Positions 1-64,000 of a stretch of DNA of 64,000 nt are shown in pieces. The notes below the pieces were generated by a model. The model was given only the letters and a program-made list of their open reading frames with translations, did no database searches and was not told where the DNA came from. How positions within the stretch are numbered: position 1 is the stretch's first letter; each line of letters begins with the position of its first letter. The position numbers and the translations under genes are program-made. Source of the DNA: an uncultured Candidatus Binatia bacterium (lineage in GTDB: Bacteria; Desulfobacterota; Binatia; Bin18); the NCBI GenBank assembly GCA_965200965.1, contig OZ241744.1:2816001-2880000 (forward strand), given 5' to 3'.

Positions 1-1
1 A

Positions 2-832
2 GCCTCCCAGCAGTATACCAACTCTGCCGGTGTGACATTGGTCCTGTTTCATCCGACTCCTTTCACAATGGGCGCACCACGCCACCAGAAAGGCCAGCGG
101 GCCAATGAGTTTGAGCGGCCTGTCACCCTCACCAAGCCGTTCTATGCAGGCCAATACGAACTCACCAACGCCGAGTTTCGCCGCTTCAAGCCTGACCACC
201 GCGGGGCTGCCGAGTTGCCCGTGACCTCGGTTCGCTGGATAGACGCGGCCATGTTCTGCAACTGGCTGAGCCGCCAGGAAGACCTGCCGCTGTTTTATCG
301 CATCAATAACGCAGAACTCCTCGGCATTGACCGGACATCGGACGGCTACCGGCTGCTGACCGAGGCTGAATGGGAATGGCTGGCCCGCCGGGCCGGGCGG
401 AAAGCCGACACCATTTTCCCCTGGGGTGATGATCCCATCCTGCCGCCAAAGGCCGGCAATGTCGCCGACGAAAGCGCCCAAGGCAGCACCCCCTCGTACA
501 TCCCCAAGTATGTTGACGGTCATGCCGGCCTCGCCCCGGTCGGCAGCTTTCCCCCGGAGGCGTCCGGGCTGTACGACCTGACCGGAAACGTCAGCGAATG
601 GGTCCACGACTATTATTCAATCGTGGCCGACCCTACGCCGGCCAGCCAGTCCGACCCGTTCGGCCCGGCTGCCGGCCGGTCGCATGTCGTCAAAGGGTCA
701 AGTTGGCGGTCCGGCTCTCTCACCCCTCTGCGCGCGGCCTATCGGGACGGCCTGCGTGAAAGCCGCGACGATGTCGGCTTCAGAATAGCCAGATATCTCT
801 ACGCCGATGACGAAAACGCGTACCACCGCTAG
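2..832 (+). CDS. FGE-sulfatase (SUMF1/formylglycine-generating enzyme-like) domain protein, 5'-truncated by the window
   Basis: Frame is open from base 2. Motifs FTMG, ELTNAEF, LPVTSVRWIDA, YRLLTEAEWEWLAR, GLYDLTGNVSEW, GFRIAR. Confidence 0.9.
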   Translation, partial: ASQQYTNSAGVTLVLFHPTPFTMGAPRHQKGQRANEFERPVTLTKPFYAGQYELTNAEFRRFKPDHRGAAELPVTSVRWIDAAMFCNWLSRQEDLPLFYRINNAELLGIDRTSDGYRLLTEAEWEWLARRAGRKADTIFPWGDDPILPPKAGNVADESAQGSTPSYIPKYVDGHAGLAPVGSFPPEASGLYDLTGNVSEWVHDYYSIVADPTPASQSDPFGPAAGRSHVVKGSSWRSGSLTPLRAAYRDGLRESRDDVGFRIARYLYADDENAYHR

Positions 833-989
833 GCGGCTCATTGCCCCCCTGGTCATCCTGACCTTGGGAGTGCTGGTCGCCGCCGGCCTGCTGGCGGTCG
901 CCGTCGCCCAGTCGAAGCGGCTCTCCTTCAGTCTCAACTCCCCGGCGTCCTTCCCGGTGGATATCAAGATGCGTCGTCTGATTTTCTGA
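807..989 (+). CDS. Small membrane or secreted hypothetical protein
   Basis: Hydrophobic helix followed by SPASFPVDI. Fills the gap between the FGE and ExbB-like genes. Confidence 0.45.
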   Translation: MTKTRTTARRLIAPLVILTLGVLVAAGLLAVAVAQSKRLSFSLNSPASFPVDIKMRRLIF

Positions 990-991
990 CC

Positions 992-1861
992 ATGACCAAA
1001 ACCCTGTCAAATATCCTGGCCCTCGTGGTGTCGGTGGTGGTCGTGCATATCACCTATATCGGCTACATCCGGCCCCAGGCGTCGCTGATTCTCGAGGCTT
1101 CGAGACAGGCCGGCCAATCGGCCCCCCGCCACCTCGTTGTCATCCTCAGGGATTACGAGCAAGAGATTTGCCTGATCCTCATGTTGTGGGGCATGTTTCT
1201 CATTCTTGTCAAATGCCTTGCCATTCTGCGGGAGCAGTACCTTTTTTCAGTTGACCTGCTCGAAGAAGCCGCCCAAGAGGCCCAAGCAACCCACGAGGCA
1301 GAAGAGACGAGCGACCCCGGCCAGGCTTTTCAGGATACCAGCAATCCAGATGTCCCGGTCGGCTTGAGCCGCACACTGAAAACGCTCCAAGCCCTGCCCT
1401 CCGATATCCGGGAAACACCCCTGGTCAGGACCCTGATGACCAGTCTGCGCCGCTTCCTCATCACCCGTGATGTCCAGAACACGTCTGACGCTATTGAGTC
1501 CAGCGTTGAGGCGCTGGCGCTCAAACAGGACGCCGAGAACTCCATGATCCGCTATCTCATCTGGGCCATCCCATCGATCGGATTTATCGGAACCGTGCGC
1601 GGTATCGGTCAGGCCCTGTCTCAGGCCGACCAGGCCCTTGCCGGTGACATTGCCGGGATGACCGAGAGCCTTGGCATCGCGTTCAATTCTACCCTGGTGG
1701 CGCTGTTGATCAGCATCGCCCTGATGTTCATGTTGCACCAACTCCAGCGGCTGCAAGATAACCTGGTGGTCGATACGCAGGACTATTGCGAGACCTTCCT
1801 GCTCAACCGCATCAGCGACCAGGATTCGGGGATTGACAGGATTGAGACCAGAGAATCCTGA
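992..1861 (+). CDS. MotA/TolQ/ExbB proton channel family protein
   Basis: IWAIPSIGFIGTVRGIGQAL ... LGIAFNSTLVAL motifs and TM helices. Confidence 0.9.
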   Translation: MTKTLSNILALVVSVVVVHITYIGYIRPQASLILEASRQAGQSAPRHLVVILRDYEQEICLILMLWGMFLILVKCLAILREQYLFSVDLLEEAAQEAQATHEAEETSDPGQAFQDTSNPDVPVGLSRTLKTLQALPSDIRETPLVRTLMTSLRRFLITRDVQNTSDAIESSVEALALKQDAENSMIRYLIWAIPSIGFIGTVRGIGQALSQADQALAGDIAGMTESLGIAFNSTLVALLISIALMFMLHQLQRLQDNLVVDTQDYCETFLLNRISDQDSGIDRIETRES

Positions 1862-1881
1862 GCATCACGATCAAGCCAGGT

Positions 1882-2946
1882 ATGAAACGGCGGCGCACTA
1901 CACCGGGCTTCAATATCGCCTTCCTGGACATCATGTCATGCGGGCTGGGGGCGATTGTGCTCGTGTTCATGCTGGTCAAAGACGATGTAGAGCGAGCCGT
2001 GCCCGAAACGAGCCGGCTGGAGGCCGACCTGAGCCGCCTTGAGCAACGCCACCGACAACTCCGCCACACTATCCAGGAACTCGGCGACCAGAGCAGGGCC
2101 GTGAGGAGCCGCATTCAGTCCATCTCCGCAGACCTGTCGCGGTTGCAACAGGAGGCGGACCGGAGCCGCGACGCGGCACAGGCCAAGCGCAGACGGCTGG
2201 CGGCCCTTGAAGAGACGATCACACACGCCAATGTCACCACCAAATCAGACGTGATCGAGATTCCCAAGGCTGGCCAGGAGACCTACCTCATCGGCCTCAA
2301 GGTCGAAGGCCGGAAAATCGGCCTGCTCATTGACCGCAGTGCCTCCATGACCGATGAAACCCTCCTGGCGGTCATTCGCCGCAAAAACTCTTCGGACAGC
2401 GAAAAAAAAGCCGGCCCCAAATGGCGGCGGACCAAAGCGATCGTCAGGTGGCTGCTGGCCCGCCTGCCGGCCCGCTCGCAGCTCAGCGTCGTCACCTACA
2501 ACGACACGGCCGGCCATCTGGGCGGTGCCAACTGGAAGCCGAGCCGCGACCCCGCCAGCCTCGATCGCATCCTGCGTGAGCTCGAAGCCGTCGTCCCCTC
2601 CGGCCCGACCAATCTCCAGGCCGGCCTGCAAGCCATGTACGCCATGGCCCCCACCAACCTGTACATTGTCACCGACGGCCTGCCGACCCAGGGCAGTTCG
2701 GGCTACCAGCGCCTCAACCCGTTTGCCGCCTGCGGCGCACTGTGGGGCCGCTCCAATCGTATATCCGGCGAATGCCGGGCCAGACTCTTCCGGCACACGG
2801 TCCAACACACCCGGCCAGCGTCCAGCCCGCCGGTCAACGTGATCCTGCTGCCGATTGAGGGCGACCCCGGGGCCGCGGCCGAGTATTGGCTGTGGACGGC
2901 CACCTCGGGCGGCCTGCTCATCACCCCTGCGCAGACTTGGCCGTGA
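1882..2946 (+). CDS. VWA-domain protein with ExbD-like N-terminal helix and coiled coil
   Basis: FLDIMSCGLGA TM motif, coiled coil, MIDAS-like DRSASM, VTDGLPT. Confidence 0.8.
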   Translation: MKRRRTTPGFNIAFLDIMSCGLGAIVLVFMLVKDDVERAVPETSRLEADLSRLEQRHRQLRHTIQELGDQSRAVRSRIQSISADLSRLQQEADRSRDAAQAKRRRLAALEETITHANVTTKSDVIEIPKAGQETYLIGLKVEGRKIGLLIDRSASMTDETLLAVIRRKNSSDSEKKAGPKWRRTKAIVRWLLARLPARSQLSVVTYNDTAGHLGGANWKPSRDPASLDRILRELEAVVPSGPTNLQAGLQAMYAMAPTNLYIVTDGLPTQGSSGYQRLNPFAACGALWGRSNRISGECRARLFRHTVQHTRPASSPPVNVILLPIEGDPGAAAEYWLWTATSGGLLITPAQTWP

Positions 2947-2980
2947 CAAAGGCGATCGTGAGAACGACCGAGAGCCCGAA

Positions 2981-3934
2981 ATGAGATCAGCTTTTCAGTC
3001 GCAACGTCGGTCGTTCGATATTTTCAGCCTGTCGTTTTTGGATGTGGTGTCGTGCGGATTCGGCGCGGTGATCCTTCTGGTCCTGATCTCCGATTTTTCG
3101 GAGGCGGTCACGCCCCAAGCCCAGACGGATGTTCTGTTGAGGGATATTCTGGCCGCTCGGGCTGTTGCCGACAGCCTGCAATCCGAGCTTGCCGACAAGC
3201 GGGCAGAGGCCGCGGCCCGCCAAACCGTCCTGGCCCAACTGCGGGCCGCGGCTGAGGCGGCCCGCCAGAGCCTCAAGACGAGCAAAGACGAGAACCAAAC
3301 GCTGGACAACAATCTGGCCGGGCTGACGCTGGTTGACCAATCCATACGGCGCGCCGCGGTCCAACAGAAGACTGCTGAGGAAAATGACGAGGAGGTGGGC
3401 GGCATCCCGGTTGACAGCGACTACGTCATCTTCATTGTTGACACATCCGGCAGCATGCAGCAAATCTGGAGCCGGGTGACCCGAGAACTTGAGAACGTCA
3501 TCACCATTCACCCCCAAATCAAAGGCTTCCAGATTCTTAACGACAACGGCGTCCATCTGCTCTCAGCCTATGCCGGCCGCTGGATTCCCGACACCCCAGG
3601 ACGACGCCAGAGCGTCATCAGGCTGTTCAGGACCTGGAACAGCACCTCCAACAGCAGCCCGGTTGAAGGGCTCCACATCGCCTTGCAGCGCTACGCCAAA
3701 CCCGGCCTCAAGCTCTCCATCTATATCTTTGGCGACGACTACACCGGCGGCTCCTACGACCCGGTCATCGAGGTCCTGGCCCGGCTCAACACCAACGCCG
3801 CAAACGGACAACGCCTGGCCAAGGTCCACGCCGTCGGCTTTGTCTCCCCCCACACCAAAGAGCGTTTTCCCATCCTGATGCGTGAACTGACCCGCCAGAA
3901 CGGCGGCACCTTCCTCGCCCTGCCGGTCCGCTGA
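2981..3934 (+). CDS. VWA-domain protein with ExbD-like N-terminal helix (paralog)
   Basis: FLDVVSCGFGA motif, coiled coil, MIDAS DTSGSM, IFGDD. Start placed at ATG 2981. Confidence 0.8.
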   Translation: MRSAFQSQRRSFDIFSLSFLDVVSCGFGAVILLVLISDFSEAVTPQAQTDVLLRDILAARAVADSLQSELADKRAEAAARQTVLAQLRAAAEAARQSLKTSKDENQTLDNNLAGLTLVDQSIRRAAVQQKTAEENDEEVGGIPVDSDYVIFIVDTSGSMQQIWSRVTRELENVITIHPQIKGFQILNDNGVHLLSAYAGRWIPDTPGRRQSVIRLFRTWNSTSNSSPVEGLHIALQRYAKPGLKLSIYIFGDDYTGGSYDPVIEVLARLNTNAANGQRLAKVHAVGFVSPHTKERFPILMRELTRQNGGTFLALPVR

Positions 3935-3953
3935 AACACCCATGCCCCGCCAC

Positions 3954-6900
3954 GGTCTATCCCCGCGTGTGCGGGGGAACCCTCGGATTGATACAGCCGC
4001 CCCGGTGTGTGAACGGTCTATCCCCGCGTGTGCGGGGGAACCGCGCTCCTGAGCCAAGCCTGCTATGTGGAAAAGGGTCTATCCCCGCGTGTGCGGGGGA
4101 ACCAACTGACAGGGCAGAACATGACGAATGAACCCGGGTCTATCCCCGCGTGTGCGGGGGAACCTCACTGGAGACCTAGAGCACCCGAACGCTGGCAGGT
4201 CTATCCCCGCGTGTGCGGGGGAACCTGGAGACCAACACCCGCGAAGCCTTTCTCTGCGGGTCTATCCCCGCGTGTGCGGGGGAACCTGGAGACCAACACC
4301 CGCGAAGCCTTTCTCTGCGGGTCTATCCCCGCGTGTGCGGGGGAACCGGCGACGTGCGCGACTGCTATAGTCGGTTGAGCGGTCTATCCCCGCGTGTGCG
4401 GGGGAACCTGCCAGGCGGACAGAGTGAACTCGCCCTTTTGGGGTCTATCCCCGCGTGTGCGGGGGAACCACCCGACTTCGGCACGGTCTGGATTGGATGG
4501 AAGGTCTATCCCCGCGTGTGCGGGGGAACCGCTCGTCTTCCAGCAGGTGTGCCAAGGGCATGAGGTCTATCCCCGCGTGTGCGGGGGAACCGCGCTTGCG
4601 CTGGGCTGAGGGTCTGTGTCCGGAGGTCTATCCCCGCGTGTGCGGGGGAACCATTCAACAGCTGGGCAGGGTGATGCGCCCGTCGGGTCTATCCCCGCGT
4701 GTGCGGGGGAACCTCACCGGGAGTTGCGTTCGATCTGGAGGGATGAGGTCTATCCCCGCGTGTGCGGGGGAACCACCTCCTGAACCCACCACCACCAGCC
4801 AGCCAGCGGTCTATCCCCGCGTGTGCGGGGGAACCTCCTGGACTCAGGATAAGAATGCCTCATAGGAAGGTCTATCCCCGCGTGTGCGGGGGAACCATCG
4901 AGTGGGCGCATGTGATAGACGCGGATGAGGGTCTATCCCCGCGTGTGCGGGGGAACCCGACTCTGGCCCTGTTCCGTCTAACTGGACGGGGGTCTATCCC
5001 CGCGTGTGCGGGGGAACCATGGTATCAATCAGTTGATTGACGGCAAGCTGCGGTCTATCCCCGCGTGTGCGGGGGAACCGCCCGGCGGTCACTCCTGACG
5101 GGGTGACGGGGAGGTCTATCCCCGCGTGTGCGGGGGAACCCCCTAGTTAGGAGGGCAAGGGTAAGCCTTAGGCGGTCTATCCCCGCGTGTGCGGGGGAAC
5201 CCACTGCGAGCGGCCACCTGGTAGCCTCGGCGCGGTCTATCCCCGCGTGTGCGGGGGAACCCCTCATCGACCAGGTCCATCACTAGGCGCTTCAGGTCTA
5301 TCCCCGCGTGTGCGGGGGAACCTACGGCGGGGATGTTCTGATAGTCGGACAGACAGGTCTATCCCCGCGTGTGCGGGGGAACCGGGATACCGCCAGGGTA
5401 AGCCGACTCGATATCCGGTCTATCCCCGCGTGTGCGGGGGAACCGCACAGGACCGTATCAACGGACACCGGCAGATCGGTCTATCCCCGCGTGTGCGGGG
5501 GAACCATGACCGACGAGAGCCGCATACCGCAAACGACCGGTCTATCCCCGCGTGTGCGGGGGAACCTCAACAGTCAGCAATCCGGCGCAGTTCACCACAG
5601 GTCTATCCCCGCGTGTGCGGGGGAACCGACATCCGTGTGCAGCTTGCGGGTCAGCTCATCGGTCTATCCCCGCGTGTGCGGGGGAACCCGGACCACAGAG
5701 CGACTTGGCGATGTCGTCTTAGGTCTATCCCCGCGTGTGCGGGGGAACCCAACGTCGGTCTCCGCAAGCTCCGCGGATGCCGGGTCTATCCCCGCGTGTG
5801 CGGGGGAACCCGGCTCTCTGAGCCGGGGCTATCCGTCTCAAGAGGTCTATCCCCGCGTGTGCGGGGGAACCCTATCTATACTAATGTCAATAGCCTGTCT
5901 AAACGGTCTATCCCCGCGTGTGCGGGGGAACCCCATCCACCCGGCGGCATAGGGATCGCTGAATCGGTCTATCCCCGCGTGTGCGGGGGAACCTTTCCAA
6001 AGACGAGGGGCAGACCTGGACGCAAGGGTCTATCCCCGCGTGTGCGGGGGAACCGGAGAAGAAGGCAGGAAGGTAGGGGGAGTTGGAGGTCTATCCCCGC
6101 GTGTGCGGGGGAACCGAGGAGACGCTGAGTGAGGCGGCGCTGCGCCTCGGTCTATCCCCGCGTGTGCGGGGGAACCGCCTCTGTTCCACGCGCTGCCAGA
6201 AGGTGGAGAGGTCTATCCCCGCGTGTGCGGGGGAACCCACCGATTGTTCAGCGCTGTCATATTGGAGATAGGTCTATCCCCGCGTGTGCGGGGGAACCAC
6301 GATTGCAGTTCCTCAATCAGCTTCTTGCACCGGTCTATCCCCGCGTGTGCGGGGGAACCGGTTTGGGTTAGCCTCGGAGATCCATCTCCAGAGGTCTATC
6401 CCCGCGTGTGCGGGGGAACCGTGCTCATGTGTCCTCCTGGGCGCGGGCTTGGAGGTCTATCCCCGCGTGTGCGGGGGAACCGTGCTCATGTGTCCTCCTG
6501 GGCGCGGGCTTGGAGGTCTATCCCCGCGTGTGCGGGGGAACCCTTCCTGGACCAGAAAACCGGCGTTTTCGGCCTGGTCTATCCCCGCGTGTGCGGGGGA
6601 ACCAGAGAAGATAGGCCCGCAGCCTATCGGATAGTGGGTCTATCCCCGCGTGTGCGGGGGAACCATACGCAATATGTACCACCGCGTCGGCCAAGAGGGG
6701 TCTATCCCCGCGTGTGCGGGGGAACCGGGTATGGCTTGAAGGATGGCCTGACTGGACTGGGTCTATCCCCGCGTGTGCGGGGGAACCCGGTCCAGCTACT
6801 ACCCGGCCATGACAGGGGGAGGTCTATCCCCGCGTGTGCGGGGGAACCATCCCCAGCCCCCGCCCTCGGTCGCCAAGTCCGGGTCTATCCCCGCGTGTGC

Positions 6901-9900
6901 GGGGGAACCTCGCAAATGCGCCAGCTCAAAGGGGGAGTCGCGGGTCTATCCCCGCGTGTGCGGGGGAACCGAGCTTACGCGCAAGCTGCACACGGATGTA
7001 ACCGGTCTATCCCCGCGTGTGCGGGGGAACCTGAGCGAAATTAAATCTGACCCGGGCGTGAAAAGGTCTATCCCCGCGTGTGCGGGGGAACCTAGGCGGT
7101 CCGCCGATGTGTGTCGCGTGAAACAGGTCTATCCCCGCGTGTGCGGGGGAACCGCATAACACTCTTTGCTATCAAAGACGTATCCCGGTCTATCCCCGCG
7201 TGTGCGGGGGAACCGCTGGAAGAGCTCTTCTGCTTGCGCCTTCGTGAGGTCTATCCCCGCGTGTGCGGGGGAACCAGGCAGAGGGTCATCCGGCAGTGCA
7301 GGCCTACGGGTCTATCCCCGCGTGTGCGGGGGAACCCCTGGAAGATGCCCTTCGGGTAGACATGAGCCGGGTCTATCCCCGCGTGTGCGGGGGAACCCGT
7401 GCTCTGAGTGCAAAGCCTCCGACTCCCGGGGGTCTATCCCCGCGTGTGCGGGGGAACCCGGGCGATCGATCGGCTCGAGCGCACCGAGTTTGGTCTATCC
7501 CCGCGTGTGCGGGGGAACCGATCATTGGCTTAGCCTTGGTAGGACGCTTAAAGGTCTATCCCCGCGTGTGCGGGGGAACCACGCTGAGCGAGGCGGCGCT
7601 GCGCCTCCTGGCGGGTCTATCCCCGCGTGTGCGGGGGAACCAGATCGATGCGTACCTCCAGGCCGTGGGGCGCGGGTCTATCCCCGCGTGTGCGGGGGAA
7701 CCATCTCGCCTATTCCGCAGAGAAAGGGCTCGAGCGGTCTATCCCCGCGTGTGCGGGGGAACCCGCGGGTACGGCGATCGTGATGCGAGCCGCGACGGTC
7801 TATCCCCGCGTGTGCGGGGGAACCATGACAGGCCGCCATTTGCGTTGCTTCATATTCGGTCTATCCCCGCGTGTGCGGGGGAACCTTTACCGCTGGGTCG
7901 ATACGGAAGCTCTCAAGAGGTCTATCCCCGCGTGTGCGGGGGAACCGAACAAATCCACGCCGCCCATGACGAGGAAGACGGTCTATCCCCGCGTGTGCGG
8001 GGGAACCTTGCCCGCGAGCTCTGCGACCCGGTCTATGCAAGGTCTATCCCCGCGTGTGCGGGGGAACCCGCGTCACTCCCAGCGTGGTGGCGGCGCAGCT
8101 CGGTCTATCCCCGCGTGTGCGGGGGAACCCGCTATGTTGATGTTCAACATTGGCTACGCGCGGGTCTATCCCCGCGTGTGCGGGGGAACCATCAACCAGG
8201 GCGGACAGCGCCAGCAGCTCATGGGTCTATCCCCGCGTGTGCGGGGGAACCCAGTACCAGGATGTCCCTGACTCTATGCGCCGGGGTCTATCCCCGCGTG
8301 TGCGGGGGAACCCCAAGAGGCGATCCGCCGTAACGTCCCAGATGGGTCTATCCCCGCGTGTGCGGGGGAACCTCTTCCAGCATGCACGGCAACGGGCCCG
8401 GGCCGGGTCTATCCCCGCGTGTGCGGGGGAACCACGGGGAGGCGCATGTGCGTTTGGCCTATCTGTGGTCTATCCCCGCGTGTGCGGGGGAACCGATCGG
8501 GCCGTGCTGGCCAAGTCTCGCATCCGGGGTCTATCCCCGCGTGTGCGGGGGAACCGCGCTCTGAGACTCCCCCTCGATATAATCCGGCGGTCTATCCCCG
8601 CGTGTGCGGGGGAACCTTGGGCGGTAGTCATGTTGAAACCCCTTTCAGGGGTCTATCCCCGCGTGTGCGGGGGAACCCAAAAGGGGGCTGTATGTATGAG
8701 TCATTCATGCGGTCTATCCCCGCGTGTGCGGGGGAACCGAATACCTGGCTAGCCTTTTTGGGGCTAGCTGCGGTCTATCCCCGCGTGTGCGGGGGAACCC
8801 GTGAGGCGCTTTCAAGCAATGGGGCTGACAAAGGTCTATCCCCGCGTGTGCGGGGGAACCTCAAGAAGACAGTCGTTCACGGCAAGCTGGTGGGGTCTAT
8901 CCCCGCGTGTGCGGGGGAACCCTTACGCCTGGAACAATACCACGGCGACAACCCGGTCTATCCCCGCGTGTGCGGGGGAACCTTGTTGATCTGCCTCTGA
9001 TGACTGAGCGCAAAAGGTCTATCCCCGCGTGTGCGGGGGAACCCCCGGCGCAGTCACCATGTACGGCACCCGGTACGGTCTATCCCCGCGTGTGCGGGGG
9101 AACCGGCTTCGGGTTGGTGTACAAGTTCCACAACTCAGGTCTATCCCCGCGTGTGCGGGGGAACCAGGATAGCCAGTGACGTACATGCACCACTGGCAGG
9201 TCTATCCCCGCGTGTGCGGGGGAACCCGCGGTTCTTCCCACGGAGCCGATGATCCGAACGGTCTATCCCCGCGTGTGCGGGGGAACCGCGTTGCGCCAAC
9301 GGATCAAGTACTTGATGACGGGTCTATCCCCGCGTGTGCGGGGGAACCCATCGCGATTTTTTGGCGCGTCGCCCTGCTCAGGGTCTATCCCCGCGTGTGC
9401 GGGGGAACCCGCGCCTCGCTCCTGCAGTTTTTTGTCCATGCTGGTCTATCCCCGCGTGTGCGGGGGAACCCCAGAGAGATTTTTTTTAGGGTCTTTAGGA
9501 AGGGGTCTATCCCCGCGTGTGCGGGGGAACCTACTGGCAGTACAATGATCCCCACGACAATCAGGGTCTATCCCCGCGTGTGCGGGGGAACCTTACCAGT
9601 ATTGGCGTCAGGATCGCGAAAGAAAGGTCTATCCCCGCGTGTGCGGGGGAACCAACCGACGGTAGAGGCCCAAATACACACCAGAGGGTCTATCCCCGCG
9701 TGTGCGGGGGAACCCATAGACTGCATAGCAGCGAGGCGAGCTTCATGGGTCTATCCCCGCGTGTGCGGGGGAACCGGATCCGCCAGCTGGGTGAGAAACG
9801 GCAAGATGGGTCTATCCCCGCGTGTGCGGGGGAACCCGCACCGGTCCCCGACCGAACTGGCGGCTGTACGGTCTATCCCCGCGTGTGCGGGGGAACCATA

Positions 9901-12900
9901 CTCCGGAGACTCGGCGTGCCACGGGACTTCGGTCTATCCCCGCGTGTGCGGGGGAACCACTACGCTCGGCTGGCTGCCGCGTCTTGAATACGGTCTATCC
10001 CCGCGTGTGCGGGGGAACCCGATCCGCGGGCCTTTGGTCCCGTGCGCAAATGGGTCTATCCCCGCGTGTGCGGGGGAACCCGCTGCGTCGTCAAGGCGTT
10101 GTCAAACCGCCCAGGTCTATCCCCGCGTGTGCGGGGGAACCACAGGTAGAACGGTTGCTCACTATTCCCCAGAGGGTCTATCCCCGCGTGTGCGGGGGAA
10201 CCCATCGGTGTTAGGCGCTCGGTGCGTCTTCACAAGGTCTATCCCCGCGTGTGCGGGGGAACCGCGTCAGCCGGGATTGTAGCCTCTCCTGCCTCGGGTC
10301 TATCCCCGCGTGTGCGGGGGAACCTCTTTATCTCAGCGGTGGAGCAGCTATCCAAGAGGTCTATCCCCGCGTGTGCGGGGGAACCACAGGCATCGAGGAG
10401 AGCACGGGCCGCATGGACGGTCTATCCCCGCGTGTGCGGGGGAACCACCCAGTTAGCCGACTGACGGAAATATTCCAACGGTCTATCCCCGCGTGTGCGG
10501 GGGAACCAGAATCCCCCGCCCGCTTGGTGGCAGACCCGTAGGTCTATCCCCGCGTGTGCGGGGGAACCACAAGGTCAATCAGAGCCTCAATCAGATATGG
10601 AGGTCTATCCCCGCGTGTGCGGGGGAACCCTGGACCAGCCGGAGGCGTAAATGGCATTCTGGGGTCTATCCCCGCGTGTGCGGGGGAACCACCTTCAGGC
10701 GAGAACCGCCTTGAGCAACCCCAGGTCTATCCCCGCGTGTGCGGGGGAACCATCGAAACAGGAGCCAGTACCCAACCGTTATAGGGTCTATCCCCGCGTG
10801 TGCGGGGGAACCGTTCAGCCCGATTTCGGTACGGTATGGATAGGCGGTCTATCCCCGCGTGTGCGGGGGAACCGAGGATCGCCAGTCGGCTTCCGGGTAT
10901 GGACGCGGTCTATCCCCGCGTGTGCGGGGGAACCCGTCATCTTATCTCCGAGATCGACATAGCCAAAGGTCTATCCCCGCGTGTGCGGGGGAACCTCCAC
11001 TGGCAAGAGCCGGTCGTTCGGCACGAAGGGTCTATCCCCGCGTGTGCGGGGGAACCGCCAACACGCATCGTCGATGACGCTGACGGTACGGTCTATCCCC
11101 GCGTGTGCGGGGGAACCCATGCGAGTATTGCCGGGTAGCGAAGAAGCAAAGGTCTATCCCCGCGTGTGCGGGGGAACCACCCAGTTAGCCGACTGACGGT
11201 AGTACTCCAGCGGTCTATCCCCGCGTGTGCGGGGGAACCGCTGGTAAGCGGGAAACCAAGTATCGCGTGACAGGTCTATCCCCGCGTGTGCGGGGGAACC
11301 CGTCTGATATTTCGGCGACAAAGCGCGGTTGGAGGTCTATCCCCGCGTGTGCGGGGGAACCAATCGAACCGACCTTCATAGCGGAATGTAAAGGGGTCTA
11401 TCCCCGCGTGTGCGGGGGAACCCCCATCCAGTCGATACGACCTTCGAACCGGAAGGGTCTATCCCCGCGTGTGCGGGGGAACCTACGGCAGCCTACCGTA
11501 CAGATAGTTGATCGCGGGTCTATCCCCGCGTGTGCGGGGGAACCGACGGGCTTCCTACTTTCGTGAGACGCTGAATGGGTCTATCCCCGCGTGTGCGGGG
11601 GAACCACTATGGTCCGGCGGCTGGGCGGTGGTGGCGCAGGTCTATCCCCGCGTGTGCGGGGGAACCACTTGCTTGCAAGTCATGCGCAACCGTCGTCACG
11701 GTCTATCCCCGCGTGTGCGGGGGAACCACCGAGACCAAGGCGGAAACGACGATACGCGGGGGTCTATCCCCGCGTGTGCGGGGGAACCCATCGCCCGATA
11801 TCCAGGCCCAGGCTGTGCGTAGGTCTATCCCCGCGTGTGCGGGGGAACCACCACAGACCAATCGAGCCCGGGCAAGAAAATAGGTCTATCCCCGCGTGTG
11901 CGGGGGAACCGCCGCCCAACCTTCTTCGTAGATGTGCCTCAGCGGTCTATCCCCGCGTGTGCGGGGGAACCGCGGAGCGCCCGGGCGCTGGGCCGCGTTG
12001 ATTGGGTCTATCCCCGCGTGTGCGGGGGAACCACTTCCAGAAGACGGGAGAATGGCGCTGGTTTGGGTCTATCCCCGCGTGTGCGGGGGAACCTGCAAGA
12101 CCTGAGCGATCATTGCGCGATGTTGGGGTCTATCCCCGCGTGTGCGGGGGAACCGTCCGACAGTAGATGATGCTCACATGCCGTCTCGGTCTATCCCCGC
12201 GTGTGCGGGGGAACCACTGGCTGACCAATGTCAGATGCACCAGTCTTGGGTCTATCCCCGCGTGTGCGGGGGAACCGTTCAGCCCGATTTCGGCACGGTA
12301 TGGGTCGGGGGTCTATCCCCGCGTGTGCGGGGGAACCACTCGGCCTTCCTGGCTCAATACGGTGTCCAGGGGTCTATCCCCGCGTGTGCGGGGGAACCAC
12401 AATCTGGCTCAACTCGGCTGGCTCTGGCCTCGGTCTATCCCCGCGTGTGCGGGGGAACCGTCAAGCGGGGAGCTCGTATCGTCCCAGTACGGGGTCTATC
12501 CCCGCGTGTGCGGGGGAACCGCTGCCCTGCGTCGTTGGCTGATGCCTTTGCGCGGTCTATCCCCGCGTGTGCGGGGGAACCCCCGTCGGCTTGGGCTGAT
12601 GTGTGGTCCGAGGCGGTCTATCCCCGCGTGTGCGGGGGAACCAGACACCACAGCCAGCCATGTTCCGAGAAGAACGGTCTATCCCCGCGTGTGCGGGGGA
12701 ACCAGACATATATGCCACCCGGCGATTTTCTCGCCAGGTCTATCCCCGCGTGTGCGGGGGAACCGCAGCTGCTCCGCTCCACTGGCATCTGGCCGCGGGT
12801 CTATCCCCGCGTGTGCGGGGGAACCCGAAGGAGAAAATGACCCAGTGGGAATACATAGGGTCTATCCCCGCGTGTGCGGGGGAACCCGATTTAGCCATGC

Positions 12901-15900
12901 TATCGATCCACTTTCGAAAGGTCTATCCCCGCGTGTGCGGGGGAACCGGCCCTATCGCGTCTCATCATCGCCGGTCAGGAGGTCTATCCCCGCGTGTGCG
13001 GGGGAACCGCTCATATCCGGTACTAAAGTACCAGTCCGGAAGGTCTATCCCCGCGTGTGCGGGGGAACCACATGGATCCAGCGCCCAAACTCGGAAATGA
13101 CTGGTCTATCCCCGCGTGTGCGGGGGAACCTAGTGAATCTCACCACGCGATCGGACATGCTGAGGTCTATCCCCGCGTGTGCGGGGGAACCGGCCCTGGA
13201 GCCACCAACCAGGCGCAATCCAAGGGTCTATCCCCGCGTGTGCGGGGGAACCATGCATCTGAGGCATCAGGCATCCTCCCGAAAGGGTCTATCCCCGCGT
13301 GTGCGGGGGAACCTGGCAATGGATGAAGGGGCATGGGTGAAATTTAGGTCTATCCCCGCGTGTGCGGGGGAACCCGATAACGTGGACAACTCCAAGCCTC
13401 CCCAGGCGGTCTATCCCCGCGTGTGCGGGGGAACCACACCTCCTCTCTTAACTCGATCGTCTTGCTCCGGTCTATCCCCGCGTGTGCGGGGGAACCCCGG
13501 CCTTGGTAGAGGTACGCTGCAGGGCCTGAGGTCTATCCCCGCGTGTGCGGGGGAACCTATCCTGGACGAGCTCGGCGAACTAGAGGAGTGGGTCTATCCC
13601 CGCGTGTGCGGGGGAACCTCACTGGATGTAATCGCGCAGGCGGGCATCCAGGGTCTATCCCCGCGTGTGCGGGGGAACCACTGGCTAAGTCCGGCCTGGT
13701 CCCTGAGGTCCAGGTCTATCCCCGCGTGTGCGGGGGAACCGTCCGGCGCTCAACGGTGATCTGACATCCCGCAGGTCTATCCCCGCGTGTGCGGGGGAAC
13801 CGCACCAATGCCCAGGACGGGCCGAACCTGAACAGGTCTATCCCCGCGTGTGCGGGGGAACCCGTGCCCAGAAGATGGCTATTGGAGGTATCAGGGGTCT
13901 ATCCCCGCGTGTGCGGGGGAACCCAGTCAAAAACAGCATCCACCACGACCGACGGAGGTCTATCCCCGCGTGTGCGGGGGAACCGACTTTGGCACGGTCT
14001 GGCTTGGTTGGTCGATGGGTCTATCCCCGCGTGTGCGGGGGAACCACCCAATTAGCGCTTTGCCTGAAATACTCAAGCGGTCTATCCCCGCGTGTGCGGG
14101 GGAACCCTCGTGCGTCCAGTGCTACTGATCGGTGCTGCAGGTCTATCCCCGCGTGTGCGGGGGAACCTCACTGGATGTAATCGCGCAGGCCGCCATCCAG
14201 GGTCTATCCCCGCGTGTGCGGGGGAACCATCTGCTGGATACTGGTGTAGTCTCTGGCACGGGGTCTATCCCCGCGTGTGCGGGGGAACCTGATATGGCCT
14301 TCTCGTTCTGCCACGGAAGGACGGTCTATCCCCGCGTGTGCGGGGGAACCCTTCTTTGTCTCTTGCCACTTGGGATGGGTCCCGGTCTATCCCCGCGTGT
14401 GCGGGGGAACCACTTTCACCAAGGAGGTGGAGAGTATCCGGGGGGGTCTATCCCCGCGTGTGCGGGGGAACCCCGAAACGGGCCGGCGCATAGTAGAACC
14501 AATAAGGTCTATCCCCGCGTGTGCGGGGGAACCCTCGGACCGGAATATCCGGTCCGAATCCTATTGGGTCTATCCCCGCGTGTGCGGGGGAACCCCTGAC
14601 GCCGGCGAGATATTTGCTTGGCTCTCAGGTCTATCCCCGCGTGTGCGGGGGAACCGCCGGTGCCGGTAGAGGTCTACTGTCTGGTCTCGGTCTATCCCCG
14701 CGTGTGCGGGGGAACCATTGCCTGGACTTATGGGCGTATCTACGACAATGGTCTATCCCCGCGTGTGCGGGGGAACCAAGATAGGCCTGGATAGCCACAC
14801 GCATGGGCCGGGTCTATCCCCGCGTGTGCGGGGGAACCATGTCCGAAATGCCTTTAAGGCCCAGTACTGTCGGTCTATCCCCGCGTGTGCGGGGGAACCG
14901 AAAGATAATCGCGCATGACCTTACCACGGCGCGGTCTATCCCCGCGTGTGCGGGGGAACCCAGCGTGACCCCCGGCCGGTCATCCCAGACTGCGGTCTAT
15001 CCCCGCGTGTGCGGGGGAACCGATTACAAGGTGTACCGGAGAGCATCCAGCCGCGGTCTATCCCCGCGTGTGCGGGGGAACCAAATCTTACGCGATCACG
15101 GGTAAGGCCCGATGCGGTCTATCCCCGCGTGTGCGGGGGAACCGAGGACGGACTATGAAGAAGAAGCTCAAACCCAGGTCTATCCCCGCGTGTGCGGGGG
15201 AACCAACGATGCGACACCGACTGTGAGAAGGGTATCAGGTCTATCCCCGCGTGTGCGGGGGAACCGGGACGCGACCCCGAACTGAAAGAGTTCACAGGGG
15301 TCTATCCCCGCGTGTGCGGGGGAACCTTCCACTACGGACAAACTCACCTTATCGGGATGGGTCTATCCCCGCGTGTGCGGGGGAACCGGGGCTATGTTCT
15401 TCGTGCTGAATCGTTGCAGCGGTCTATCCCCGCGTGTGCGGGGGAACCATAAGCTCTGCGTTTACATCAGTCTCGACCGGGGGTCTATCCCCGCGTGTGC
15501 GGGGGAACCGTGGCGACCGAGAACTGACACATATCCCGGCCGGGTCTATCCCCGCGTGTGCGGGGGAACCACAGCTATCGGAAAGATGGATAAACCCAAA
15601 GCGGGTCTATCCCCGCGTGTGCGGGGGAACCGATGACCCTCATGCATCACCTTCAATCTCAAGAGGTCTATCCCCGCGTGTGCGGGGGAACCAGACATAG
15701 CCATCTTCCTGATTTCTTCCTTCTGGGTCTATCCCCGCGTGTGCGGGGGAACCCAGCCCAACCTCCGCCAGCGGGATTTCCTGGCCGGTCTATCCCCGCG
15801 TGTGCGGGGGAACCGCTGACGAACTCTATTCCCTGGCGGCGCTCAGCGGTCTATCCCCGCGTGTGCGGGGGAACCGAGCTTTCGCCGCGTCCACGAACAG

Positions 15901-17583
15901 CCTGTAGAGGTCTATCCCCGCGTGTGCGGGGGAACCGCCTATTGATCGCTCCCTTCCCTGACCTCTGCCGGTCTATCCCCGCGTGTGCGGGGGAACCGCC
16001 GTGGCGGTGGCCTCGGAGCCGTGAAGAGCGGGTCTATCCCCGCGTGTGCGGGGGAACCTATCAGAACATCCCCGCCGTAGTAGTCAGCCACGGTCTATCC
16101 CCGCGTGTGCGGGGGAACCGCCGCCAAGGACGCCAAGCTCACGGGCAAGTCAGGTCTATCCCCGCGTGTGCGGGGGAACCCACTATTCGGACGGATACCA
16201 GGCAGATACGGCAGGTCTATCCCCGCGTGTGCGGGGGAACCTGGAACATCAACGACCACACCGAGCTGGAAGTGGGTCTATCCCCGCGTGTGCGGGGGAA
16301 CCCCCAACATCCGCTTTCATCCAACTCTTCCTACCGGTCTATCCCCGCGTGTGCGGGGGAACCAGCGCCTCAAACCGGGCGTTCATCAACGCAAACGGTC
16401 TATCCCCGCGTGTGCGGGGGAACCCCGCTGCCCGGTTAGGATACTGCATGAGGACCAGGTCTATCCCCGCGTGTGCGGGGGAACCTCTCTGAGATTTCAC
16501 AGATCACAACCCCAAGCGGGTCTATCCCCGCGTGTGCGGGGGAACCGCCGTGAGCCGGGGATAGTCTCTCAATCCAGGAGGTCTATCCCCGCGTGTGCGG
16601 GGGAACCGCGGCGTCATCGCGCTCCTCGTCGAGTCGGCACGGTCTATCCCCGCGTGTGCGGGGGAACCCTGCTGAAGTCAAATATGACGTCCGTATTCAA
16701 CGGTCTATCCCCGCGTGTGCGGGGGAACCCTGGGGATGGCTCATGCTGTTGCCCCTTGCTTCGGTCTATCCCCGCGTGTGCGGGGGAACCTAACCAACCG
16801 CCCCTTCGGGGGCAATCCCAAGAGGTCTATCCCCGCGTGTGCGGGGGAACCATGACGTACCGAGCAAGCGCGAAGGCTATGGAGGGTCTATCCCCGCGTG
16901 TGCGGGGGAACCAGAAACCATCGGCCTAGGCGGGGTTTTGGCAGAGGTCTATCCCCGCGTGTGCGGGGGAACCATGCTGAAGATCATGCACGAAAAGCTC
17001 ACTGAGGGTCTATCCCCGCGTGTGCGGGGGAACCCCGCCAGCCCTCGCGCCATCGGGGTAGCCGTCAGGTCTATCCCCGCGTGTGCGGGGGAACCTATTC
17101 CTGGCCCGAAAATCCCGACGGGGTGAAGGGTCTATCCCCGCGTGTGCGGGGGAACCGTCTACAGCGAGGTCCATGATCTCGCCGTCAGCGGTCTATCCCC
17201 GCGTGTGCGGGGGAACCAGCTTCGCCATCGTGTCCTCCTCAATCTCAAGAGGTCTATCCCCGCGTGTGCGGGGGAACCGTCACATCAGCATAAGTCAGGG
17301 TCAAAAAGTAGGGTCTATCCCCGCGTGTGCGGGGGAACCACGCTAATGTGGTCCGGCGTGGGCATTGCGTCGGGTCTATCCCCGCGTGTGCGGGGGAACC
17401 AGTACCGTTGTCAGCCATTAGGGAGCCTCCGAAGGTCTATCCCCGCGTGTGCGGGGGAACCTGGACGACGCCGAGGATAGCGAAACCAATAGGGGGTCTA
17501 TCCCCGCGTGTGCGGGGGAACCTCCCACAAAGGACGGTATGAGACGCCCAAGAAGGGTCTATCCCCGCGTGTGCGGGGGAACC
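3954..17583 (-). CRISPR. Type I-E CRISPR array, ~224 repeats / ~223 spacers
   Basis: Repeat in transcribed sense is GGTTCCCCCGCACACGCGGGGATAGACC (28 bp; stem CCCCGC/GCGGGG), period 61 bp. Spacers are 33 nt (two of 32, one of 34). Leader lies next to cas2. Confidence 0.99.
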
Positions 17584-17661
17584 TCTCCTGATTTTATTAC
17601 ACTTTTGGCGCACTGCGTCCAGCGTCGGGTGTGGGAAGACGCGATTCGGATTGTCAAAGAG
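17584..17661 (-). promoter_or_regulatory. Short CRISPR leader with putative promoter
   Basis: 78 bp between the cas2 stop and the first repeat. CTCTTTGACAAT motif and a -10-like TAAAAT (17596-17591) 7 nt before the repeat. Confidence 0.6.
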
Positions 17662-17973
17662 CTAGGTATCCTGACCCGGACCCGGGCCGGTTCGCCTGGA
17701 GAGAATGACACCCTCCTGATCTACCAGCTCGACGGGGGGCGTGCCAAGGACGCGCACGGACTGCCCGCTTGGCTGGCGCGAGTCCTGCCAGGTCATGACA
17801 ATGGACCGCCCCCCAAGCCCGAGGAACCAGTCTGAGATCACTGCCCATATGCGGTCCCGGACACGCGCGGAGAGTCGTGGGGCGGTGTAGACCCCCGGCG
17901 CAATCTCCAGCATGCACGAGGCCAGAAACCCGCGGATGCGCGGGGCAACATCACGGGTGACTATGACTGTCAT
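17662..17973 (-). CDS. cas2: Type I-E Cas2
   Basis: MTVIVTRDVAPRIRGFLASCMLEIAPGVY...VRDRIW; directly follows cas1. Confidence 0.95.
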   Translation of the reverse strand: MTVIVTRDVAPRIRGFLASCMLEIAPGVYTAPRLSARVRDRIWAVISDWFLGLGGRSIVMTWQDSRQPSGQSVRVLGTPPVELVDQEGVILSRRTGPGPGQDT

Positions 17974-18832
17974 CGTCGTCAATCAACTGGATGATCCGGT
18001 CAATCATCTTTGTGATGAGTTTTGTCTGTCTGAAGCGCCGACCGGCCAGCCGTCGGACATGCCGTTCAAGCGGGATATGTCCGTTTGCGGAGTAGTGGCT
18101 GACCGCTTCAAAGGCGACCGGGATGGTGACTTCGGTCCTATACAGGTCTGCAATGTCGAGACAAAAGGCAATGGAAGCGTCCTCGTGGACAAAGCCGAGC
18201 GGGGGCAGGGTTCCAGTGGCGGCGACGGCCACAAGGGCCGCGGCTTCGGTGGCCGTCGCCGCGTGGTTGATGGCTTGATTGGGGTCGTCGGCTATGTCGG
18301 GGCGCTGCCTGTCGTAGCGGCGTCCGTACCAGTCAATGCCGTAGCGCTCGGCCAGCAGGCGGTAGGATTCTTTCATCCGGGCTCCTTCGATCCCGCGCAT
18401 GATGGCGATGTCCTGTTCGGGCAGGACTTCGCCCAGCCGCCAAGCGTACATCCGGCGGGCGGTCCGCAGCCGTGACCGTCGGTCGTTCCAGAGTTTCGCC
18501 TGACGGCGTGCTCGTCGTGAGTCGTTCGGCCCAAAGGGCTGGGCACTGTACATGCGCACGCCGTCTTCCCCAACGGCAACAAGGCCGGTCCCGTGTCGGG
18601 CCAGCAGCCGGAAAACGTCGTGGCTGACGGTTGAGCCAGGCCCGAGCAGAATGAATGAGATATTCTGAAAGGGGATGGCATAATCGCCGGCCTGCATATC
18701 CGCAGACCCGGCGGTGCGAAACCGCAAGGTCCCATCCTCTACGGTGAGATTTCCCCGCGCCAGCCACAACAGGCCGTGGCGGTCGGCGTGGGGGATCCGC
18801 GCCTCCTCCAGTCCTAATCTGCCTTTCAGCAC
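17951..18832 (-). CDS. cas1: Type I-E Cas1
   Basis: LLGPGSTVSH, RGIEGARMK, NQAINHA, LGFVH, DIADLY motifs; GTG start. Confidence 0.97.
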   Translation of the reverse strand: MLKGRLGLEEARIPHADRHGLLWLARGNLTVEDGTLRFRTAGSADMQAGDYAIPFQNISFILLGPGSTVSHDVFRLLARHGTGLVAVGEDGVRMYSAQPFGPNDSRRARRQAKLWNDRRSRLRTARRMYAWRLGEVLPEQDIAIMRGIEGARMKESYRLLAERYGIDWYGRRYDRQRPDIADDPNQAINHAATATEAAALVAVAATGTLPPLGFVHEDASIAFCLDIADLYRTEVTIPVAFEAVSHYSANGHIPLERHVRRLAGRRFRQTKLITKMIDRIIQLIDDDDSHSHP

Positions 18833-18834
18833 TG

Positions 18835-18862
18835 GGTCTATCCCTGCGTGTGCAGGGGAACC
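18835..18862 (-). repeat. Solo variant CRISPR repeat at the cas6e/cas1 junction
   Basis: GGTTCCCCTGCACACGCAGGGATAGACC is 26/28 identical to the array repeat; the two changes are a compensatory C-G to T-A pair in the stem. Confidence 0.92.
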
Positions 18863-19596
18863 GCCTTGGCGGCCGCGGGACGCAAGAGCAGCATTCCATA
18901 GCCGTAGGCGCGGTGCCGGCCAATGCCCCGGGCCAGCAGTTCGGCGAAGGTCCCGGCATTAGTAATGGTGAGGGTGCCCCGCATGAGCGCGTCCGGCCCC
19001 TCGCTAGAACGGGCGTGTCGCTTGCGAATAGCGCGGCTGCGCTGAAAGGATTGCAGGCCTGCCTTGCCTTCCAACTTTGCCCCGCCATGCCGCCCGAACT
19101 GCTTGGCCAGCCAGTCGCTATAGACCTCTTCACGGCTGCGCTTCATTTTCCTGTCCGGGTCCTCCTTCGGGTGCTGAAGGGCTTCCCATAAGAAAGCGTC
19201 GCACTCCGTATCTGCGCAATCGCCTGCACCACGGGGACGGCGGATAATGGGACGCACCCGCGTCTCAAAGCCGAGGCGCTTGCCGGTCTGCCAGGCTGCC
19301 GGCATGGGCTTGCTGTCGAGGCTGGCGGCAGGAATTACCCTGGCTTGGAGCGGGCAGGCATGGATGTCAGCCTCGGCGCGCAGGGCTTCGGCGTCAGCCT
19401 GCCCATAGCCGTACAGAACGCCGCGGGGCTGAGCGCGGCCGATCATCAGCCGAAAGGGCTTGGGGGCCAGTTCGCCGAACATTTCGGTCAGCAGGCAGTG
19501 CATGGCGTGGTCGCTGTCCTGCAAGCGCCTGGAGCCGGCCCAGCGCTGGAGGTTTTGCGCGTCTATGTCGGCGCGTATCATGTGGAGTGAGGCCAT
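18838..19596 (-). CDS. cas6e: Type I-E Cas6e (Cse3/CasE)
   Basis: C-terminal GIGRHRAYGYGMLLL Gly-rich loop. Start MASLHMIRAD follows AGGAG. Confidence 0.95.
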   Translation of the reverse strand: MASLHMIRADIDAQNLQRWAGSRRLQDSDHAMHCLLTEMFGELAPKPFRLMIGRAQPRGVLYGYGQADAEALRAEADIHACPLQARVIPAASLDSKPMPAAWQTGKRLGFETRVRPIIRRPRGAGDCADTECDAFLWEALQHPKEDPDRKMKRSREEVYSDWLAKQFGRHGGAKLEGKAGLQSFQRSRAIRKRHARSSEGPDALMRGTLTITNAGTFAELLARGIGRHRAYGYGMLLLRPAAAKAVPLHTQG

Positions 19597-19598
19597 AG

Positions 19599-20321
19599 TC
19601 AGGACTCCTTCCTGAAAGATGAATCGTTGCCTTCGCACACCAGCCGCCCGCCGCCGTGCAGGCCGGATAGCCAGTTGCGTTGGTCGGTAAGCGGATAGCT
19701 CCGGCTGGGGGCAATCGTTTCGATACCTTCGCCGTCGGGCCACAGCAGTTGTCGGGGGGTCGGCTCATCTGGTTCGGGGGCGCACAGGGCGGCCAGGGCG
19801 GTAGCGCCGTCGCGGCACTCGGCAAACAGCGGCGCTGAGGGCAGACACGGTTTGCGCCCGATGAACAGCGGACGCGCCGGCTCTTGCAGCGCCTCGGCTA
19901 GGTCGTCCAGGGTTGGCGCGTCGTCTGGCGGTTCCAGGCGCACGGCGAGGCTGACGCGCATATCGGCGAAGTAGTCGCGGTAGCGCAGATGGGGCGCGTC
20001 ATAGGTCTTCTGGCCGCCGGTCCGACCCTCGGGCTGTCCGCGCGTGGTCCAGGCCGTATCTTTGTCCCCGAGTTGCGCGGTCTGAAAGTCGGTCAGATGC
20101 GCATCGCCGGCCGGCTCCCGGTCAATGCGGGCGGCGAAAATTAGCCGGTCTTGCAAGTGCTGATGCTGCTCTCGCTGGGTGCGTCGCCAGCCCAGGGCAT
20201 TCGCGAACAGGCCGGTCAGCATGGACGCCGCGGGAAACTGGCGGATGACTCCATAATTGTCAATTGTCTCACCGCCAAAGGCCATAAGCGGGCTTTCCAG
20301 GTTCAGGATCAGATGCCGCAT
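19599..20321 (-). CDS. cas5e: Type I-E Cas5e (CasD)
   Basis: LILNLESPLMAFG, FPAASMLTGLFANALG, RDYFAD, LFIGRKPCLPS. Confidence 0.96.
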   Translation of the reverse strand: MRHLILNLESPLMAFGGETIDNYGVIRQFPAASMLTGLFANALGWRRTQREQHQHLQDRLIFAARIDREPAGDAHLTDFQTAQLGDKDTAWTTRGQPEGRTGGQKTYDAPHLRYRDYFADMRVSLAVRLEPPDDAPTLDDLAEALQEPARPLFIGRKPCLPSAPLFAECRDGATALAALCAPEPDEPTPRQLLWPDGEGIETIAPSRSYPLTDQRNWLSGLHGGGRLVCEGNDSSFRKES

Positions 20322-20323
20322 GA

Positions 20324-21538
20324 CTAACTCACCTCACCGTTGCGAACCGCGGCCGCGGCCCAGCTCGCCAGGTCGTCCAGGCACACGCGCTCGGCGTTGG
20401 GCAGATCGCAGTCTCCAACAGACATGATCCGCCGGCGCTCACGCACCCCATAGGCCGTATCGAGTTTGCCCAGATGTGTAGACAGGGCATCCGTTGCCGC
20501 GGCCACTTGGGGCTGAACTGGGTCGCGGAAGGCGTTAGCCAGGCTGCGCGGCTGGCGCACTCCGGCCTCAACCAGCATCAGGTCGGCGCAGCTATAGGGG
20601 GCGGTTGAGCCCAACTTTGCCCCGGGCGAGACAGTAGCAATGAGATGAAGCAGATGCTCAATCACCTTGCCGGCCAAGGTCGTATCCGCGTTCTTCCAAT
20701 CGCTGGCCGGGCAGCCCTCCAGGTTGGAAACCAAGCCTGGAACGTCCACCACCGCATAGCCGTAGAACAGCCCCGCGGTCAGTTCTACATCGCCGATGTG
20801 AGCCGCGCCGGCATCTTCGTCTTTTCGTTGAAGGTCGTCCACCACCGAGAAGTAATCGCTTTCGCTCTCTTCCTGATGCACGGTAAAGGCATGAGCGACA
20901 TGAACGGCGGCGTCAATGTTCGCGCCGGGGTCAGATGTCACCATGCGACCAAACAGCGCGCCTTCCAGCCCGCCGGGCAGGCGTGCCTGTTCCCGGAAAG
21001 CGCGAAAGTTGTTGCCTTCACCAAGTGATTTCTGTTTGAAAAGGTCGTCGGCAGCCGTCTTCGCAGCCTTGGCATCAGTGGGATGCTCAATACAGATCAC
21101 CCTAGCCTTCTCCTGAAGGTATTCAACTTCGGGAAGGCCGAGCAGAAGGGTCTGCCGATTTTTTCTGTCTTCCGCCTCCTTTGCGCCTTTCTCGTCTTTC
21201 TTGTCGCCCTTATACACGCCGTTGTTGAAAGCCTTCTTGACCGCATTGAGCACATCCTCTGCGACTTCGCCGGCCTCGCATAAGGGTTGTAAGGGCGGGA
21301 TTACCTTTTGCTCGACAACATTCCGGGAGCGTATCGCTTCCGCCGCGCCAGAAATGTTGCGGAGGGAGAACTCATCTTCCGCTACCCGCCAGTGTCGCTT
21401 GAGACACTGCGACGATATGCGGGTCCGTACCGCGCCGCCAAAAGGCATCCGCTTGGCGAGGCCGCTGTCATCCCGGTTCAGCAGGGCCGCCGGGTAGGAA
21501 TGCAGGGTATGAATCTGGAAAAAACGTGCTGTGGTCAT
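20324..21538 (-). CDS. cas7: Type I-E Cas7 (Cse4/CasC)
   Basis: IHTLHSYPAALLNRDDSG, RISSQCLKR, ALFGRM, VAHAFT, DYFSVVDD. Confidence 0.97.
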   Translation of the reverse strand: MTTARFFQIHTLHSYPAALLNRDDSGLAKRMPFGGAVRTRISSQCLKRHWRVAEDEFSLRNISGAAEAIRSRNVVEQKVIPPLQPLCEAGEVAEDVLNAVKKAFNNGVYKGDKKDEKGAKEAEDRKNRQTLLLGLPEVEYLQEKARVICIEHPTDAKAAKTAADDLFKQKSLGEGNNFRAFREQARLPGGLEGALFGRMVTSDPGANIDAAVHVAHAFTVHQEESESDYFSVVDDLQRKDEDAGAAHIGDVELTAGLFYGYAVVDVPGLVSNLEGCPASDWKNADTTLAGKVIEHLLHLIATVSPGAKLGSTAPYSCADLMLVEAGVRQPRSLANAFRDPVQPQVAAATDALSTHLGKLDTAYGVRERRRIMSVGDCDLPNAERVCLDDLASWAAAAVRNGEVS

Positions 21539-21565
21539 GGTCAATCTCCTTGTGGTGATGCTGTG

Positions 21566-22162
21566 TTAGTCTGTTGATTGCGGGGCATTGCGCCGCTCGG
21601 CCTGATAGTAGGTGCGGGCGATACCGCGGCGTGCTGCTTCGGCCTGTTTTTCGTTATAGCCATCGTTCAGGATGAAGAATGTCATTTCACGCCAGTTGAA
21701 GGGTTGGTTGGCAGCGGCCAACATGCGGAACAGCCGTGCCAGCAGAACACGCAGCATCGGCCCTCGTGCCGTCAGCAGTCGGTTCAGGCGTGTCTCGCTG
21801 TAGAAAGCGGCTGTCCGCCGGGCGTCACCGCCGAAGAACAACGCTCGGCCAACAGGCATCGATCCGTCGTGGGCGGAGCGTCGGTCAGCCGTGCCGGTCA
21901 TCAGCGCGATGCCGTGCAGGATGAGCGCCCATTTGCGTTCGAGGGTGGGGTTGCCCAACAGTTCCCGGTATGCCAGGAGCCGCCAGAAGGCCGCTGCATC
22001 GGGGGCGTCCGGGTCCATGCGCCGCAATTCGGCTAGATCGCCCCGGCGAAAATCGGGCTGTGATAGAACATGGGCAAAACCCGCCGCAATAGCGTCCCAA
22101 GTCTGCTGTTCGCCTTCCAGCGTCGGCGTAGCGGACGCTGGAAGAGGTTGCCTATGTGTCAT
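21566..22162 (-). CDS. cas11: Type I-E Cas11 (Cse2/CasB)
   Basis: GDLAELRR, SETRLNRLL, IARTYY; lies between cas8e and cas7. Confidence 0.88.
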   Translation of the reverse strand: MTHRQPLPASATPTLEGEQQTWDAIAAGFAHVLSQPDFRRGDLAELRRMDPDAPDAAAFWRLLAYRELLGNPTLERKWALILHGIALMTGTADRRSAHDGSMPVGRALFFGGDARRTAAFYSETRLNRLLTARGPMLRVLLARLFRMLAAANQPFNWREMTFFILNDGYNEKQAEAARRGIARTYYQAERRNAPQSTD

Positions 22163-23763
22163 TCCTGGTCCTCCTTATTCGCTTCGTCAAACAGAAACGG
22201 CAGTCCTTTCGGTCTACGGAGCCGCCCCTCAAACAGCCCCTCGGCCTTGACCCGGGCGCGGTAGCGGTGAATGGCCGGGCAGGGCAGGGTGGCGGTTGCG
22301 TCTTGCAGGATGCGGCGGGCGTGGTCAATCACGCCGTCTTTGCGGTTCATCAGCCACGCCTTTCGGATGCGCTTGCGTTTGTCGTCGTTGTCGGCCTCAA
22401 ACTCGGTTTGCAGGTCGTCAAAGAATCGGGCGTCAACGATTGCGTCCAGCCTGTCCGACCAGGGATTTGCCAGCGTGCGGTGCTCCGAGCTGGTCTTGTC
22501 ACCCTCACCGCGGGCGGCAAACGTTGCGATAGCGCGGCGCACGATGCTCTTCACAGTGCCAATCTGCTCAATACGCTCTTGGGCGAGGTCGCCCAATTCC
22601 TGAGCCTGTGCACTGTTGCGGCGCAGCATAGCTGTTCTGGCCTTGCTCCTGATGGGGATGATGCGTTCGTGATAGCCTTCGGTCATACCCTGCTTTCTGG
22701 TGTTGCATTTTAGACTTCGGGCGACGAGTTGCATCGTTTCCGGGGAATGCTGTTCAGACGGTGTTGGCTTCAGCAGGACCGGGTGTTCCCAGTCGGCCGA
22801 GATCAGGTATTTCTTCACCAGATCATAGGTAAAACCCTTTGGGCCGATATTGAGAGCTTCGCCCTTTGTCGTGTTGATGGGGGTCCACGGGTCGCCTGTA
22901 CGCCCTTTGATCTTCTCTGCCTCAATTCGTGTCGCGTCCGAGTTTGCCTTGAGGCCGCTGAGCTTGCCGTCCGTCCCGAGGCGCAGGCGGACACGCCGGC
23001 AGACCTCGATGTAGTAGGGGGCGAGTTCGACCAGCGGCAGTTTCTCCGCCTTGGTCCCATCCCAGGGGATGGTCCAGAGTAGGCCGATATCGCCATTGGT
23101 CAGAGAGAGATCATCCATCCGTTCCAGTAGGGCTATGATATCCCGCCGGGCGTGCGCACCCGGTCGTAGGGAGGGTGTGAGGCTGAACGCTGGGCGTCCA
23201 GAATAAGCGCTCTTGAGCCTAGAAACAGAGTAATTGCCACGACCGTTCTGAGCCGAGGTAGTTTGCAGGGTAATCAGCGCAAACAACCAAGCGTCTACGC
23301 TTGCCTCGGTCGCCACCTCCGATTTGAGGTCGTGGTTCTTGGACGTGACCAGCATATCCAACTTGTCTGGAGTTGGGAGAATGTTCTTTTTGTCCTCCTC
23401 GGCTCTCTCGTAGGTATCGGCCTTGTCTGCGGAGGCCGGCGGCTGCATGAAGGCCGGTTCTGTGATGTCATTCACCACTACCTGCCAGGGTTCGTCGTCT
23501 GGATAGTCCGGCGTCAGTCCACGGATCAGGGCCACCCACTCTGCCGCGTTCTCCGGTGGTTCACCGCGGCCGGCCCGGCGCAGTGCCATCACCCCGAGCT
23601 GGACGAGAAAGGCGTGCCAGGCGTGACGCTGGTGGGGGCGCAGTGCGGGAAAAGTGTTTACCTCGTCCTGCATCAGCGCAGCGAAGATCTCCGGCAAGGA
23701 GACCTCCACGCCCGCGCCTGCCGTATCCATCCGAATCAATGGTTCCGTGAGAATGTTGAGCAT
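22159..23763 (-). CDS. cas8e: Type I-E Cas8e (Cse1/CasA)
   Basis: MLNILTEPLI start, FPALRPHQ..WHAFLVQL, AFMQPP, EVCRRVRL, GDPWTP. Confidence 0.92.
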   Translation of the reverse strand: MLNILTEPLIRMDTAGAGVEVSLPEIFAALMQDEVNTFPALRPHQRHAWHAFLVQLGVMALRRAGRGEPPENAAEWVALIRGLTPDYPDDEPWQVVVNDITEPAFMQPPASADKADTYERAEEDKKNILPTPDKLDMLVTSKNHDLKSEVATEASVDAWLFALITLQTTSAQNGRGNYSVSRLKSAYSGRPAFSLTPSLRPGAHARRDIIALLERMDDLSLTNGDIGLLWTIPWDGTKAEKLPLVELAPYYIEVCRRVRLRLGTDGKLSGLKANSDATRIEAEKIKGRTGDPWTPINTTKGEALNIGPKGFTYDLVKKYLISADWEHPVLLKPTPSEQHSPETMQLVARSLKCNTRKQGMTEGYHERIIPIRSKARTAMLRRNSAQAQELGDLAQERIEQIGTVKSIVRRAIATFAARGEGDKTSSEHRTLANPWSDRLDAIVDARFFDDLQTEFEADNDDKRKRIRKAWLMNRKDGVIDHARRILQDATATLPCPAIHRYRARVKAEGLFEGRLRRPKGLPFLFDEANKEDQE

Positions 23764-23945
23764 ACGTCTGCTTTCCCTTTCAGTCGCTTCTGGTCAGAAG
23801 CGTGTCTGTTCTGTACCCTTACTCGCATCGCCCCGTATTGAGTCTGCAACGTCAGGGACGCAGGAGAGGGGAGGACAGCGCGAACAGCGGCAATATCCGG
23901 TATCACCATTTCCACCAGGGCTTCGGTAGCCTTGTTTTGTTTCAT
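23736..23945 (-). CDS. 69-aa ORF of unknown function between the promoter and cas8e
   Basis: Strong RBS (AAAGGAG-AAAAA-ATG) just downstream of a TTGACA promoter; no family recognised. Confidence 0.45.
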   Translation of the reverse strand: MKQNKATEALVEMVIPDIAAVRAVLPSPASLTLQTQYGAMRVRVQNRHASDQKRLKGKADVCSTFSRNH

Positions 23946-23973
23946 TTTTTCTCCTTTCTTTTAGACATAGACA

Positions 23974-24001
23974 TTGAAACACAAAAATTAGATGTTAGAC
24001 T
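23974..24001 (+). promoter_or_regulatory. Divergent promoter for the mini-array
   Basis: TTGAAA, 16-nt spacer, extended -10 TGtTAGACT, ~17 nt upstream of the first degenerate repeat. Confidence 0.5.
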
Positions 24002-24013
24002 TGGATTTGTCAA
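23985..24013 (-). promoter_or_regulatory. Sigma70-type promoter for the small ORF and Cascade genes
   Basis: TTGACA (24013-24008), 17-nt spacer, TAATTT (23990-23985), in an AT-rich gap. Confidence 0.75.
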
Positions 24014-24018
24014 GCTTT

Positions 24019-24101
24019 GATTCCCCGCACGGGGATAGACCGTTTTGTGTTGCGATGTCAAACATCGTGCTCAAATTTCCCCGCACACGCGGGGTTGTCC
24101 T
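24019..24101 (+). ncRNA. Mini-CRISPR / crRNA-like regulatory RNA (CreR/CreA-like)
   Basis: Degenerate repeat TTCCCCGCACGGGGATAGACCG, ~31-32 nt spacer, degenerate repeat TTTCCCCGCACACGCGGGGTTGTCC. The spacer matches 23986-23968 on the minus strand. Confidence 0.85.
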
Positions 24102-24127
24102 GTGGTGTCCGGGGCTGTGGCGGTCCA

Positions 24128-26941
24128 TTACATCCGACGCAGTCCCAGACGGTCGTATTGGAATCGGGCGTCACCGAGGCGGAAGGTGAAGCCGCCGGCG
24201 GTCAGCTCGGGCGCGACCGGCTCGTCGCTGGCCAAGTCACGCGCCAGATGGTTGGGAATGGCTATCTGGGAGATCGTTTCGCCGGTGAAAGGGCTGGACG
24301 GGGCCGGCTCTAACTCAACCGCTATGCCCTCATCGCCCAGCCGCGTGCGTATCTTCTCTTCCAGAGAGCCAAAAACCACGTCCTGGTTGTCCGTGAAAAA
24401 GGACTTATCGCGCCGGACGATGGCGCTCCGGGCGGTCAAGCCCTCGGCCAATTCCGCCCCCATCATGCTGTTGGCGTGATCCCGCCAAGCGTCGCCCAGC
24501 TCTGTGGTAATGGCTTCCAACGCCTCGGGGTGGGTCGTTCGTTCGACCAGCTCCCGGTTCATCTCCGGGATGCGCCACGGTCTGGCGTTCTCGGTATGCT
24601 CTACGATCAGCCGTCGCGTAGCCTCCAGGATGCGCAGGTCCTTATACACATGACCGTGCGGCCCCAAGCCGTTTCGGCCCGGCCCTTGAGGAGTGAACGT
24701 GTCATCAGATTGACCGGAAGGCGACACATTGACTCCTTTTGCCAGCAGGGGCGAGAGATCGGCACCCGCCGGCAGCAGCACGACGCAACTCGGCGTCTCA
24801 TAGCCGGGCGGGCGATCGTGCCGTTGGTGTCGGTGCAGGCGGCCAATTCGTTGAAGCAGTACGTCCATCGGGCACAGGTCGGTTATGAGCAGGTCGGCAT
24901 CAATATCGAGGGACTGCTCCAGGGTCTGGGTCCCCACAATAATGCGCCCGCCGGCCGGCCGGTCTTTGCCGAGTTGCTCTTCAACCGCTCTGTCGAGGTG
25001 GCGGCGGTCACTGGCGGCGAACCGGCCGTGGTGGAGGGTGGGAGTGCCGTTGCAGGCGTACAGCAGGCCGCGTTCGTCAGACAGGGCCGTTTTTTCCAGG
25101 GTCTGCTGGGTGTTGATCGCGTGGCCGACTGTGTTGCGAATGACCAGCACCTTCGCCCCGGTGCGGGCCGCGTGCAGGGCGCGTTCGGCCACCTGAGCGA
25201 AGTCATCCATAGCCGTGGCCTCAATCTGTACCGTTTTTTCTTTGCCAAAGATGAACCGTGTCGCCGTCCTCTCGTTCGGGTAAGACGATTTATCTTCATT
25301 GTGAGCGACGGCGATCATCTGTTCACCACCGCCGGCCTGGGTTGTGACCGCGGGGTAGGGGGCGGTGATGGTTTCACCGAGTGGCGGAAGGTCCTGCAAA
25401 CCGGATACCCAGCGACGACGTGCCACCGCACCTAGCGTGGCCGACATCAGCACCGCGTAGCCGCCGGCCCCGATATGGGCGTCAAGCAGAGCTTTGAGAA
25501 TGGCCCGCATATACGGGTCGGAGGCGTGGACTTCATCCACGACCAGCAGGTGACGCGCCAGGCAGGCGGCGCGCAGATGGGCGTGTTTCACCTTGAGGGC
25601 TGCCATCATGGCCTGGTCTACCGTGCCCACGGCAATTTGCGCTGCCAAGTAGCGCTTGGCGCTTTCGGCGGCCCAGCGGCGTTTTCCGGTGGCGACACCG
25701 GGATCATCGTCCCACCAGACCTCGTAGTTCGGCAACTGCCGACCCTCGGCGGTGCCGGCGCGCAGATAGCCGGGGACGGCTAACACCGGCTCCGGTCGGT
25801 GTTTGTTAGGGAACAGATTGGCAATGAAGCGCGTGACGCGCGCGTGCATCTGGCTGGCCGCGGCCCTGGTCGGCAGGGCAAAATACAGCCCGTCCACCAG
25901 TTCGGCCTGATACAGTTGGGCAAAGCGCCACAGGGCGGCCTCGGTTTTCCCAGAACCGGTTTCGGACTCGATGATGACCAGCCGCTCATCCGTCGGGACC
26001 GCCCTTACCACCTGCTGGACAGGGTTGGGCGTGGCATTGGGAAGGCTGAACAGCGGGCCGAAGTCGGGGAGAGCCGGCAAGGAGTGCGCGTGTCGCCTTC
26101 CGGTCGATCTGATGACATGTTCACTCCTCAGGGTGCGAAAAGCGGTCCGCTGACTTTTCAGGTTCAGCCCGATTTCCGAAACCGCCCGCTGGGCGTTTTG
26201 GCGCGCTGTGCTGATGTAGTTGTCGCGCGGCTCGGCGCAAAACGGAAAATTGCGCTCATCGGAGCCGATCCAGTCGGCCAGTATGCACAGGCCCAGAAAC
26301 ATATGCTGGAAGGCGGACGTGGACGGCAGGGGCGGCGCATCGGGACTGAAGGCCAACGGGAACCAGTGGCGCACGAGCTGGCTGATGCGCTCCACATGAC
26401 TTTTGGGGTGCAACTTGCCAAAGTCACGCCATACTTTGGGGTTGGGGTGTCGCACGCCTAGTTGCAGGGGCGAGCCGTGATGCGACAGCGCAGCGATGAA
26501 CAACCCGCACACGGTCTCGCCCTCGCCGGCGTCCCAACTCAGCAAATCATCCCACCAGCCCAGGGCGTCAAAGAACCAAGCGGATGTTGTCGCATCAGTG
26601 CCATTCAGGACCGGCGTCAGGTCGGCGATGTGACCGGCGCGATGTGGCATTTTCTTGTCCGCTGGCGCGTCCGCGGGCTGCCAGATCTGCGTCTGAAAGC
26701 CGATGTTGACCTTACCGATGTCGTGGAGGGCGGCAAAGACGGCCAGCCGCGCCGCGGTTGCGTCGTCCAGCCTGTCCAGCCCGCCGGCCCGCGCCAGGCC
26801 TTGCCCGATGGTCGGCTGCTCCAGCAGGGCCTTAAAGCAGACCCCCACATCGGCCATGTGGTGCTCTAACAGATGGATACGCTGTGGGTTTTCTCGGTCC
26901 GATTTTGCCCAGAAGGCCCGGGTGTAGGCTGTGGCTGTCAT
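24128..26941 (-). CDS. cas3: Cas3 HD nuclease/helicase
   Basis: FWAKS, HDIGK, LADWIGS, ETGSGKTE, DEVH, MSATL, QSLDIDAD, QRIGRLHRH. Confidence 0.98.
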   Translation of the reverse strand: MTATAYTRAFWAKSDRENPQRIHLLEHHMADVGVCFKALLEQPTIGQGLARAGGLDRLDDATAARLAVFAALHDIGKVNIGFQTQIWQPADAPADKKMPHRAGHIADLTPVLNGTDATTSAWFFDALGWWDDLLSWDAGEGETVCGLFIAALSHHGSPLQLGVRHPNPKVWRDFGKLHPKSHVERISQLVRHWFPLAFSPDAPPLPSTSAFQHMFLGLCILADWIGSDERNFPFCAEPRDNYISTARQNAQRAVSEIGLNLKSQRTAFRTLRSEHVIRSTGRRHAHSLPALPDFGPLFSLPNATPNPVQQVVRAVPTDERLVIIESETGSGKTEAALWRFAQLYQAELVDGLYFALPTRAAASQMHARVTRFIANLFPNKHRPEPVLAVPGYLRAGTAEGRQLPNYEVWWDDDPGVATGKRRWAAESAKRYLAAQIAVGTVDQAMMAALKVKHAHLRAACLARHLLVVDEVHASDPYMRAILKALLDAHIGAGGYAVLMSATLGAVARRRWVSGLQDLPPLGETITAPYPAVTTQAGGGEQMIAVAHNEDKSSYPNERTATRFIFGKEKTVQIEATAMDDFAQVAERALHAARTGAKVLVIRNTVGHAINTQQTLEKTALSDERGLLYACNGTPTLHHGRFAASDRRHLDRAVEEQLGKDRPAGGRIIVGTQTLEQSLDIDADLLITDLCPMDVLLQRIGRLHRHQRHDRPPGYETPSCVVLLPAGADLSPLLAKGVNVSPSGQSDDTFTPQGPGRNGLGPHGHVYKDLRILEATRRLIVEHTENARPWRIPEMNRELVERTTHPEALEAITTELGDAWRDHANSMMGAELAEGLTARSAIVRRDKSFFTDNQDVVFGSLEEKIRTRLGDEGIAVELEPAPSSPFTGETISQIAIPNHLARDLASDEPVAPELTAGGFTFRLGDARFQYDRLGLRRM
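24689..24737. repeat. 49-bp palindromic element, in frame in cas3
   Basis: AGGAGTGAACGTGTC...GACACATTGACTCCT; related copies at 26080, 61462 and 62620. Confidence 0.85.
25248..25296. repeat. Diverged 49-bp palindromic element, in frame in cas3
   Basis: AAGATGAA...TTTATCTT inverted ends and GTGTCGCC core; ~29/49 ungapped identity to the 61462 copy. Confidence 0.55.
26080..26128. repeat. 49-bp palindromic element, in frame in cas3
   Basis: AGGAGTGCGCGTGTCGCCTTCCGG...GACATGTTCACTCCT; opposite orientation to the 24689 copy. Confidence 0.85.
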
Positions 26942-26971
26942 GGTGTTTCTCTCTCCGCGGTGTCGGTGTCT

Positions 26972-28222
26972 CTACAACTTGCCCGCTGCCCGCAACTCCC
27001 TGACCCGGGCTTCCTGCATAATCACCCCGTCCTGGTACAGGGCGGCAATCTGTTCGTCGGTACAGGCCAGGTAGTGCCGGAGGACCTCCTCGTTGTGCTC
27101 GCCCAGAAAGGCGGCTCGAAAAGGAATGGCGACCTGGGCGGCGGACAGACGGAAGGGCGCTTTGGCAATCGGGGTCGGCCCCAGCAGCGGATGCGGTATG
27201 TCCTGAAAAAAGTCGCGGGCCTGGAGTTGGGGATGCTGGGCGGCGGCCGGGATGTCAAGAATCGGAGCGGTCGGAACCCGGGCTTCTTCCAGAACTTTCA
27301 GCGGTGTTTCGTCGTCATCAAAACCTTGCAGCCAGTCCTCAATATGTTTGCGGACCTCGGGCCGATGCTGACAGCGCCCGATTTGCGTTGCGTAGCGCGG
27401 GTCGGTCGCCAACTCGGGCTTGCCCATCGCCTTGACCAGCGACGGCCATTGGTGCTCGGCAACGGCAAGGACGATAGAGCCGCGCCTGGCCTTGTAGACG
27501 CCGTAGGGACAGATATTAAAAAAATCGCTGCCAAAACGGTGGGGTTGAATAGCGCCCTGACTCATCAGGAAGAGTGGGAAATTGATGTAGTCGAGATAGA
27601 CCAGGGATTCAAGCTGCGAGATGTCGATATACTGGCCTTCCCCGCTCATGGCGCGGTGGAACAGGGCCGCGCAAATCCCCAGCGTGCCGTGAATCCCGGC
27701 GTTTGGGTCGCCGAAATAATTGCCGACATAGGTTGGCGGGCCGTCCGGCTCGCCCGTCATGGCCATCACTCCGCTCTGTGCCTGGGCAATAATGTCGAAG
27801 CTGGTGTGTTGCGCATACGGCCCGTCCTGGCCGTAGCCCGACACCGAACACATGATGAGACGCGGATTCAGGATTTTGAGCGAGTCATAGTCCAGGCCGT
27901 ATTTTGCCATCACCCCGGGGCTGTAGTTTTCCACGACCACATCAACCCGCCGGACCAGCTCGCGCACAATGTCGAGCGCCTTGGGCTTGTGGAAATCCAC
28001 GCACAGGCTTTTTTTGCCCGCGCAGGCCGACAGGAAGAGCGCGCTTTGGCCGTGCTCAACCAGGTGAATTTTGCGTCCCAGGTCACCGTCGGGCGCGCGT
28101 TCGATTTTGACCACCTCGGCCCCGAGGTCGGCCAACAGGCGGGTGGCCGAGGGCCCGGCCAGATACTGGGTGAAATCGAGGACGCTCACACCAGTCAACA
28201 GCTGCGTAGCGGCATGTGTCAT
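26972..28222 (-). CDS. Class III CoA-transferase (CaiB/BaiF family)
   Basis: VLDFTQYLAGP, GAEVVKIE, ENYSPGVM, SVSGYGQDGP, LGEHNEEVL. Confidence 0.95.
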   Translation of the reverse strand: MTHAATQLLTGVSVLDFTQYLAGPSATRLLADLGAEVVKIERAPDGDLGRKIHLVEHGQSALFLSACAGKKSLCVDFHKPKALDIVRELVRRVDVVVENYSPGVMAKYGLDYDSLKILNPRLIMCSVSGYGQDGPYAQHTSFDIIAQAQSGVMAMTGEPDGPPTYVGNYFGDPNAGIHGTLGICAALFHRAMSGEGQYIDISQLESLVYLDYINFPLFLMSQGAIQPHRFGSDFFNICPYGVYKARRGSIVLAVAEHQWPSLVKAMGKPELATDPRYATQIGRCQHRPEVRKHIEDWLQGFDDDETPLKVLEEARVPTAPILDIPAAAQHPQLQARDFFQDIPHPLLGPTPIAKAPFRLSAAQVAIPFRAAFLGEHNEEVLRHYLACTDEQIAALYQDGVIMQEARVRELRAAGKL

Positions 28223-28347
28223 AACACCTCCTTCAAGGTAGACGATTGTCGCTTCTTCCTACTCAACCCGGGCCGGAGCGGCAAGTTTGTCTGGCCTTCG
28301 GTTGACTTTTCGCGTCCATCCATTTTGAATAAAGCGGGAGGAGGAAC

Positions 28348-29334
28348 ATGACCATGCTGATTCGTTCTCGCCGCGGCTGGGAGATGCCGCAACGCCTGGC
28401 CACCCCGGAAGATGTGTATGTCAACCGGCGCAGGTTTCTCCAGGCCGTGGGGCTTACCGGCCTGAGCGCACTTGGCCTTGGGTGTGAGAGCCGGGCCGAA
28501 AGCCAGGCCGCCGCCGAGTTGGGCGCGCTTCGGGGTCTGCCCGCGCCCAGCCCGACCGCGGACCTGTATCCGGCCAAACGCTCTGCGCGCTATACGCTGG
28601 ACCGGCCGCTGACCAGAGAAACCGTCGCCGCCACCTATAATAATTTCTACGAGTTCTCACCCCGCAAAGAACACGTTGCCCGCCTGGTGTCCAGTTTTCA
28701 AACCCGCCCGTGGCAAATTGAGGTGGCCGGCCTGGTCAGGAAACCCCGGACCCTGGATATTGATGAGCTCGTCCGCCTCATGCCGCTTGAAGAACGGCTG
28801 TACCGCCATCGGTGTGTCGAAGCCTGGTCTATGGCCGTGCCCTGGACGGGGTTTCCGATCTCGGCTTTTCTCGATCTGCTTGAACCCCTGTCCTCGGCCA
28901 GATTCATGCGTATGCTGACCTTCAACAAGGTTGACCAGGCCCCGGGGATGCGGGATAGGAGCTACCCCTGGCCGTATTTTGAGGGCCTGAGCCTGGCCGA
29001 GGCGAGCAACGAACTGGCCCTCTTCGTGACCGGCATCTATGGCCACGAGTTGACCAAGCAGCACGGCGCACCGATTCGACTCGTCGTGCCCTGGAAGTAC
29101 GGCTACAAGAGCATCAAGTCGATCGTGCGGATTGAGTTCACCGCCGAGCAGCCGGGCACATTCTGGTCGTCTCTTATTCCGTGGGAGTACGATTTTGCAG
29201 CCAACGTCAACCCGGCGGTGCCCCATCCCCGCTGGTCGCAGGCGTATGAGCGGGTAATCGGCACCGGCGAGCGCCGGCCGACCCTGGCCTATAACGGGTA
29301 TGCAGAGTTTGTGGCCGGTCTGTACCGGACCTGA
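28348..29334 (+). CDS. msrP: Protein-methionine-sulfoxide reductase catalytic subunit
   Basis: Tat motif NRRRFL; YNNFYEF, RCVEAWSM, HGAPIRLVVPWKYGYKSIKSI, HPRWSQA. Confidence 0.95.
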   Translation: MTMLIRSRRGWEMPQRLATPEDVYVNRRRFLQAVGLTGLSALGLGCESRAESQAAAELGALRGLPAPSPTADLYPAKRSARYTLDRPLTRETVAATYNNFYEFSPRKEHVARLVSSFQTRPWQIEVAGLVRKPRTLDIDELVRLMPLEERLYRHRCVEAWSMAVPWTGFPISAFLDLLEPLSSARFMRMLTFNKVDQAPGMRDRSYPWPYFEGLSLAEASNELALFVTGIYGHELTKQHGAPIRLVVPWKYGYKSIKSIVRIEFTAEQPGTFWSSLIPWEYDFAANVNPAVPHPRWSQAYERVIGTGERRPTLAYNGYAEFVAGLYRT

Positions 29335-29339
29335 TGCGC

Positions 29340-30287
29340 CTAATGCGCAAAGGTCTCAATCGCATTGCGCACCGCCTCTCCATAGCTCTCGCCGCCAACC
29401 GGCGACGGGTTGAAGATCGGCATCTGAATCCCGGCCTCTTGAAACGCGGCCAAGCGCTCGCGGCAGCGGGCCGGCGGCCCGATCAGGCACAGATCATCGG
29501 CCATCTTGTCCGACACAAAGCCACTGCCGTCACCCGCGAGCAGGCTGGCCGCCTCGTCCTCATAGCCGCTGTCGTGAAACAACTTGTTATAGAACGGCAG
29601 GCCGCCATAGAACATCAGGCTCTGTTTGGCCGTCTCCATTGCCGTGGCCATATTGTCGTGAATACAGGTGATGAGGCCGGTCGTCACATCTATCTCAGCA
29701 ATCGAACGGCCGGCCCTGGCCGCGCCTTTTTCCAGGGCGGCCAGGGCGGTCGGCAGCCGGCTGGTCGGACACAGGTAGAGCATCACCCCGTCGGCCAGCT
29801 CGCCGCTGAGTTGGACCGTGCCCAGGGCCAGCGCACCGATATAGACCGGAATGCCATAGCTGGCCGCCCGGGGTTGCATCGCCATGCCGGGGATTGTTTT
29901 GCCGGCCGCCACATCGCGCAGCGCACTGATATAGGTGCGCAGAAAATGGCGTGGCTTGTCCATTTTCTCCTGGTAGACGCCCTCAACAATAGGTCTATGG
30001 CTCACCCCGAGTCCGAGAATCAGGCGGCCTTTTGAGGTGTCGTCAATAGCAACTGCGGTCTGGGCGCACAGGGCAGGATGGCGCAGATAGATATTGGCGA
30101 TCCAGGTACCGACCTTAATTTTTGTGCTTGCTTGGGCCATGATCTGGCAGTTGATGAGGGAGTCGTTCATAAACTCCGGCGAAAAAATTGCCTCAAACCC
30201 GGCCGACTCGGCATGACGCGCCATGTCTCGCAACTCGCTGAAACTGAGGCCCGACATGTTTGCGGCAACAATTCCTCGTCTCGCCAT
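29340..30287 (-). CDS. LLM class flavin-dependent oxidoreductase
   Basis: AESAGFEAIF, GRLILGLGVSH, GELADGVML. Confidence 0.9.
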   Translation of the reverse strand: MARRGIVAANMSGLSFSELRDMARHAESAGFEAIFSPEFMNDSLINCQIMAQASTKIKVGTWIANIYLRHPALCAQTAVAIDDTSKGRLILGLGVSHRPIVEGVYQEKMDKPRHFLRTYISALRDVAAGKTIPGMAMQPRAASYGIPVYIGALALGTVQLSGELADGVMLYLCPTSRLPTALAALEKGAARAGRSIAEIDVTTGLITCIHDNMATAMETAKQSLMFYGGLPFYNKLFHDSGYEDEAASLLAGDGSGFVSDKMADDLCLIGPPARCRERLAAFQEAGIQMPIFNPSPVGGESYGEAVRNAIETFAH

Positions 30288-30487
30288 AAATCCGTCCTCC
30301 TTTTTTCATGCCTGTATGACCGGGCAAGTGTTCCATACAATTGAGGCCTCTGCAATGTGACGTTTCCCAAGGATGGAAATACCAAGTGTACTTTTCGTCT
30401 CAATAATCTCTTGCTTTATGTGCGGCTTTCTAGTAAGCGGTCTTGGAACTTGTTGAGTGCCAAACCAGATAGAAGGGAGAAAGACGT

Positions 30488-30841
30488 ATGGCAGAAGGGG
30501 TCGTGAGGTTGCAGAAACAGGCCGCCCGAATCCTGGCCAGTTTAGAAAAAGAGATTGCCAGAAAAGAAAAGGAAATAGTCGCTCTCCGGGAAGAGGTCGA
30601 TATCTGCGTGCAAATTCTGGGAAAGCAAGCCCCCCAGGCTCCGGCCGAAGCCCCAGCCAAAAGCGCGCCTCGGAAACGGATCGATTGGGCCGCGGTGCTT
30701 GACAGCTTGCCGGACCACTTCACTGGCAAAGACGTGGCGGACAAGATCAAGAAGCCGCCGGCCGCGGCCTACACCCGACTCTACCATATGGTAAAGACGG
30801 GTCGGCTGAATCGGACCGAGGACGGATACGAGAAGGTATAG
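30488..30841 (+). CDS. Hypothetical protein (coiled coil plus probable winged helix)
   Basis: RBS AAGGGAG, N-terminal coiled coil, C-terminal [10 protein letters not shown]...[10 protein letters not shown]...GYE pattern. Confidence 0.7.
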
Positions 30842-30848
30842 GAGCTCA

Positions 30849-32375
30849 ATGCTGGCAACGGCGCTGTCGGGCGCATTAGTAGGTATTGATGGGCTGCTGG
30901 TAGAAGTTGAAGTTGATGTCGCCCTCGGCTTACCCCAGTTCACCACCGTCGGCCTGCCTGAAGGAGCGGTCCGCGAGAGCAAAGACCGCGTTCGCTCGGC
31001 TATCAAAAACTCCGGCTATGCGTTTCCCTCGCGGAAAATCACCGTCAACCTCGCCCCGGCCGATATCAAAAAAGAAGGCTCGGCCTACGACCTGCCGATC
31101 GCCCTTGGCATCCTGGCCGCCGAGGGCTGGCTGGAGAAAGACCGGCTCGCCGAGTATGTGCTGCTCGGAGAACTCTCTCTCGACGGTCGGGTAAAGCCCA
31201 TCCAGGGCATCCTGCCCCTGGCGGTCATGGCCAGGGAGCGGGGCCTCAAGGGCATCGTCGTCCCCCGCGACAACGCGGCTGAGGCGGCGGTGGTTGAGGG
31301 CGTCAAGGTGTTTGGCGTGGCCAGCCTTGGCGAGGCGTTTCTGTTTCTCAACCAGGAGCGGGACATCGCCCCGGAGTTGGTCAATCTCGAAGACGTGTTT
31401 GCCGCCCACTCCGGCTATGAGCTTGATTTTCACGATGTCAAAGGCCAGGACCACGTCAAGCGCGCCTTTGAGGTTGCCGCCAGCGGCGGGCATAATCTGC
31501 TGCTGGTCGGACCGCCCGGGGCCGGAAAAACCATGCTGGCACGCCGCCTGCCGACCATCCTGCCCGATATGACCCTGGCCGAGGCCATTGACGCCACCAA
31601 GGTCCACAGCGTTGCCGGGCTGCTGGACGGCAACGCCCTGGTTGCCACCCGCCCGTTCCGCTCGCCGCACCACACGATTTCCGACGCCGGTCTGATCGGT
31701 GGCGGGGCGATTCCCAAGCCGGGCGAGGTCTCGCTGGCCCATCACGGGGTGTTATTTCTGGACGAACTGCCGGAGTTCCGCAAAAACGTGCTGGAGGTCC
31801 TGCGCCAACCGCTGGAAGACGCCCGGGTGACCATCTCGCGGGCGCTGGGGTCCATCACCTACCCGGCCAACATCATGCTGGTCGCGGCCATGAACCCCTG
31901 CCCGTGCGGATTCTTCGGCGACCCCCAGCACGAGTGTCGCTGCACCCCGCAGCAGATTCAGCGCTACCGGGCCAAGGTGTCCGGGCCGCTGCTGGACCGG
32001 ATCGACATTCAGATTGAGGTCCCGGCCGTGGCCTACAAAGAGCTGAGCGAAGAGCAAACGGCTGAGGACTCGGCTACGCTGCGGGGGCGGGTGAACCGCG
32101 CCCGACAGGTCCAGCTCGGGCGCTTTGCCGGGCGACGGGTGTTCTGCAACGCCCATATGATCAGCCAGGACATCGGCCAGGTCTGTCAGCCCGACGAGGC
32201 CGGCGGAACGCTGCTGGAGAGCGCCATGACCCGGCTCGGGCTGAGCGCCCGGGCCTATACCCGGATTCTGAAAGTCGCCCGGACGATTGCCGACCTGGCC
32301 GACGAGGACCACATCGGCGGGGCGCACATTGCCGAAGCGATTCAGTACCGGGCACTTGACCGCAAGTTGGGCTGA
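30849..32375 (+). CDS. comM: YifB/ComM family Mg-chelatase-like AAA+ ATPase
   Basis: [49 protein letters not shown]. Confidence 0.93.
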
Positions 32376-32406
32376 GGGACGGCAGGGGTCGCGCCGATAT
32401 ACAAGC

Positions 32407-32956
32407 GTGCTGATTGAGATTGACACCGTCAGGCGGCGACAGGCCGAGATTGAGGCCGAGTTGACCAGCCTGCGCGCGACCACGCGGGCCGCTGAAACAC
32501 CAGGTGCCCGGCTGGAAGTACTCAAGGCCCGGGCCGATGTGCTGCGCACCCTGTCCCTGGTTCATGCCCGGCTCGCCCGGGGGGAGCCGGAGAATCTGGC
32601 CCGGCTGGCCGACTACCGCCCCCCGGACAGCGAGCGGCTGTATGTCTTTGTCGTGGCGCGTCCTGCTGGAGGTCTCGCTGGTGGCCGGGCCGAGCGCTTC
32701 GCCACTCTCAGCCCGGAATTTGCTCAGCACCTTTTGTGTCTATCCGCAACGGGTCGGCAGCAGCGCGTTTGTGTTTCGCAGCTTTCCTGTCTGGCTGCCC
32801 GAGACCGTATCAGCCGAGTGTGTTGAGGAGGCCGTATGCCGGTTTTTCCGGGAGAATTTTCCGATACCCGGCGGCCCTGGTGTAGGATCATCCCAATTTT
32901 CATCGCGTCGCCGAACTCATGCGGCTGGGCTGGTGGGAGAGGCTGCATGTGCATAA
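32407..32956 (+). pseudogene. Hypothetical gene with a possible frameshift near 32655
   Basis: GC3-rich codon pattern shifts from the 32287-32826 frame to the 32504-32956 frame; no family recognised. Confidence 0.35.
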
Positions 32957-33032
32957 AGCCGGAAAGGAGCCGGAGCCTCACCGAGACTCCGGCTTTGGAC
33001 GCCGCTGAGTTGTCCGGGGCCGGACCGAGACG

Positions 33033-34328
33033 CTAGGCGGCCTTGAGATCAGGCACGACGGGGTCGCGTTTGCCCGAGGCCGGCAGCGGGCGGGTACCGG
33101 GCTGCTGTTCAAACGGACCGGGCAGGTTGAACTCTTTGGCCATCTCGCGCATGGCCGGCAGGACTTCTTCACCCAAGAGCCGCAGGCAGGTCTTGCGCTC
33201 CTCAAAGGTCATCGGGCCGTGGTGGTACCAGATGCCGAAGATCCCCGGCCGGAGCTGTTCAAGCATATGCCGGAGCTTGGCAATGACGGTCTTGGGCGTG
33301 CCGGCGATAATCAGGCCGGCCTCTTTGGCGTTCTTGTAGTTCTCGTCAATGCTGTCCAACACTTCCTGGACGTTGATGTTGCCCTCGGTCTGGCGGATGA
33401 TTTCGGTTCCGGTCCGTGGGTCGGTCAGGGCTGCGGCCAGCCGCTTGGTGGCTGCTTTGGAGTTGTAGCCCGGCGGGAACATCCACTCGGGCCGGGCAAA
33501 CGAGCCAAACCCGCCGCCGTACACAAAGCCGCGGCCCAAGCGTTCGGCCTCTTCCTCGGTCTCAGCCACCACCACATTCTGGAGATAGCCGAAGTTCTCC
33601 GGTCCGGCCTGATAGCCCTCCCGCTCGGCCACATCGGCGTACAGGTTGACCATCTCAATGGTCGGCTCCAGGTTGGTGCCCAGCGCAACATAGGGGTAGC
33701 GGTGCTGGGCCGACCACACCACGGTTTCGGGGCTGACAAGGCCGGGAATCCACTGCTGGGGCACCGGCTTCTGGACCGGCAACTGCCAGGGGTTGACGAA
33801 ACGATAGTGAAAATGCTTGCCCTCGTAGCGCCACGGGCCGGGCCTGGTCCAGGCCTGGTTGATGAAGTCGTGGGCTTCGTTGAAGCGCTCGCGGTTGTGG
33901 GCCGGGTTGATGTTGTTGGCGAGCTGCTCACTGCCCGCGCCGCGCACCCAGCCGGGCACGAGCCGCCCGCCCGAGATCATGTCGATGGTGGCCAACTCTT
34001 CGGCCAGCCGCAGCGGGTCGCCCACCGGCAGGGGGTTGCCGAGCAGGACGATTTTGACCCGGTTGGTGATCCGGGCCAGAATTGAGGCTTCAACGTCCAT
34101 CACCCCGCCGCCGCAGAACGGGGTCTGGTGGTGTTCGTTGAGCATCACCCCGTCAAAGCCCAACTCTTCGGCGTAGACCCGCTCGTCGAGGTACTCGTTC
34201 ATGAGTTGGCCGCCGCGTTGGGCGTCAAACGCCGTGTTGGGGATGCCGAAATAGCTTGGACCATTTTCGATGATGGCCTTTTCCGGGACATCGATATATT
34301 CCCGTTCCGAGAAAGACATGATGTGCAT
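33033..34328 (-). CDS. LLM class flavin-dependent oxidoreductase
   Basis: AEELGFDGVMLNEHH, RLAEELATIDMISGGRL, PVQKP. Confidence 0.93.
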   Translation of the reverse strand: MHIMSFSEREYIDVPEKAIIENGPSYFGIPNTAFDAQRGGQLMNEYLDERVYAEELGFDGVMLNEHHQTPFCGGGVMDVEASILARITNRVKIVLLGNPLPVGDPLRLAEELATIDMISGGRLVPGWVRGAGSEQLANNINPAHNRERFNEAHDFINQAWTRPGPWRYEGKHFHYRFVNPWQLPVQKPVPQQWIPGLVSPETVVWSAQHRYPYVALGTNLEPTIEMVNLYADVAEREGYQAGPENFGYLQNVVVAETEEEAERLGRGFVYGGGFGSFARPEWMFPPGYNSKAATKRLAAALTDPRTGTEIIRQTEGNINVQEVLDSIDENYKNAKEAGLIIAGTPKTVIAKLRHMLEQLRPGIFGIWYHHGPMTFEERKTCLRLLGEEVLPAMREMAKEFNLPGPFEQQPGTRPLPASGKRDPVVPDLKAA

Positions 34329-34505
34329 ACTACTTCCTCCTTTGCTGTCTGACAGACATGGTTAGTAGCTCTTCCTTAGCACCAAATGGCCGGCGCGGCA
34401 ATGAGAGGCGGCCCGCACTTGAAGAAAAGGTTTAGCGCAAGTGAAACTGGCGGAGGACGCCCGCCACTTCGGGCACCACTTCGGGGTGTGCTGGCCCAAG
34501 GCCCG

Positions 34506-35087
34506 TCAGGCTTCCACCAGGGCGTCCAGCCGTCGGCGATTGTTACCGATGTCTTCCTCCAGGCTGCGGACGCTGCGCTCAAAGGGCCGCAGCATGGTCC
34601 GCCGGTCCCACAGGGCAAAGCCGAGAATGGCCGCGACCAGGGTACTGAAGGCGGCCAGCAGGGCCAGGGTGAGGTGGAACTGCCGGGCAAACTGCCCGGT
34701 CATCTCTTCCCGCAACTGCTGCATCTGTTGGCCGATGTCGGTGCGGAGTTGCTCGTTCTGCCGGTTCATATCTTCCCGGAGTTGCTCGTTCTGCCGGTTC
34801 ATATCTTCCCGGAGTTGCTGCATATCCGCACGGAGTTGCTCGTTCTGCCGGTTCATATCTTCCCGGAGTTGCTGCATATCCGCGCGGAGTTGCTCGTTCT
34901 GCCGGTTCATATCTTCCCGGAGTTGCTGCATATCCGCACGGAGTCCGCCCTGCCCCTCTTCAAGCCGTGCCAGCCGCTCGGCGATCTCCCGGTCAGGCAA
35001 GGCCGGCGTGGCCTCCACCGCCCCGGCCGGGTGAGGCAGGAGCAGCCCGGTCAGGAGGACGAGCCAGGCGACACGCAGCTTGCTCAT
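34506..35087 (-). CDS. Signal peptide + coiled-coil + TM protein, copy A (premature TGA)
   Basis: QLRADMQ/QLREDMNRQNE repeats and a TM helix. Lacks the last 21 aa of copy C because TTG is replaced by TGA. Confidence 0.75.
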   Translation of the reverse strand: MSKLRVAWLVLLTGLLLPHPAGAVEATPALPDREIAERLARLEEGQGGLRADMQQLREDMNRQNEQLRADMQQLREDMNRQNEQLRADMQQLREDMNRQNEQLREDMNRQNEQLRTDIGQQMQQLREEMTGQFARQFHLTLALLAAFSTLVAAILGFALWDRRTMLRPFERSVRSLEEDIGNNRRRLDALVEA

Positions 35088-35093
35088 GGGGCT

Positions 35094-35122
35094 ATTCAAG
35101 GCCGGGCCAGCGGGAATGTCAA
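35094..35122 (-). promoter_or_regulatory. Putative leaderless promoter repeated before each coiled-coil gene
   Basis: TTGACA-17-TTGAAT-6 nt-ATG with no SD. Repeated near 44950-44978 and 51280-51308, with a variant near 54045-54075. The -10 match is weak. Confidence 0.4.
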
Positions 35123-35164
35123 GCTGCGGGCAGAGCCTTGAGCGGGCGGGGCCGGCCAGCCCCG

Positions 35165-38100
35165 TTACTCAAGGTTCGTAATCACAAAGTTCTGGGAGGA
35201 TTGCTGCCAGTCCAGGGTGACGGTCTCGCCGGCCCGCGGAAAGTCGGCCACCACCGCTTGGCCGCTGGCCCCGCGGACGAACTCCTCGCCTAAGGTCGTC
35301 ACGATGAAGGTCGCCCGGCTGAACTCCACCCCATCGGCCAAGGCCCGGATGGTATGTTCGCCGTCACCGATCAGGTTCCAGTTGAACAGCAGCCCAAAGC
35401 CGTTGTTGCCGTCGTTGCCGCACGCCTCAGCCGTATCGGCCCGGCCCGTGCCAGAGGCCGCCGCCAGCCGGTGGATGGCGTTGATCTCAAGCTCGACCCT
35501 CCCGGCCTCACACACCCAGCCCGAGATCACGCTGATACCACTCTGGAAGGAGCCGCCGGCCGGGTTTTCCAGGACGCCGTTCTGCCCGGTCGGCGGCGAG
35601 ACAGCCACGGCGGCCGAGAGCGGGGCCAGCCTGAAGCTCTGGCTACCCTCTTGCCACACCAGCCGGACCTGCTCGCCCGGGGATGGAAAGTCGGGCACAC
35701 GGGTCTCGCCACTGGCCCCCCTGATGAACTCCTCGCCTAAGGTCGTCACGGTGAAGGTGGCCCGGTCAAACTCGACCCCGTCGGCCAAGGCCCGGATGGT
35801 ATGTTCGCCGTCACCGATCAGGTTCCAGTTGAACAGCAGCCCAAAGCCGTTGTTGCCGTCGTTGCCGCACGCCTCAGCCGTATCGGCCCGGCCGGTACCA
35901 GCGGCGGCTTCCAGGATATGCGTGCCGTCCACCTCTAAGGTGATCGCCCCCCTGGCGCACGTCCAGCCCGAGATCAGCCCAATGCCGCTCTGGGAGGAAT
36001 CCGGCTCGGGGTTCTCCAGGACCCCGACCAAGACGGTGACGGTGAAGGTGGCCCGGTCAAACTCGACCCCGTCGGCCAAGGCCCGGATGGTATGTTGGCC
36101 AGCACCGATCTCGTCCCAGTCAACCTGCAACGCAAAACCCACATCGGCCTGGCCCCCGCAGTTTCCGGCCGCATCGGCCCGGCTGGTGCGAGCGGCTGTT
36201 CCGATAGACATGCCGTCCACCTCCAAGGTGATCACCCCCTGGCTGCACGTCCAGCCCGAGATCCGCCCGGTGCCACCGTGCGAGGAACCCTGACCGGGGT
36301 TCTCCAGGACCCCGACCCCGTCCAAAGACTGGGGGGGAGGGGGAGTACCGCCCCCGCCACCGCCCCCGCGGCCGGTGTTATCTGGGGGGGTCTCCGGGGG
36401 AGTTTCCACCTGGGGGGGGGTCTCCGGCCGGGGAGGGTCTGGAGGGTCTGGGGGGGTCTCCGGCCGGGGTGGGACTTCGGTGAAGGACGGGAACCCGAAG
36501 ATATTGGCGCAGAGTTGACCGCTGGAGTGCTCTGAGGACAGGACGCGCCAAGTGGTTCCGGCCCGCCCGACGATCCGGGGGGCGGGGGCGTTACTCAGGT
36601 CGCCCAGCAGGGGCAAACACACCCGCACGGCTTGGCTAGGATTGAGGGGGACTACATTCCCCGCCGCATTCCGGAAAAGGATGTTGGCGAAGACGGGGAG
36701 CGTCCCGAAATCCAGCGGGGGGGTCGGACTGGCCACCACGGAGAAGGGGCGCGCGTTCGCGTGGCCCGGCGACAAGGCGGAAAAATACTCGACATCGGAG
36801 GTGAGGCCGGTGCCCGCCTCGGAGAGTGTGGCGGGCTGGTGTTTGTGAGCGGTGAAGCTGGCGGGCCAGTGATAGAGAGCCCACGCCGCCGGCGGGCGTT
36901 GGCGTTGAGCGGCCCGGTATGCCAGGCGGGTGAGGGTGTTATGGGCTTCCCCCGGGATAATGTTTCGGATGTTGAAGAGGGTGTGCTCGAGCCGCCCGCT
37001 CACATCAAACACGCTTCGGCCTGCTTGGCTGCCATTGATGCCATACTCGGAGGCATAGAGATCCAGCGTGCTGCTGCCGATGACCGTGTTCCAGGACCCG
37101 TCGACCGTGACGGTGTTACTCCCCCCGCTGCCATCAAGCCCCATCCTGATCCCAAAGCCTGCTCTGGTGATGTAATTGCGTGACAGCGTGGCGGCCACCT
37201 GACTGCGAGTCCCGGCACTGGTGGTGCTGGTGATATCAATCCCGGTGCCTGCGCCGGTGATGCGGTTGGCCGACAGCGTGGTGGCCAGGGTGCTTGTCGC
37301 CGTGTTGCGGAGAGAAGTCCGAAGGTACACGCCGGTCGCGCTGGTGGTGATCGTATTGTCGGCCACGATGAGGTCCACGCTACTCGTCGCCGTGCTGCTG
37401 AGGGTCTTGTGCAGGTACACGCCGGTCGCGTGGCTGCCGGGCGTCTGCGAGATATCATTCTCGCGGATGGTTACGGCGGCGCAGCCGGGGCCGCTGTCCA
37501 ACTCAATGGCGCGGGGCGTGGAAGTGGCTGTGGAAGAGGCGACCAGGACATTATCGGAGAGGGTGACCCGGGCAGTGAGCGGGCAGTTCGGGGAGGATGC
37601 GACGGCGATCCCCGCACCGGCGAAATTGACGATATCGAACCCCTGCACGGTGGCGGTGGGGGAGGAGATGTGCAGCACGCTACGCTCGGCAAGGGGGCGC
37701 GCTGAATCAGTGGGAAGCTGTGACCCATCAAGCGTCATATCGACAGGCCGCCCGGCTGGGTCCTGGGCGAGGAGCCGGGTGTTGCCAGCGAGCGGCAGCG
37801 GGCTGGTGGGTGTGATGGTGCCGCCGCTGAGAGTCGGGTCGAAGATGATCGCCGTTGGGGTCGAGGTGGCGTTGGCCAAGTTCAACAGATAGGGGAGGGA
37901 CCCCGGCGTAGCGGCATCATCGGTGAGGGTGGTGACGGTGGAGGTGGCCATGAACGGGGAGGAGGTGGCCGTAGACGGGGGGGGGCTGGGGGGCTGGCGC
38001 AGGCTGAAATCAGCGCAGATTTGACTGCCCGCCCGCTCCGAGGACAGGGCCCGCCACGACGCGCCGGCCCGCCCGACGATCCGGGGGGCGGGGGCGTCAC

Positions 38101-41100
38101 TCAGGTCGCCCAGCAGGGGCAAACACACCCGCACGGCTTGGCTAGGATCGAGGGGGACTACATTCCCCGCCGCATTCCGGAAAAGGATGTTGGCGAAGAC
38201 GGGGAGCGTCCCGAAATCCAGCGGGGGGGTCGGACTGGCCACCACGGAGAAGGGGCGCGCGTCCGCGTGGCCCGGCGACAAGGCGGAAAAATACTCGACA
38301 TCGGAGGTGAGGCCGGTGCCCGCCTCGGAGAGCGTGGCGGGCTGGTGTTTGTGAGCGGTGAAGCTGGCGGGCCAGTGATAGAGAGCCCACGCCGCCGGCG
38401 GGCGTTGGCGTTGAGCGGCCCGGTATGCCTGGCGGGTGAGGGCGTTATGGGCTTCCCCCGGGATAATGTTTCGGATGTTGAAAAGGGTATGCTCGAGCCG
38501 CCCGCTCACATCAAACCCGCTTCGGCCCCCTTGACTGCCATTGACGCCATACTCGGAGGCATAGAGATCCAGCGTGCTGCTGCCGATGACCGTGTTCCAG
38601 GACCCGTCGACCGTGACGGTGTTACTCCCCCCGCTGCCATCAAGCCCCATCCTGATCCCAAAGCCTGCTCTGGTGATGTAATTGCGTGACAGCGTGGCGG
38701 CCACCTGACTGCGAGTCCCGGCACTGGTGGTGCTGGTGATATCAATCCCGGTGCCTGCGCCGGTGATGCGGTTGGCCGACAGCGTGGTGGCCAGGGTGCT
38801 TGTCGCCGTGTTGCGGAGAGAAGTCCGAAGGTACACGCCGGTCGCGCTGGTGGTGATCGTATTGTCGGCCACGATGAGGTCCACGCTACTCGTCGCCGTG
38901 CTGCTGAGGGTCTTGTGCAGGTACACGCCGGTCGCGTGGCTGCCGGGCGTCTGCGAGATATCATTCTCGCGGATGGTTACGGCGGCGCAGCCGGGGCCGC
39001 TGTCCAACTCAATGGCGCGGGGCGTGGAAGTGGCTGTGGAAGAGGCGACCAGGACATTATCGGAGAGGGTGACCCGGGCAGTGAGCGGGCAGTTCGGGGA
39101 GGATGCGACGGCGATCCCCGCACCGGCGAAATTGACGATATCGAACCCCTGCACGGTGGCGGTGGGGGAGGAGATGTGCAGCACGCTACGCTCGGCAAGG
39201 GGGCGCGCTGAATCAGTGGGAAGCTGTGACCCATCAAGCGTCATATCGACAGGCCGCCCGGCTGGGTCCTGGGCGAGGAGCCGGGTGTTGCCAGCGAGCG
39301 GCAGCGGGCTGGTGGGTGTGATGGTGCCGCCGCTGAGAGTCGGGTCGAAGATGATCGCCGTTGGGGTCGAGGTGGCGTTGGCCAAGTTCAACAGATAGGG
39401 GAGGGACCCCGGCGTAGCGGCATCATCGGTGAGGGTGGTGACGGTGGAGGTGGCCATGAACGGGGAGGAGGTGGCCGTAGACGGGGGGGGGCTGGGGGGC
39501 TGGCGCAGGCTGAAATCAGCGCAGATTTGACTGCCCGCCCGCTCCGAGGACAGGGCCCGCCACGACGCGCCGGCCCGCCCGACGATCCGGGGGGCGGGGG
39601 CGTCACTCAGGTCGCCCAGCAGGGGCAAACACACCCGCACGGCTTGGCTAGGATCGAGGGGGACTACATTCCCCGCCGCATTCCGGAAAAGGATGTTGGC
39701 GAAGACGGGGAGCGTCCCGAAATCCAGCGGGGGGGTCGGACTGGCCACCACGGAGAAGGGGCGCGCGTCCGCGTGGCCCGGCGACAAGGCGGAAAAATAC
39801 TCGACATCGGAGGTGAGGCCGGTGCCCGCCTCGGAGAGCGTGGCGGGCTGGTGTTTGTGAGCGGTGAAGCTGGCGGGCCAGTGATAGAGAGCCCACGCCG
39901 CCGGCGGGCGTTGGCGTTGAGCGGCCCGGTATGCCTGGCGGGTGAGGGCGTTATGGGCTTCCCCCGGGATAATGTTTCGGATGTTGAAAAGGGTATGCTC
40001 GAGCCGCCCGCTCACATCAAACCCGCTTCGGCCCCCTTGACTGCCATTGACGCCATACTCGGAGGCATAGAGATCCAGCGTGCTGCTGCCGATGACCGTG
40101 TTCCAGGACCCGTCGACCGTGACGGTGTTACTCCCCCCGCTGCCATCAAGCCCCATCCTGATCCCAAAGCCTGCTCTGGTGATGTAATTGCGTGACAGCG
40201 TGGCGGCCACCTGACTGCGAGTCCCGGCACTGGTGGTGCTGGTGATATCAATCCCGGTGCCTGCGCCGGTGATGCGGTTGGCCGACAGCGTGGTGGCCAG
40301 GGTGCTTGTCGCCGTGTTGCGGAGAGAAGTCCGAAGGTACACGCCGGTCGCGCTGGTGGTGATCGTATTGTCGGCCACGATGAGGTCCACGCTACTCGTC
40401 GCCGTGCTGCTGAGGGTCTTGTGCAGGTACACGCCGGTCGCGTGGCTGCCGGGCGTCTGCGAGATATCATTCTCGCGGATGGTTACGGCGGCGCAGCCGG
40501 GGCCGCTGTCCAACTCAATGGCGCGGGGCGTGGAAGTGGCTGTGGAAGAGGCGACCAGGACATTATCGGAGAGGGTGACCCGGGCAGTGAGCGGGCAGTT
40601 CGGGGAGGATGCGACGGCGATCCCCGCACCGGCGAAATTGACGATATCGAACCCCTGCACGGTGGCGGTGGGGGAGGAGATGTGCAGCACGCTACGCTCG
40701 GCAAGGGGGCGCGCTGAATCAGTGGGAAGCTGTGACCCATCAAGCGTCATATCGACAGGCCGCCCGGCTGGGTCCTGGGCGAGGAGCCGGGTGTTGCCAG
40801 CGAGCGGCAGCGGGCTGGTGGGTGTGATGGTGCCGCCGCTGAGAGTCGGGTCGAAGATGATCGCCGTTGGGGTCGAGGTGGCGTTGGCCAAGTTCAACAG
40901 ATAGGGGAGGGACCCCGGCGTAGCGGCATCATCGGTGAGGGTGGTGACGGTGGAGGTGGCCATGAACGGGGAGGAGGTGGCCGTAGACGGGGGGGGGCTG
41001 GGGGGCTGGCGCAGGCTGAAATCAGCGCAGATTTGACTGCCCGCCCGCTCCGAGGACAGGGCCCGCCACGACGCGCCGGCCCGCCAGGCGATCCGCGGGG

Positions 41101-44100
41101 CGTCGGCGTCGGCCAGGTCGGCCGGCAGAGGCAGACACACCCGCACGGGATGGGTAACCCCGAGGGTGACCACTTCACCGGTAAACCGGCTCTGATCAGC
41201 GAGAATGAGTTTGACGGCGACAGGCATGGTCCCGAAGTCCGGCGGGGGGGTCGGACTGGCCACCACGGAAAAGGCGTGCTGGTTAGCGAAGATCTGGTTC
41301 GGCCCGAAGGTGATCTGATATTCCTGGCTAAGGGTTCCGCTGCGCCTGAGGAACGTGGCGGCCTGGTATCGGTGGACGGTGAAGCTGGCGGGGAACCGAT
41401 AGCGAGTCCAAGGGGGTGGAAAGCGCGGGGGGCGGACAGCGGCCCGGTATGCGGAACGGGTGAAGGGGCCGGGGGACTCCCCTACTGCAATGTTTCTGCT
41501 GTTGAAGAGGGTGTGCTCGAGCCGCCCGCTCACATCAAACCCGCTTCGGCCTGCCTGGCTGCCATTGACGCCATACTCGGAGGCATAGAGATCCAGCGTG
41601 CTGCTGCCGATGACCACATTGCCGGTCCCGTTGACCGTGACGGTGTTGCTCCCCTCGCTGCCGTCAAGATGAATCCTCATCCCAAAGTCGGCTCTGGTGA
41701 TGTAATTGCGTGACAGCGTGGCGGCCACCTGACTGCGAGTCCCGGCACTGGTGGTGCTGGTGATATCAATCCCGGTGCCTGCGCCGGTGATGCGGTTGGC
41801 CGACAGCGTGGTGGCCAGGGTGCTCGTCGCCGTGTCGCTGAGAGAGGTCCGAAGGTACACGCCGGTCGCGCTGGTGGTGATCGTATTGTCGGCCACGATG
41901 AGGTCCACGCTACTCGTCGCCGTGTTGCTGAGGGTCTTGTGCAGGTACACGCCGGTCGCGCGTCTGTCCGGCGTCTGTGAGATATCATTCTCGCGGATGG
42001 TTACGGCGGTGCAGCCGGGGCCGCTGTCCAACTCAATCGCGCGGGCCGTGGAAGTCGCTGTGGAAGAGGCAGAGGCGACCAGGACATTATCGGCGATCGT
42101 GACCCGGGCATTGACCGGGCAGTTCGGGGAGGATGCGACGGCGATCCCCACCTCGTCGAAGACGATATTGAATCCCGAAACGGTGGCGGTGGGGGAGGAG
42201 ATGGTCAGCACCCTACGCTCGGCAAGGGGGCGCTCTGAATCAACGGGATACGGAATGAGGGTGATATCGACGGCCATCCCGTCTGCATCCTGGGCGAGGA
42301 GCCGGGTGTTGCCAGCGAGCGGCAGTGGGCTGTTGGGCTGGATGGTGCCGCCGTCGAGGGCCGGGTCAAAGATGATCGCCGTTGGTGTGGATGTAGCGTT
42401 GGCCTGGTTCAACAGATAGGGGAGGGACCCCAGCGTATTGGCATTATCGGTGAGGGTGGTGACGGTGGAGGTGGCCATGGGGGGGGGTATGCTGAAGAGC
42501 GGGAACCCGCGGAAATCGGCGCAGATTTCACTGCCTGACCGAGCCGAGGGCAGGGTGCGCCAGACGGTTCCGTCCAGCCAGGCGAGCCGTGGGTTGGAAG
42601 CCGACAGGTCGGCCGGCACGGGCAAACACACCCGCACGGGGTGGGTCAGCCCGAGGGTGGCCATCCGCCAGTCTGCATCCCGGGGAATGAGTCTGGCGAC
42701 GACGGGGACGGTCCCGAAGTCCGTTGAGGTGGCCTGCCCGGACACCACGGACACGGCCCGCTCAACCGCCGCGCTCGGGGTAAACTGGACCGGGTCGGCC
42801 AGGACATAGGTTTCCCCAATGATGGTGACGGTTACGATCTCGGTCTCGCCGTACCGGGTCCGGCGTCCGCCTGTGATACCCGCGGGGGGGAGCCGGTCTA
42901 CCTGGTATCGATGGACGGTGAAGCTGTTGGCCCTCTCCCTCACGCCTGAAAGGTTTGCGGCGTTGAAGATGGTGTCCTCGATCTGCCCGTTTATCTCGTA
43001 ACCCCCCTCTGAGGCGAAGATATCCGTCCTGCTGCTGCCGATGACCGTGTTGCTGGAACCGCTGACCGTGGCTCCGCCGCTTCCCCCGCTGCCGCTAAAC
43101 GCAATCCTGATCCCATTGTTTGCTCCGGTGATGCGATTGAGCGACAGATTGGTGTTTGTCTCAGCGCTGGACCCATTATTGGTGGTGTCCAGCGAAATCC
43201 CATTGCTTGCTCCGGTGATGTGATTGGCCGTCAGCCGAGCGTCCACCCTGTTGCTACTGCTGTCGGTGATATTATCGATGATCCTGATCCCGTTTGTTGC
43301 TCTGGTGATGCGATTGACCTCCAGATCGACATCCACCCTGTTGCTACTCCCGCCGCTGAGGATGTTGGTCAACAAAATCGCCTGGCCCGGTGTGGTGATC
43401 GTATTGTCGGACACGAAGGCGGCCACGCTGCTACTCGCCGTGCTCTGGAGGATATGACCAATGTAAATGCCGGTCGAGTTGGTGGTGATCGTATTGTCGG
43501 ACACGAAGAGGTCCACGCTACTCGTCGCCATGTTGCGGAGGATCTTTTGCAGGTAAATGCCGTTCGCCAGGCCTCCCGGCGTCTGCGAGATATCATTCGC
43601 GCGGATGGTCACGGCGGTGCAGCCGGCACCATCGCCCACCTGAATCGCGTTGGCCGAGGAAGTGGCGACCAGGACATTATCGGAGATCGTGACCCGGGCA
43701 TTGGCCGGGCAGTTCGGGGAGGCTGAGACGAAGATCCCCGCGCCAGCGAAATTGACGATGTCGAACCCCTGCACGGTGGCGGTGGGGGAGGAGATGGTCA
43801 GCACACTACGCTCGGCAATGGGATGCGCTGAATCAGTGGGAAGCTGTGACCCATCGAGGGTCATATCAATGGACATCCCGGCTGCATCCTGGGCAAGGAG
43901 CCGGATGTTGGCAGCGAGCGGCAGCGGGCTGGCGGGCGTGAGGGTGCCGCCACTGAGGGCCGGGTTGAAGATGATCGCCGTTGGGGTCGAGGTGGCGTTG
44001 GCCCGGTTCAGCAGATAGCGGAGGGACCCCGGCGTACTGGCCTCATCGGTGAGGCTGGTGACGGTGGAGGTGGCTGTTTGTGCCCTGAGCGCGGGGGCGA

Positions 44101-44223
44101 GGGCCAGCAGCAGGCCGCACAGGAGCAGCAGGCCGACAAGTCGAGCGGAACGCATAGTCATCGTCACTATCTGTGATCTTGGGGGGGGGGGGGGGGGTAG
44201 GATTCCTGGCTGTTTGCAATCAT
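35165..44223 (-). CDS. Giant secreted beta-helix repeat surface protein (5 modules); RBS-ATG out of frame across a C17 tract
   Basis: ~3000-codon ORF with signal peptide, five ~500-aa modules, Pro/Gly linker and three LENP..SG.G.ISGW.C domains. Confidence 0.85.
36560..41080. repeat. Three near-identical 1506-bp tandem repeats inside the giant gene
   Basis: Identical sequences and shadow ORFs recur at +1506 offsets (37000/38506/40012). Confidence 0.95.
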
Positions 44224-44394
44224 GGCTGCCTCCCTGAACCGGCATTGCAGGGTATTTCAGTCTCCTGGTGTTTGTGTGTCAAAGCGGCCTTCCCTGATGA
44301 GAGGCGGCCCGCACTTGAAGAAAGCGCAAGTGAAACTGGCGGAGGACGCTCGCCACTTCGGGCACCACTTCGGGGTGTGCTGGCCCAAGGCCCG

Positions 44395-44943
44395 TCAGGC
44401 TTCCACCAGGGCGTCCAGCCGCCGGCGATTGTTGCCGATATCTTCCTCCAGGCTGCGGACGCTGCGCTCAAAGGGCCGCAGCATGGTCCGCCGGTCCCAC
44501 AGGGCAAAGCCGAGAATGGCCGCGACCAGGGTACTGAAGGCGGCCAGCAGGGCCAGGGTGAGGTGGAACTGCCGGGCAAACTGCCCGGTCATCTCTTCCC
44601 GCAACTGCTGCATCTGTTGGCCGATGTCGGTGCGGAGTTGCTCGTTCTGCCGGTTCATATCTTCCCGGAGTTGCTGCATATCCGCGCGGAGTTGCTCGTT
44701 CTGCCGGTTCATATCTTCCCGGAGTTGCTGCATATCCGCGCGGAGTTGCTCGTTCTGCCGGTTCATATCTTCCCGGAGTTGCTGCATATCCGCACGGAGT
44801 CCGCCCTGCCCCTCTTCAAGCCGCGCCAGCCGCTCGGCGATCTCCCGGTCAGGCAAGGCCGGCGTGGCCTCCACCGCCCCGGCCGGGCCGGGCAGGAACA
44901 GCCCGGTCAGGAGGACGAGCCAGGCGACACGCAGCTTGCTCAT
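44395..44943 (-). CDS. Coiled-coil TM protein, copy B (premature TGA)
   Basis: Near identical to copy A minus one 33-bp repeat. Confidence 0.75.
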   Translation of the reverse strand: MSKLRVAWLVLLTGLFLPGPAGAVEATPALPDREIAERLARLEEGQGGLRADMQQLREDMNRQNEQLRADMQQLREDMNRQNEQLRADMQQLREDMNRQNEQLRTDIGQQMQQLREEMTGQFARQFHLTLALLAAFSTLVAAILGFALWDRRTMLRPFERSVRSLEEDIGNNRRRLDALVEA

Positions 44944-45020
44944 GGGGCTATTCAAGGCCGGGCCAGCGGGAATGTCAAGCTGCGGGCAGAGCCTTGAGCG
45001 GGCGGGGCCGGCCAGCCCCG

Positions 45021-48000
45021 TTACTCAAGGTTCGTAATCACAAAGTTCTGGGAGGATTGCTGCCAGTCCAGGGTGACGGTCTCGCCGGCCCGCGGAAAGT
45101 CGGCCACCACCGCTTGGCCGCTGGCCCCGCGGACGAACTCCTCGCCTAAGGTCGTCACGATGAAGGTCGCCCGGCTGAACTCCACCCCATCGGCCAAGGC
45201 CCGGATGGTATGTTCGCCGTCACCGATCAGGTTCCAGTTGAACAGCAGCCCAAAGCCGTTGTTGCCGTCGTTGCCGCACGCCTCAGCCGTATCGGCCCGG
45301 CCCGTGCCAGAGGCCGCCGCCAGCCGGTGGATGGCGTTGATCTCAAGCTCGACCCTCCCGGCCTCACACACCCAGCCCGAGATCACGCTGATACCACTCT
45401 GGAAGGAGCCGCCGGCCGGGTTTTCCAGGACGCCGTTCTGCCCGGTCGGCGGCGAGACAGCCACGGCGGCCGAGAGCGGGGCCAGCCTGAAGCTCTGGCT
45501 ACCCTCTTGCCACACCAGCCGGACCTGCTCGCCCGGGGATGGAAAGTCGGCCACAAAGGTCTCGCCGCTGGCCCCGCGGATGAACTCCTCGCCTAAGGTC
45601 GTCACGGTGAAGATCGCCCGGTCAAACTCGACCCCGTCGGCCAAGGCCCGGATGGTATGTTCGCCGTCACCGATCAGGTTCCAGTTGAACAGCAGCCCAA
45701 AGCCGTTGTTGCCGTCGTTGCCGCACGCCTCAGCCGTATCGGCCCGGCCGGTACCAGCGGCGGCTTCCAGGATATGCGTGCCGTCCACCTCTAAGGTGAT
45801 CGCCCCCCTGGCGCACGTCCAGCCCGAGATCAGATTAATGCCGCTCTGAGAGGAACCCGGCTCGGGGTTCTCCAGGAACCCGACCAAAGGCTGGGGGGGA
45901 GGAAGGGCAGCACCGCCCCCGCCACCGCCCCCACCGCCGGGGTTACCTGGGGGAGTTTCCACTTGGGGGGGAGTCTCTGGTCGGGGGGGGACTTCGGTGA
46001 AGGCCGGGAACCCGAAGATATTGGCGCAGAGTTGACCGCCGGAGTGCTCTGAGGACAGGACGCGCCAAGTGGTTCCGGCCCGCCCGACGATCCGGGGGGC
46101 GGGGGCGTCGGCCAAGTCGCCCAGCAGGGGCAAACACACCCGCACGGCTTGGCTAGGATCGAGGGGGACTACATTCCCCGCCGCATTCCGGAAAAGGATG
46201 TTGGCGAAGACGGGGAGCGTCCCGAAATCCAGCGGGGGGGTCGGACTGGCCACCACGGAGAAGGGGCGCGCGTCCGCGTGGCCCGGCGACAAGGCGGAAA
46301 AATACTCGACATCGGAGGTGAGGCCGGTGCCCGCCTCGGAGAGCGTGGCGGGCTGGTGTTTGTGAGCGGTGAAGCTGGCGGGCCAGTGATAGAGAGCCCA
46401 CGCCACCGGCGGGCGTTGGCGTTGAGCGGCCCGGTATGCCTGGCGGGTGAGGGCGTTATGGGCTTCCCCCGGGATAATGTTTCGGATGTTGAAGAGGGTG
46501 TGCTCGAGCCGCCCGCTCACATCAAACCCGCTTCGGCCCGCTTGGCTGCCATTGACGCCATACTCGGAGGCATAGAGATCCAGCGTGCTGCTGCCGATGA
46601 CCGTGTTCCAGGACCCGCTGACCGTGACGGTGTTACTCCCCCCGCTGCCGTCAAGCCTCATCTGGATCCCAAAGCCTGCTCTGGTGATGTAATTGCGTGA
46701 CAGCGTGGCGGCCACCTGACTGCGAGTCCCGGCACTGGTGGTGCTGGTGATATCAATCCCGGTGCCTGCGCCGGTGATGCGGTTGGCCGACAGCGTGGTG
46801 GCCAGGGTGCTCCTCGCCGTGTTGCTGAGAGAGGTCCGAAGGTACACCCCGCTCGCGCTGGTGGTGATCGTATTGTCGGCCACGATGAGGTCCACGTTGC
46901 TCGTCGCCGTGTTGCTGAGGGTCTTGTGCAGGTACACGCCGGTCGCGCGGCGGCTGCCGGGCGTCTGTGAGATAGCATTCTCGCGGATGGTTACGGCGGC
47001 GCAGCCGGGGCCGCTGTCCAACTCAATGGCGCGGGGCGTGGAAGTGGCTGTGGAAGAGGCGACCAGGACATTATCGGAGAGGGTGACCCGGGCAGTGAGC
47101 GGGCAGGTCGGGGAGGCGGCGACGGCGATCCCCACCCCGGCGAAATTGACGATATCGAACCCCCGCACGGTGGCGGTGGGGGAGGAGATGCGCAGCACGA
47201 CGGGGAGTTGTGACCCATTGAGGGTTATATCGACAGACCGCCCGGCTGTATCCTGGGCGAAGAGCCAGATATCGCTAGCGAGCGGCAGCAGGCTGGTGGG
47301 CGTGATGGTGCCGCCGCTGAGGGTCGGGTCGAAGATGATCGTCGTTGGGGTAGAGGTGGCGTTGGCCTGGTTCAACAGATAGGGGAGGGACCCCGGCGTA
47401 TTGGCATCATCCGTGAGGGTGGTGACGATGGAGAGGTGGCGGATGCGGAAATCGGCGCAGATTTGATTGCCGGACCGAGCCGAGGGCAGGGTGCGCCAGA
47501 CGGGGCCGTCCCGCCAGGCGATCCGCGGGGCGTCGGCGTCGGCCAGGTCGGCCGGCAGAGGCAGACACACCCGCACATGATGGGTAATCCCGAGGATGAT
47601 CCTATCTGTATCAGCGGGAATGAGCCTGACGGCGACAGGCATGGTCCCGAAGTCCGGCGGGGCGGTCGGACTGGCCACCACGGAAAAGGCGCGCTGGTTA
47701 TTGGAGATCTGGTTCGGCGTGAAGGTCTGCTGATATTCCTGGGAAAGAGTGGTTGTGCGGGCCCCGAGGAACGTGGCGGCCTGGTAGCGGTGGGCGGTGA
47801 AGCTGGCGGGCCAGTGATAGAGAGCCCAGGCAGCCGGCGGGCGTTGGCGTTGAGCGGCCCGGTATGCCTGGCGGGTGAAGGGGGTATGCGCCTCCCCCGG
47901 GATAATGTTTCGGGTGTTGAAGAGGGTGTTCTCGAGCCGCCCGCTCACATCAAACCCGCTTCGGCCCGCTTGGCTGCCATTGACGCCATACTCGGAGACA

Positions 48001-50610
48001 TAGAGATCCAGCGTGCTGCTGCCGATGACCGTGTTCCAGGACCCGTCGACCGTGACGGTGTTGCTCCCCCCGCTGCCGTCAAGCCTCATCTGGATCCCGA
48101 AGTTGGCTCCGGTGATGTAATTGCGCGACAGCGTGGCGGCCACCTGACTGCTATTCCCGGAACTGGTGGTGCTGGTGATATCAATCCCGGTGCCTGCGCC
48201 GGTGATGCGATTGGCCGACAGCGTGGTGGCCAGGGTGCTCGTCGCCGTGTCGCTGAGAGAGGTCCGAAGGTACACCCCGGTCGCGCTGGTGGTGATCGTA
48301 TTGTCGGCCACGATGAGGTCCACGCTACTCGTCGCCGTGCTGCTGAGGGTCTTGTGCAGGTACACGCCGGTCGCGTGGCTGCCGGGCGTCTGCGAGATAT
48401 CATTCTCGCGGATGGTCACGCCGGCGCAGCCGGGGCCGCTGTCCAACTCGATCGCGCGGGCTGTGGAAGAGGCGACCAGGACATTATCGGAGAGGGTGAC
48501 CCGGGCAGTGACCGGGCAGTTCGGGGAGGCGGCGACGGCGATCCCCGCGCCGGCGAAATTGACGATATCGAACCCCCGCACGGTGGCGGTGGGGGAGGAG
48601 ATGCGCAGCACACTACCGTCAGCGGGGAGTTGTGACCCATCGAGGGTCATATCGACAGACCGCCCGGCTACGTCCTGGGCGCGGAGCTGGGTGTTGCCAG
48701 CGAGCGGCAGCGGGCTGGTGGGGGTGATGGTGCCGCCGCTGAGGGTCGGGTCAAAGAGGATCTCCGTTGGGGTAGAGGTGGCGTTGGCCTGATTCAACAG
48801 ATAGGGGAGGGACCCCAGCGTATTGGCCTCATCGGTGAGGGTGGTGACGATGTAGGTGATAAGGAGCCTCTGAAAGCTCAACTCGGCGCAGATTTCATCG
48901 CCTGACCGAGCCGAGGGCAGGGTGCGCCAGACGGTTCCGTCCCGCCAGGCGATCCGTGGGGCGGACGCCGACAGGTCGGCCGGCACGGGCAAACACACCC
49001 GCACGGGGTGGAGCAGCCCGCGGGTGGCCACCCGCCCGTCCGCAGTCTGGGGCAGCAGGCCAGCGACAACAGGCATGGTCCCGAAGTCCGTTGAGGTGGC
49101 CTGACCGGACACCACGGACACGGCCCGCTCAACCGCTTCGCGCGGGGTAAACTGGGCCGGGTCGGCCAGATAGGTTTCCTCAATGGTGGTGACGGTCACG
49201 ATCTCGGTCGTGCCGTCCTGGTTCTGGTGCCCGCCGGTGATCCCCCCGGGGGGGAGCCGGTCTACTTGGTAGCGGTGGACGGTGAAGCTGTTGGCCCTCG
49301 TCCCCACTGCCAGGCGTATGGTGTTGAAGATGGTGCGCTCGAGACGCCCGTTGATCTGGTATCTGTTCTCGGAGGCGGAGATATCTGTGTCGCTGCTGCC
49401 GAGGACCACATTGCCGGTCCCGTTGACCGTGGCGCTGTTGCTCGTCCCGTTGCCGCTGAGATCAATCTCAAGGCCCTTCCGCGCACCGGTGATGTAATTG
49501 CCCGACAGCGTGGCGTCCGTGCTCAAACTCGTCCCGCTGCCGAAGCTGGTGCTGGCAATCCTGATCCCCTTCTGCGTGCCGGTGAGGTGATTGCCCGACA
49601 GCGTGACCGTCGCGCTGTCAACAGCCCCGCGGCCAACACTGCCGAGGACCGCAATGCCGTCCTGCGGGCCGGTGATGCGATTGGCCGACAGTTGGGCAAC
49701 CAGGCGATTGCTCCCCCCACTGCCGATGGTGGAGACAAACGCAATCCCCTCCCGTGTGCCGGTGATGCGATTGGCCGACAGCCGGGCGGTCACCCTGGAG
49801 CTGTTATCCCCGGTGGTGGTGGAGCGACCAATGGAAATGCCGACAGCGGTGGTGATCGTATTGTCGGCCACGAGAGCGTCCACGCTGCTACTCGCCATAG
49901 TGTGGGAGGTGCCGGCATCGGTGCTGCGAATGGAAATGCCGGTCGCGCGGCTGCCCGGTGTCTGTGAGATATTATTCGCGCGGATGGTCACCGCGGTGCA
50001 CTGGTTGGTGACGCTGGTCACCTCAATGGCGTGGGGCGTGGAAGTGGCTGTGGAAGAGGCGACCAGGACATTATCGGAGAGGGTGACCCGGGCAGTGAGC
50101 GGGCAGTTCGGGGAGGATGCGACGGCGATCCCCGCGCCGGCGAAATTGACGATATCGAATCCCGAAACGGTGGCGGTGGGGGAGGAGATGTGCAGCACGC
50201 TACGCTCGGCAAGAGGACGCCCTGAATCAGTGGGGAGCTGTGACCCATCGAGCGTCATATCGACGGCCATCCCGGCTGCATCCTGGGCGAGGAGCCGGAT
50301 GTTGGCAGCGAGCGGCAGCGGGCTGGCGGGCGTGAGGGTGCCGCCACTGAGGGCCGAGTTGAAGATGATCGCCGTTGGGGTAGAGGTGGCGTTGGCCTGG
50401 TTCAACAGATAGCGGAGGGACCCCGGCGTACTGGCCTCATCGGTGAGGCTGGTGACGGTGGAGGTGGCTGTTTGTGCCCTGACCGCGGGGGCGAGGGCCA
50501 GCAGCAGGCCGCACAGGAGCAGCAGGCCGACAAGTTGAGCGTAACGCATAGTCATCACCATCTGTGATCTTGGGGGGGGGGGGGTAGGATTCCTGACTGT
50601 TTGCAATCAT
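45021..50610 (-). CDS. Secreted beta-helix repeat surface protein (3 modules); RBS-ATG out of frame across a C13 tract
   Basis: ~1860-codon ORF paralogous to 35165-44223; 3' ~800 bp nearly identical. Confidence 0.85.
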
Positions 50611-50713
50611 GGCTGTCTCCCTGAACCGGCATTGCAGGGTATTTTAGCCTCCTGGTGTTTGTGTGTCAAAGTGGGCCTGCATCCGCTCCCACCGGACCCA
50701 CGGGCCCGGAGCA

Positions 50714-50770
50714 GCGTCAAACGCCGTGTTGGGGATGCCGCAATAGCTCGAACCGTTCTCACGAAGGGCT
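50714..50770 (-). pseudogene. Fragment homologous to the 5' part of the LLM gene at 33033-34328
   Basis: gcgtcaaacgccgtgttggggatgccg is shared with ~34222-34248; ENGSSYCGIPNTAFDA versus ENGPSYFGIPNTAFDA. Confidence 0.75.
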
Positions 50771-51273
50771 TAGCGCAAGTGAAACTGGCGGAGGACGCCC
50801 GCCACTTCGGGGTCGTGCTGGCCCAAGGCCCGCAAGGCTTCCACCAGGGCGTCCAGCCGCCGGCGATTGTTGCCGATGTCTTCCTCCAGGCTGCGGACGC
50901 TGCGCTCAACGGGCCGCAGCATGGTCCGCCGGTCCCACAGGGCAAAGCCGAGAATGGCCGCGACCAGGGTACTGAAGGCGGCCAGCAGGGCCAGGGTGAG
51001 GTGGAACTGCCGGGCAAACTGCCCGGTCATCTCTTCCCGCAACTGCTGCATCTGTTGGCCGATGTCGGTGCGGAGTTGCTCGTTCTGCCGGTTCAGGTCT
51101 TCCCGGAGTTGCTTTAGATCGGTCCGGAGCCCGGTCTGCCCCTCTTCAAGCCGGGCCAGCCGCTCGACGATCTCCCGGTCGGTCAAGGCCGGCGCGGCTT
51201 CCACCGCCCCGGCCGGGCCGGGCAGGAACAGCCCGGTCAGGAGGACGAGCCAGGCGACACGCAGCTTGCTCAT
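50770..51273 (-). CDS. Coiled-coil TM protein, copy C (full length)
   Basis: Ends ALRALGQHDPEVAGVLRQFHLR; carries a single 11-aa repeat. Confidence 0.8.
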   Translation of the reverse strand: MSKLRVAWLVLLTGLFLPGPAGAVEAAPALTDREIVERLARLEEGQTGLRTDLKQLREDLNRQNEQLRTDIGQQMQQLREEMTGQFARQFHLTLALLAAFSTLVAAILGFALWDRRTMLRPVERSVRSLEEDIGNNRRRLDALVEALRALGQHDPEVAGVLRQFHLR

Positions 51274-51350
51274 GGGGCTATTCAAGGCCGGGCCAGCGGG
51301 AATGTCAAGCTGCGGGCAGAGCCTTGAGCGGGCGGGGCCGGCCAGCCCCG

Positions 51351-54041
51351 TTACTCAAGGTTCGTAATCACAAAGTTCTGGAAGGATTGCTGCCAGACCA
51401 GGGTGACGGTCTCGCCGGTGCTCGGAAAGTCGGCCACTACCGCCCGCCCGCTGGCCTCGCGGACGAACTCCTCATCCAAGGTCGTCACGGTGAAGGTCGC
51501 CCGGTCAAACTCGACCCCGTCGGCCAAGGCCCGGATGGTATGTTGGCCGTCACCGAGCAGGTTCCAGTTGAAGAGCAGCCCGAAGCCCACATCGCCCCGG
51601 CCCTCGCAGACTCCGGCGGCGGCCACATCGCCCCGGGCCGTGCCAGAGGCGGCTTCCAGGAGATGCGTGCCGTCCACTTCCAACTCAATCGCTTCCCCGG
51701 TACACACCCAGCCCGAGATCACGCTGATACCGCTCTGGAAGGAGCCGCCGGCCGGGTTTTCCAGGACGCCGAGCGGGCCGGCAGTGGTGGAGGAGGCCGC
51801 CGGCGGGGGGGCTGTGGTCGAGAGCGGGGCCAGCATGAAATTCTGGACAGCCTGTTCCCACACCAGCCGCGTCTGCTCGCCCGGAGACGGAAAGTCGGCC
51901 ACCACCACCTCGCCGCTGGCCCCGCGGACGAACTCCTCACCCAAGGTCGTCACGGTGAAGATCGCCCGGTCAAACTCCACCCCATCGGCCAAGGCCCGCA
52001 TGGTATGTTGGCCGTCACCGAGCAGGTTCCAGTTGAACAGCAGCCCAAAGCCCACATCACCCCGGCCCTCGCAGACTCCGGCGGCGGCCACATCGCCCCG
52101 GGCCGTGCCAGAGGCGGCTTCCAAGCGATGCGTGGTGCCGTCCACCTCCACCTCCACCTCAATCAATTCCCCGGTACACACCCAGCCCGAGATCACGCCG
52201 ATGCCACTGAAGAAGGCCGGCTGGGGGTACTCCAGGACCCCGACCACGCCTCCTGCTACGGTGCCGGTGGGGGGTGGAGCCACTGTGCCGCCCCCGCCAT
52301 TGCCCCCGAGGCCCGGGTTCTCTGGGGGAGTCTCCGGCCGGGGCTGGGAGGGCGTGAAGGGCGTGAAGGACGGGAACCCGGAAAGATCGGCGCAGATCTG
52401 GACGCCTGACCGAGCCGAGGGCAGGGTGCGCCAGACGGTTCCGTCCCGCCCGGCGATCCGTGGGTCGGGGGCGTCGCTCAGGTCGGCCGGCAGGGGCAAA
52501 CACACCCGAAAGGATTGGGTGAGGGTGACTACAGTCCCTGCCGCATTCCGGAAAAGGATGTTGGCGAAGACGGGGAGGGTCCCGAAGTCCGGCGGGGGGG
52601 TCGGACTGGACACCACGGAGAAGGTGCGCGCGTTCGCGTGGACCTGCGGCAAGGCGGAAACATATTCTTCATCGGAGGTGATTCCGGTGCCTGCCTGTGA
52701 GAGCGTGGCGGTCTGGTGTCTGTGGGCGGTGAAGCTGGCGGGCCACTGATAGGAAGGCCAAGTGGCCGACGGTTGGAGTTGAGCGGCCTGGTATGCGCTG
52801 AGGATGAGGCGCTGGGCCACCTCCACCGCATTCACATCCGGTCTGATGTTCTGGGTGTTGAAGATGGTGTTCCCGAGACGCCCGCTCACATCAAACCCGC
52901 TTCGGCCCGCTTGGCTGCCATTGACGCCATACTCTGAGGCGAAGAGATCCATCGTGCTGCTGCCGATGACCGTGTTCCAGGACCCGTTGACCCTGGCGAT
53001 GTTGCTCCCCCCGCTGCCGTCAAGATTAATCCTGATCCCAAAGCTTGCTCCGGTGATGTAATTGCGCGACAGCGTGGCGGTCACCCGACTGTCAGCGCTG
53101 GCGGCCTGGGTGGTGCTGTCTATATTAATCCCGGTGTGTGCTCCGGTGATGCGGTTGCCCGACAGCGTGGCAGTCGTTCTAGCTGTACTCGTCGCCATGC
53201 GGTGAGCAAGGTAAATGCCGTTCGCTCCGGTGGTGATCGTATTGTCGGACACGATGAGGTCCAGGGTGCTCGTCGCCATGCTGCTGAGGGTCTTATGCAG
53301 GTAAATGCCGTTCGCCTGGCTTCCCGGTGTCTGCGAGATAGTATTCTCGCTGATGGTCACGCCGGCGCAGCCGGGGCCACTGTCCAACTCAATCGCGTGG
53401 GCCGTGGAAGTGGCGACCAGGACATTATCGGAGATTGTGACCCGGGCATTGGCCGGGCAGTTCGGGGAGGCTGAGACGTAGATCCCCGCGCCGGCGAAAT
53501 TGACGATATCGAATCCCTGCACGGTGGCGGTGGTGGAAGAGATGCTCAGCACATTACGCCCGGCAAGGGAGATCTCTGTATTAGTGGGGAACTGTGACCC
53601 AGCGAGCGTTATATCGACAGACCTCCCGGCTGCATCCTGGGCGAGGAGCCGTATGTTGCCAGAGAGCAGCAGCGGGATGTTGGGCGTGATGGTGCCGCCG
53701 CTGAGGGTTGAGTCGAAGATGATTGTTGTCGGGGTAGATGTGGCGTTGGCCTGGTTCAACAGATAGCGGAGGGTCCCCGGCGTAGTGAGACCATCCGTGA
53801 GGCTGATGACGGTGGAGGTGGCCGTTTGCGCCCTGACCGCGGGGGCGAGGGCCAACAGCAGGCTGCACAGGAGCAGCAGGCCGACAAGTCGGGCGTAACG
53901 CCTATCCATCATCATCTGTGATCTTGGGGGGGGGGCGATCTCCCGGTCGGTCAAGGCCGGCGCGGCCTCCACCGCTCCGCTCGGGCGGGGCAGGAGCAGC
54001 CCGGTCAGGATGATACGCCAAGCGATACGCAGCTTGCTCAT
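51351..54041 (-). CDS. Secreted beta-helix surface protein (1 module) with chimeric N-terminus
   Basis: The first ~35 codons derive from the coiled-coil gene and are joined in frame through a C10 tract; two C-terminal LENP domains. Confidence 0.85.
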   Translation of the reverse strand: MSKLRIAWRIILTGLLLPRPSGAVEAAPALTDREIAPPPRSQMMMDRRYARLVGLLLLCSLLLALAPAVRAQTATSTVISLTDGLTTPGTLRYLLNQANATSTPTTIIFDSTLSGGTITPNIPLLLSGNIRLLAQDAAGRSVDITLAGSQFPTNTEISLAGRNVLSISSTTATVQGFDIVNFAGAGIYVSASPNCPANARVTISDNVLVATSTAHAIELDSGPGCAGVTISENTISQTPGSQANGIYLHKTLSSMATSTLDLIVSDNTITTGANGIYLAHRMATSTARTTATLSGNRITGAHTGINIDSTTQAASADSRVTATLSRNYITGASFGIRINLDGSGGSNIARVNGSWNTVIGSSTMDLFASEYGVNGSQAGRSGFDVSGRLGNTIFNTQNIRPDVNAVEVAQRLILSAYQAAQLQPSATWPSYQWPASFTAHRHQTATLSQAGTGITSDEEYVSALPQVHANARTFSVVSSPTPPPDFGTLPVFANILFRNAAGTVVTLTQSFRVCLPLPADLSDAPDPRIAGRDGTVWRTLPSARSGVQICADLSGFPSFTPFTPSQPRPETPPENPGLGGNGGGGTVAPPPTGTVAGGVVGVLEYPQPAFFSGIGVISGWVCTGELIEVEVEVDGTTHRLEAASGTARGDVAAAGVCEGRGDVGFGLLFNWNLLGDGQHTMRALADGVEFDRAIFTVTTLGEEFVRGASGEVVVADFPSPGEQTRLVWEQAVQNFMLAPLSTTAPPPAASSTTAGPLGVLENPAGGSFQSGISVISGWVCTGEAIELEVDGTHLLEAASGTARGDVAAAGVCEGRGDVGFGLLFNWNLLGDGQHTIRALADGVEFDRATFTVTTLDEEFVREASGRAVVADFPSTGETVTLVWQQSFQNFVITNLE

Positions 54042-54195
54042 GGGACTATCAAGGCCGGGCCGGCGGGAATGTCAAGCTGTGGGTAAGAACGTCTCCCCTC
54101 TGCGGTCCTGCTGAACGGCATCTTCCCCCCGCTCTTCTTTTTTGTCAAGCTGTCTGCCAGGTGGAGGGCCTTGCCGGAACAGGGAGGGACAGACC

Positions 54196-54870
54196 ATGTG
54201 TGGCCGCTATGCCTTGACCTCAGACGCAGAACGCCTGGAAGAACGCTTTGGCTGCTCCCTGTCCGGCGTGGCCTGCTCCCCCCGCTATAACATCGCCCCC
54301 AGCCAGCCGGTGCTGGCGCTGATCAATACGGCTGACAATGCCGAACGGCGGGCCGGCTTCTTGCGCTGGGGGCTGATTCCGGCCTGGGCCACAGACCCCG
54401 CGGTCGGCACCAGGATGATCAACGCCCGGTCTGAGACGGTGGCCGAAAAGCCCAGCTTCAGGCATGCCCTGCGCCGCCGGCGGTGCTTGATCGTGGCCAA
54501 CGGCTTTTATGAGTGGAAAAAAGACGGCCCGACCAGGACCCCGCTGTATATCAGCCTGGGCTCGGGCGAGCCGTTCGCCTGTGCCGGGCTGTGGGAAAAA
54601 TGGGTTGCCGAATCCGGCCAGGCGATCCATTCGTGTACAATGCTGACCACCGGCCCCAACGCGCTGATGGCCCCCATCCACCACCGTATGCCGGTGATCC
54701 TGCCGCCCGAGGCCGAGGCGCGCTGGCTGGACCGGACCGTTCAGGAGCCCGGCTCGGTCTTGCCCCTGCTCGTGCCCTGTCCGGCCGAGGCCATGAGGGC
54801 CTATGCCGTGTCTGCGCTCGTCAACTCCCCCCGCAACGACAGCCCTGAGTGCCTGAGGCCGCTCGGCTGA
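54196..54870 (+). CDS. SOS response-associated peptidase (SRAP/YedK family)
   Basis: MCGRY start, RYNIAPSQ, INARSET, GFYEW, IHHRMPVIL. Confidence 0.95.
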   Translation: MCGRYALTSDAERLEERFGCSLSGVACSPRYNIAPSQPVLALINTADNAERRAGFLRWGLIPAWATDPAVGTRMINARSETVAEKPSFRHALRRRRCLIVANGFYEWKKDGPTRTPLYISLGSGEPFACAGLWEKWVAESGQAIHSCTMLTTGPNALMAPIHHRMPVILPPEAEARWLDRTVQEPGSVLPLLVPCPAEAMRAYAVSALVNSPRNDSPECLRPLG

Positions 54871-54891
54871 GCGTGGCGTCATCCGCCCTCC

Positions 54892-55704
54892 TCAGGGTGA
54901 AAGGTTCCAGCCGTGGGATGTGCCAAACGCGGGCGGGCGTTTTTCCAGGAACGCGTTCATACCCTCTCGGGCGTCCGCGGACAGAAACAGCTCGGCCTGG
55001 CTGTCGTGTTCATAGCTGAGGGTTTCCTCCAGGCCGGCGCTGGCCCCGAGGTAGACCCCGCGTTTGATATGGGCCAGGGTCTGGGGCGGGCCGGCAGCCA
55101 CCCGCCGGGCAAACGCGAGGGCGTCGGTCCGAAAACTCTGGTGTGGATAGACCCGGTTCAGCAGACCTAGACGCAGGGCCTCGGCGGCATCAATCTGCTC
55201 GCCGGTCAGCATCAGCTCCAGGGCTTTGGCCGTCCCGACCAGGCGGGGCAGTGACGAGAAACCCGCCCAGTCCGGGATAAGCCCGATTGTGACAAAGCTC
55301 TCGGCAAAGCGGGCTGTGTCTGCGCCCAGCCGCAGGTCACAGCCCAGGGCCAGGTTCATCCCTGCCCCGGCCGCGGCCCCGTTCACCGCGGCAACGACCG
55401 GCTTGGCCATGCCGCGGATGAGCCGGATGATCTTGCCGCCAACGACCGTGCGTTCTTTGATCACGCCGTTGTTGTTGTCGGCCTGGAGTTCGGCCATACT
55501 GGCAATATCGCCGCCGGCGCAGAAGGCGCGGCCCGCGCCGGTAATCATCACGCAGCGCACCGCCCGGTCGTCTGCCGCCTGTTCCAGTGCGGCCAGGAGT
55601 TCTTCGCGCATCGTGCCCGCAAAGGCGTTCAGCACTTCCGGGCGGTTGAGGGTGATGAGGGCCACCCGGTCGGACACTTGGCTGATAATTCGCTGTGTTG
55701 ACAT
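54892..55704 (-). CDS. Enoyl-CoA hydratase/isomerase family protein
   Basis: ITLNRPEVLNA, AFCAGGDI, AAVNGAAAGAG, AFLEKRPP. Confidence 0.95.
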   Translation of the reverse strand: MSTQRIISQVSDRVALITLNRPEVLNAFAGTMREELLAALEQAADDRAVRCVMITGAGRAFCAGGDIASMAELQADNNNGVIKERTVVGGKIIRLIRGMAKPVVAAVNGAAAGAGMNLALGCDLRLGADTARFAESFVTIGLIPDWAGFSSLPRLVGTAKALELMLTGEQIDAAEALRLGLLNRVYPHQSFRTDALAFARRVAAGPPQTLAHIKRGVYLGASAGLEETLSYEHDSQAELFLSADAREGMNAFLEKRPPAFGTSHGWNLSP

Positions 55705-55714
55705 GTTCCTCTCT

Positions 55715-55846
55715 CCGTACAGAGCGTTGTGAGTGCGGCAATCCGCGCCGACAGGCCGTCGTAGACGCCGGGGGCGGTGATGAGACCGCCGCGACTGAGC
55801 AGGGCGCGAAGCTGGCCCGGGCCTTGGCTGGTGTGCGGGATGGCTA
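55715..55846 (-). pseudogene. Remnant of an isocitrate lyase/PEP mutase family gene
   Basis: LRALLSRGGLITAPGVYDGLSARIAA matches the family N-terminus; the rest is missing. Confidence 0.75.
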
Positions 55847-57358
55847 TGCTCGCTGCTCGCGGGCGGACCGGGCCGCGTGCGTTCCGGCCAGCCGGCCAAA
55901 GACCGCCCCGCGCATGAGGCCGGCCCCGCCCGGATAGTTGTGATAGAAGAATCCGCCCGTCATTTCGCCGCTGGCGAACAGGCCCGGAATCGGCCGCCCG
56001 AGCTGATCGACGACCGCGGCGTCGGTGCTGATCCGAATCCCGCCGAAGGTGAAGGTGATGCCGAGGCTGACCGCGCAGGCGCAAAACGGCGGCGTCTCAA
56101 TGCGGGTGGCCCAGTTGGTTTTGTCGGGCCGCAAGCCCCGGGTGTGCTTGCCGTCCAGCCTGTCGGGGTTGAAATCGCCGTCTTGCACCGCGGCGTTATA
56201 GGCCCCAAGCGTGGCCAGGAAGCCGGCTTTGCGAAAGCCGAGATGGCCGTAGCGTCGCTCAATGCCGTCGGCCAGGCCGGCCAGGCTGTCGGCCACCACC
56301 GGCGTGGCGGTGCTGTAGCGCGTCTCTAGCAGCGGCGTGGTCGTCCGGTCAAAGACCTGAAAAACGGTCGCCCTGGGCTGGCCAAGAATCTCCCGGCCCA
56401 TTTTGGCGTAGGTGTACAGCGTAGAATCCTCGCCCTCGTCAACAAAGCGTTCGCCGTCAAGGTTCACCATCACCGAGAAGGGATAGGACAGGCGGTTGGT
56501 CTTGTCGGTCAGCCGCAACTCGCCGTAGCTTGGCGCGTCGGCGTCAATTGGCGTGGCGTGACAGCCGGCCCATTCGCCGGAGCGCTGGGCACCGATGTCG
56601 AGCGCCTGGCGAATCATCTCACCGGTATTAAAGCGTGTGCCGCGAACCTTGACCAGGCTCCAGCTCGGACCCAGGTAGGCCGTTCGCATGGCGGGGCTGG
56701 CCTGAAACCCGCCGCTGGCCAGCACCAGCGCCCGGCAGGCCAGGGTGCGGACGCCCTCAGGTCCGCGCACCTCAAGACCGCGCACCCGTCCGCCCGGGCC
56801 GGTCACAATCCGTCCGGCCTTGGTTTCGTACAGCACCGGAATATCAGCCTCGTCGGCCAGCCCGAAGAGCGTACTGGACAGCGCCCTGCCCTCGCCCTTG
56901 GCGCGGAGCGCCCCGCCCCGCGACAGCCTGAGCTTTGCCGCGCCGGCCAGCCTGACCGCTCCCACCGCCCGGCTGAATTCCCACGCCACCCCCAGGTCGG
57001 CCATCCAGCGCACGGTATCATACGACCGATCGACCAAGGTCCGACTCAGCGCCGGGTCGGTCCGCCCCCCGCTTACCCGCTCCAAGTCGCGCAGATAGTC
57101 TTCACGGGTGTAGGGCTCGAGCGACACGGCGCTGGGATCATCGTTGTCCCGGACCACCGCGACCAGTTCTTCGAGGCTGTTATACACGCAGCGGAACACG
57201 CCGCCGGTAAAGCGCGTGTTGCCGCCCCGGAGTTTGTGGCTGGCCTTCTCCAGCACGACAACCCGGGCACCTTCGGCGCGGGCGGCCAGCGCCGCGGTCA
57301 ACGCCGCGTTGCCCGCCCCGACCACGATGACATCAAACGCTTCGTCTGTACGCGGCAC
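55844..57358 (-). CDS. FAD-dependent oxidoreductase, TcuA (tricarballylate dehydrogenase)-like
   Basis: DVIVVGAGNAA, GGNTRFTGG, LASGGFQ, GITFTFGG, NYPGGAGL. GTG start follows AGGAGG. Confidence 0.88.
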   Translation of the reverse strand: MPRTDEAFDVIVVGAGNAALTAALAARAEGARVVVLEKASHKLRGGNTRFTGGVFRCVYNSLEELVAVVRDNDDPSAVSLEPYTREDYLRDLERVSGGRTDPALSRTLVDRSYDTVRWMADLGVAWEFSRAVGAVRLAGAAKLRLSRGGALRAKGEGRALSSTLFGLADEADIPVLYETKAGRIVTGPGGRVRGLEVRGPEGVRTLACRALVLASGGFQASPAMRTAYLGPSWSLVKVRGTRFNTGEMIRQALDIGAQRSGEWAGCHATPIDADAPSYGELRLTDKTNRLSYPFSVMVNLDGERFVDEGEDSTLYTYAKMGREILGQPRATVFQVFDRTTTPLLETRYSTATPVVADSLAGLADGIERRYGHLGFRKAGFLATLGAYNAAVQDGDFNPDRLDGKHTRGLRPDKTNWATRIETPPFCACAVSLGITFTFGGIRISTDAAVVDQLGRPIPGLFASGEMTGGFFYHNYPGGAGLMRGAVFGRLAGTHAARSAREQRA

Positions 57359-57511
57359 GCGCTCGTCCTCCTGTCTTGATCCTCCCCCGGCCAACTACAC
57401 TGTTTCCGGCCCTGCATCAACACGCTTGGGTGACGGAGGCTTGACCCGGGCGTGTTGAGTAGCGTACAGGAGGAGAAAGCGATTGCCGCCTGACACACAA
57501 GGAGGGTTGTT

Positions 57512-58042
57512 ATGGCACGACCGAGAGGAATGTCCCATGTAGCGCTCTGCGCCCGCGACTTTGACCGCTCGCTGCACTTCTACCGTGATCTGCTCGGCTT
57601 CAAGGTTGCTCAGGAGGGCACCAACGTCGAGGGTCGGGGCGAGGATGCGGGCATCTACCGGGTCAAAAACCGCAAGGTGCGCTTTGCCACCCTGCGCTAT
57701 GGCGCGGCAAAAAAAGGGCCATACGGCATGACCGAAGACGCCCCGATTGTGGTCATCATCGCCCCTGAAGGCAAGCCGCCGACCGGACGCAGCATCAAGG
57801 TTGACCAGGTCGGCATCTCGCACATCGGCTTCTGGGTCAAAGGGCTGAACGCGATGTATACCGACCTCAAGGCCAGGGGGGTGACATTTGCCGCCGCCCC
57901 GCACGTCCTGGCCCGGACCAAAGAGGGCACAATCCGCAGCGCGTTTGCCGAAGACCCGGACGGCATTCTGATCCAGCTTGACGAAATGATACCGGCCAGG
58001 AAGACCGCCTCAGCGCGGGCCGCCCAGGCGCGGTTCAGCTAG
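57512..58042 (+). CDS. VOC (glyoxalase) family protein
   Basis: SHVAL..RSLHFYRDLLGF, SHIGFWV, EDPDGILIQL. Confidence 0.9.
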   Translation: MARPRGMSHVALCARDFDRSLHFYRDLLGFKVAQEGTNVEGRGEDAGIYRVKNRKVRFATLRYGAAKKGPYGMTEDAPIVVIIAPEGKPPTGRSIKVDQVGISHIGFWVKGLNAMYTDLKARGVTFAAAPHVLARTKEGTIRSAFAEDPDGILIQLDEMIPARKTASARAAQARFS

Positions 58043-58122
58043 CGAAACTCGGGCATGACTTCCTGGGCGAAGACCTCCAGCCCGCGCGTGGCCCGGGCCG
58101 GGTCACGCGCCCCGGCGTGCAT
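58039..58122 (-). CDS. Severed 27-aa C-terminal fragment of the LLM gene, with its own RBS
   Basis: MHAGARDPARATRGLEVFAQEVMPEFR* is a typical LLM C-terminus, preceded by AGGAGGAG from the insert. Confidence 0.7.
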   Translation of the reverse strand: MHAGARDPARATRGLEVFAQEVMPEFR

Positions 58123-58124
58123 AT

Positions 58125-58729
58125 GGTGCTCCTCCTCTCCCCATCTGCACACCCCGAATAAGTCAAGTCTCAGAGAGACTCAACAACTCCTCGACTGAAT
58201 CGTGCTTGCCGCCTTGGCTTTCCAATTCAGGATTGACCGGCAAGCCTAGGGTCGAGAGGACGATCTTGTGGAACAGGACGTTGATCTCCTGCTTGGCCTT
58301 GATCCCTGCGCCATTCCGCCGGCCGTCATACTTGCCTGGTTTGGCCTTGTTCCGCCCGCGTTTCTTCATATCCGCCATGTTCTCGGACTGGCGGATTTTA
58401 TTCAGGTGGGTTATCTGGCAGCAGCTTGGCTCGTCGCAGTCGTGACCGATGACATAGCCTTCTAGTTCCTTGCCCCAAACGCTGTTCCCGTTCATCACGG
58501 CGTAACGGAGCCTGTGAAAGTAGGTGTTGCCCTTACTCCCGTCCGCCCGTGGAACGCACTGGACGATTTTGTAGCCAGTCTTGTTGATTTCCAAATCAGG
58601 GATTATGCAGTCGCCAGGAAGGTTTTTGTATTCATCTCCTGGCGGCTTGGGCTGTTCGACCGCTGTTGCCATAAACCAGTCAACGATCTCGGCCTCGCTC
58701 ATGTTCGGTGGACGCTTTTTCCTAGGCAT
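58125..58729 (-). mobile_element. 605-bp HNH cassette inserted in the LLM gene
   Basis: Removing it restores TTC TAT ATG CAC (F-Y-M-H) in frame. Lower GC than the flanks; 2-bp AT ambiguity at the ends. Confidence 0.82.
58163..58729 (-). CDS. Phage-type HNH (His-Cys zinc-loop) endonuclease
   Basis: GY...FHRLRYAVMNG...GHDCDEPSCCQITHL...ENMADMKKRGR pattern. Confidence 0.8.
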   Translation of the reverse strand: MPRKKRPPNMSEAEIVDWFMATAVEQPKPPGDEYKNLPGDCIIPDLEINKTGYKIVQCVPRADGSKGNTYFHRLRYAVMNGNSVWGKELEGYVIGHDCDEPSCCQITHLNKIRQSENMADMKKRGRNKAKPGKYDGRRNGAGIKAKQEINVLFHKIVLSTLGLPVNPELESQGGKHDSVEELLSLSET

Positions 58730-59681
58730 AGAAGGCCACCTGCTCTATACCGAACTCGTCCCGCAGCTCGGCCAGCCGCCGTCGGCAGTCCTGCGGGCTG
58801 CCGACAAGCGCCCGCTCCTCCACATGCTCGGGCAGGGATTGGACCAGGTCCAGGAAGGCTTTGAGCGGGTCGCCCGAGCGGAGTTGGGCCACCGCCTCGG
58901 GCGGGATAAACGACGAGATCAGGCGGACATAGTTGCGGGTGCAGGCTTGGGCTTCGGCCATCGCCCGCTGGCGGTCGTGGTCCACAAACAGAAAAAAGAT
59001 AAAGGTGGCCTGTCGGCCGCGGTGGCCGTGCTCTTTGAGCAGGCCGCGGTAGCGTTCAACCCGGCGGCGGACCTCGGGGTGCGGGGCGGACAGCCAGGGC
59101 ACGACAAAGGCGTTGTCGCCGGCCGCCGCGGCCGCCTCAAAGGACTCCAGGCTGAGCGTACCGCGGTAGATCGGCGGGTGGGGTTTCTGGACCGGCTTGG
59201 GCGACAGGGCCAGCTCTGGGACCTGCCAGAAGCGGCCCTGGTAGGAAAAACGGTCGTGGGTCCAGGCGTGGCGGATAATCGCCAGGGCTTCTTCGTAGCG
59301 GGCCTGACTCTCCTGCGGTGGCACCCCGAAGCCCTCGAAATGTTTGGGGATGATGCCGCGTCCGACCCCGAAGTCGAGGCGGCCGTCGCTCAGAATGTCG
59401 AGCATGGCGAAGTCCTCGGCTTTGCGGAGCGGGTTTTCAAACGGCAGCAGGCTGATGGCGGTACCCAGCCGCAGGCGTGTGGTCTGCCGAGCCAGGGCGG
59501 TCAGAAAGAGTTGCGGGCTGGGACAGATGCCGAAGGCGTAAAAGTGCTCCTCGCCCAGCCAGACCGAGTCAAACCCGAGTTGTTCGGAACGGAGAATCAG
59601 GTCAAGGGTGTCCTGATAATAGCGGACCTCGTTCTGGCGGTCCTGGAAAAAGTCAAACAGAGAGAACAGCCCGAATCTCAT
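58722..59681 (-). CDS. LLM class oxidoreductase, N-terminal part (split by the HNH cassette)
   Basis: MRFGLF, GFDSVWLGEEHF, GRLDFGVGRG, PKPVQKPHPP; stops at QVAFYA* inside the insert. Confidence 0.9.
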   Translation of the reverse strand: MRFGLFSLFDFFQDRQNEVRYYQDTLDLILRSEQLGFDSVWLGEEHFYAFGICPSPQLFLTALARQTTRLRLGTAISLLPFENPLRKAEDFAMLDILSDGRLDFGVGRGIIPKHFEGFGVPPQESQARYEEALAIIRHAWTHDRFSYQGRFWQVPELALSPKPVQKPHPPIYRGTLSLESFEAAAAAGDNAFVVPWLSAPHPEVRRRVERYRGLLKEHGHRGRQATFIFFLFVDHDRQRAMAEAQACTRNYVRLISSFIPPEAVAQLRSGDPLKAFLDLVQSLPEHVEERALVGSPQDCRRRLAELRDEFGIEQVAFYA

Positions 59682-59692
59682 ACTGCTTCCTT

Positions 59693-61366
59693 TCAGAACA
59701 TGCCCGAAATTTTGCCCTCCGCGTCCATTTTCATGCCACAGGCGGCCGGCTGAGCGGCCAGGCCCGGCATGGTCAGCATGTTTCCGGTCAGCGGCACACA
59801 GAAACCCGCCCCGGCCGACAGGCGAATCTCACGCACCGACAGGGTAAAGTCCCGCGGACGACCGTAGCGTTTGGGATCGTCGGACAGCGACATCTGGGTC
59901 TTGGCTATGCAGACCGGAAGGTGGCTGTAGCCGAGTTCGTCTATCTGTTTGAGGTCGGCCCGGGCGCGCGGCAGCAGGCTAATATCCGCGGCACCGTAGA
60001 TCGTGTGGGCGATGGTGCGAAGTTTGTCCGCAATCGGCATGTCTGAGGAATACAGAAAGCGCGGCTCGGGCGGGTCTGGCCGACACGCCTCGACAATCGT
60101 TTCGGCCAGGGCCAAGCCGCCCTCTCCGCCCTGGCCGAACACATCAATGACCGTGGCCGCCGCGCCCAGGGCCTGGCACTCGTCTACAATCAGATGCAAT
60201 TCGTCCGGGCTGTCGGACGCAAAGCGGTTGACCGCAATGACCGGCTGGAGACCATAGGCGCGGACGCTCTCGGCGTGTTTGCCCAGATTATCCATGCCGG
60301 CCTTGAGGCTGCCCAGGTCGGGCCTTGTCACCTCGGCGACGGGCGTGCCGCCGTGCATTTTGAGCGCTTTGGCGGTAGCCACGAGCACCACCACCGACGG
60401 CCAGATACCGGCCTCGCGGCACTTGATATCGAGAAACTTCTCGCCGCCCAGATCAAAACCGAAGCCGGCTTCAGTGACCACATAGTCGGCGTACTGCAAG
60501 GCCATGCGGGTCGCCAGCACACTGTTGCAGCCGTGGGCAATGTTGGCAAACGGGCCGCCGTGGACAAAGGCCGGGACGCCTTCGACGGTCTGCACCAGGT
60601 TCGGCTTCAGGGCGTCTCTGAGGATGATCGCCATCGCGTCGGGTGCGCGGACATCGCCGGCCAGGACCGGTTTGCGCTGCCGGGTAAAGCCGACCACAAT
60701 CCGTGACAAGCGCTCAAGGAGGTCGGCCGGGCCGCTGCTCAGCGACAGAATGGCCATGATTTCAGACGCGGCGGTGATATCAAAGCCGTCTTCACGCGGC
60801 ACGCCCATCAGCCGCCCGCCCAGCCCCAGGACGATCTGACGCAGCGCCCGGTCGTTCATATCCATGACCCGTCGCCAGCGGACCTGGCGCACATCGCAGT
60901 CGGTCTGGCTGTGAAACAGGGCGTTATCGAGCATGGCGGCCAACAGATTATGGGCCGAGGTGACGGCGTGTATGTCGCCGGTGAAGTGCAGATTGATGTC
61001 CTCCATCGGCAGCACTTGCGAGCGGCCGCCGCCACAGCCGCCGCCTTTGACGCCGAAGACCGGCCCCATTGAGGGCTCGCGGACGGCCACCGCGGCGTTT
61101 TTGCCCAAGCGCGCCAGGGCCTGGCCGAGGCCGATGGTGGTGGTGGTCTTTCCTTCGCCCGCGGGGGTTGGCGTCATTGCGGAAACGAGAATGAGGCGGC
61201 CCTGGGGTTGGGAGGCGGCCGTGGACAAGGCTTCAAGCCCGACCTTGGCTTTGACCCGACCGTAGAGTTCGAGGTGTTCAGGGGGAAGGGATAAGCCGGC
61301 CGCAATCTCCTCAATCGGTTTGAGGGTCACGGCTTGGGCCACAGCCAGATTCTGCTCACGGCTCAT
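59693..61366 (-). CDS. fhs: Formate--tetrahydrofolate ligase
   Basis: TPAGEGKTTT, INLHFTGDIHA, HGGPFANIAHG, VTEAGFGFDLG, IAKTQMSLSD. Confidence 0.97.
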   Translation of the reverse strand: MSREQNLAVAQAVTLKPIEEIAAGLSLPPEHLELYGRVKAKVGLEALSTAASQPQGRLILVSAMTPTPAGEGKTTTTIGLGQALARLGKNAAVAVREPSMGPVFGVKGGGCGGGRSQVLPMEDINLHFTGDIHAVTSAHNLLAAMLDNALFHSQTDCDVRQVRWRRVMDMNDRALRQIVLGLGGRLMGVPREDGFDITAASEIMAILSLSSGPADLLERLSRIVVGFTRQRKPVLAGDVRAPDAMAIILRDALKPNLVQTVEGVPAFVHGGPFANIAHGCNSVLATRMALQYADYVVTEAGFGFDLGGEKFLDIKCREAGIWPSVVVLVATAKALKMHGGTPVAEVTRPDLGSLKAGMDNLGKHAESVRAYGLQPVIAVNRFASDSPDELHLIVDECQALGAAATVIDVFGQGGEGGLALAETIVEACRPDPPEPRFLYSSDMPIADKLRTIAHTIYGAADISLLPRARADLKQIDELGYSHLPVCIAKTQMSLSDDPKRYGRPRDFTLSVREIRLSAGAGFCVPLTGNMLTMPGLAAQPAACGMKMDAEGKISGMF

Positions 61367-61461
61367 GCGGGTGCTTCCTTTCAGGTGTCTCTGGTCTCTG
61401 CCGCGGGATTGTCCACCCGCAAGCAAAGGCTTGTCAAGAAGACGGCGCGTGATATATACAC

Positions 61462-61510
61462 AGGAGCGAAGGTGTCGCCTTCCGGGCGATCTGATGACAC
61501 GTTCACTCCT
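61462..61510. repeat. 49-bp palindromic element, intergenic
   Basis: AGGAGCGAAGGTGTCGCCTTCC...GACACGTTCACTCCT. Confidence 0.85.
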
Positions 61511-61562
61511 TGGGCCGCCTGTCCCAGTGGGAAGAAGTGCGGGGCGGTTTGTCGGAGGAAGC

Positions 61563-62588
61563 ATGACAGCGGCACAGGGCGACTCGCATCGCCTACGCAA
61601 TCTGGCCCTCAGTCTGGTCGTCAGCGGCGGTTTTCTATACCTGGCCTTTCGGAATGTCGAACTCGACGAGTTGGGCCGGGCGCTGGCCCGGGTGGACGGC
61701 GGCTGGCTGCTGGTGGCGGTCGTCGTCAGCCTGCTCATCATGGTGTTTCGCGCTTGGCGCTGGCAGCTGGAGTTGTGGCCGCTGGAGCGCGTGCCGCTCG
61801 GCCGCCTGTGGGTCATCTCGTCGGTTGCCTATCTGGCCATCAACCTGCTGCCGGTCCGGCTGGGCGAGGTTGTCCGCCCCTGGCTGCTTTCGCGTCGCTC
61901 AAGCGTGTCCTTCTCGAATGTGGTCGGCAACCTGGTGGTGGAGAAAACGGTCGATCTCGTGGTGGTGGTGGTGTATATTCTGGTCGGGCTGCTGACGGTT
62001 GGTGCCCTCCCTCAGTGGGTGCGCCAACTGGCGCTGTTTCCCGCGGGGGTGGCCGCGGTCCTGGTCAGCCTGGTGCTGCTGTTCTGGTGGAAAGGCGAGG
62101 TGTTTGTTGAGCGCTGGGTGCTGCGGGTCCTGCCCCGGAGCTTTGGCGGGCGTCTCAGAGTGATCCTGGCCTCGGTTGCCGAGGGCATGAAGGTCATTCC
62201 CAACACGGGCCTCCTGCTGGCGGTGTTCGCAGTCTCGCTGGCGCTGTGGTTTCTGCCCATTGTGTCGAGCTACATCATGATCCGCGCCTTTGAGTTGGAC
62301 GCGCCGTTCAGCGCCGCCCTGGTGGTGTTTATTTTTATCGGCTTTGGCACCGCGCTGCCCAATCTGCCCGGCATGATCGGGCCCTACCAATATGCCTGTC
62401 AGTTGGCGCTGGGTCTGTTCGGGGTCAGTCAGGTGGACGGTCTGGCCTATGGTCTGGTGCTGAACGCCGTCCAGTTTCTGACCCTTGTGGCCCAGGGGTT
62501 ATGCGCCCTGCCCATTGCCGGCGTGCGCTTTGCCGATATTCGGAAGGCCGGCGATGAGGTTAAATTGGAAGGGGCGGCAGCCAGGTAG
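61563..62588 (+). CDS. Lysylphosphatidylglycerol synthase TM / flippase-like (UPF0104) membrane protein
   Basis: RAWRW, NLLPVRLGEVVR, VEKTVD, PGMIGPYQ; many TM helices. Confidence 0.88.
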   Translation: MTAAQGDSHRLRNLALSLVVSGGFLYLAFRNVELDELGRALARVDGGWLLVAVVVSLLIMVFRAWRWQLELWPLERVPLGRLWVISSVAYLAINLLPVRLGEVVRPWLLSRRSSVSFSNVVGNLVVEKTVDLVVVVVYILVGLLTVGALPQWVRQLALFPAGVAAVLVSLVLLFWWKGEVFVERWVLRVLPRSFGGRLRVILASVAEGMKVIPNTGLLLAVFAVSLALWFLPIVSSYIMIRAFELDAPFSAALVVFIFIGFGTALPNLPGMIGPYQYACQLALGLFGVSQVDGLAYGLVLNAVQFLTLVAQGLCALPIAGVRFADIRKAGDEVKLEGAAAR

Positions 62589-62607
62589 GGGGAACCGCAT
62601 GACGCCT

Positions 62608-63276
62608 CTACTGTTGACAAGCAGTGAACGTGTCATCCAATCGACCGGAAGGCGACCCGTTCACTCCTCGCGGCGCGGCCCGTCGGGCGTACAGGAAAAA
62701 CCGGAGCCGCAGACCCATCGCCAGCAGCAGATAGGCCAGCCACAGGCCGAGCAGGCCACGCTCAACGAGACCCGGCAGGAGTTGCTGGCCGAGGGCCGTA
62801 TGCAGCCCCAGTGCGCCGGTCCCGATAAAATTGAGAATCCCCGCCCAATGGCCAACGGGATTGGACACCAGCACGACACTGGTATCGCGGTCTGACAGCA
62901 GCCAGGAGTCGAGCACATACTGGCCGAAGGCTACGGCCACGCCGGCTGGAATCCACCACGGCAGCGTGCCCAGGTAGACCAGATAGCCGAGCGTTACCAG
63001 CAGAAAGCTGATATCGGCCAGGTTATCGAACATTTTCCCCCGCTCGGAACTCAGCCCCAGCGTCCGGGCGACCGGACCGTCGTAATAGTCAGTGGCACAG
63101 ATCAGGACAAACAGGCCGGCCACCAGCCCGGCATTGCCCACACTTGGCCGCCGCCACCCGGTGTCAACAGCGTACACAAAAAGCGGGGTCAGGAGCAGCC
63201 GCAGAGCGGTCAGCGCATGGGCAAAGTTGAACGGCCGCCGGTCGGGAAAAACGTTGACAGAATGCCTCGTTGCCAT
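62608..63276 (-). CDS. CDP-alcohol phosphatidyltransferase family protein
   Basis: LTALRL and TDYYDGPVAR...GKMFDNLAD signature. Confidence 0.9.
   Translation of the reverse strand: MATRHSVNVFPDRRPFNFAHALTALRLLLTPLFVYAVDTGWRRPSVGNAGLVAGLFVLICATDYYDGPVARTLGLSSERGKMFDNLADISFLLVTLGYLVYLGTLPWWIPAGVAVAFGQYVLDSWLLSDRDTSVVLVSNPVGHWAGILNFIGTGALGLHTALGQQLLPGLVERGLLGLWLAYLLLAMGLRLRFFLYARRAAPRGVNGSPSGRLDDTFTACQQ
62620..62668. repeat. 49-bp palindromic element forming the C-terminal codons of the phosphatidyltransferase
   Basis: AGCAGTGAACGTGTC...GACCCGTTCACTCCT. Confidence 0.85.
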
Positions 63277-63427
63277 CCCTCCAGTGTAGACGGGAGGGGT
63301 GGGAAACGGAACGGCCGCGCGGATAAATGGGCAGCTGGAGACGCGCCTGTTGGCCTTGCTCGGGGCATTGTCCCTGACTATGATTGGTCAAAACTCGTTC
63401 GAGACCCGGCGGATACAGGGGAACGAA

Positions 63428-64000
63428 ATGGCGAATTGGGACGCAGACTCAGTGAGACAAGTCCTCAAAGAGAAGGGTTGGTTCGATTCCGAGCGAGAAA
63501 TCGAGCACGCTGTCCAGTTCACACTGACCGATGGAACCACCAAGGTCAATTGCTACCGCACCGGTCGGATCCAAGTGCAGGGAAAAGATACGTCAGTCAA
63601 GGAGGAGGCAAGCACGGTATGTCATCACCGCCTCCTACTCACCGAGACACGCCGGGGAAAAGATACGTCAGTCAAGGAGGAGGCAAGCACGGTATGTCAT
63701 CACCGCCTCCTACTCACCGAGACACGCCGGGGAAAAGATACGTCAGTCAAGGAGGAGGCAAGCACCCTGTTTGCCGCTTCCTCTGCGCTATCCAAGGCCG
63801 CCGTTTCGAGGGGAACCACCCCCGGTGCTCAAGAAGCAGCCCCTAGGCGTGTGTTCATCGTCTATGGACATGACATCCAAGCGCGAGAACAGCTTGAACT
63901 TCTCCTTCGCCGCCTCAGGCTGGATCCGATCGTGCTTCAGAACATTCCTGGTGGTGGCGACACAATCATCGAAAAGCTCGAAGTACTGACGGACGCCGAT
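63428..64000 (+). CDS. TIR-like domain protein (CAP12/Pycsar-effector-type), 3'-truncated by the window
   Basis: Absent from the ORF track (no stop in the window). Reads MANWDADS...VNCYRTGRIQVQGK...RVFIVYGHD..REQLELLLRRL.LDPIVLQN..GGDTIIEKLE. Confidence 0.85.
   Translation, partial: MANWDADSVRQVLKEKGWFDSEREIEHAVQFTLTDGTTKVNCYRTGRIQVQGKDTSVKEEASTVCHHRLLLTETRRGKDTSVKEEASTVCHHRLLLTETRRGKDTSVKEEASTLFAASSALSKAAVSRGTTPGAQEAAPRRVFIVYGHDIQAREQLELLLRRLRLDPIVLQNIPGGGDTIIEKLEVLTDAD
63580..63765 (+). repeat. 36-bp direct repeat x3 separated by an identical 39-bp insert x2
   Basis: GGGAAAAGATACGTCAGTCAAGGAGGAGGCAAGCAC at 63580, 63655 and 63730; period 75 bp, in frame. Confidence 0.95.

Follow-up and report, generated by a model that had tools for sequence, protein, structure and literature searches.

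What is a lone CRISPR repeat doing between cas6e and cas1 of a complete type I-E operon, where it holds the stop codon of the first gene and almost touches the start codon of the second? The question is raised by the window analysed here, a stretch of 64,000 nucleotides from an uncultured Candidatus Binatia bacterium (contig OZ241744.1, positions 2,816,001 to 2,880,000), whose minus strand carries a complete type I-E locus according to NCBIfam profile matches. A previous, sequence-only reading of this DNA had proposed that the repeat works as a Cas6-operated switch in the very mRNA that encodes Cas6e. Below, the window's own I-E locus is called G000 and the loci compared with it carry L-numbers. 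The features on which the argument turns are the following.

18835-18862, minus strand: solo CRISPR repeat of 28 nt, 26/28 identical to the array repeat
18842-18857, minus strand: predicted Cas6e hairpin with a 6-bp stem, an ACAC loop and a U-A pair between 18854 and 18845 (predicted fold)
18838-18840, minus strand: cas6e stop codon TAG, within the 3' handle of the solo repeat (read in the sequence)
18830-18832, minus strand: cas1 start codon GTG, 5 nt past the cas6e stop and 2 nt past the repeat end
18838-19596, minus strand: cas6e, 252 aa, its final 8 codons encoded by the repeat (TIGR01907, 55.6 bits)
17951-18832, minus strand: cas1, type I-E (TIGR03638, 291.7 bits)
17662-17982, minus strand: cas2, type I-E (TIGR01873, 77.9 bits)
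3954-17583, minus strand: CRISPR array of 224 identical 28-nt repeats with a period of 61
19599-26941, minus strand: effector genes cas3, cse1, cse2, cas7 and cas5, upstream in the same operon (NCBIfam matches), namely
24128-26941, minus strand: cas3
22159-23763, minus strand: cse1
21566-22162, minus strand: cse2
20324-21544, minus strand: cas7
19599-20321, minus strand: cas5

The solo repeat reads GGTTCCCCTGCACACGCAGGGATAGACC and all 224 array copies read GGTTCCCCCGCACACGCGGGGATAGACC, in the same minus-strand orientation as the cas genes. The two sequences differ at position 9 (C to T) and position 18 (G to A) only, and these positions are partners in the 6-bp stem, where a C-G pair has become U-A and pairing is kept. 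A full-length repeat in the sense orientation of the cas mRNA, distinguished from the array by one compensatory stem pair, is what the sequence-only reading had described, and on both points it was right. Its range of 18830-18862 extends beyond the repeat proper, which occupies 18835-18862; the rest belongs to the 5-nt gap between the genes and to the cas1 GTG at 18832-18830 on the minus strand. The hairpin is present in the minimum-free-energy fold of the 28-mer alone as well as in that of its 111-nt surroundings, with a predicted energy of -13.9 kcal/mol for the solo copy and -15.4 kcal/mol for the array repeat, and the 3' handle is intact at 7/7 positions.

The copy stands by itself. The nearest array repeat lies 1279 nt away, there is no regular alternation with spacers, and no second repeat unit was found near it at 18 or more of 28 matching positions. 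Outside the array it is the sole match to the repeat in the window at up to 6 substitutions. The whole genome contains 225 repeat matches, all within this locus, and 100 shuffles produced no match at up to 3 mismatches. What follows the repeat is the cas1 coding start itself and not a spacer with complementarity to a cas promoter, and the operon that harbors it is complete and chromosomal and not part of a virus or mobile element.

The repeat is at the same time coding sequence. The cas6e frame runs through it, reading ...RPAAAKAVPLHTQG* and ending at the TAG at 18840-18838, which bears out the earlier statement that the repeat encodes the end of cas6e, that is the last eight codons and the stop. 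On the other side, the start position of cas1 is conserved across relatives, and its only Shine-Dalgarno (SD)-like stretch is indeed the AGGGA in the 3' arm of the repeat, ending 8 nt before the GTG. Pairing of this stretch with a generic anti-SD sequence is weak (-4.9 kcal/mol, compared with a median of -7.6 kcal/mol in the 12 nearest loci), and within its group of 13 loci G000 has the weakest cas1 SD; of the 62 others, 61 have a stronger one. A stop-to-start distance of 5 nt combined with the weakest SD of the group fits translational coupling between the two genes. A consensus scan found neither a sigma-70-like promoter nor a terminator on the minus strand between 17400 and 19800, and the cas genes are therefore likely co-transcribed; no Rfam family matched at an E-value of 1 or below in 17300-24300.

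How could such a junction work? The cleavage chemistry of Cas6e, and its habit of staying bound to the product, have been worked out with the enzymes of E. coli and T. thermophilus, and by analogy we take the cut in G000 to fall between 18842 and 18841. According to the proposed mechanism, a near-intact repeat from the operon's own array has replaced the cas6e-cas1 spacer, and in the polycistronic mRNA it is predicted to fold as a Cas6e hairpin, which Cas6e would likely bind and cut. On the uncut mRNA, ribosomes reaching the end of cas6e would open the hairpin and then reinitiate at the GTG, which lies 5 nt beyond the stop, and this would be the main source of Cas1. Cleavage at the 3' base of the stem would split the last sense codon of cas6e and deprive the gene of its stop. 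The effector genes and cas1-cas2 would also come to lie on different molecules, the latter on an RNA that begins with a 5'-OH and has a leader of 9 nt lacking an SD, so that the uncut mRNA would be the productive form. Free Cas6e would thereby reduce its own output together with that of Cas1 and Cas2. Having weighed the comparative evidence set out below, we regard the proposition that the solo repeat functions as a site in the cas mRNA where Cas6e binds and cuts as evenly poised.

The distribution of the repeat suggests that it arrived late. Nine Cas6e loci were found in 60 related genomes and none of them has a repeat at the junction; two of them have an array behind cas6e, and in the others the spacer carries a strong SD. 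The 12 loci that share the Cas1/Cas2 type of G000 likewise lack a repeat-like junction match (0/12), and a pattern scan of metagenome contigs returned no cas1 start with the end of a pristine repeat 20 nt away or less. Among the best 120 of 2441 homologues, two Cas6e proteins have a tail encoded by the repeat, the window's own and one that is 91% identical (P0002). When contigs of four public DNA runs were aligned to 18400-19300, three near-identical haplotypes with the solo repeat came to light. One contig is identical to G000, a second haplotype differs at 6/699 positions (0.9%), none of them in the repeat, and a third, from run X11, differs at 16/699 (2.3%). The junction is unchanged in both the 0.9%-diverged haplotype and P0002, which counts in favor of a Cas6e site. 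The X11 haplotype, on the other hand, pairs T9 with the canonical G18 and has a changed base at position 10, and with this wobble and mismatch the stem structure is not strictly maintained. Taken together, these findings suggest that the solo repeat was gained recently and in this lineage only. The contigs of runs X4 and X11 also differ from the window within cas6e, where an 82-nt piece (window 19098-19181) is replaced by 91 other letters; these letters fit P0002 (255 aa, 91% identical), which makes cas6e a mosaic between near-identical strains.

The sequence around the repeat gives some indication of how it came in. Alignment with the spacers of the nearest relatives leaves only AGGCGG in common before the repeat, and the comparison is suggestive of a replacement of about 20 nt, including the old TGA and SD, by which the G000 repeat displaced the spacer; in relatives, this spacer supplies the stop codon together with a good SD. 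A donor spacer was sought in the array, where the best end matches the upstream flank of the solo copy at 9/12 positions and the next best at 7, too weak a match for a donor to be named. As for the stem pair, another genome, L062, has a normal array repeat with T at position 9 alone, and the related haplotype combines T9 with G18; both point to a path through a wobble and not to a simultaneous double change. The likeliest history is probably a copy with a U.G wobble, from which the G000 line gained the G to A change and the other line lost the pair. Such a stepwise origin would make the compensatory pair, real as it is, a less strong sign of selection than a simultaneous double change.

If the nearest relatives offer no precedent for the junction, more distant ones do. 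Our comparison set comprises 80 loci, one genome per species, mostly from Dehalococcoidia, Candidatus Binatia and Caldilineaceae metagenome-assembled genomes (MAGs). In 74 of them cas1 follows cas6e; 12 are of the Binatia type and the other 62 form a sister clade, mostly of Dehalococcoidia MAGs. In four loci cas6e is followed by a full array, with no cas1 within reach. In the sister clade, 18/62 junctions match the array repeat of their own locus at 18 or more of 28 positions, and three of these 18 hold mini-arrays (L049 with 2, L083 with 3 and L059 with 4 repeats); counting altered hairpins that were chosen by eye in six more loci (L047, L052, L055, L062, L084 and L100) brings the number to 24/62. 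The check suggested by the sequence-only reading, a search for the hairpin at the cas6e-cas1 junctions of I-E relatives, thus came out negative among the closest relatives (0/9 and 0/12) and positive in the sister clade. Outside the junctions and the main arrays, the background amounts to 21 matches at 18/28 or better in about 676,000 windows. Six of these 21 are genuine repeats at other cas borders: two repeats between cas7 and cas5 (L039:1582-1670), three between cas5 and cas6e (L094:2329-2478), and a single hairpin, containing a U-A pair, immediately upstream of cas7 (L069:492-519). L075 was considered as another locus with its repeat in the reading frame of cas6e and set aside, as an ordinary stop precedes that repeat.

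The pattern of conservation in these junctions is uneven. Within the 18 loci, the two stem arms agree best with the array repeat of the same locus, at identities of 0.97 and 0.94, followed by the A behind the stem at 0.89; the 3' handle reaches 0.65, the loop 0.56 and the 5' flank 0.47. Eight pairwise alignments of whole spacers tell the same story, with stems identical at 95/96 positions and the remainder at 35-88%. Across 20 aligned solo hairpins, 98.3% of the stem cells are paired, a value reached by 3/500 shuffles and biased upward by the choice of the set, whose members were taken for having a hairpin. Independent double changes in the stem occur in G000 and L047, and unpaired cells in L051 and L062. 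The sister clade has thus kept the stem that Cas6e recognizes and lost the parts that serve guides and arrays, which argues that a Cas6e hairpin before cas1 does something, and suggests that it is useful rather than accidental. Nonetheless, conservation of the stem could also serve DNA-level needs of spacer integration. In metagenomes, 75 I-E loci gave 52 distinct junctions, 43 with a cas1 start, and none of these 43 matches a repeat at 18/28 or better; cas6e and cas1 are at most 15 nt apart or overlap in 34/43.

The wiring differs between the two groups. Most sister-clade loci have their SD downstream of the hairpin, at times built from the old handle (L063, L078 and L080), so that cutting there would leave a translatable cas1 RNA. 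The arrangement of G000, with the SD in the hairpin arm, is therefore not general, and the common denominator would be the separation of the adaptation message and not repression as such. A second feature of the sister clade is the motif GCACCTTAACAAC(C/T)GAATA (GCACCTTAACAA...GAATA), which follows the cas6e stop in 55/62 loci (for instance L025, L029 and L063). This CACCTTAACAA motif occurs in 0/12 Binatia-type spacers and is also absent from the G000 junction. Where cas6e is followed by an array (L065 and L098), the motif stands ahead of the first repeat; at the main arrays, 64/65 loci lack it in the vicinity of the first repeat. The motif may be a leader or a promoter.

Is the G000 hairpin descended from those of the sister clade? 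The Cas1 and Cas2 proteins of the compared loci fall into two classes: Cas1 of the 12 Binatia-type loci is 80-93% identical to that of G000 and the rest 51-67%, and the corresponding values for Cas2 are 76-87% and 43-59%. The effector proteins have no such split over all loci (Cas7 63-78%, Cas5 45-82% and Cas6e 53-69% identity to G000), and the cas6e-cas1 border is thus the boundary of two modules with separate histories. The two-class split of Cas1 and Cas2 also indicates that sponge-type MAG lineages belonging to different phyla have exchanged adaptation and effector modules. A Cas1 tree was calculated in a quick IQ-TREE run with 72 rows, three short ones having been dropped, while the careful search is unfinished. 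On this quick tree the hairpins cluster in one subclade (14 solo hairpins and 2 mini-arrays among 21 members) and occur also at the base of the sister clade, and G000 is sister to the hairpin-less L021 (support 96), inside a hairpin-less clade of 12. Common descent of the G000 hairpin with those of the sister clade is not what the quick tree yields. Nested as it is in a hairpin-less Cas1 clade, the G000 repeat represents a second, independent arrival at the junction.

A late arrival at a module boundary may of course be no more than an inert scar. By this account the nearby array recently served as the template for the copy, or the repeat is what remained when an array once lying between the effector and adaptation modules collapsed; a usable stop and start would have resulted by luck, nothing would be regulated, and Cas1 would be made through translational coupling. 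The confinement of the solo copy to one shallow lineage fits this account, as do the separate module histories on the two sides of the junction (the split in Cas1/Cas2 with none in Cas7, Cas5 or Cas6e), the full arrays or mini-arrays of 2-4 repeats that occupy the same place in L065, L096-L098, L049, L059 and L083, and the decay of the stem in the X11 haplotype. The large array, which gives no sign that adaptation is damped, fits as well. A scar would hardly be expected, however, to have both of its changes from the array repeat keep the pairing, and neutral decay predicts something other than what the old solo hairpins of the sister clade display, which is a retained stem with lost flanks. 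In addition, if it folds at all, a hairpin whose contacts are identical to those of 224 processed repeats can hardly escape Cas6e. We treat the scar, the main rival of the Cas6e site, as possible but unlikely.

A different function for the same DNA would be that of a minimal array, an array with zero spacers, maintained as DNA to give Cas1-Cas2 a second site for spacer integration. It is true that relatives have 1, 2, 3, 4 or many repeats at this place, and that the CACCTTAACAA motif stands upstream in 55/62 sister-clade loci just as it stands before the first repeat of the L065 and L098 arrays. Yet G000 has neither motif nor leader, its repeat merges into coding sequence at one end and stops 2 nt short of a start codon at the other, and integration would disrupt the cas6e stop and the cas1 start; moreover, the repeat ends and the handle have decayed in the old solo copies, and the main-array leaders are without the motif in 64/65 loci. 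We consider this explanation improbable. We give hardly any credence to a decoy based on the handle, in which the 5' handle AUAGACC and the first ~33 nt of the cas1 mRNA would load Cas5 and Cas7 and either block cas1 translation or soak up Cascade subunits: the handle of G000 is intact (7/7) and phage solitary repeats that trap Cas proteins are known from one report (PMC10651486), but there is no second repeat to set the 3' end, and the handle, just 65% conserved in the sister clade, is not the part that selection has preserved there.

This returns us to the Cas6e site and to the strength of its presumed effect in G000. Because the hairpin is part of the last eight codons to be translated, ribosomes may keep it open. 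That the array comprises 224 identical repeats means that adaptation has been active with this junction in place, which is an argument against a strong brake on adaptation. A translated hairpin, its weakening in one haplotype and the vigorous adaptation evident from the 224-repeat array thus speak against a strong switch. The anatomy given by the sequence-only reading was correct, and its interpretation as a switch is partly supported.

Could the two arrivals reflect one principle? We tentatively put forward, as a doubtful possibility, that Cas6e is a guide-independent post-transcriptional regulator which binds and cuts a repeat hairpin directly ahead of cas1, with the free enzyme left over from crRNA processing setting the output of the adaptation enzymes and, in G000, also its own. 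The device would have been installed at this border at least twice, anciently in the Dehalococcoidia-type clade, where only the stem was kept, and recently in G000. Over-active adaptation genes risk the acquisition of self-targeting spacers. The self-regulation of CRISPR-Cas systems known to us proceeds through guide-like RNAs (tracr-L, CreR and mini-arrays) or through host transcription factors. If true, the present proposal would add a simpler and different layer, in which the processing enzyme senses its own excess and splits or silences the adaptation message. The comparative pattern, a stem kept before cas1 in ~30% of one clade while the rest decays, makes the Cas6e site testable.

G000 also seems to possess a regulator of the established kind. 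Between cas3 and cse1, at 24014-24101 on the plus strand, lie two degenerate repeats, 60 nt apart, which agree with the array repeat at 18/28 and 20/28 positions. They enclose a spacer of 32 nt (24042-24073), whose first 20 nt agree at 16 positions with a single site of the window, near 23987-23966 on the minus strand; this target directly follows a promoter-like TTGACA-17-TAATTT that faces cse1. The element looks like the known CreR or mini-array type of I-E autoregulator. If the reading of the solo repeat as a Cas6e site is true, the repeat would add a second, guide-independent layer beside this mini-array. Between the promoter-like site and cse1 there is also a 69-aa open reading frame (23736-23945, minus strand) with a strong SD, AAAGGAG, which overlaps the cse1 start by 28 nt. 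Elsewhere in the window, perfect 54-nt tandem arrays are found at 34744-34944 and 44632-44800, about 10 kb apart; between them, at 37940-40992, 21-nt and 17-nt matches recur every 1506 nt, three times, and a perfect 75-nt repeat with 2.5 copies (63580-63765) lies near the window end.

How does the solo repeat compare with known systems? A close counterpart is the type I-E pre-crRNA hairpin processed by Cas6e (CasE, Cse3), with which it shares the sequence class, the orientation, the 6-bp GC stem, the 4-nt loop, and the A after the stem together with the handle. Unlike a pre-crRNA repeat, it is embedded in an operon of protein-coding genes, where it covers a stop codon and borders on a start codon, and its cleavage would process an mRNA and not make a guide. 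Engineered Cas6f (Csy4) hairpins are used to cut polycistronic mRNAs; these tools are synthetic and belong to another subtype, and they embody the same principle as our reading of G000, a Cas6 hairpin that separates cistrons. In the literature searched, the scope of which ended short of subscription journals and the supplements of PMC10120712, we found no description of a repeat at the cas6e-cas1 border, of Cas6 cutting cas mRNA, or of a natural counterpart of Csy4-type cistron separation inside a cas operon.

Standalone repeats of type I-E are known mainly from positions beside cas3 and cas8e, between the two genes, where, according to a survey, they form mini-arrays with a spacer that pairs with the cas8e promoter (PMC10120712), and CreR RNAs of types I-B, I-E and V-A are said in a second report to work as those mini-arrays do (10.1101/2023.03.10.532045). 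G000 resembles both in having repeat-derived sequence outside the array, within the cas locus, as a candidate for autoregulation. Mini-arrays and CreR RNAs consist of two degenerate repeats and a spacer that pairs partly with a cas promoter, and act through Cascade as a guide, whereas the solo repeat of G000 has one repeat, no spacer and no promoter target; any action it has would be guide-independent RNA cutting. The survey is described as scanning intergenic regions (PMC10120712). The G000 junction falls into the blind spot of any survey limited to such regions, with a gap of just 5 nt and a repeat that is annotated as coding.

Solitary repeats of phages act as RNA anti-CRISPRs (Racrs) that engage Cas6 and other Cas proteins without guiding, according to two reports (PMC10651486; PMC8616872). 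Similar to Racrs as portrayed there, the solo repeat is a single repeat without a usable spacer; Racrs are viral small RNAs directed against the host's CRISPR-Cas system, in contrast to the G000 copy, which is chromosomal, lies in sense orientation in a cas operon and forms part of the translation signals of two genes.

Nearest of all in position are the Dehalococcoidia-type cas6e-cas1 hairpins, which share the junction, the orientation and the stem with G000 (18/62 loci at 18/28). Those hairpins are old, degenerate outside the stem and located after a motif, with the SD mostly downstream. The G000 copy, in comparison, is pristine and without the motif, overlaps the cas6e stop, carries the cas1 SD in its arm, and arose separately.

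Follow-up and report, generated by a model that had tools for sequence, protein, structure and literature searches.

The closest described counterparts of the locus analysed here are the CreR RNAs and mini-arrays of type I-E CRISPR-Cas systems. In the available text of Liu et al., CreR is defined and the Salmonella I-E CreR is reported to repress P_casA 8.6-fold in E. coli, a repression that is relieved by extra crRNAs and by AcrIE8 (bioRxiv 10.1101/2023.03.10.532045). According to the accessible part of Shmakov et al., mini-arrays are present in 19% of 3741 I-E loci, where they are usually found between the cas3 and cas8 genes, with transcription running against that of cas3; their targets have a flanking PAM, fall in the promoter region of cas8 and show mismatches at sixth positions (PMC10120712). 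Experiments that demonstrate repression, as these two sources report in the parts available, exist for an I-F1 mini-array and, in E. coli, for the I-E CreR of Salmonella (bioRxiv 10.1101/2023.03.10.532045; PMC10120712). The CreTA and CrePA modules likewise have a crRNA-like guide from two degenerate repeats, which partially matches a promoter in the interval separating cas3 from the first effector gene, and a small gene directly behind that promoter. The product of that gene is toxic, however, and the systems for which the portions available report CreT and CreP are I-B and I-F, not I-E (bioRxiv 10.1101/2024.01.05.574328; PMC8501985). Finally, tracr-L of S. pyogenes Cas9 (Workman et al. 2021, as summarised in the available text of bioRxiv 10.1101/2023.03.10.532045) is also a natural non-canonical guide with a short match through which an effector represses its own promoter, although this is a Class 2, single-protein system whose guide is tracrRNA-derived and has no repeat-spacer-repeat unit.

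The window, by which we mean the whole 64,000-nucleotide stretch of DNA that was analysed, carries a complete type I-E system on its minus strand (cas3, cas8e, cse2, cas7, cas5, cas6e, cas1e, cas2e and a 224-repeat array), and in its cas3-cas8e gap, within the cas locus but apart from the array, a single spacer-like sequence stands between two elements derived from the repeat. This mini-array (24016-24102) is probably a mini-CRISPR of the CreR type, encoding an RNA predicted from the sequence to park Cascade, without cutting, on the promoter of its own operon. The CreR mechanism is already known and this locus adds another case of the kind; a small ORF, in three relatives a tRNA-like gene, a spacer hairpin and the swapping of seed-plus-promoter blocks in close strains are features beyond the known CreR model. 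The elements of the locus are the following.

24128..26941, minus strand: cas3 (HD domain and helicase), assigned by family search
24074..24102, plus strand: second repeat, PsiR2, with the Cas6e-type hairpin intact at 24079-24094
24043..24073, plus strand: pseudo-spacer (guide) of 31 nt, of which bases 1-19 match the promoter site
24035..24094, plus strand: predicted mature 60-nt CreR-like RNA (handle, guide, 3' hairpin), with ends taken from the Cas6e cleavage rule
24016..24042, plus strand: degenerate first repeat, PsiR1, with a shortened hairpin (24022-24035 region) and the handle ATAGACCG at 24035-24042
23985..24013, minus strand: predicted Cascade-operon promoter, TTGACA (24013-24008)-17-TAATTT (23990-23985), expected start near 23978
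23987..23989, minus strand: PAM position AAT on the non-target strand, within the -10 hexamer, read from the sequence; AAN at 14/14 loci
23974..24001, plus strand: promoter-like site for the mini-array, TTGAAA (23974-79)-16-TAGACT (23996-24001), a consensus match only
23968..23986, minus strand: protospacer-like target, 16/19 identity to the guide and 15/16 of the Cascade-pairing positions
23736..23945, minus strand: 69-aa ORF, ribosome-binding site GGAG, first in line behind the targeted promoter and overlapping the cas8e start by 28 nt
22159..23763, minus strand: cas8e (cse1), then cse2, cas7, cas5, cas6e, cas1e and cas2e
18862-18834, minus strand: solitary repeat at the cas6e/cas1 junction, with 3 mismatches, two of which form a compensatory stem pair
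17583-3953, minus strand: CRISPR array of 224 repeats

The Cse1 match that identifies cas8e (48.3 bits, E 7e-13) falls under the NCBIfam curated cut-off of 70.05, and its alignment spans the full length of the protein. The gap between cas3 and the 69-aa ORF measures 182 bp and holds the mini-array, which begins 25 nt past the cas3 stop codon on the opposite strand and is in crRNA orientation on the plus strand, antisense to the cas genes. The preliminary description had reported two degenerate repeats between cas3 and cas8e, the first keeping the handle and the second the hairpin, and was correct in these statements. The 8-nt 5' handle of PsiR1, ATAGACCG, is the same as in the array repeat (GGTTCCCCCGCACACGCGGGGATAGACC plus a variable 29th base), and its hairpin, CCCC(24023-26)/GGGG(24031-34), has a 4-nt loop deletion relative to that repeat; PsiR1 folds at -8.5 kcal/mol compared with -16.2 for the array repeat. 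Since the PsiR1 hairpin has only 4-5 bp, Cas6e cutting at the 5' end is uncertain. PsiR2 differs from the 29-nt array repeat by 8 mismatches; the hairpin CCCCGC-ACAC-GCGGGG (24079-24094) is identical and the 3' part is degenerate, reading TTGTCCTG where the array repeat has ATAGACCN. A handle kept in PsiR1, a hairpin kept in PsiR2 and degeneracy in the remainder form a pattern common to nine aligned loci, and the most conserved part of that nine-locus alignment is the handle block GGGGATAG.CC. The predicted 60-nt RNA (24035-24094) folds at -21.2 kcal/mol (z -2.7). An Rfam search of 23700-24300 at E<=1 gave no match, and a scan of the genome itself for further ectopic repeats returned only the array, the cas6e/cas1 repeat and chance matches. 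When metagenomes were scanned for the pattern of the handle plus TTGACAAAT, the 10 loci obtained comprised six ordinary arrays with the motif inside a spacer, four chance matches and no mini-arrays.

Guide bases 1-19 align with minus-strand positions 23986-23968 with mismatches at 10, 12 and 18, so that the 16/19 match beside AAT claimed in the preliminary description is confirmed in the sequence; the TTGACA-17-TAATTT promoter with AAT in its -10 box is also present, but the spacer-target distance of 60-70 bp proposed there has to be corrected, as 57 bp separate the start of the guide from that of the target. Every sixth guide base is flipped out and unpaired in Cascade; bases 12 and 18 being flipped out, only base 10 is a true mismatch. 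The target starts within the -10 hexamer of the promoter, and because only 3/6 letters of this hexamer agree with the consensus, the minus-strand promoter is absent from a simple promoter scan, in which the plus-strand TTGAAA-16-TAGACT is the only site listed. Scanning both strands of the 3.62-Mb genome for sites perfect in the seed (positions 1-5 and 7-8) yielded 332 sites, among which the target is the best non-self match (next best, 14/19), and none of 2000 shuffled guides matched equally well within 1.2 kb on either strand. In I-E systems the last repeat base (the 29th) derives from the PAM, and since this base is variable in the array (C82/T70/G65/A6 over 223 units), the third PAM base appears to be free. 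From this free third spacer-derived base, together with the AAN found at 14/14 targets, we infer that AAT would be valid as a PAM here, although it differs from the canonical E. coli PAM, AAG. A search of a phage collection with the whole array for PAM-defining protospacers gave no match. The array has 221 unique spacers and includes four perfect self-matching ones.

As far as Salmonella CreR is described in the accessible text, both loci have a degenerate mini-CRISPR in the cas3-casA/cas8e gap that keeps the handle in PsiR1 and the hairpin in PsiR2, and both have, at the promoter of the first Cascade gene, a PAM-proximal partial match, of 15 consecutive nt in Salmonella and of 9+9 nt flanking a single mismatch here. 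Salmonella CreR has no recognised toxin, and here no toxin domain was found in the 69-aa ORF directly behind the target, a protein of no known family. They differ in the PAM (AAG in Salmonella, putatively AAT here), in repeat family and host phylum, and in the position of the target, which here lies over the -10 and start site, ~40 bp upstream of the first ORF, whereas in Salmonella it is ~140 bp upstream of casA; in addition, the stretch from target to cas8e contains a conserved small ORF here, the pseudo-spacer here is self-complementary, and the repression that was measured for Salmonella CreR is one that we infer here. With the I-E and I-F1 mini-arrays described in the available text of PMC10120712 the locus shares the position between cas3 and cas8, an orientation opposite to cas3, a seed beside the better-conserved repeat, a target in the cas8 promoter that is flanked by a PAM (here a putative one) and mismatches at sixth positions. 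Re-reading of the corresponding gap in E. coli K-12 showed a handle ATAAACCG and, as best site, AAG followed by 13/15 matched paired positions; this site is on the mini-array's own strand, ~130 bp upstream, whereas here the target is on the cas-sense strand, 57 bp away and in the core promoter.

For comparison, the region upstream of cas8e was read at a further 48 loci, of which 7 belong to the 40 nearest genomes, 2 are additional ones, 25 come from 400 same-class genomes and 14 from 98 genomes of the class of locus L010. A mini-array of this repeat family was found upstream of cas8e in 15 of the 48, always antisense to cas8e; this count leaves out L066, whose two perfect repeats are ambiguous, and because detection relied on a motif peculiar to this repeat family, it may have passed over mini-arrays built on different repeats in the more distant loci L032-L048.

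The DNA between target and cas8e holds varied cargo in these relatives, for example a Zn-ribbon ORF, a coiled-coil ORF and a gene that, from its YVDESGN-type N-terminus, we take to be DUF3800-like. Homologues of the 69-aa ORF occupy the same slot in L027, L010, L064 and L067 (14-33% identity), its frame is kept in four strain variants despite indels, and among proteins of similar length only four homologues, near-identical, were found. In three Chloroflexota loci (L063, L065 and L069) the slot is instead filled by an 84-nt tRNA-like gene that starts directly after the protospacer; its body is that of a tRNA-Leu, the variable arm is long and no CCA is encoded. The paralogues closest to it within the respective genomes are tRNA-Leu(CAG), 73% identical, and tRNA-Leu(TAG), but its anticodon loop reads TCAGGAG or TCTGGAG where the genuine gene has TTCAGGG, and ARAGORN calls it Pro(AGG) or Pro(TGG). 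The gene is present in 3 of the 98 genomes of that class, each time within the I-E locus.

These observations bear on two related readings, in which control of the cas genes is not the main purpose of the guide. That the targeted promoter serves as a cargo slot whose first product (the small protein, or a mis-decoding tRNA in relatives), rather than the cas genes, is the point of the circuit is in our judgement unlikely. We regard as similarly unlikely a guard comparable to CreTA or CrePA, in which the guide would chiefly hold down a harmful product of the 69-aa ORF, loss or inhibition of Cascade would arrest growth and cas control would be secondary. Such a guard would suit a first gene behind the target that is small, conserved, outside any known family and provided with a strong ribosome-binding site, as well as a slot whose cargo varies and is, at three loci, the tRNA-Leu-like gene whose anticodon loop is shifted; mini-arrays that control cargo or toxin genes are known from the available text of two studies (PMC10120712; bioRxiv 10.1101/2024.01.05.574328). 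However, searches with the 69-aa ORF gave no match in Pfam, NCBIfam or the Atlas, no membrane segment and no known toxin domain were found in it, and locus L008 keeps the guide-target pair with a slot that holds no ORF at all. In L002, moreover, Cas8e carries a homologous peptide as an in-frame extension at its N-terminus, an arrangement not easily reconciled with a toxin and one that sets the small ORF apart from the toxic products of CreTA and CrePA as given in the accessible literature. The predicted complex of Cas8e with the 69-aa protein scored 0.02, the fold of the partner being uncertain, and weighs neither for nor against an interaction. Should slot products nevertheless harm cells upon loss of Cascade or its block by an anti-CRISPR, type I-E would thereby have its first CreTA-like guard, and a Cascade-repressed mistranslating tRNA, with a Leu body read as Pro (AGG or UGG), would if true be a new toxin class; the literature retrieved, as far as its text was available, contained no description of CreT linked with tRNA-Leu or mistranslation.

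Autorepression of Cascade by a CreR-type RNA, the preferred reading, draws its main support from the comparison of guides with their targets. For 13 of the 15 mini-arrays, in relatives that span two bacterial classes, the best guide match within ~1.2-1.4 kb is PAM-proximal and falls on the cas-sense strand at a distance of 56-104 nt from the handle, so that with the window included the guide-target pair is kept in 14 of 16 mini-array loci. No shuffled guide out of 1000-2000 reached the observed score at seven loci, and 7 of 1000 did so at one; at five loci with shorter matches, 43-63 of 1000-2000 shuffled guides did. The PAM position reads AAN at all 14 targets (AAT 7, AAC 4, AAG 2, AAA 1). 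The preliminary description had proposed covariation of guide and promoter across homologs as a check, and such covariation is found: the 14 loci use 11 distinct seeds (positions 1-11), and guide and target letters change together at positions 1, 2, 5, 7, 8, 9 and 10. At positions 1, 2, 5 and 11 all 14 guide-target cells match despite 2 to 4 letters in use, and at positions 7-10, likewise with varying letters, 12-13 of 14 match. When eight guides were compared with eight targets, a guide agreed with the target of its own locus at 9-11 of the 11 paired positions and with those of other loci at 3-8, the exceptions being the sister pairs window/L002 and L026/L030, whose targets cross-match at 9-11/11.

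Among guide positions 1-13, 24 of the 28 cells at 6 and 12 are mismatched, compared with 8 of the 154 cells elsewhere (Fisher 3e-19, a value that overstates independence because the mini-arrays are homologous and kin are not independent). The guide has G at position 12 in 12 of 14 loci, and the mismatch there is largely inherited, the mini-arrays going back to one ancestor; covariation at the paired positions is, at the level of comparative sequence analysis, the independent evidence. The combined pattern of mismatches, PAM and seed is exactly what selection for Cascade binding would predict, with pairing in 5-nt segments and every sixth base unpaired. It is compatible too with selection acting against pairing over the whole guide, as bases 20-31 of the guide match at no locus. 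At 13 of 14 loci the protospacer start is preceded, 27-55 nt upstream, by a TTGAC[A/C/G] hexamer. The target thus begins within the -10 where this spacing is 27-30 nt, on the start site where it is 34-37 nt and 15-20 nt past the start site where it is 50-55 nt; at L011 the target overlaps a -35 instead. RNA-guided autorepression of Cascade, as put forward in the preliminary description, is thus supported by comparative evidence, namely the PAM-proximal match at 14/14 loci, AAN, covariation and mismatches at 6, 12 and 18.

The same comparison makes it very improbable that the mini-array is an inert remnant, that is, a decaying scrap of array or a recombination scar whose similarity to the promoter is due to chance or to a functionless local duplication. 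Both repeats are degenerate, as such a remnant would be, and stand-alone repeats arise sporadically according to the available text of Shmakov et al. (PMC10120712). The mini-arrays of L047 and L076 have no target (1652 of 2000 and 746 of 1000 shuffles reach their scores) and were dropped from the covariation counts; cas8e is truncated beside both of them, so that loss of the target at these decayed loci speaks for the CreR reading. The element also varies among close strains: in their contigs 111 (X3, X6, X9) or 133 (X11) unalignable letters, between flanks that are 96-100% identical, stand in place of the block 23912-24063, to which the start of the ORF, the target, both promoters, PsiR1 and bases 1-21 of the guide belong, so the mini-array element is not fixed within the species. 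However, a remnant would not account for a guide whose best match in the genome lies 57 bp away, for pairing kept at 14 loci through 11 seeds, always beside AAN and on the same strand, or for mismatches that are concentrated at the unpaired sixth positions and scarce at the paired ones. Local duplication as the source of the match was rejected, since the similarity is limited to guide bases 1-19 and ends exactly at the guide borders with none in the flanks, unlike a duplication.

Under CreR-type autorepression, the divergent, overlapping promoter would transcribe the mini-array, and Cas6e, going by its known cleavage rule, would cut both repeats to release the ~60-nt RNA (24035-24094), on which Cascade would assemble. 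Cascade would then recognise the AAT PAM and open an R-loop over guide bases 1-19 that, judging from the geometry, would cover the promoter from the -10 to about +10 and block RNA polymerase. With guide bases 20-31 unpaired, the R-loop presumably could not lock and Cas3 would not be recruited, by analogy with published partial matches. The outcome would be negative feedback on the small ORF, cas8e, cse2, cas7, cas5 and cas6e, and probably on cas1 and cas2 too, with relief expected, as in published CreR, once Cascade is titrated away by an anti-CRISPR or by the 223 canonical crRNAs. The preliminary description had further suggested that the mini-array represses itself through the overlapping -35. 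The plus-strand site TTGAAA-16-TAGACT agrees with this part of the model in that it has 9/12 consensus matches, a TG before the -10 and a -35 inside the protospacer (1 site compared with 0.3 expected), but by the same criteria antisense promoters were present in only 3 of 8 loci scanned, at differing positions; feedback on the mini-array itself is possible on this evidence.

The pseudo-spacer can form an internal hairpin in which bases 11-16 pair with bases 20-25. A perfect stem of at least 5 bp (loop 3-7) is present in 7 of the first 9 mini-arrays compared with 30 of 223 canonical spacers, and each of the nine pseudo-spacers is more stably folded than shuffled versions of itself (individual p 0.009-0.08; Fisher 4e-4 across five lineages). 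Relative to L010, the stem of the L026 group shows a compensatory change from T-A to C-G, and the pseudo-spacers of L067 and L074 are without a stem. A self-complementary or hairpin-forming spacer was nowhere found described in the available portions of the literature on CreR and mini-arrays; under the unlikely cargo-slot reading, self-complementarity of the pseudo-spacer would tune the displacement of the guard RNA by canonical crRNAs. The spacer hairpin was also considered as an intrinsic terminator and rejected, as neither strand has a U-tract. An antisense or convergent element, in which transcription through the three hairpins into the 3' end of cas3 would control cas3 through collision or antisense pairing, or else stabilise that 3' end, and the guide match would be secondary, could make use of a unit that starts just past the cas3 stop codon on the opposite strand, of three palindromic hairpins that therefore form on both strands and of a pseudo-spacer self-complementarity that is superfluous under the CreR model, but we hold it to be highly improbable since it leaves the conserved handle, the PAM, the seed covariation and the sixth-position mismatches unexplained, no U-tract follows any of the hairpins on either strand and the mini-array of L011 is not beside cas3.

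Read as CreR-type autorepression, the locus is a well-documented case of Cascade autoregulation in which a degenerate mini-CRISPR accompanies an unusually large array of 224 repeats, and limiting Cascade levels in such a genome plausibly lowers cost and autoimmunity. The 14-locus set is a clean natural experiment in the co-evolution of guide and promoter, with freedom to mismatch only at the bases that Cascade flips out and a putative PAM of AAN. A second repeat-based layer of control at the cas6e/cas1 junction had also been proposed in the preliminary description, a weaker claim than autorepression; the solitary repeat there is real, but it was not found in 2.1-kb stretches from 10 relatives. 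In two further relatives the array itself occupies the cas6e/cas1 position. The host belongs to an uncultured GC-rich lineage, which sequencing-run records place in sponge metagenomes.

In contigs from close strains (sequencing runs X3, X6, X9 and X11), window positions 23912-24063 are replaced by 111 (X3, X6, X9) or 133 (X11) letters that cannot be aligned to the window, while the flanks are retained, with 97-100% identity at the cas3 end and ~95-96% across the small ORF and the start of cas8e. The replaced block contains the start of the small ORF, the CreR target, the promoters, PsiR1 and guide bases 1-21. Since guide seed and target lie in one block that is replaced as a whole, the sequence comparison argues that the two are exchanged together between close strains as a single cassette.

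The CreR-targeted promoter is followed first by a gene from a conserved family of small ORFs (60-73 aa), found in the window and in the Cas8e loci of five relatives (L handles):

Window 23736-23945, minus strand, small ORF
L027:1213-1428, homologue
L010:1234-1455, homologue
L064:1217-1429, homologue
L067:1241-1429, homologue
L002:3049-3189, homologue, present as an in-frame N-terminal extension of Cas8e

All share the motif A.V.A...P..(S/V)(L/V)(T/S).(Q/R/I/S)T, and no match to the family was obtained in Pfam, NCBIfam or Atlas.

Other relatives carry different genes between the CreR target and cas8e. Three loci from the Chloroflexota class have an 84-nt tRNA-like gene between the mini-array and cas8e, and L026 has a protein-coding gene:

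L063:3331-3414, minus strand, tRNA-like gene
L065:1264-1347, plus strand, tRNA-like gene
L069:1243-1326, plus strand, tRNA-like gene
L026, -960 to -167 from cas8e, DUF3800-like gene

The tRNA-like gene combines a tRNA-Leu body and long variable arm, with CCA not encoded, with an anticodon loop reading TCAGGAG or TCTGGAG (C33), which ARAGORN calls Pro(AGG) or Pro(TGG). Sequence identity among the three copies is 99-100% once the first position of the anticodon and a single T-stem base are set aside; the gene occurs in 3 of the 98 genomes of the class, each time within the I-E locus. These features make it a candidate mis-decoding tRNA that would be repressed by Cascade. At all three loci the CreR protospacer is followed by the tRNA-like gene without a gap. 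A gene of this kind also lies in the L047 slot; the DUF3800-like label is presumptive, given on the basis of the N-terminus MTKYRMYVDESGN.... The corresponding slots hold a Cys-rich Zn-ribbon ORF in L011 and a coiled-coil ORF of 58 aa in L030.

The pseudo-spacer itself is self-complementary in the window and in L002, L008, L010, L011, L026, L027, L030, L047, L063-L065 and L069:

Window 24053-24067, plus strand, self-complementary segment

The stem is formed by bases ~10-16 together with bases ~20-27; some loci show further pairing between the seed and the 3' end. A perfect stem of at least 5 bp occurs in 7 of 9 pseudo-spacers versus 30 of 223 canonical spacers; among the mini-arrays compared, L067 and L074 lack the stem.

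A further repeat lies at the cas6e/cas1 junction:

Window 18834-18862, minus strand, solitary full-length repeat in crRNA orientation

Of its three mismatches, two compensate each other, turning a C-G stem pair into U-A. The final 8 residues of Cas6e are encoded by the repeat, the cas6e stop codon (TAG) falls inside the handle, and 2 nt further on comes the GTG of cas1. Cleavage here by Cas6e would be predicted to split cas1-cas2 from the Cascade message and to remove the cas6e stop codon. The solitary repeat was not found in 2.1-kb stretches taken for this junction from 10 relatives. In two further relatives, L057 and L058 (genomes G105 and G014), a CRISPR array begins inside such a stretch, ~4 kb downstream from where cas8e ends.

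Four array spacers match their own chromosome perfectly (33/33):

Window 9442, minus-strand unit, genome position 222867
Window 7491, minus-strand unit, genome position 3130262
Window 6575, minus-strand unit, genome position 1890485
Window 4746, minus-strand unit, genome position 2069142

The flanks of these matches (CAA, TCA, CAA and CCT) are all non-AAN, and three of the four spacers make up half of the six array units with an initial A.
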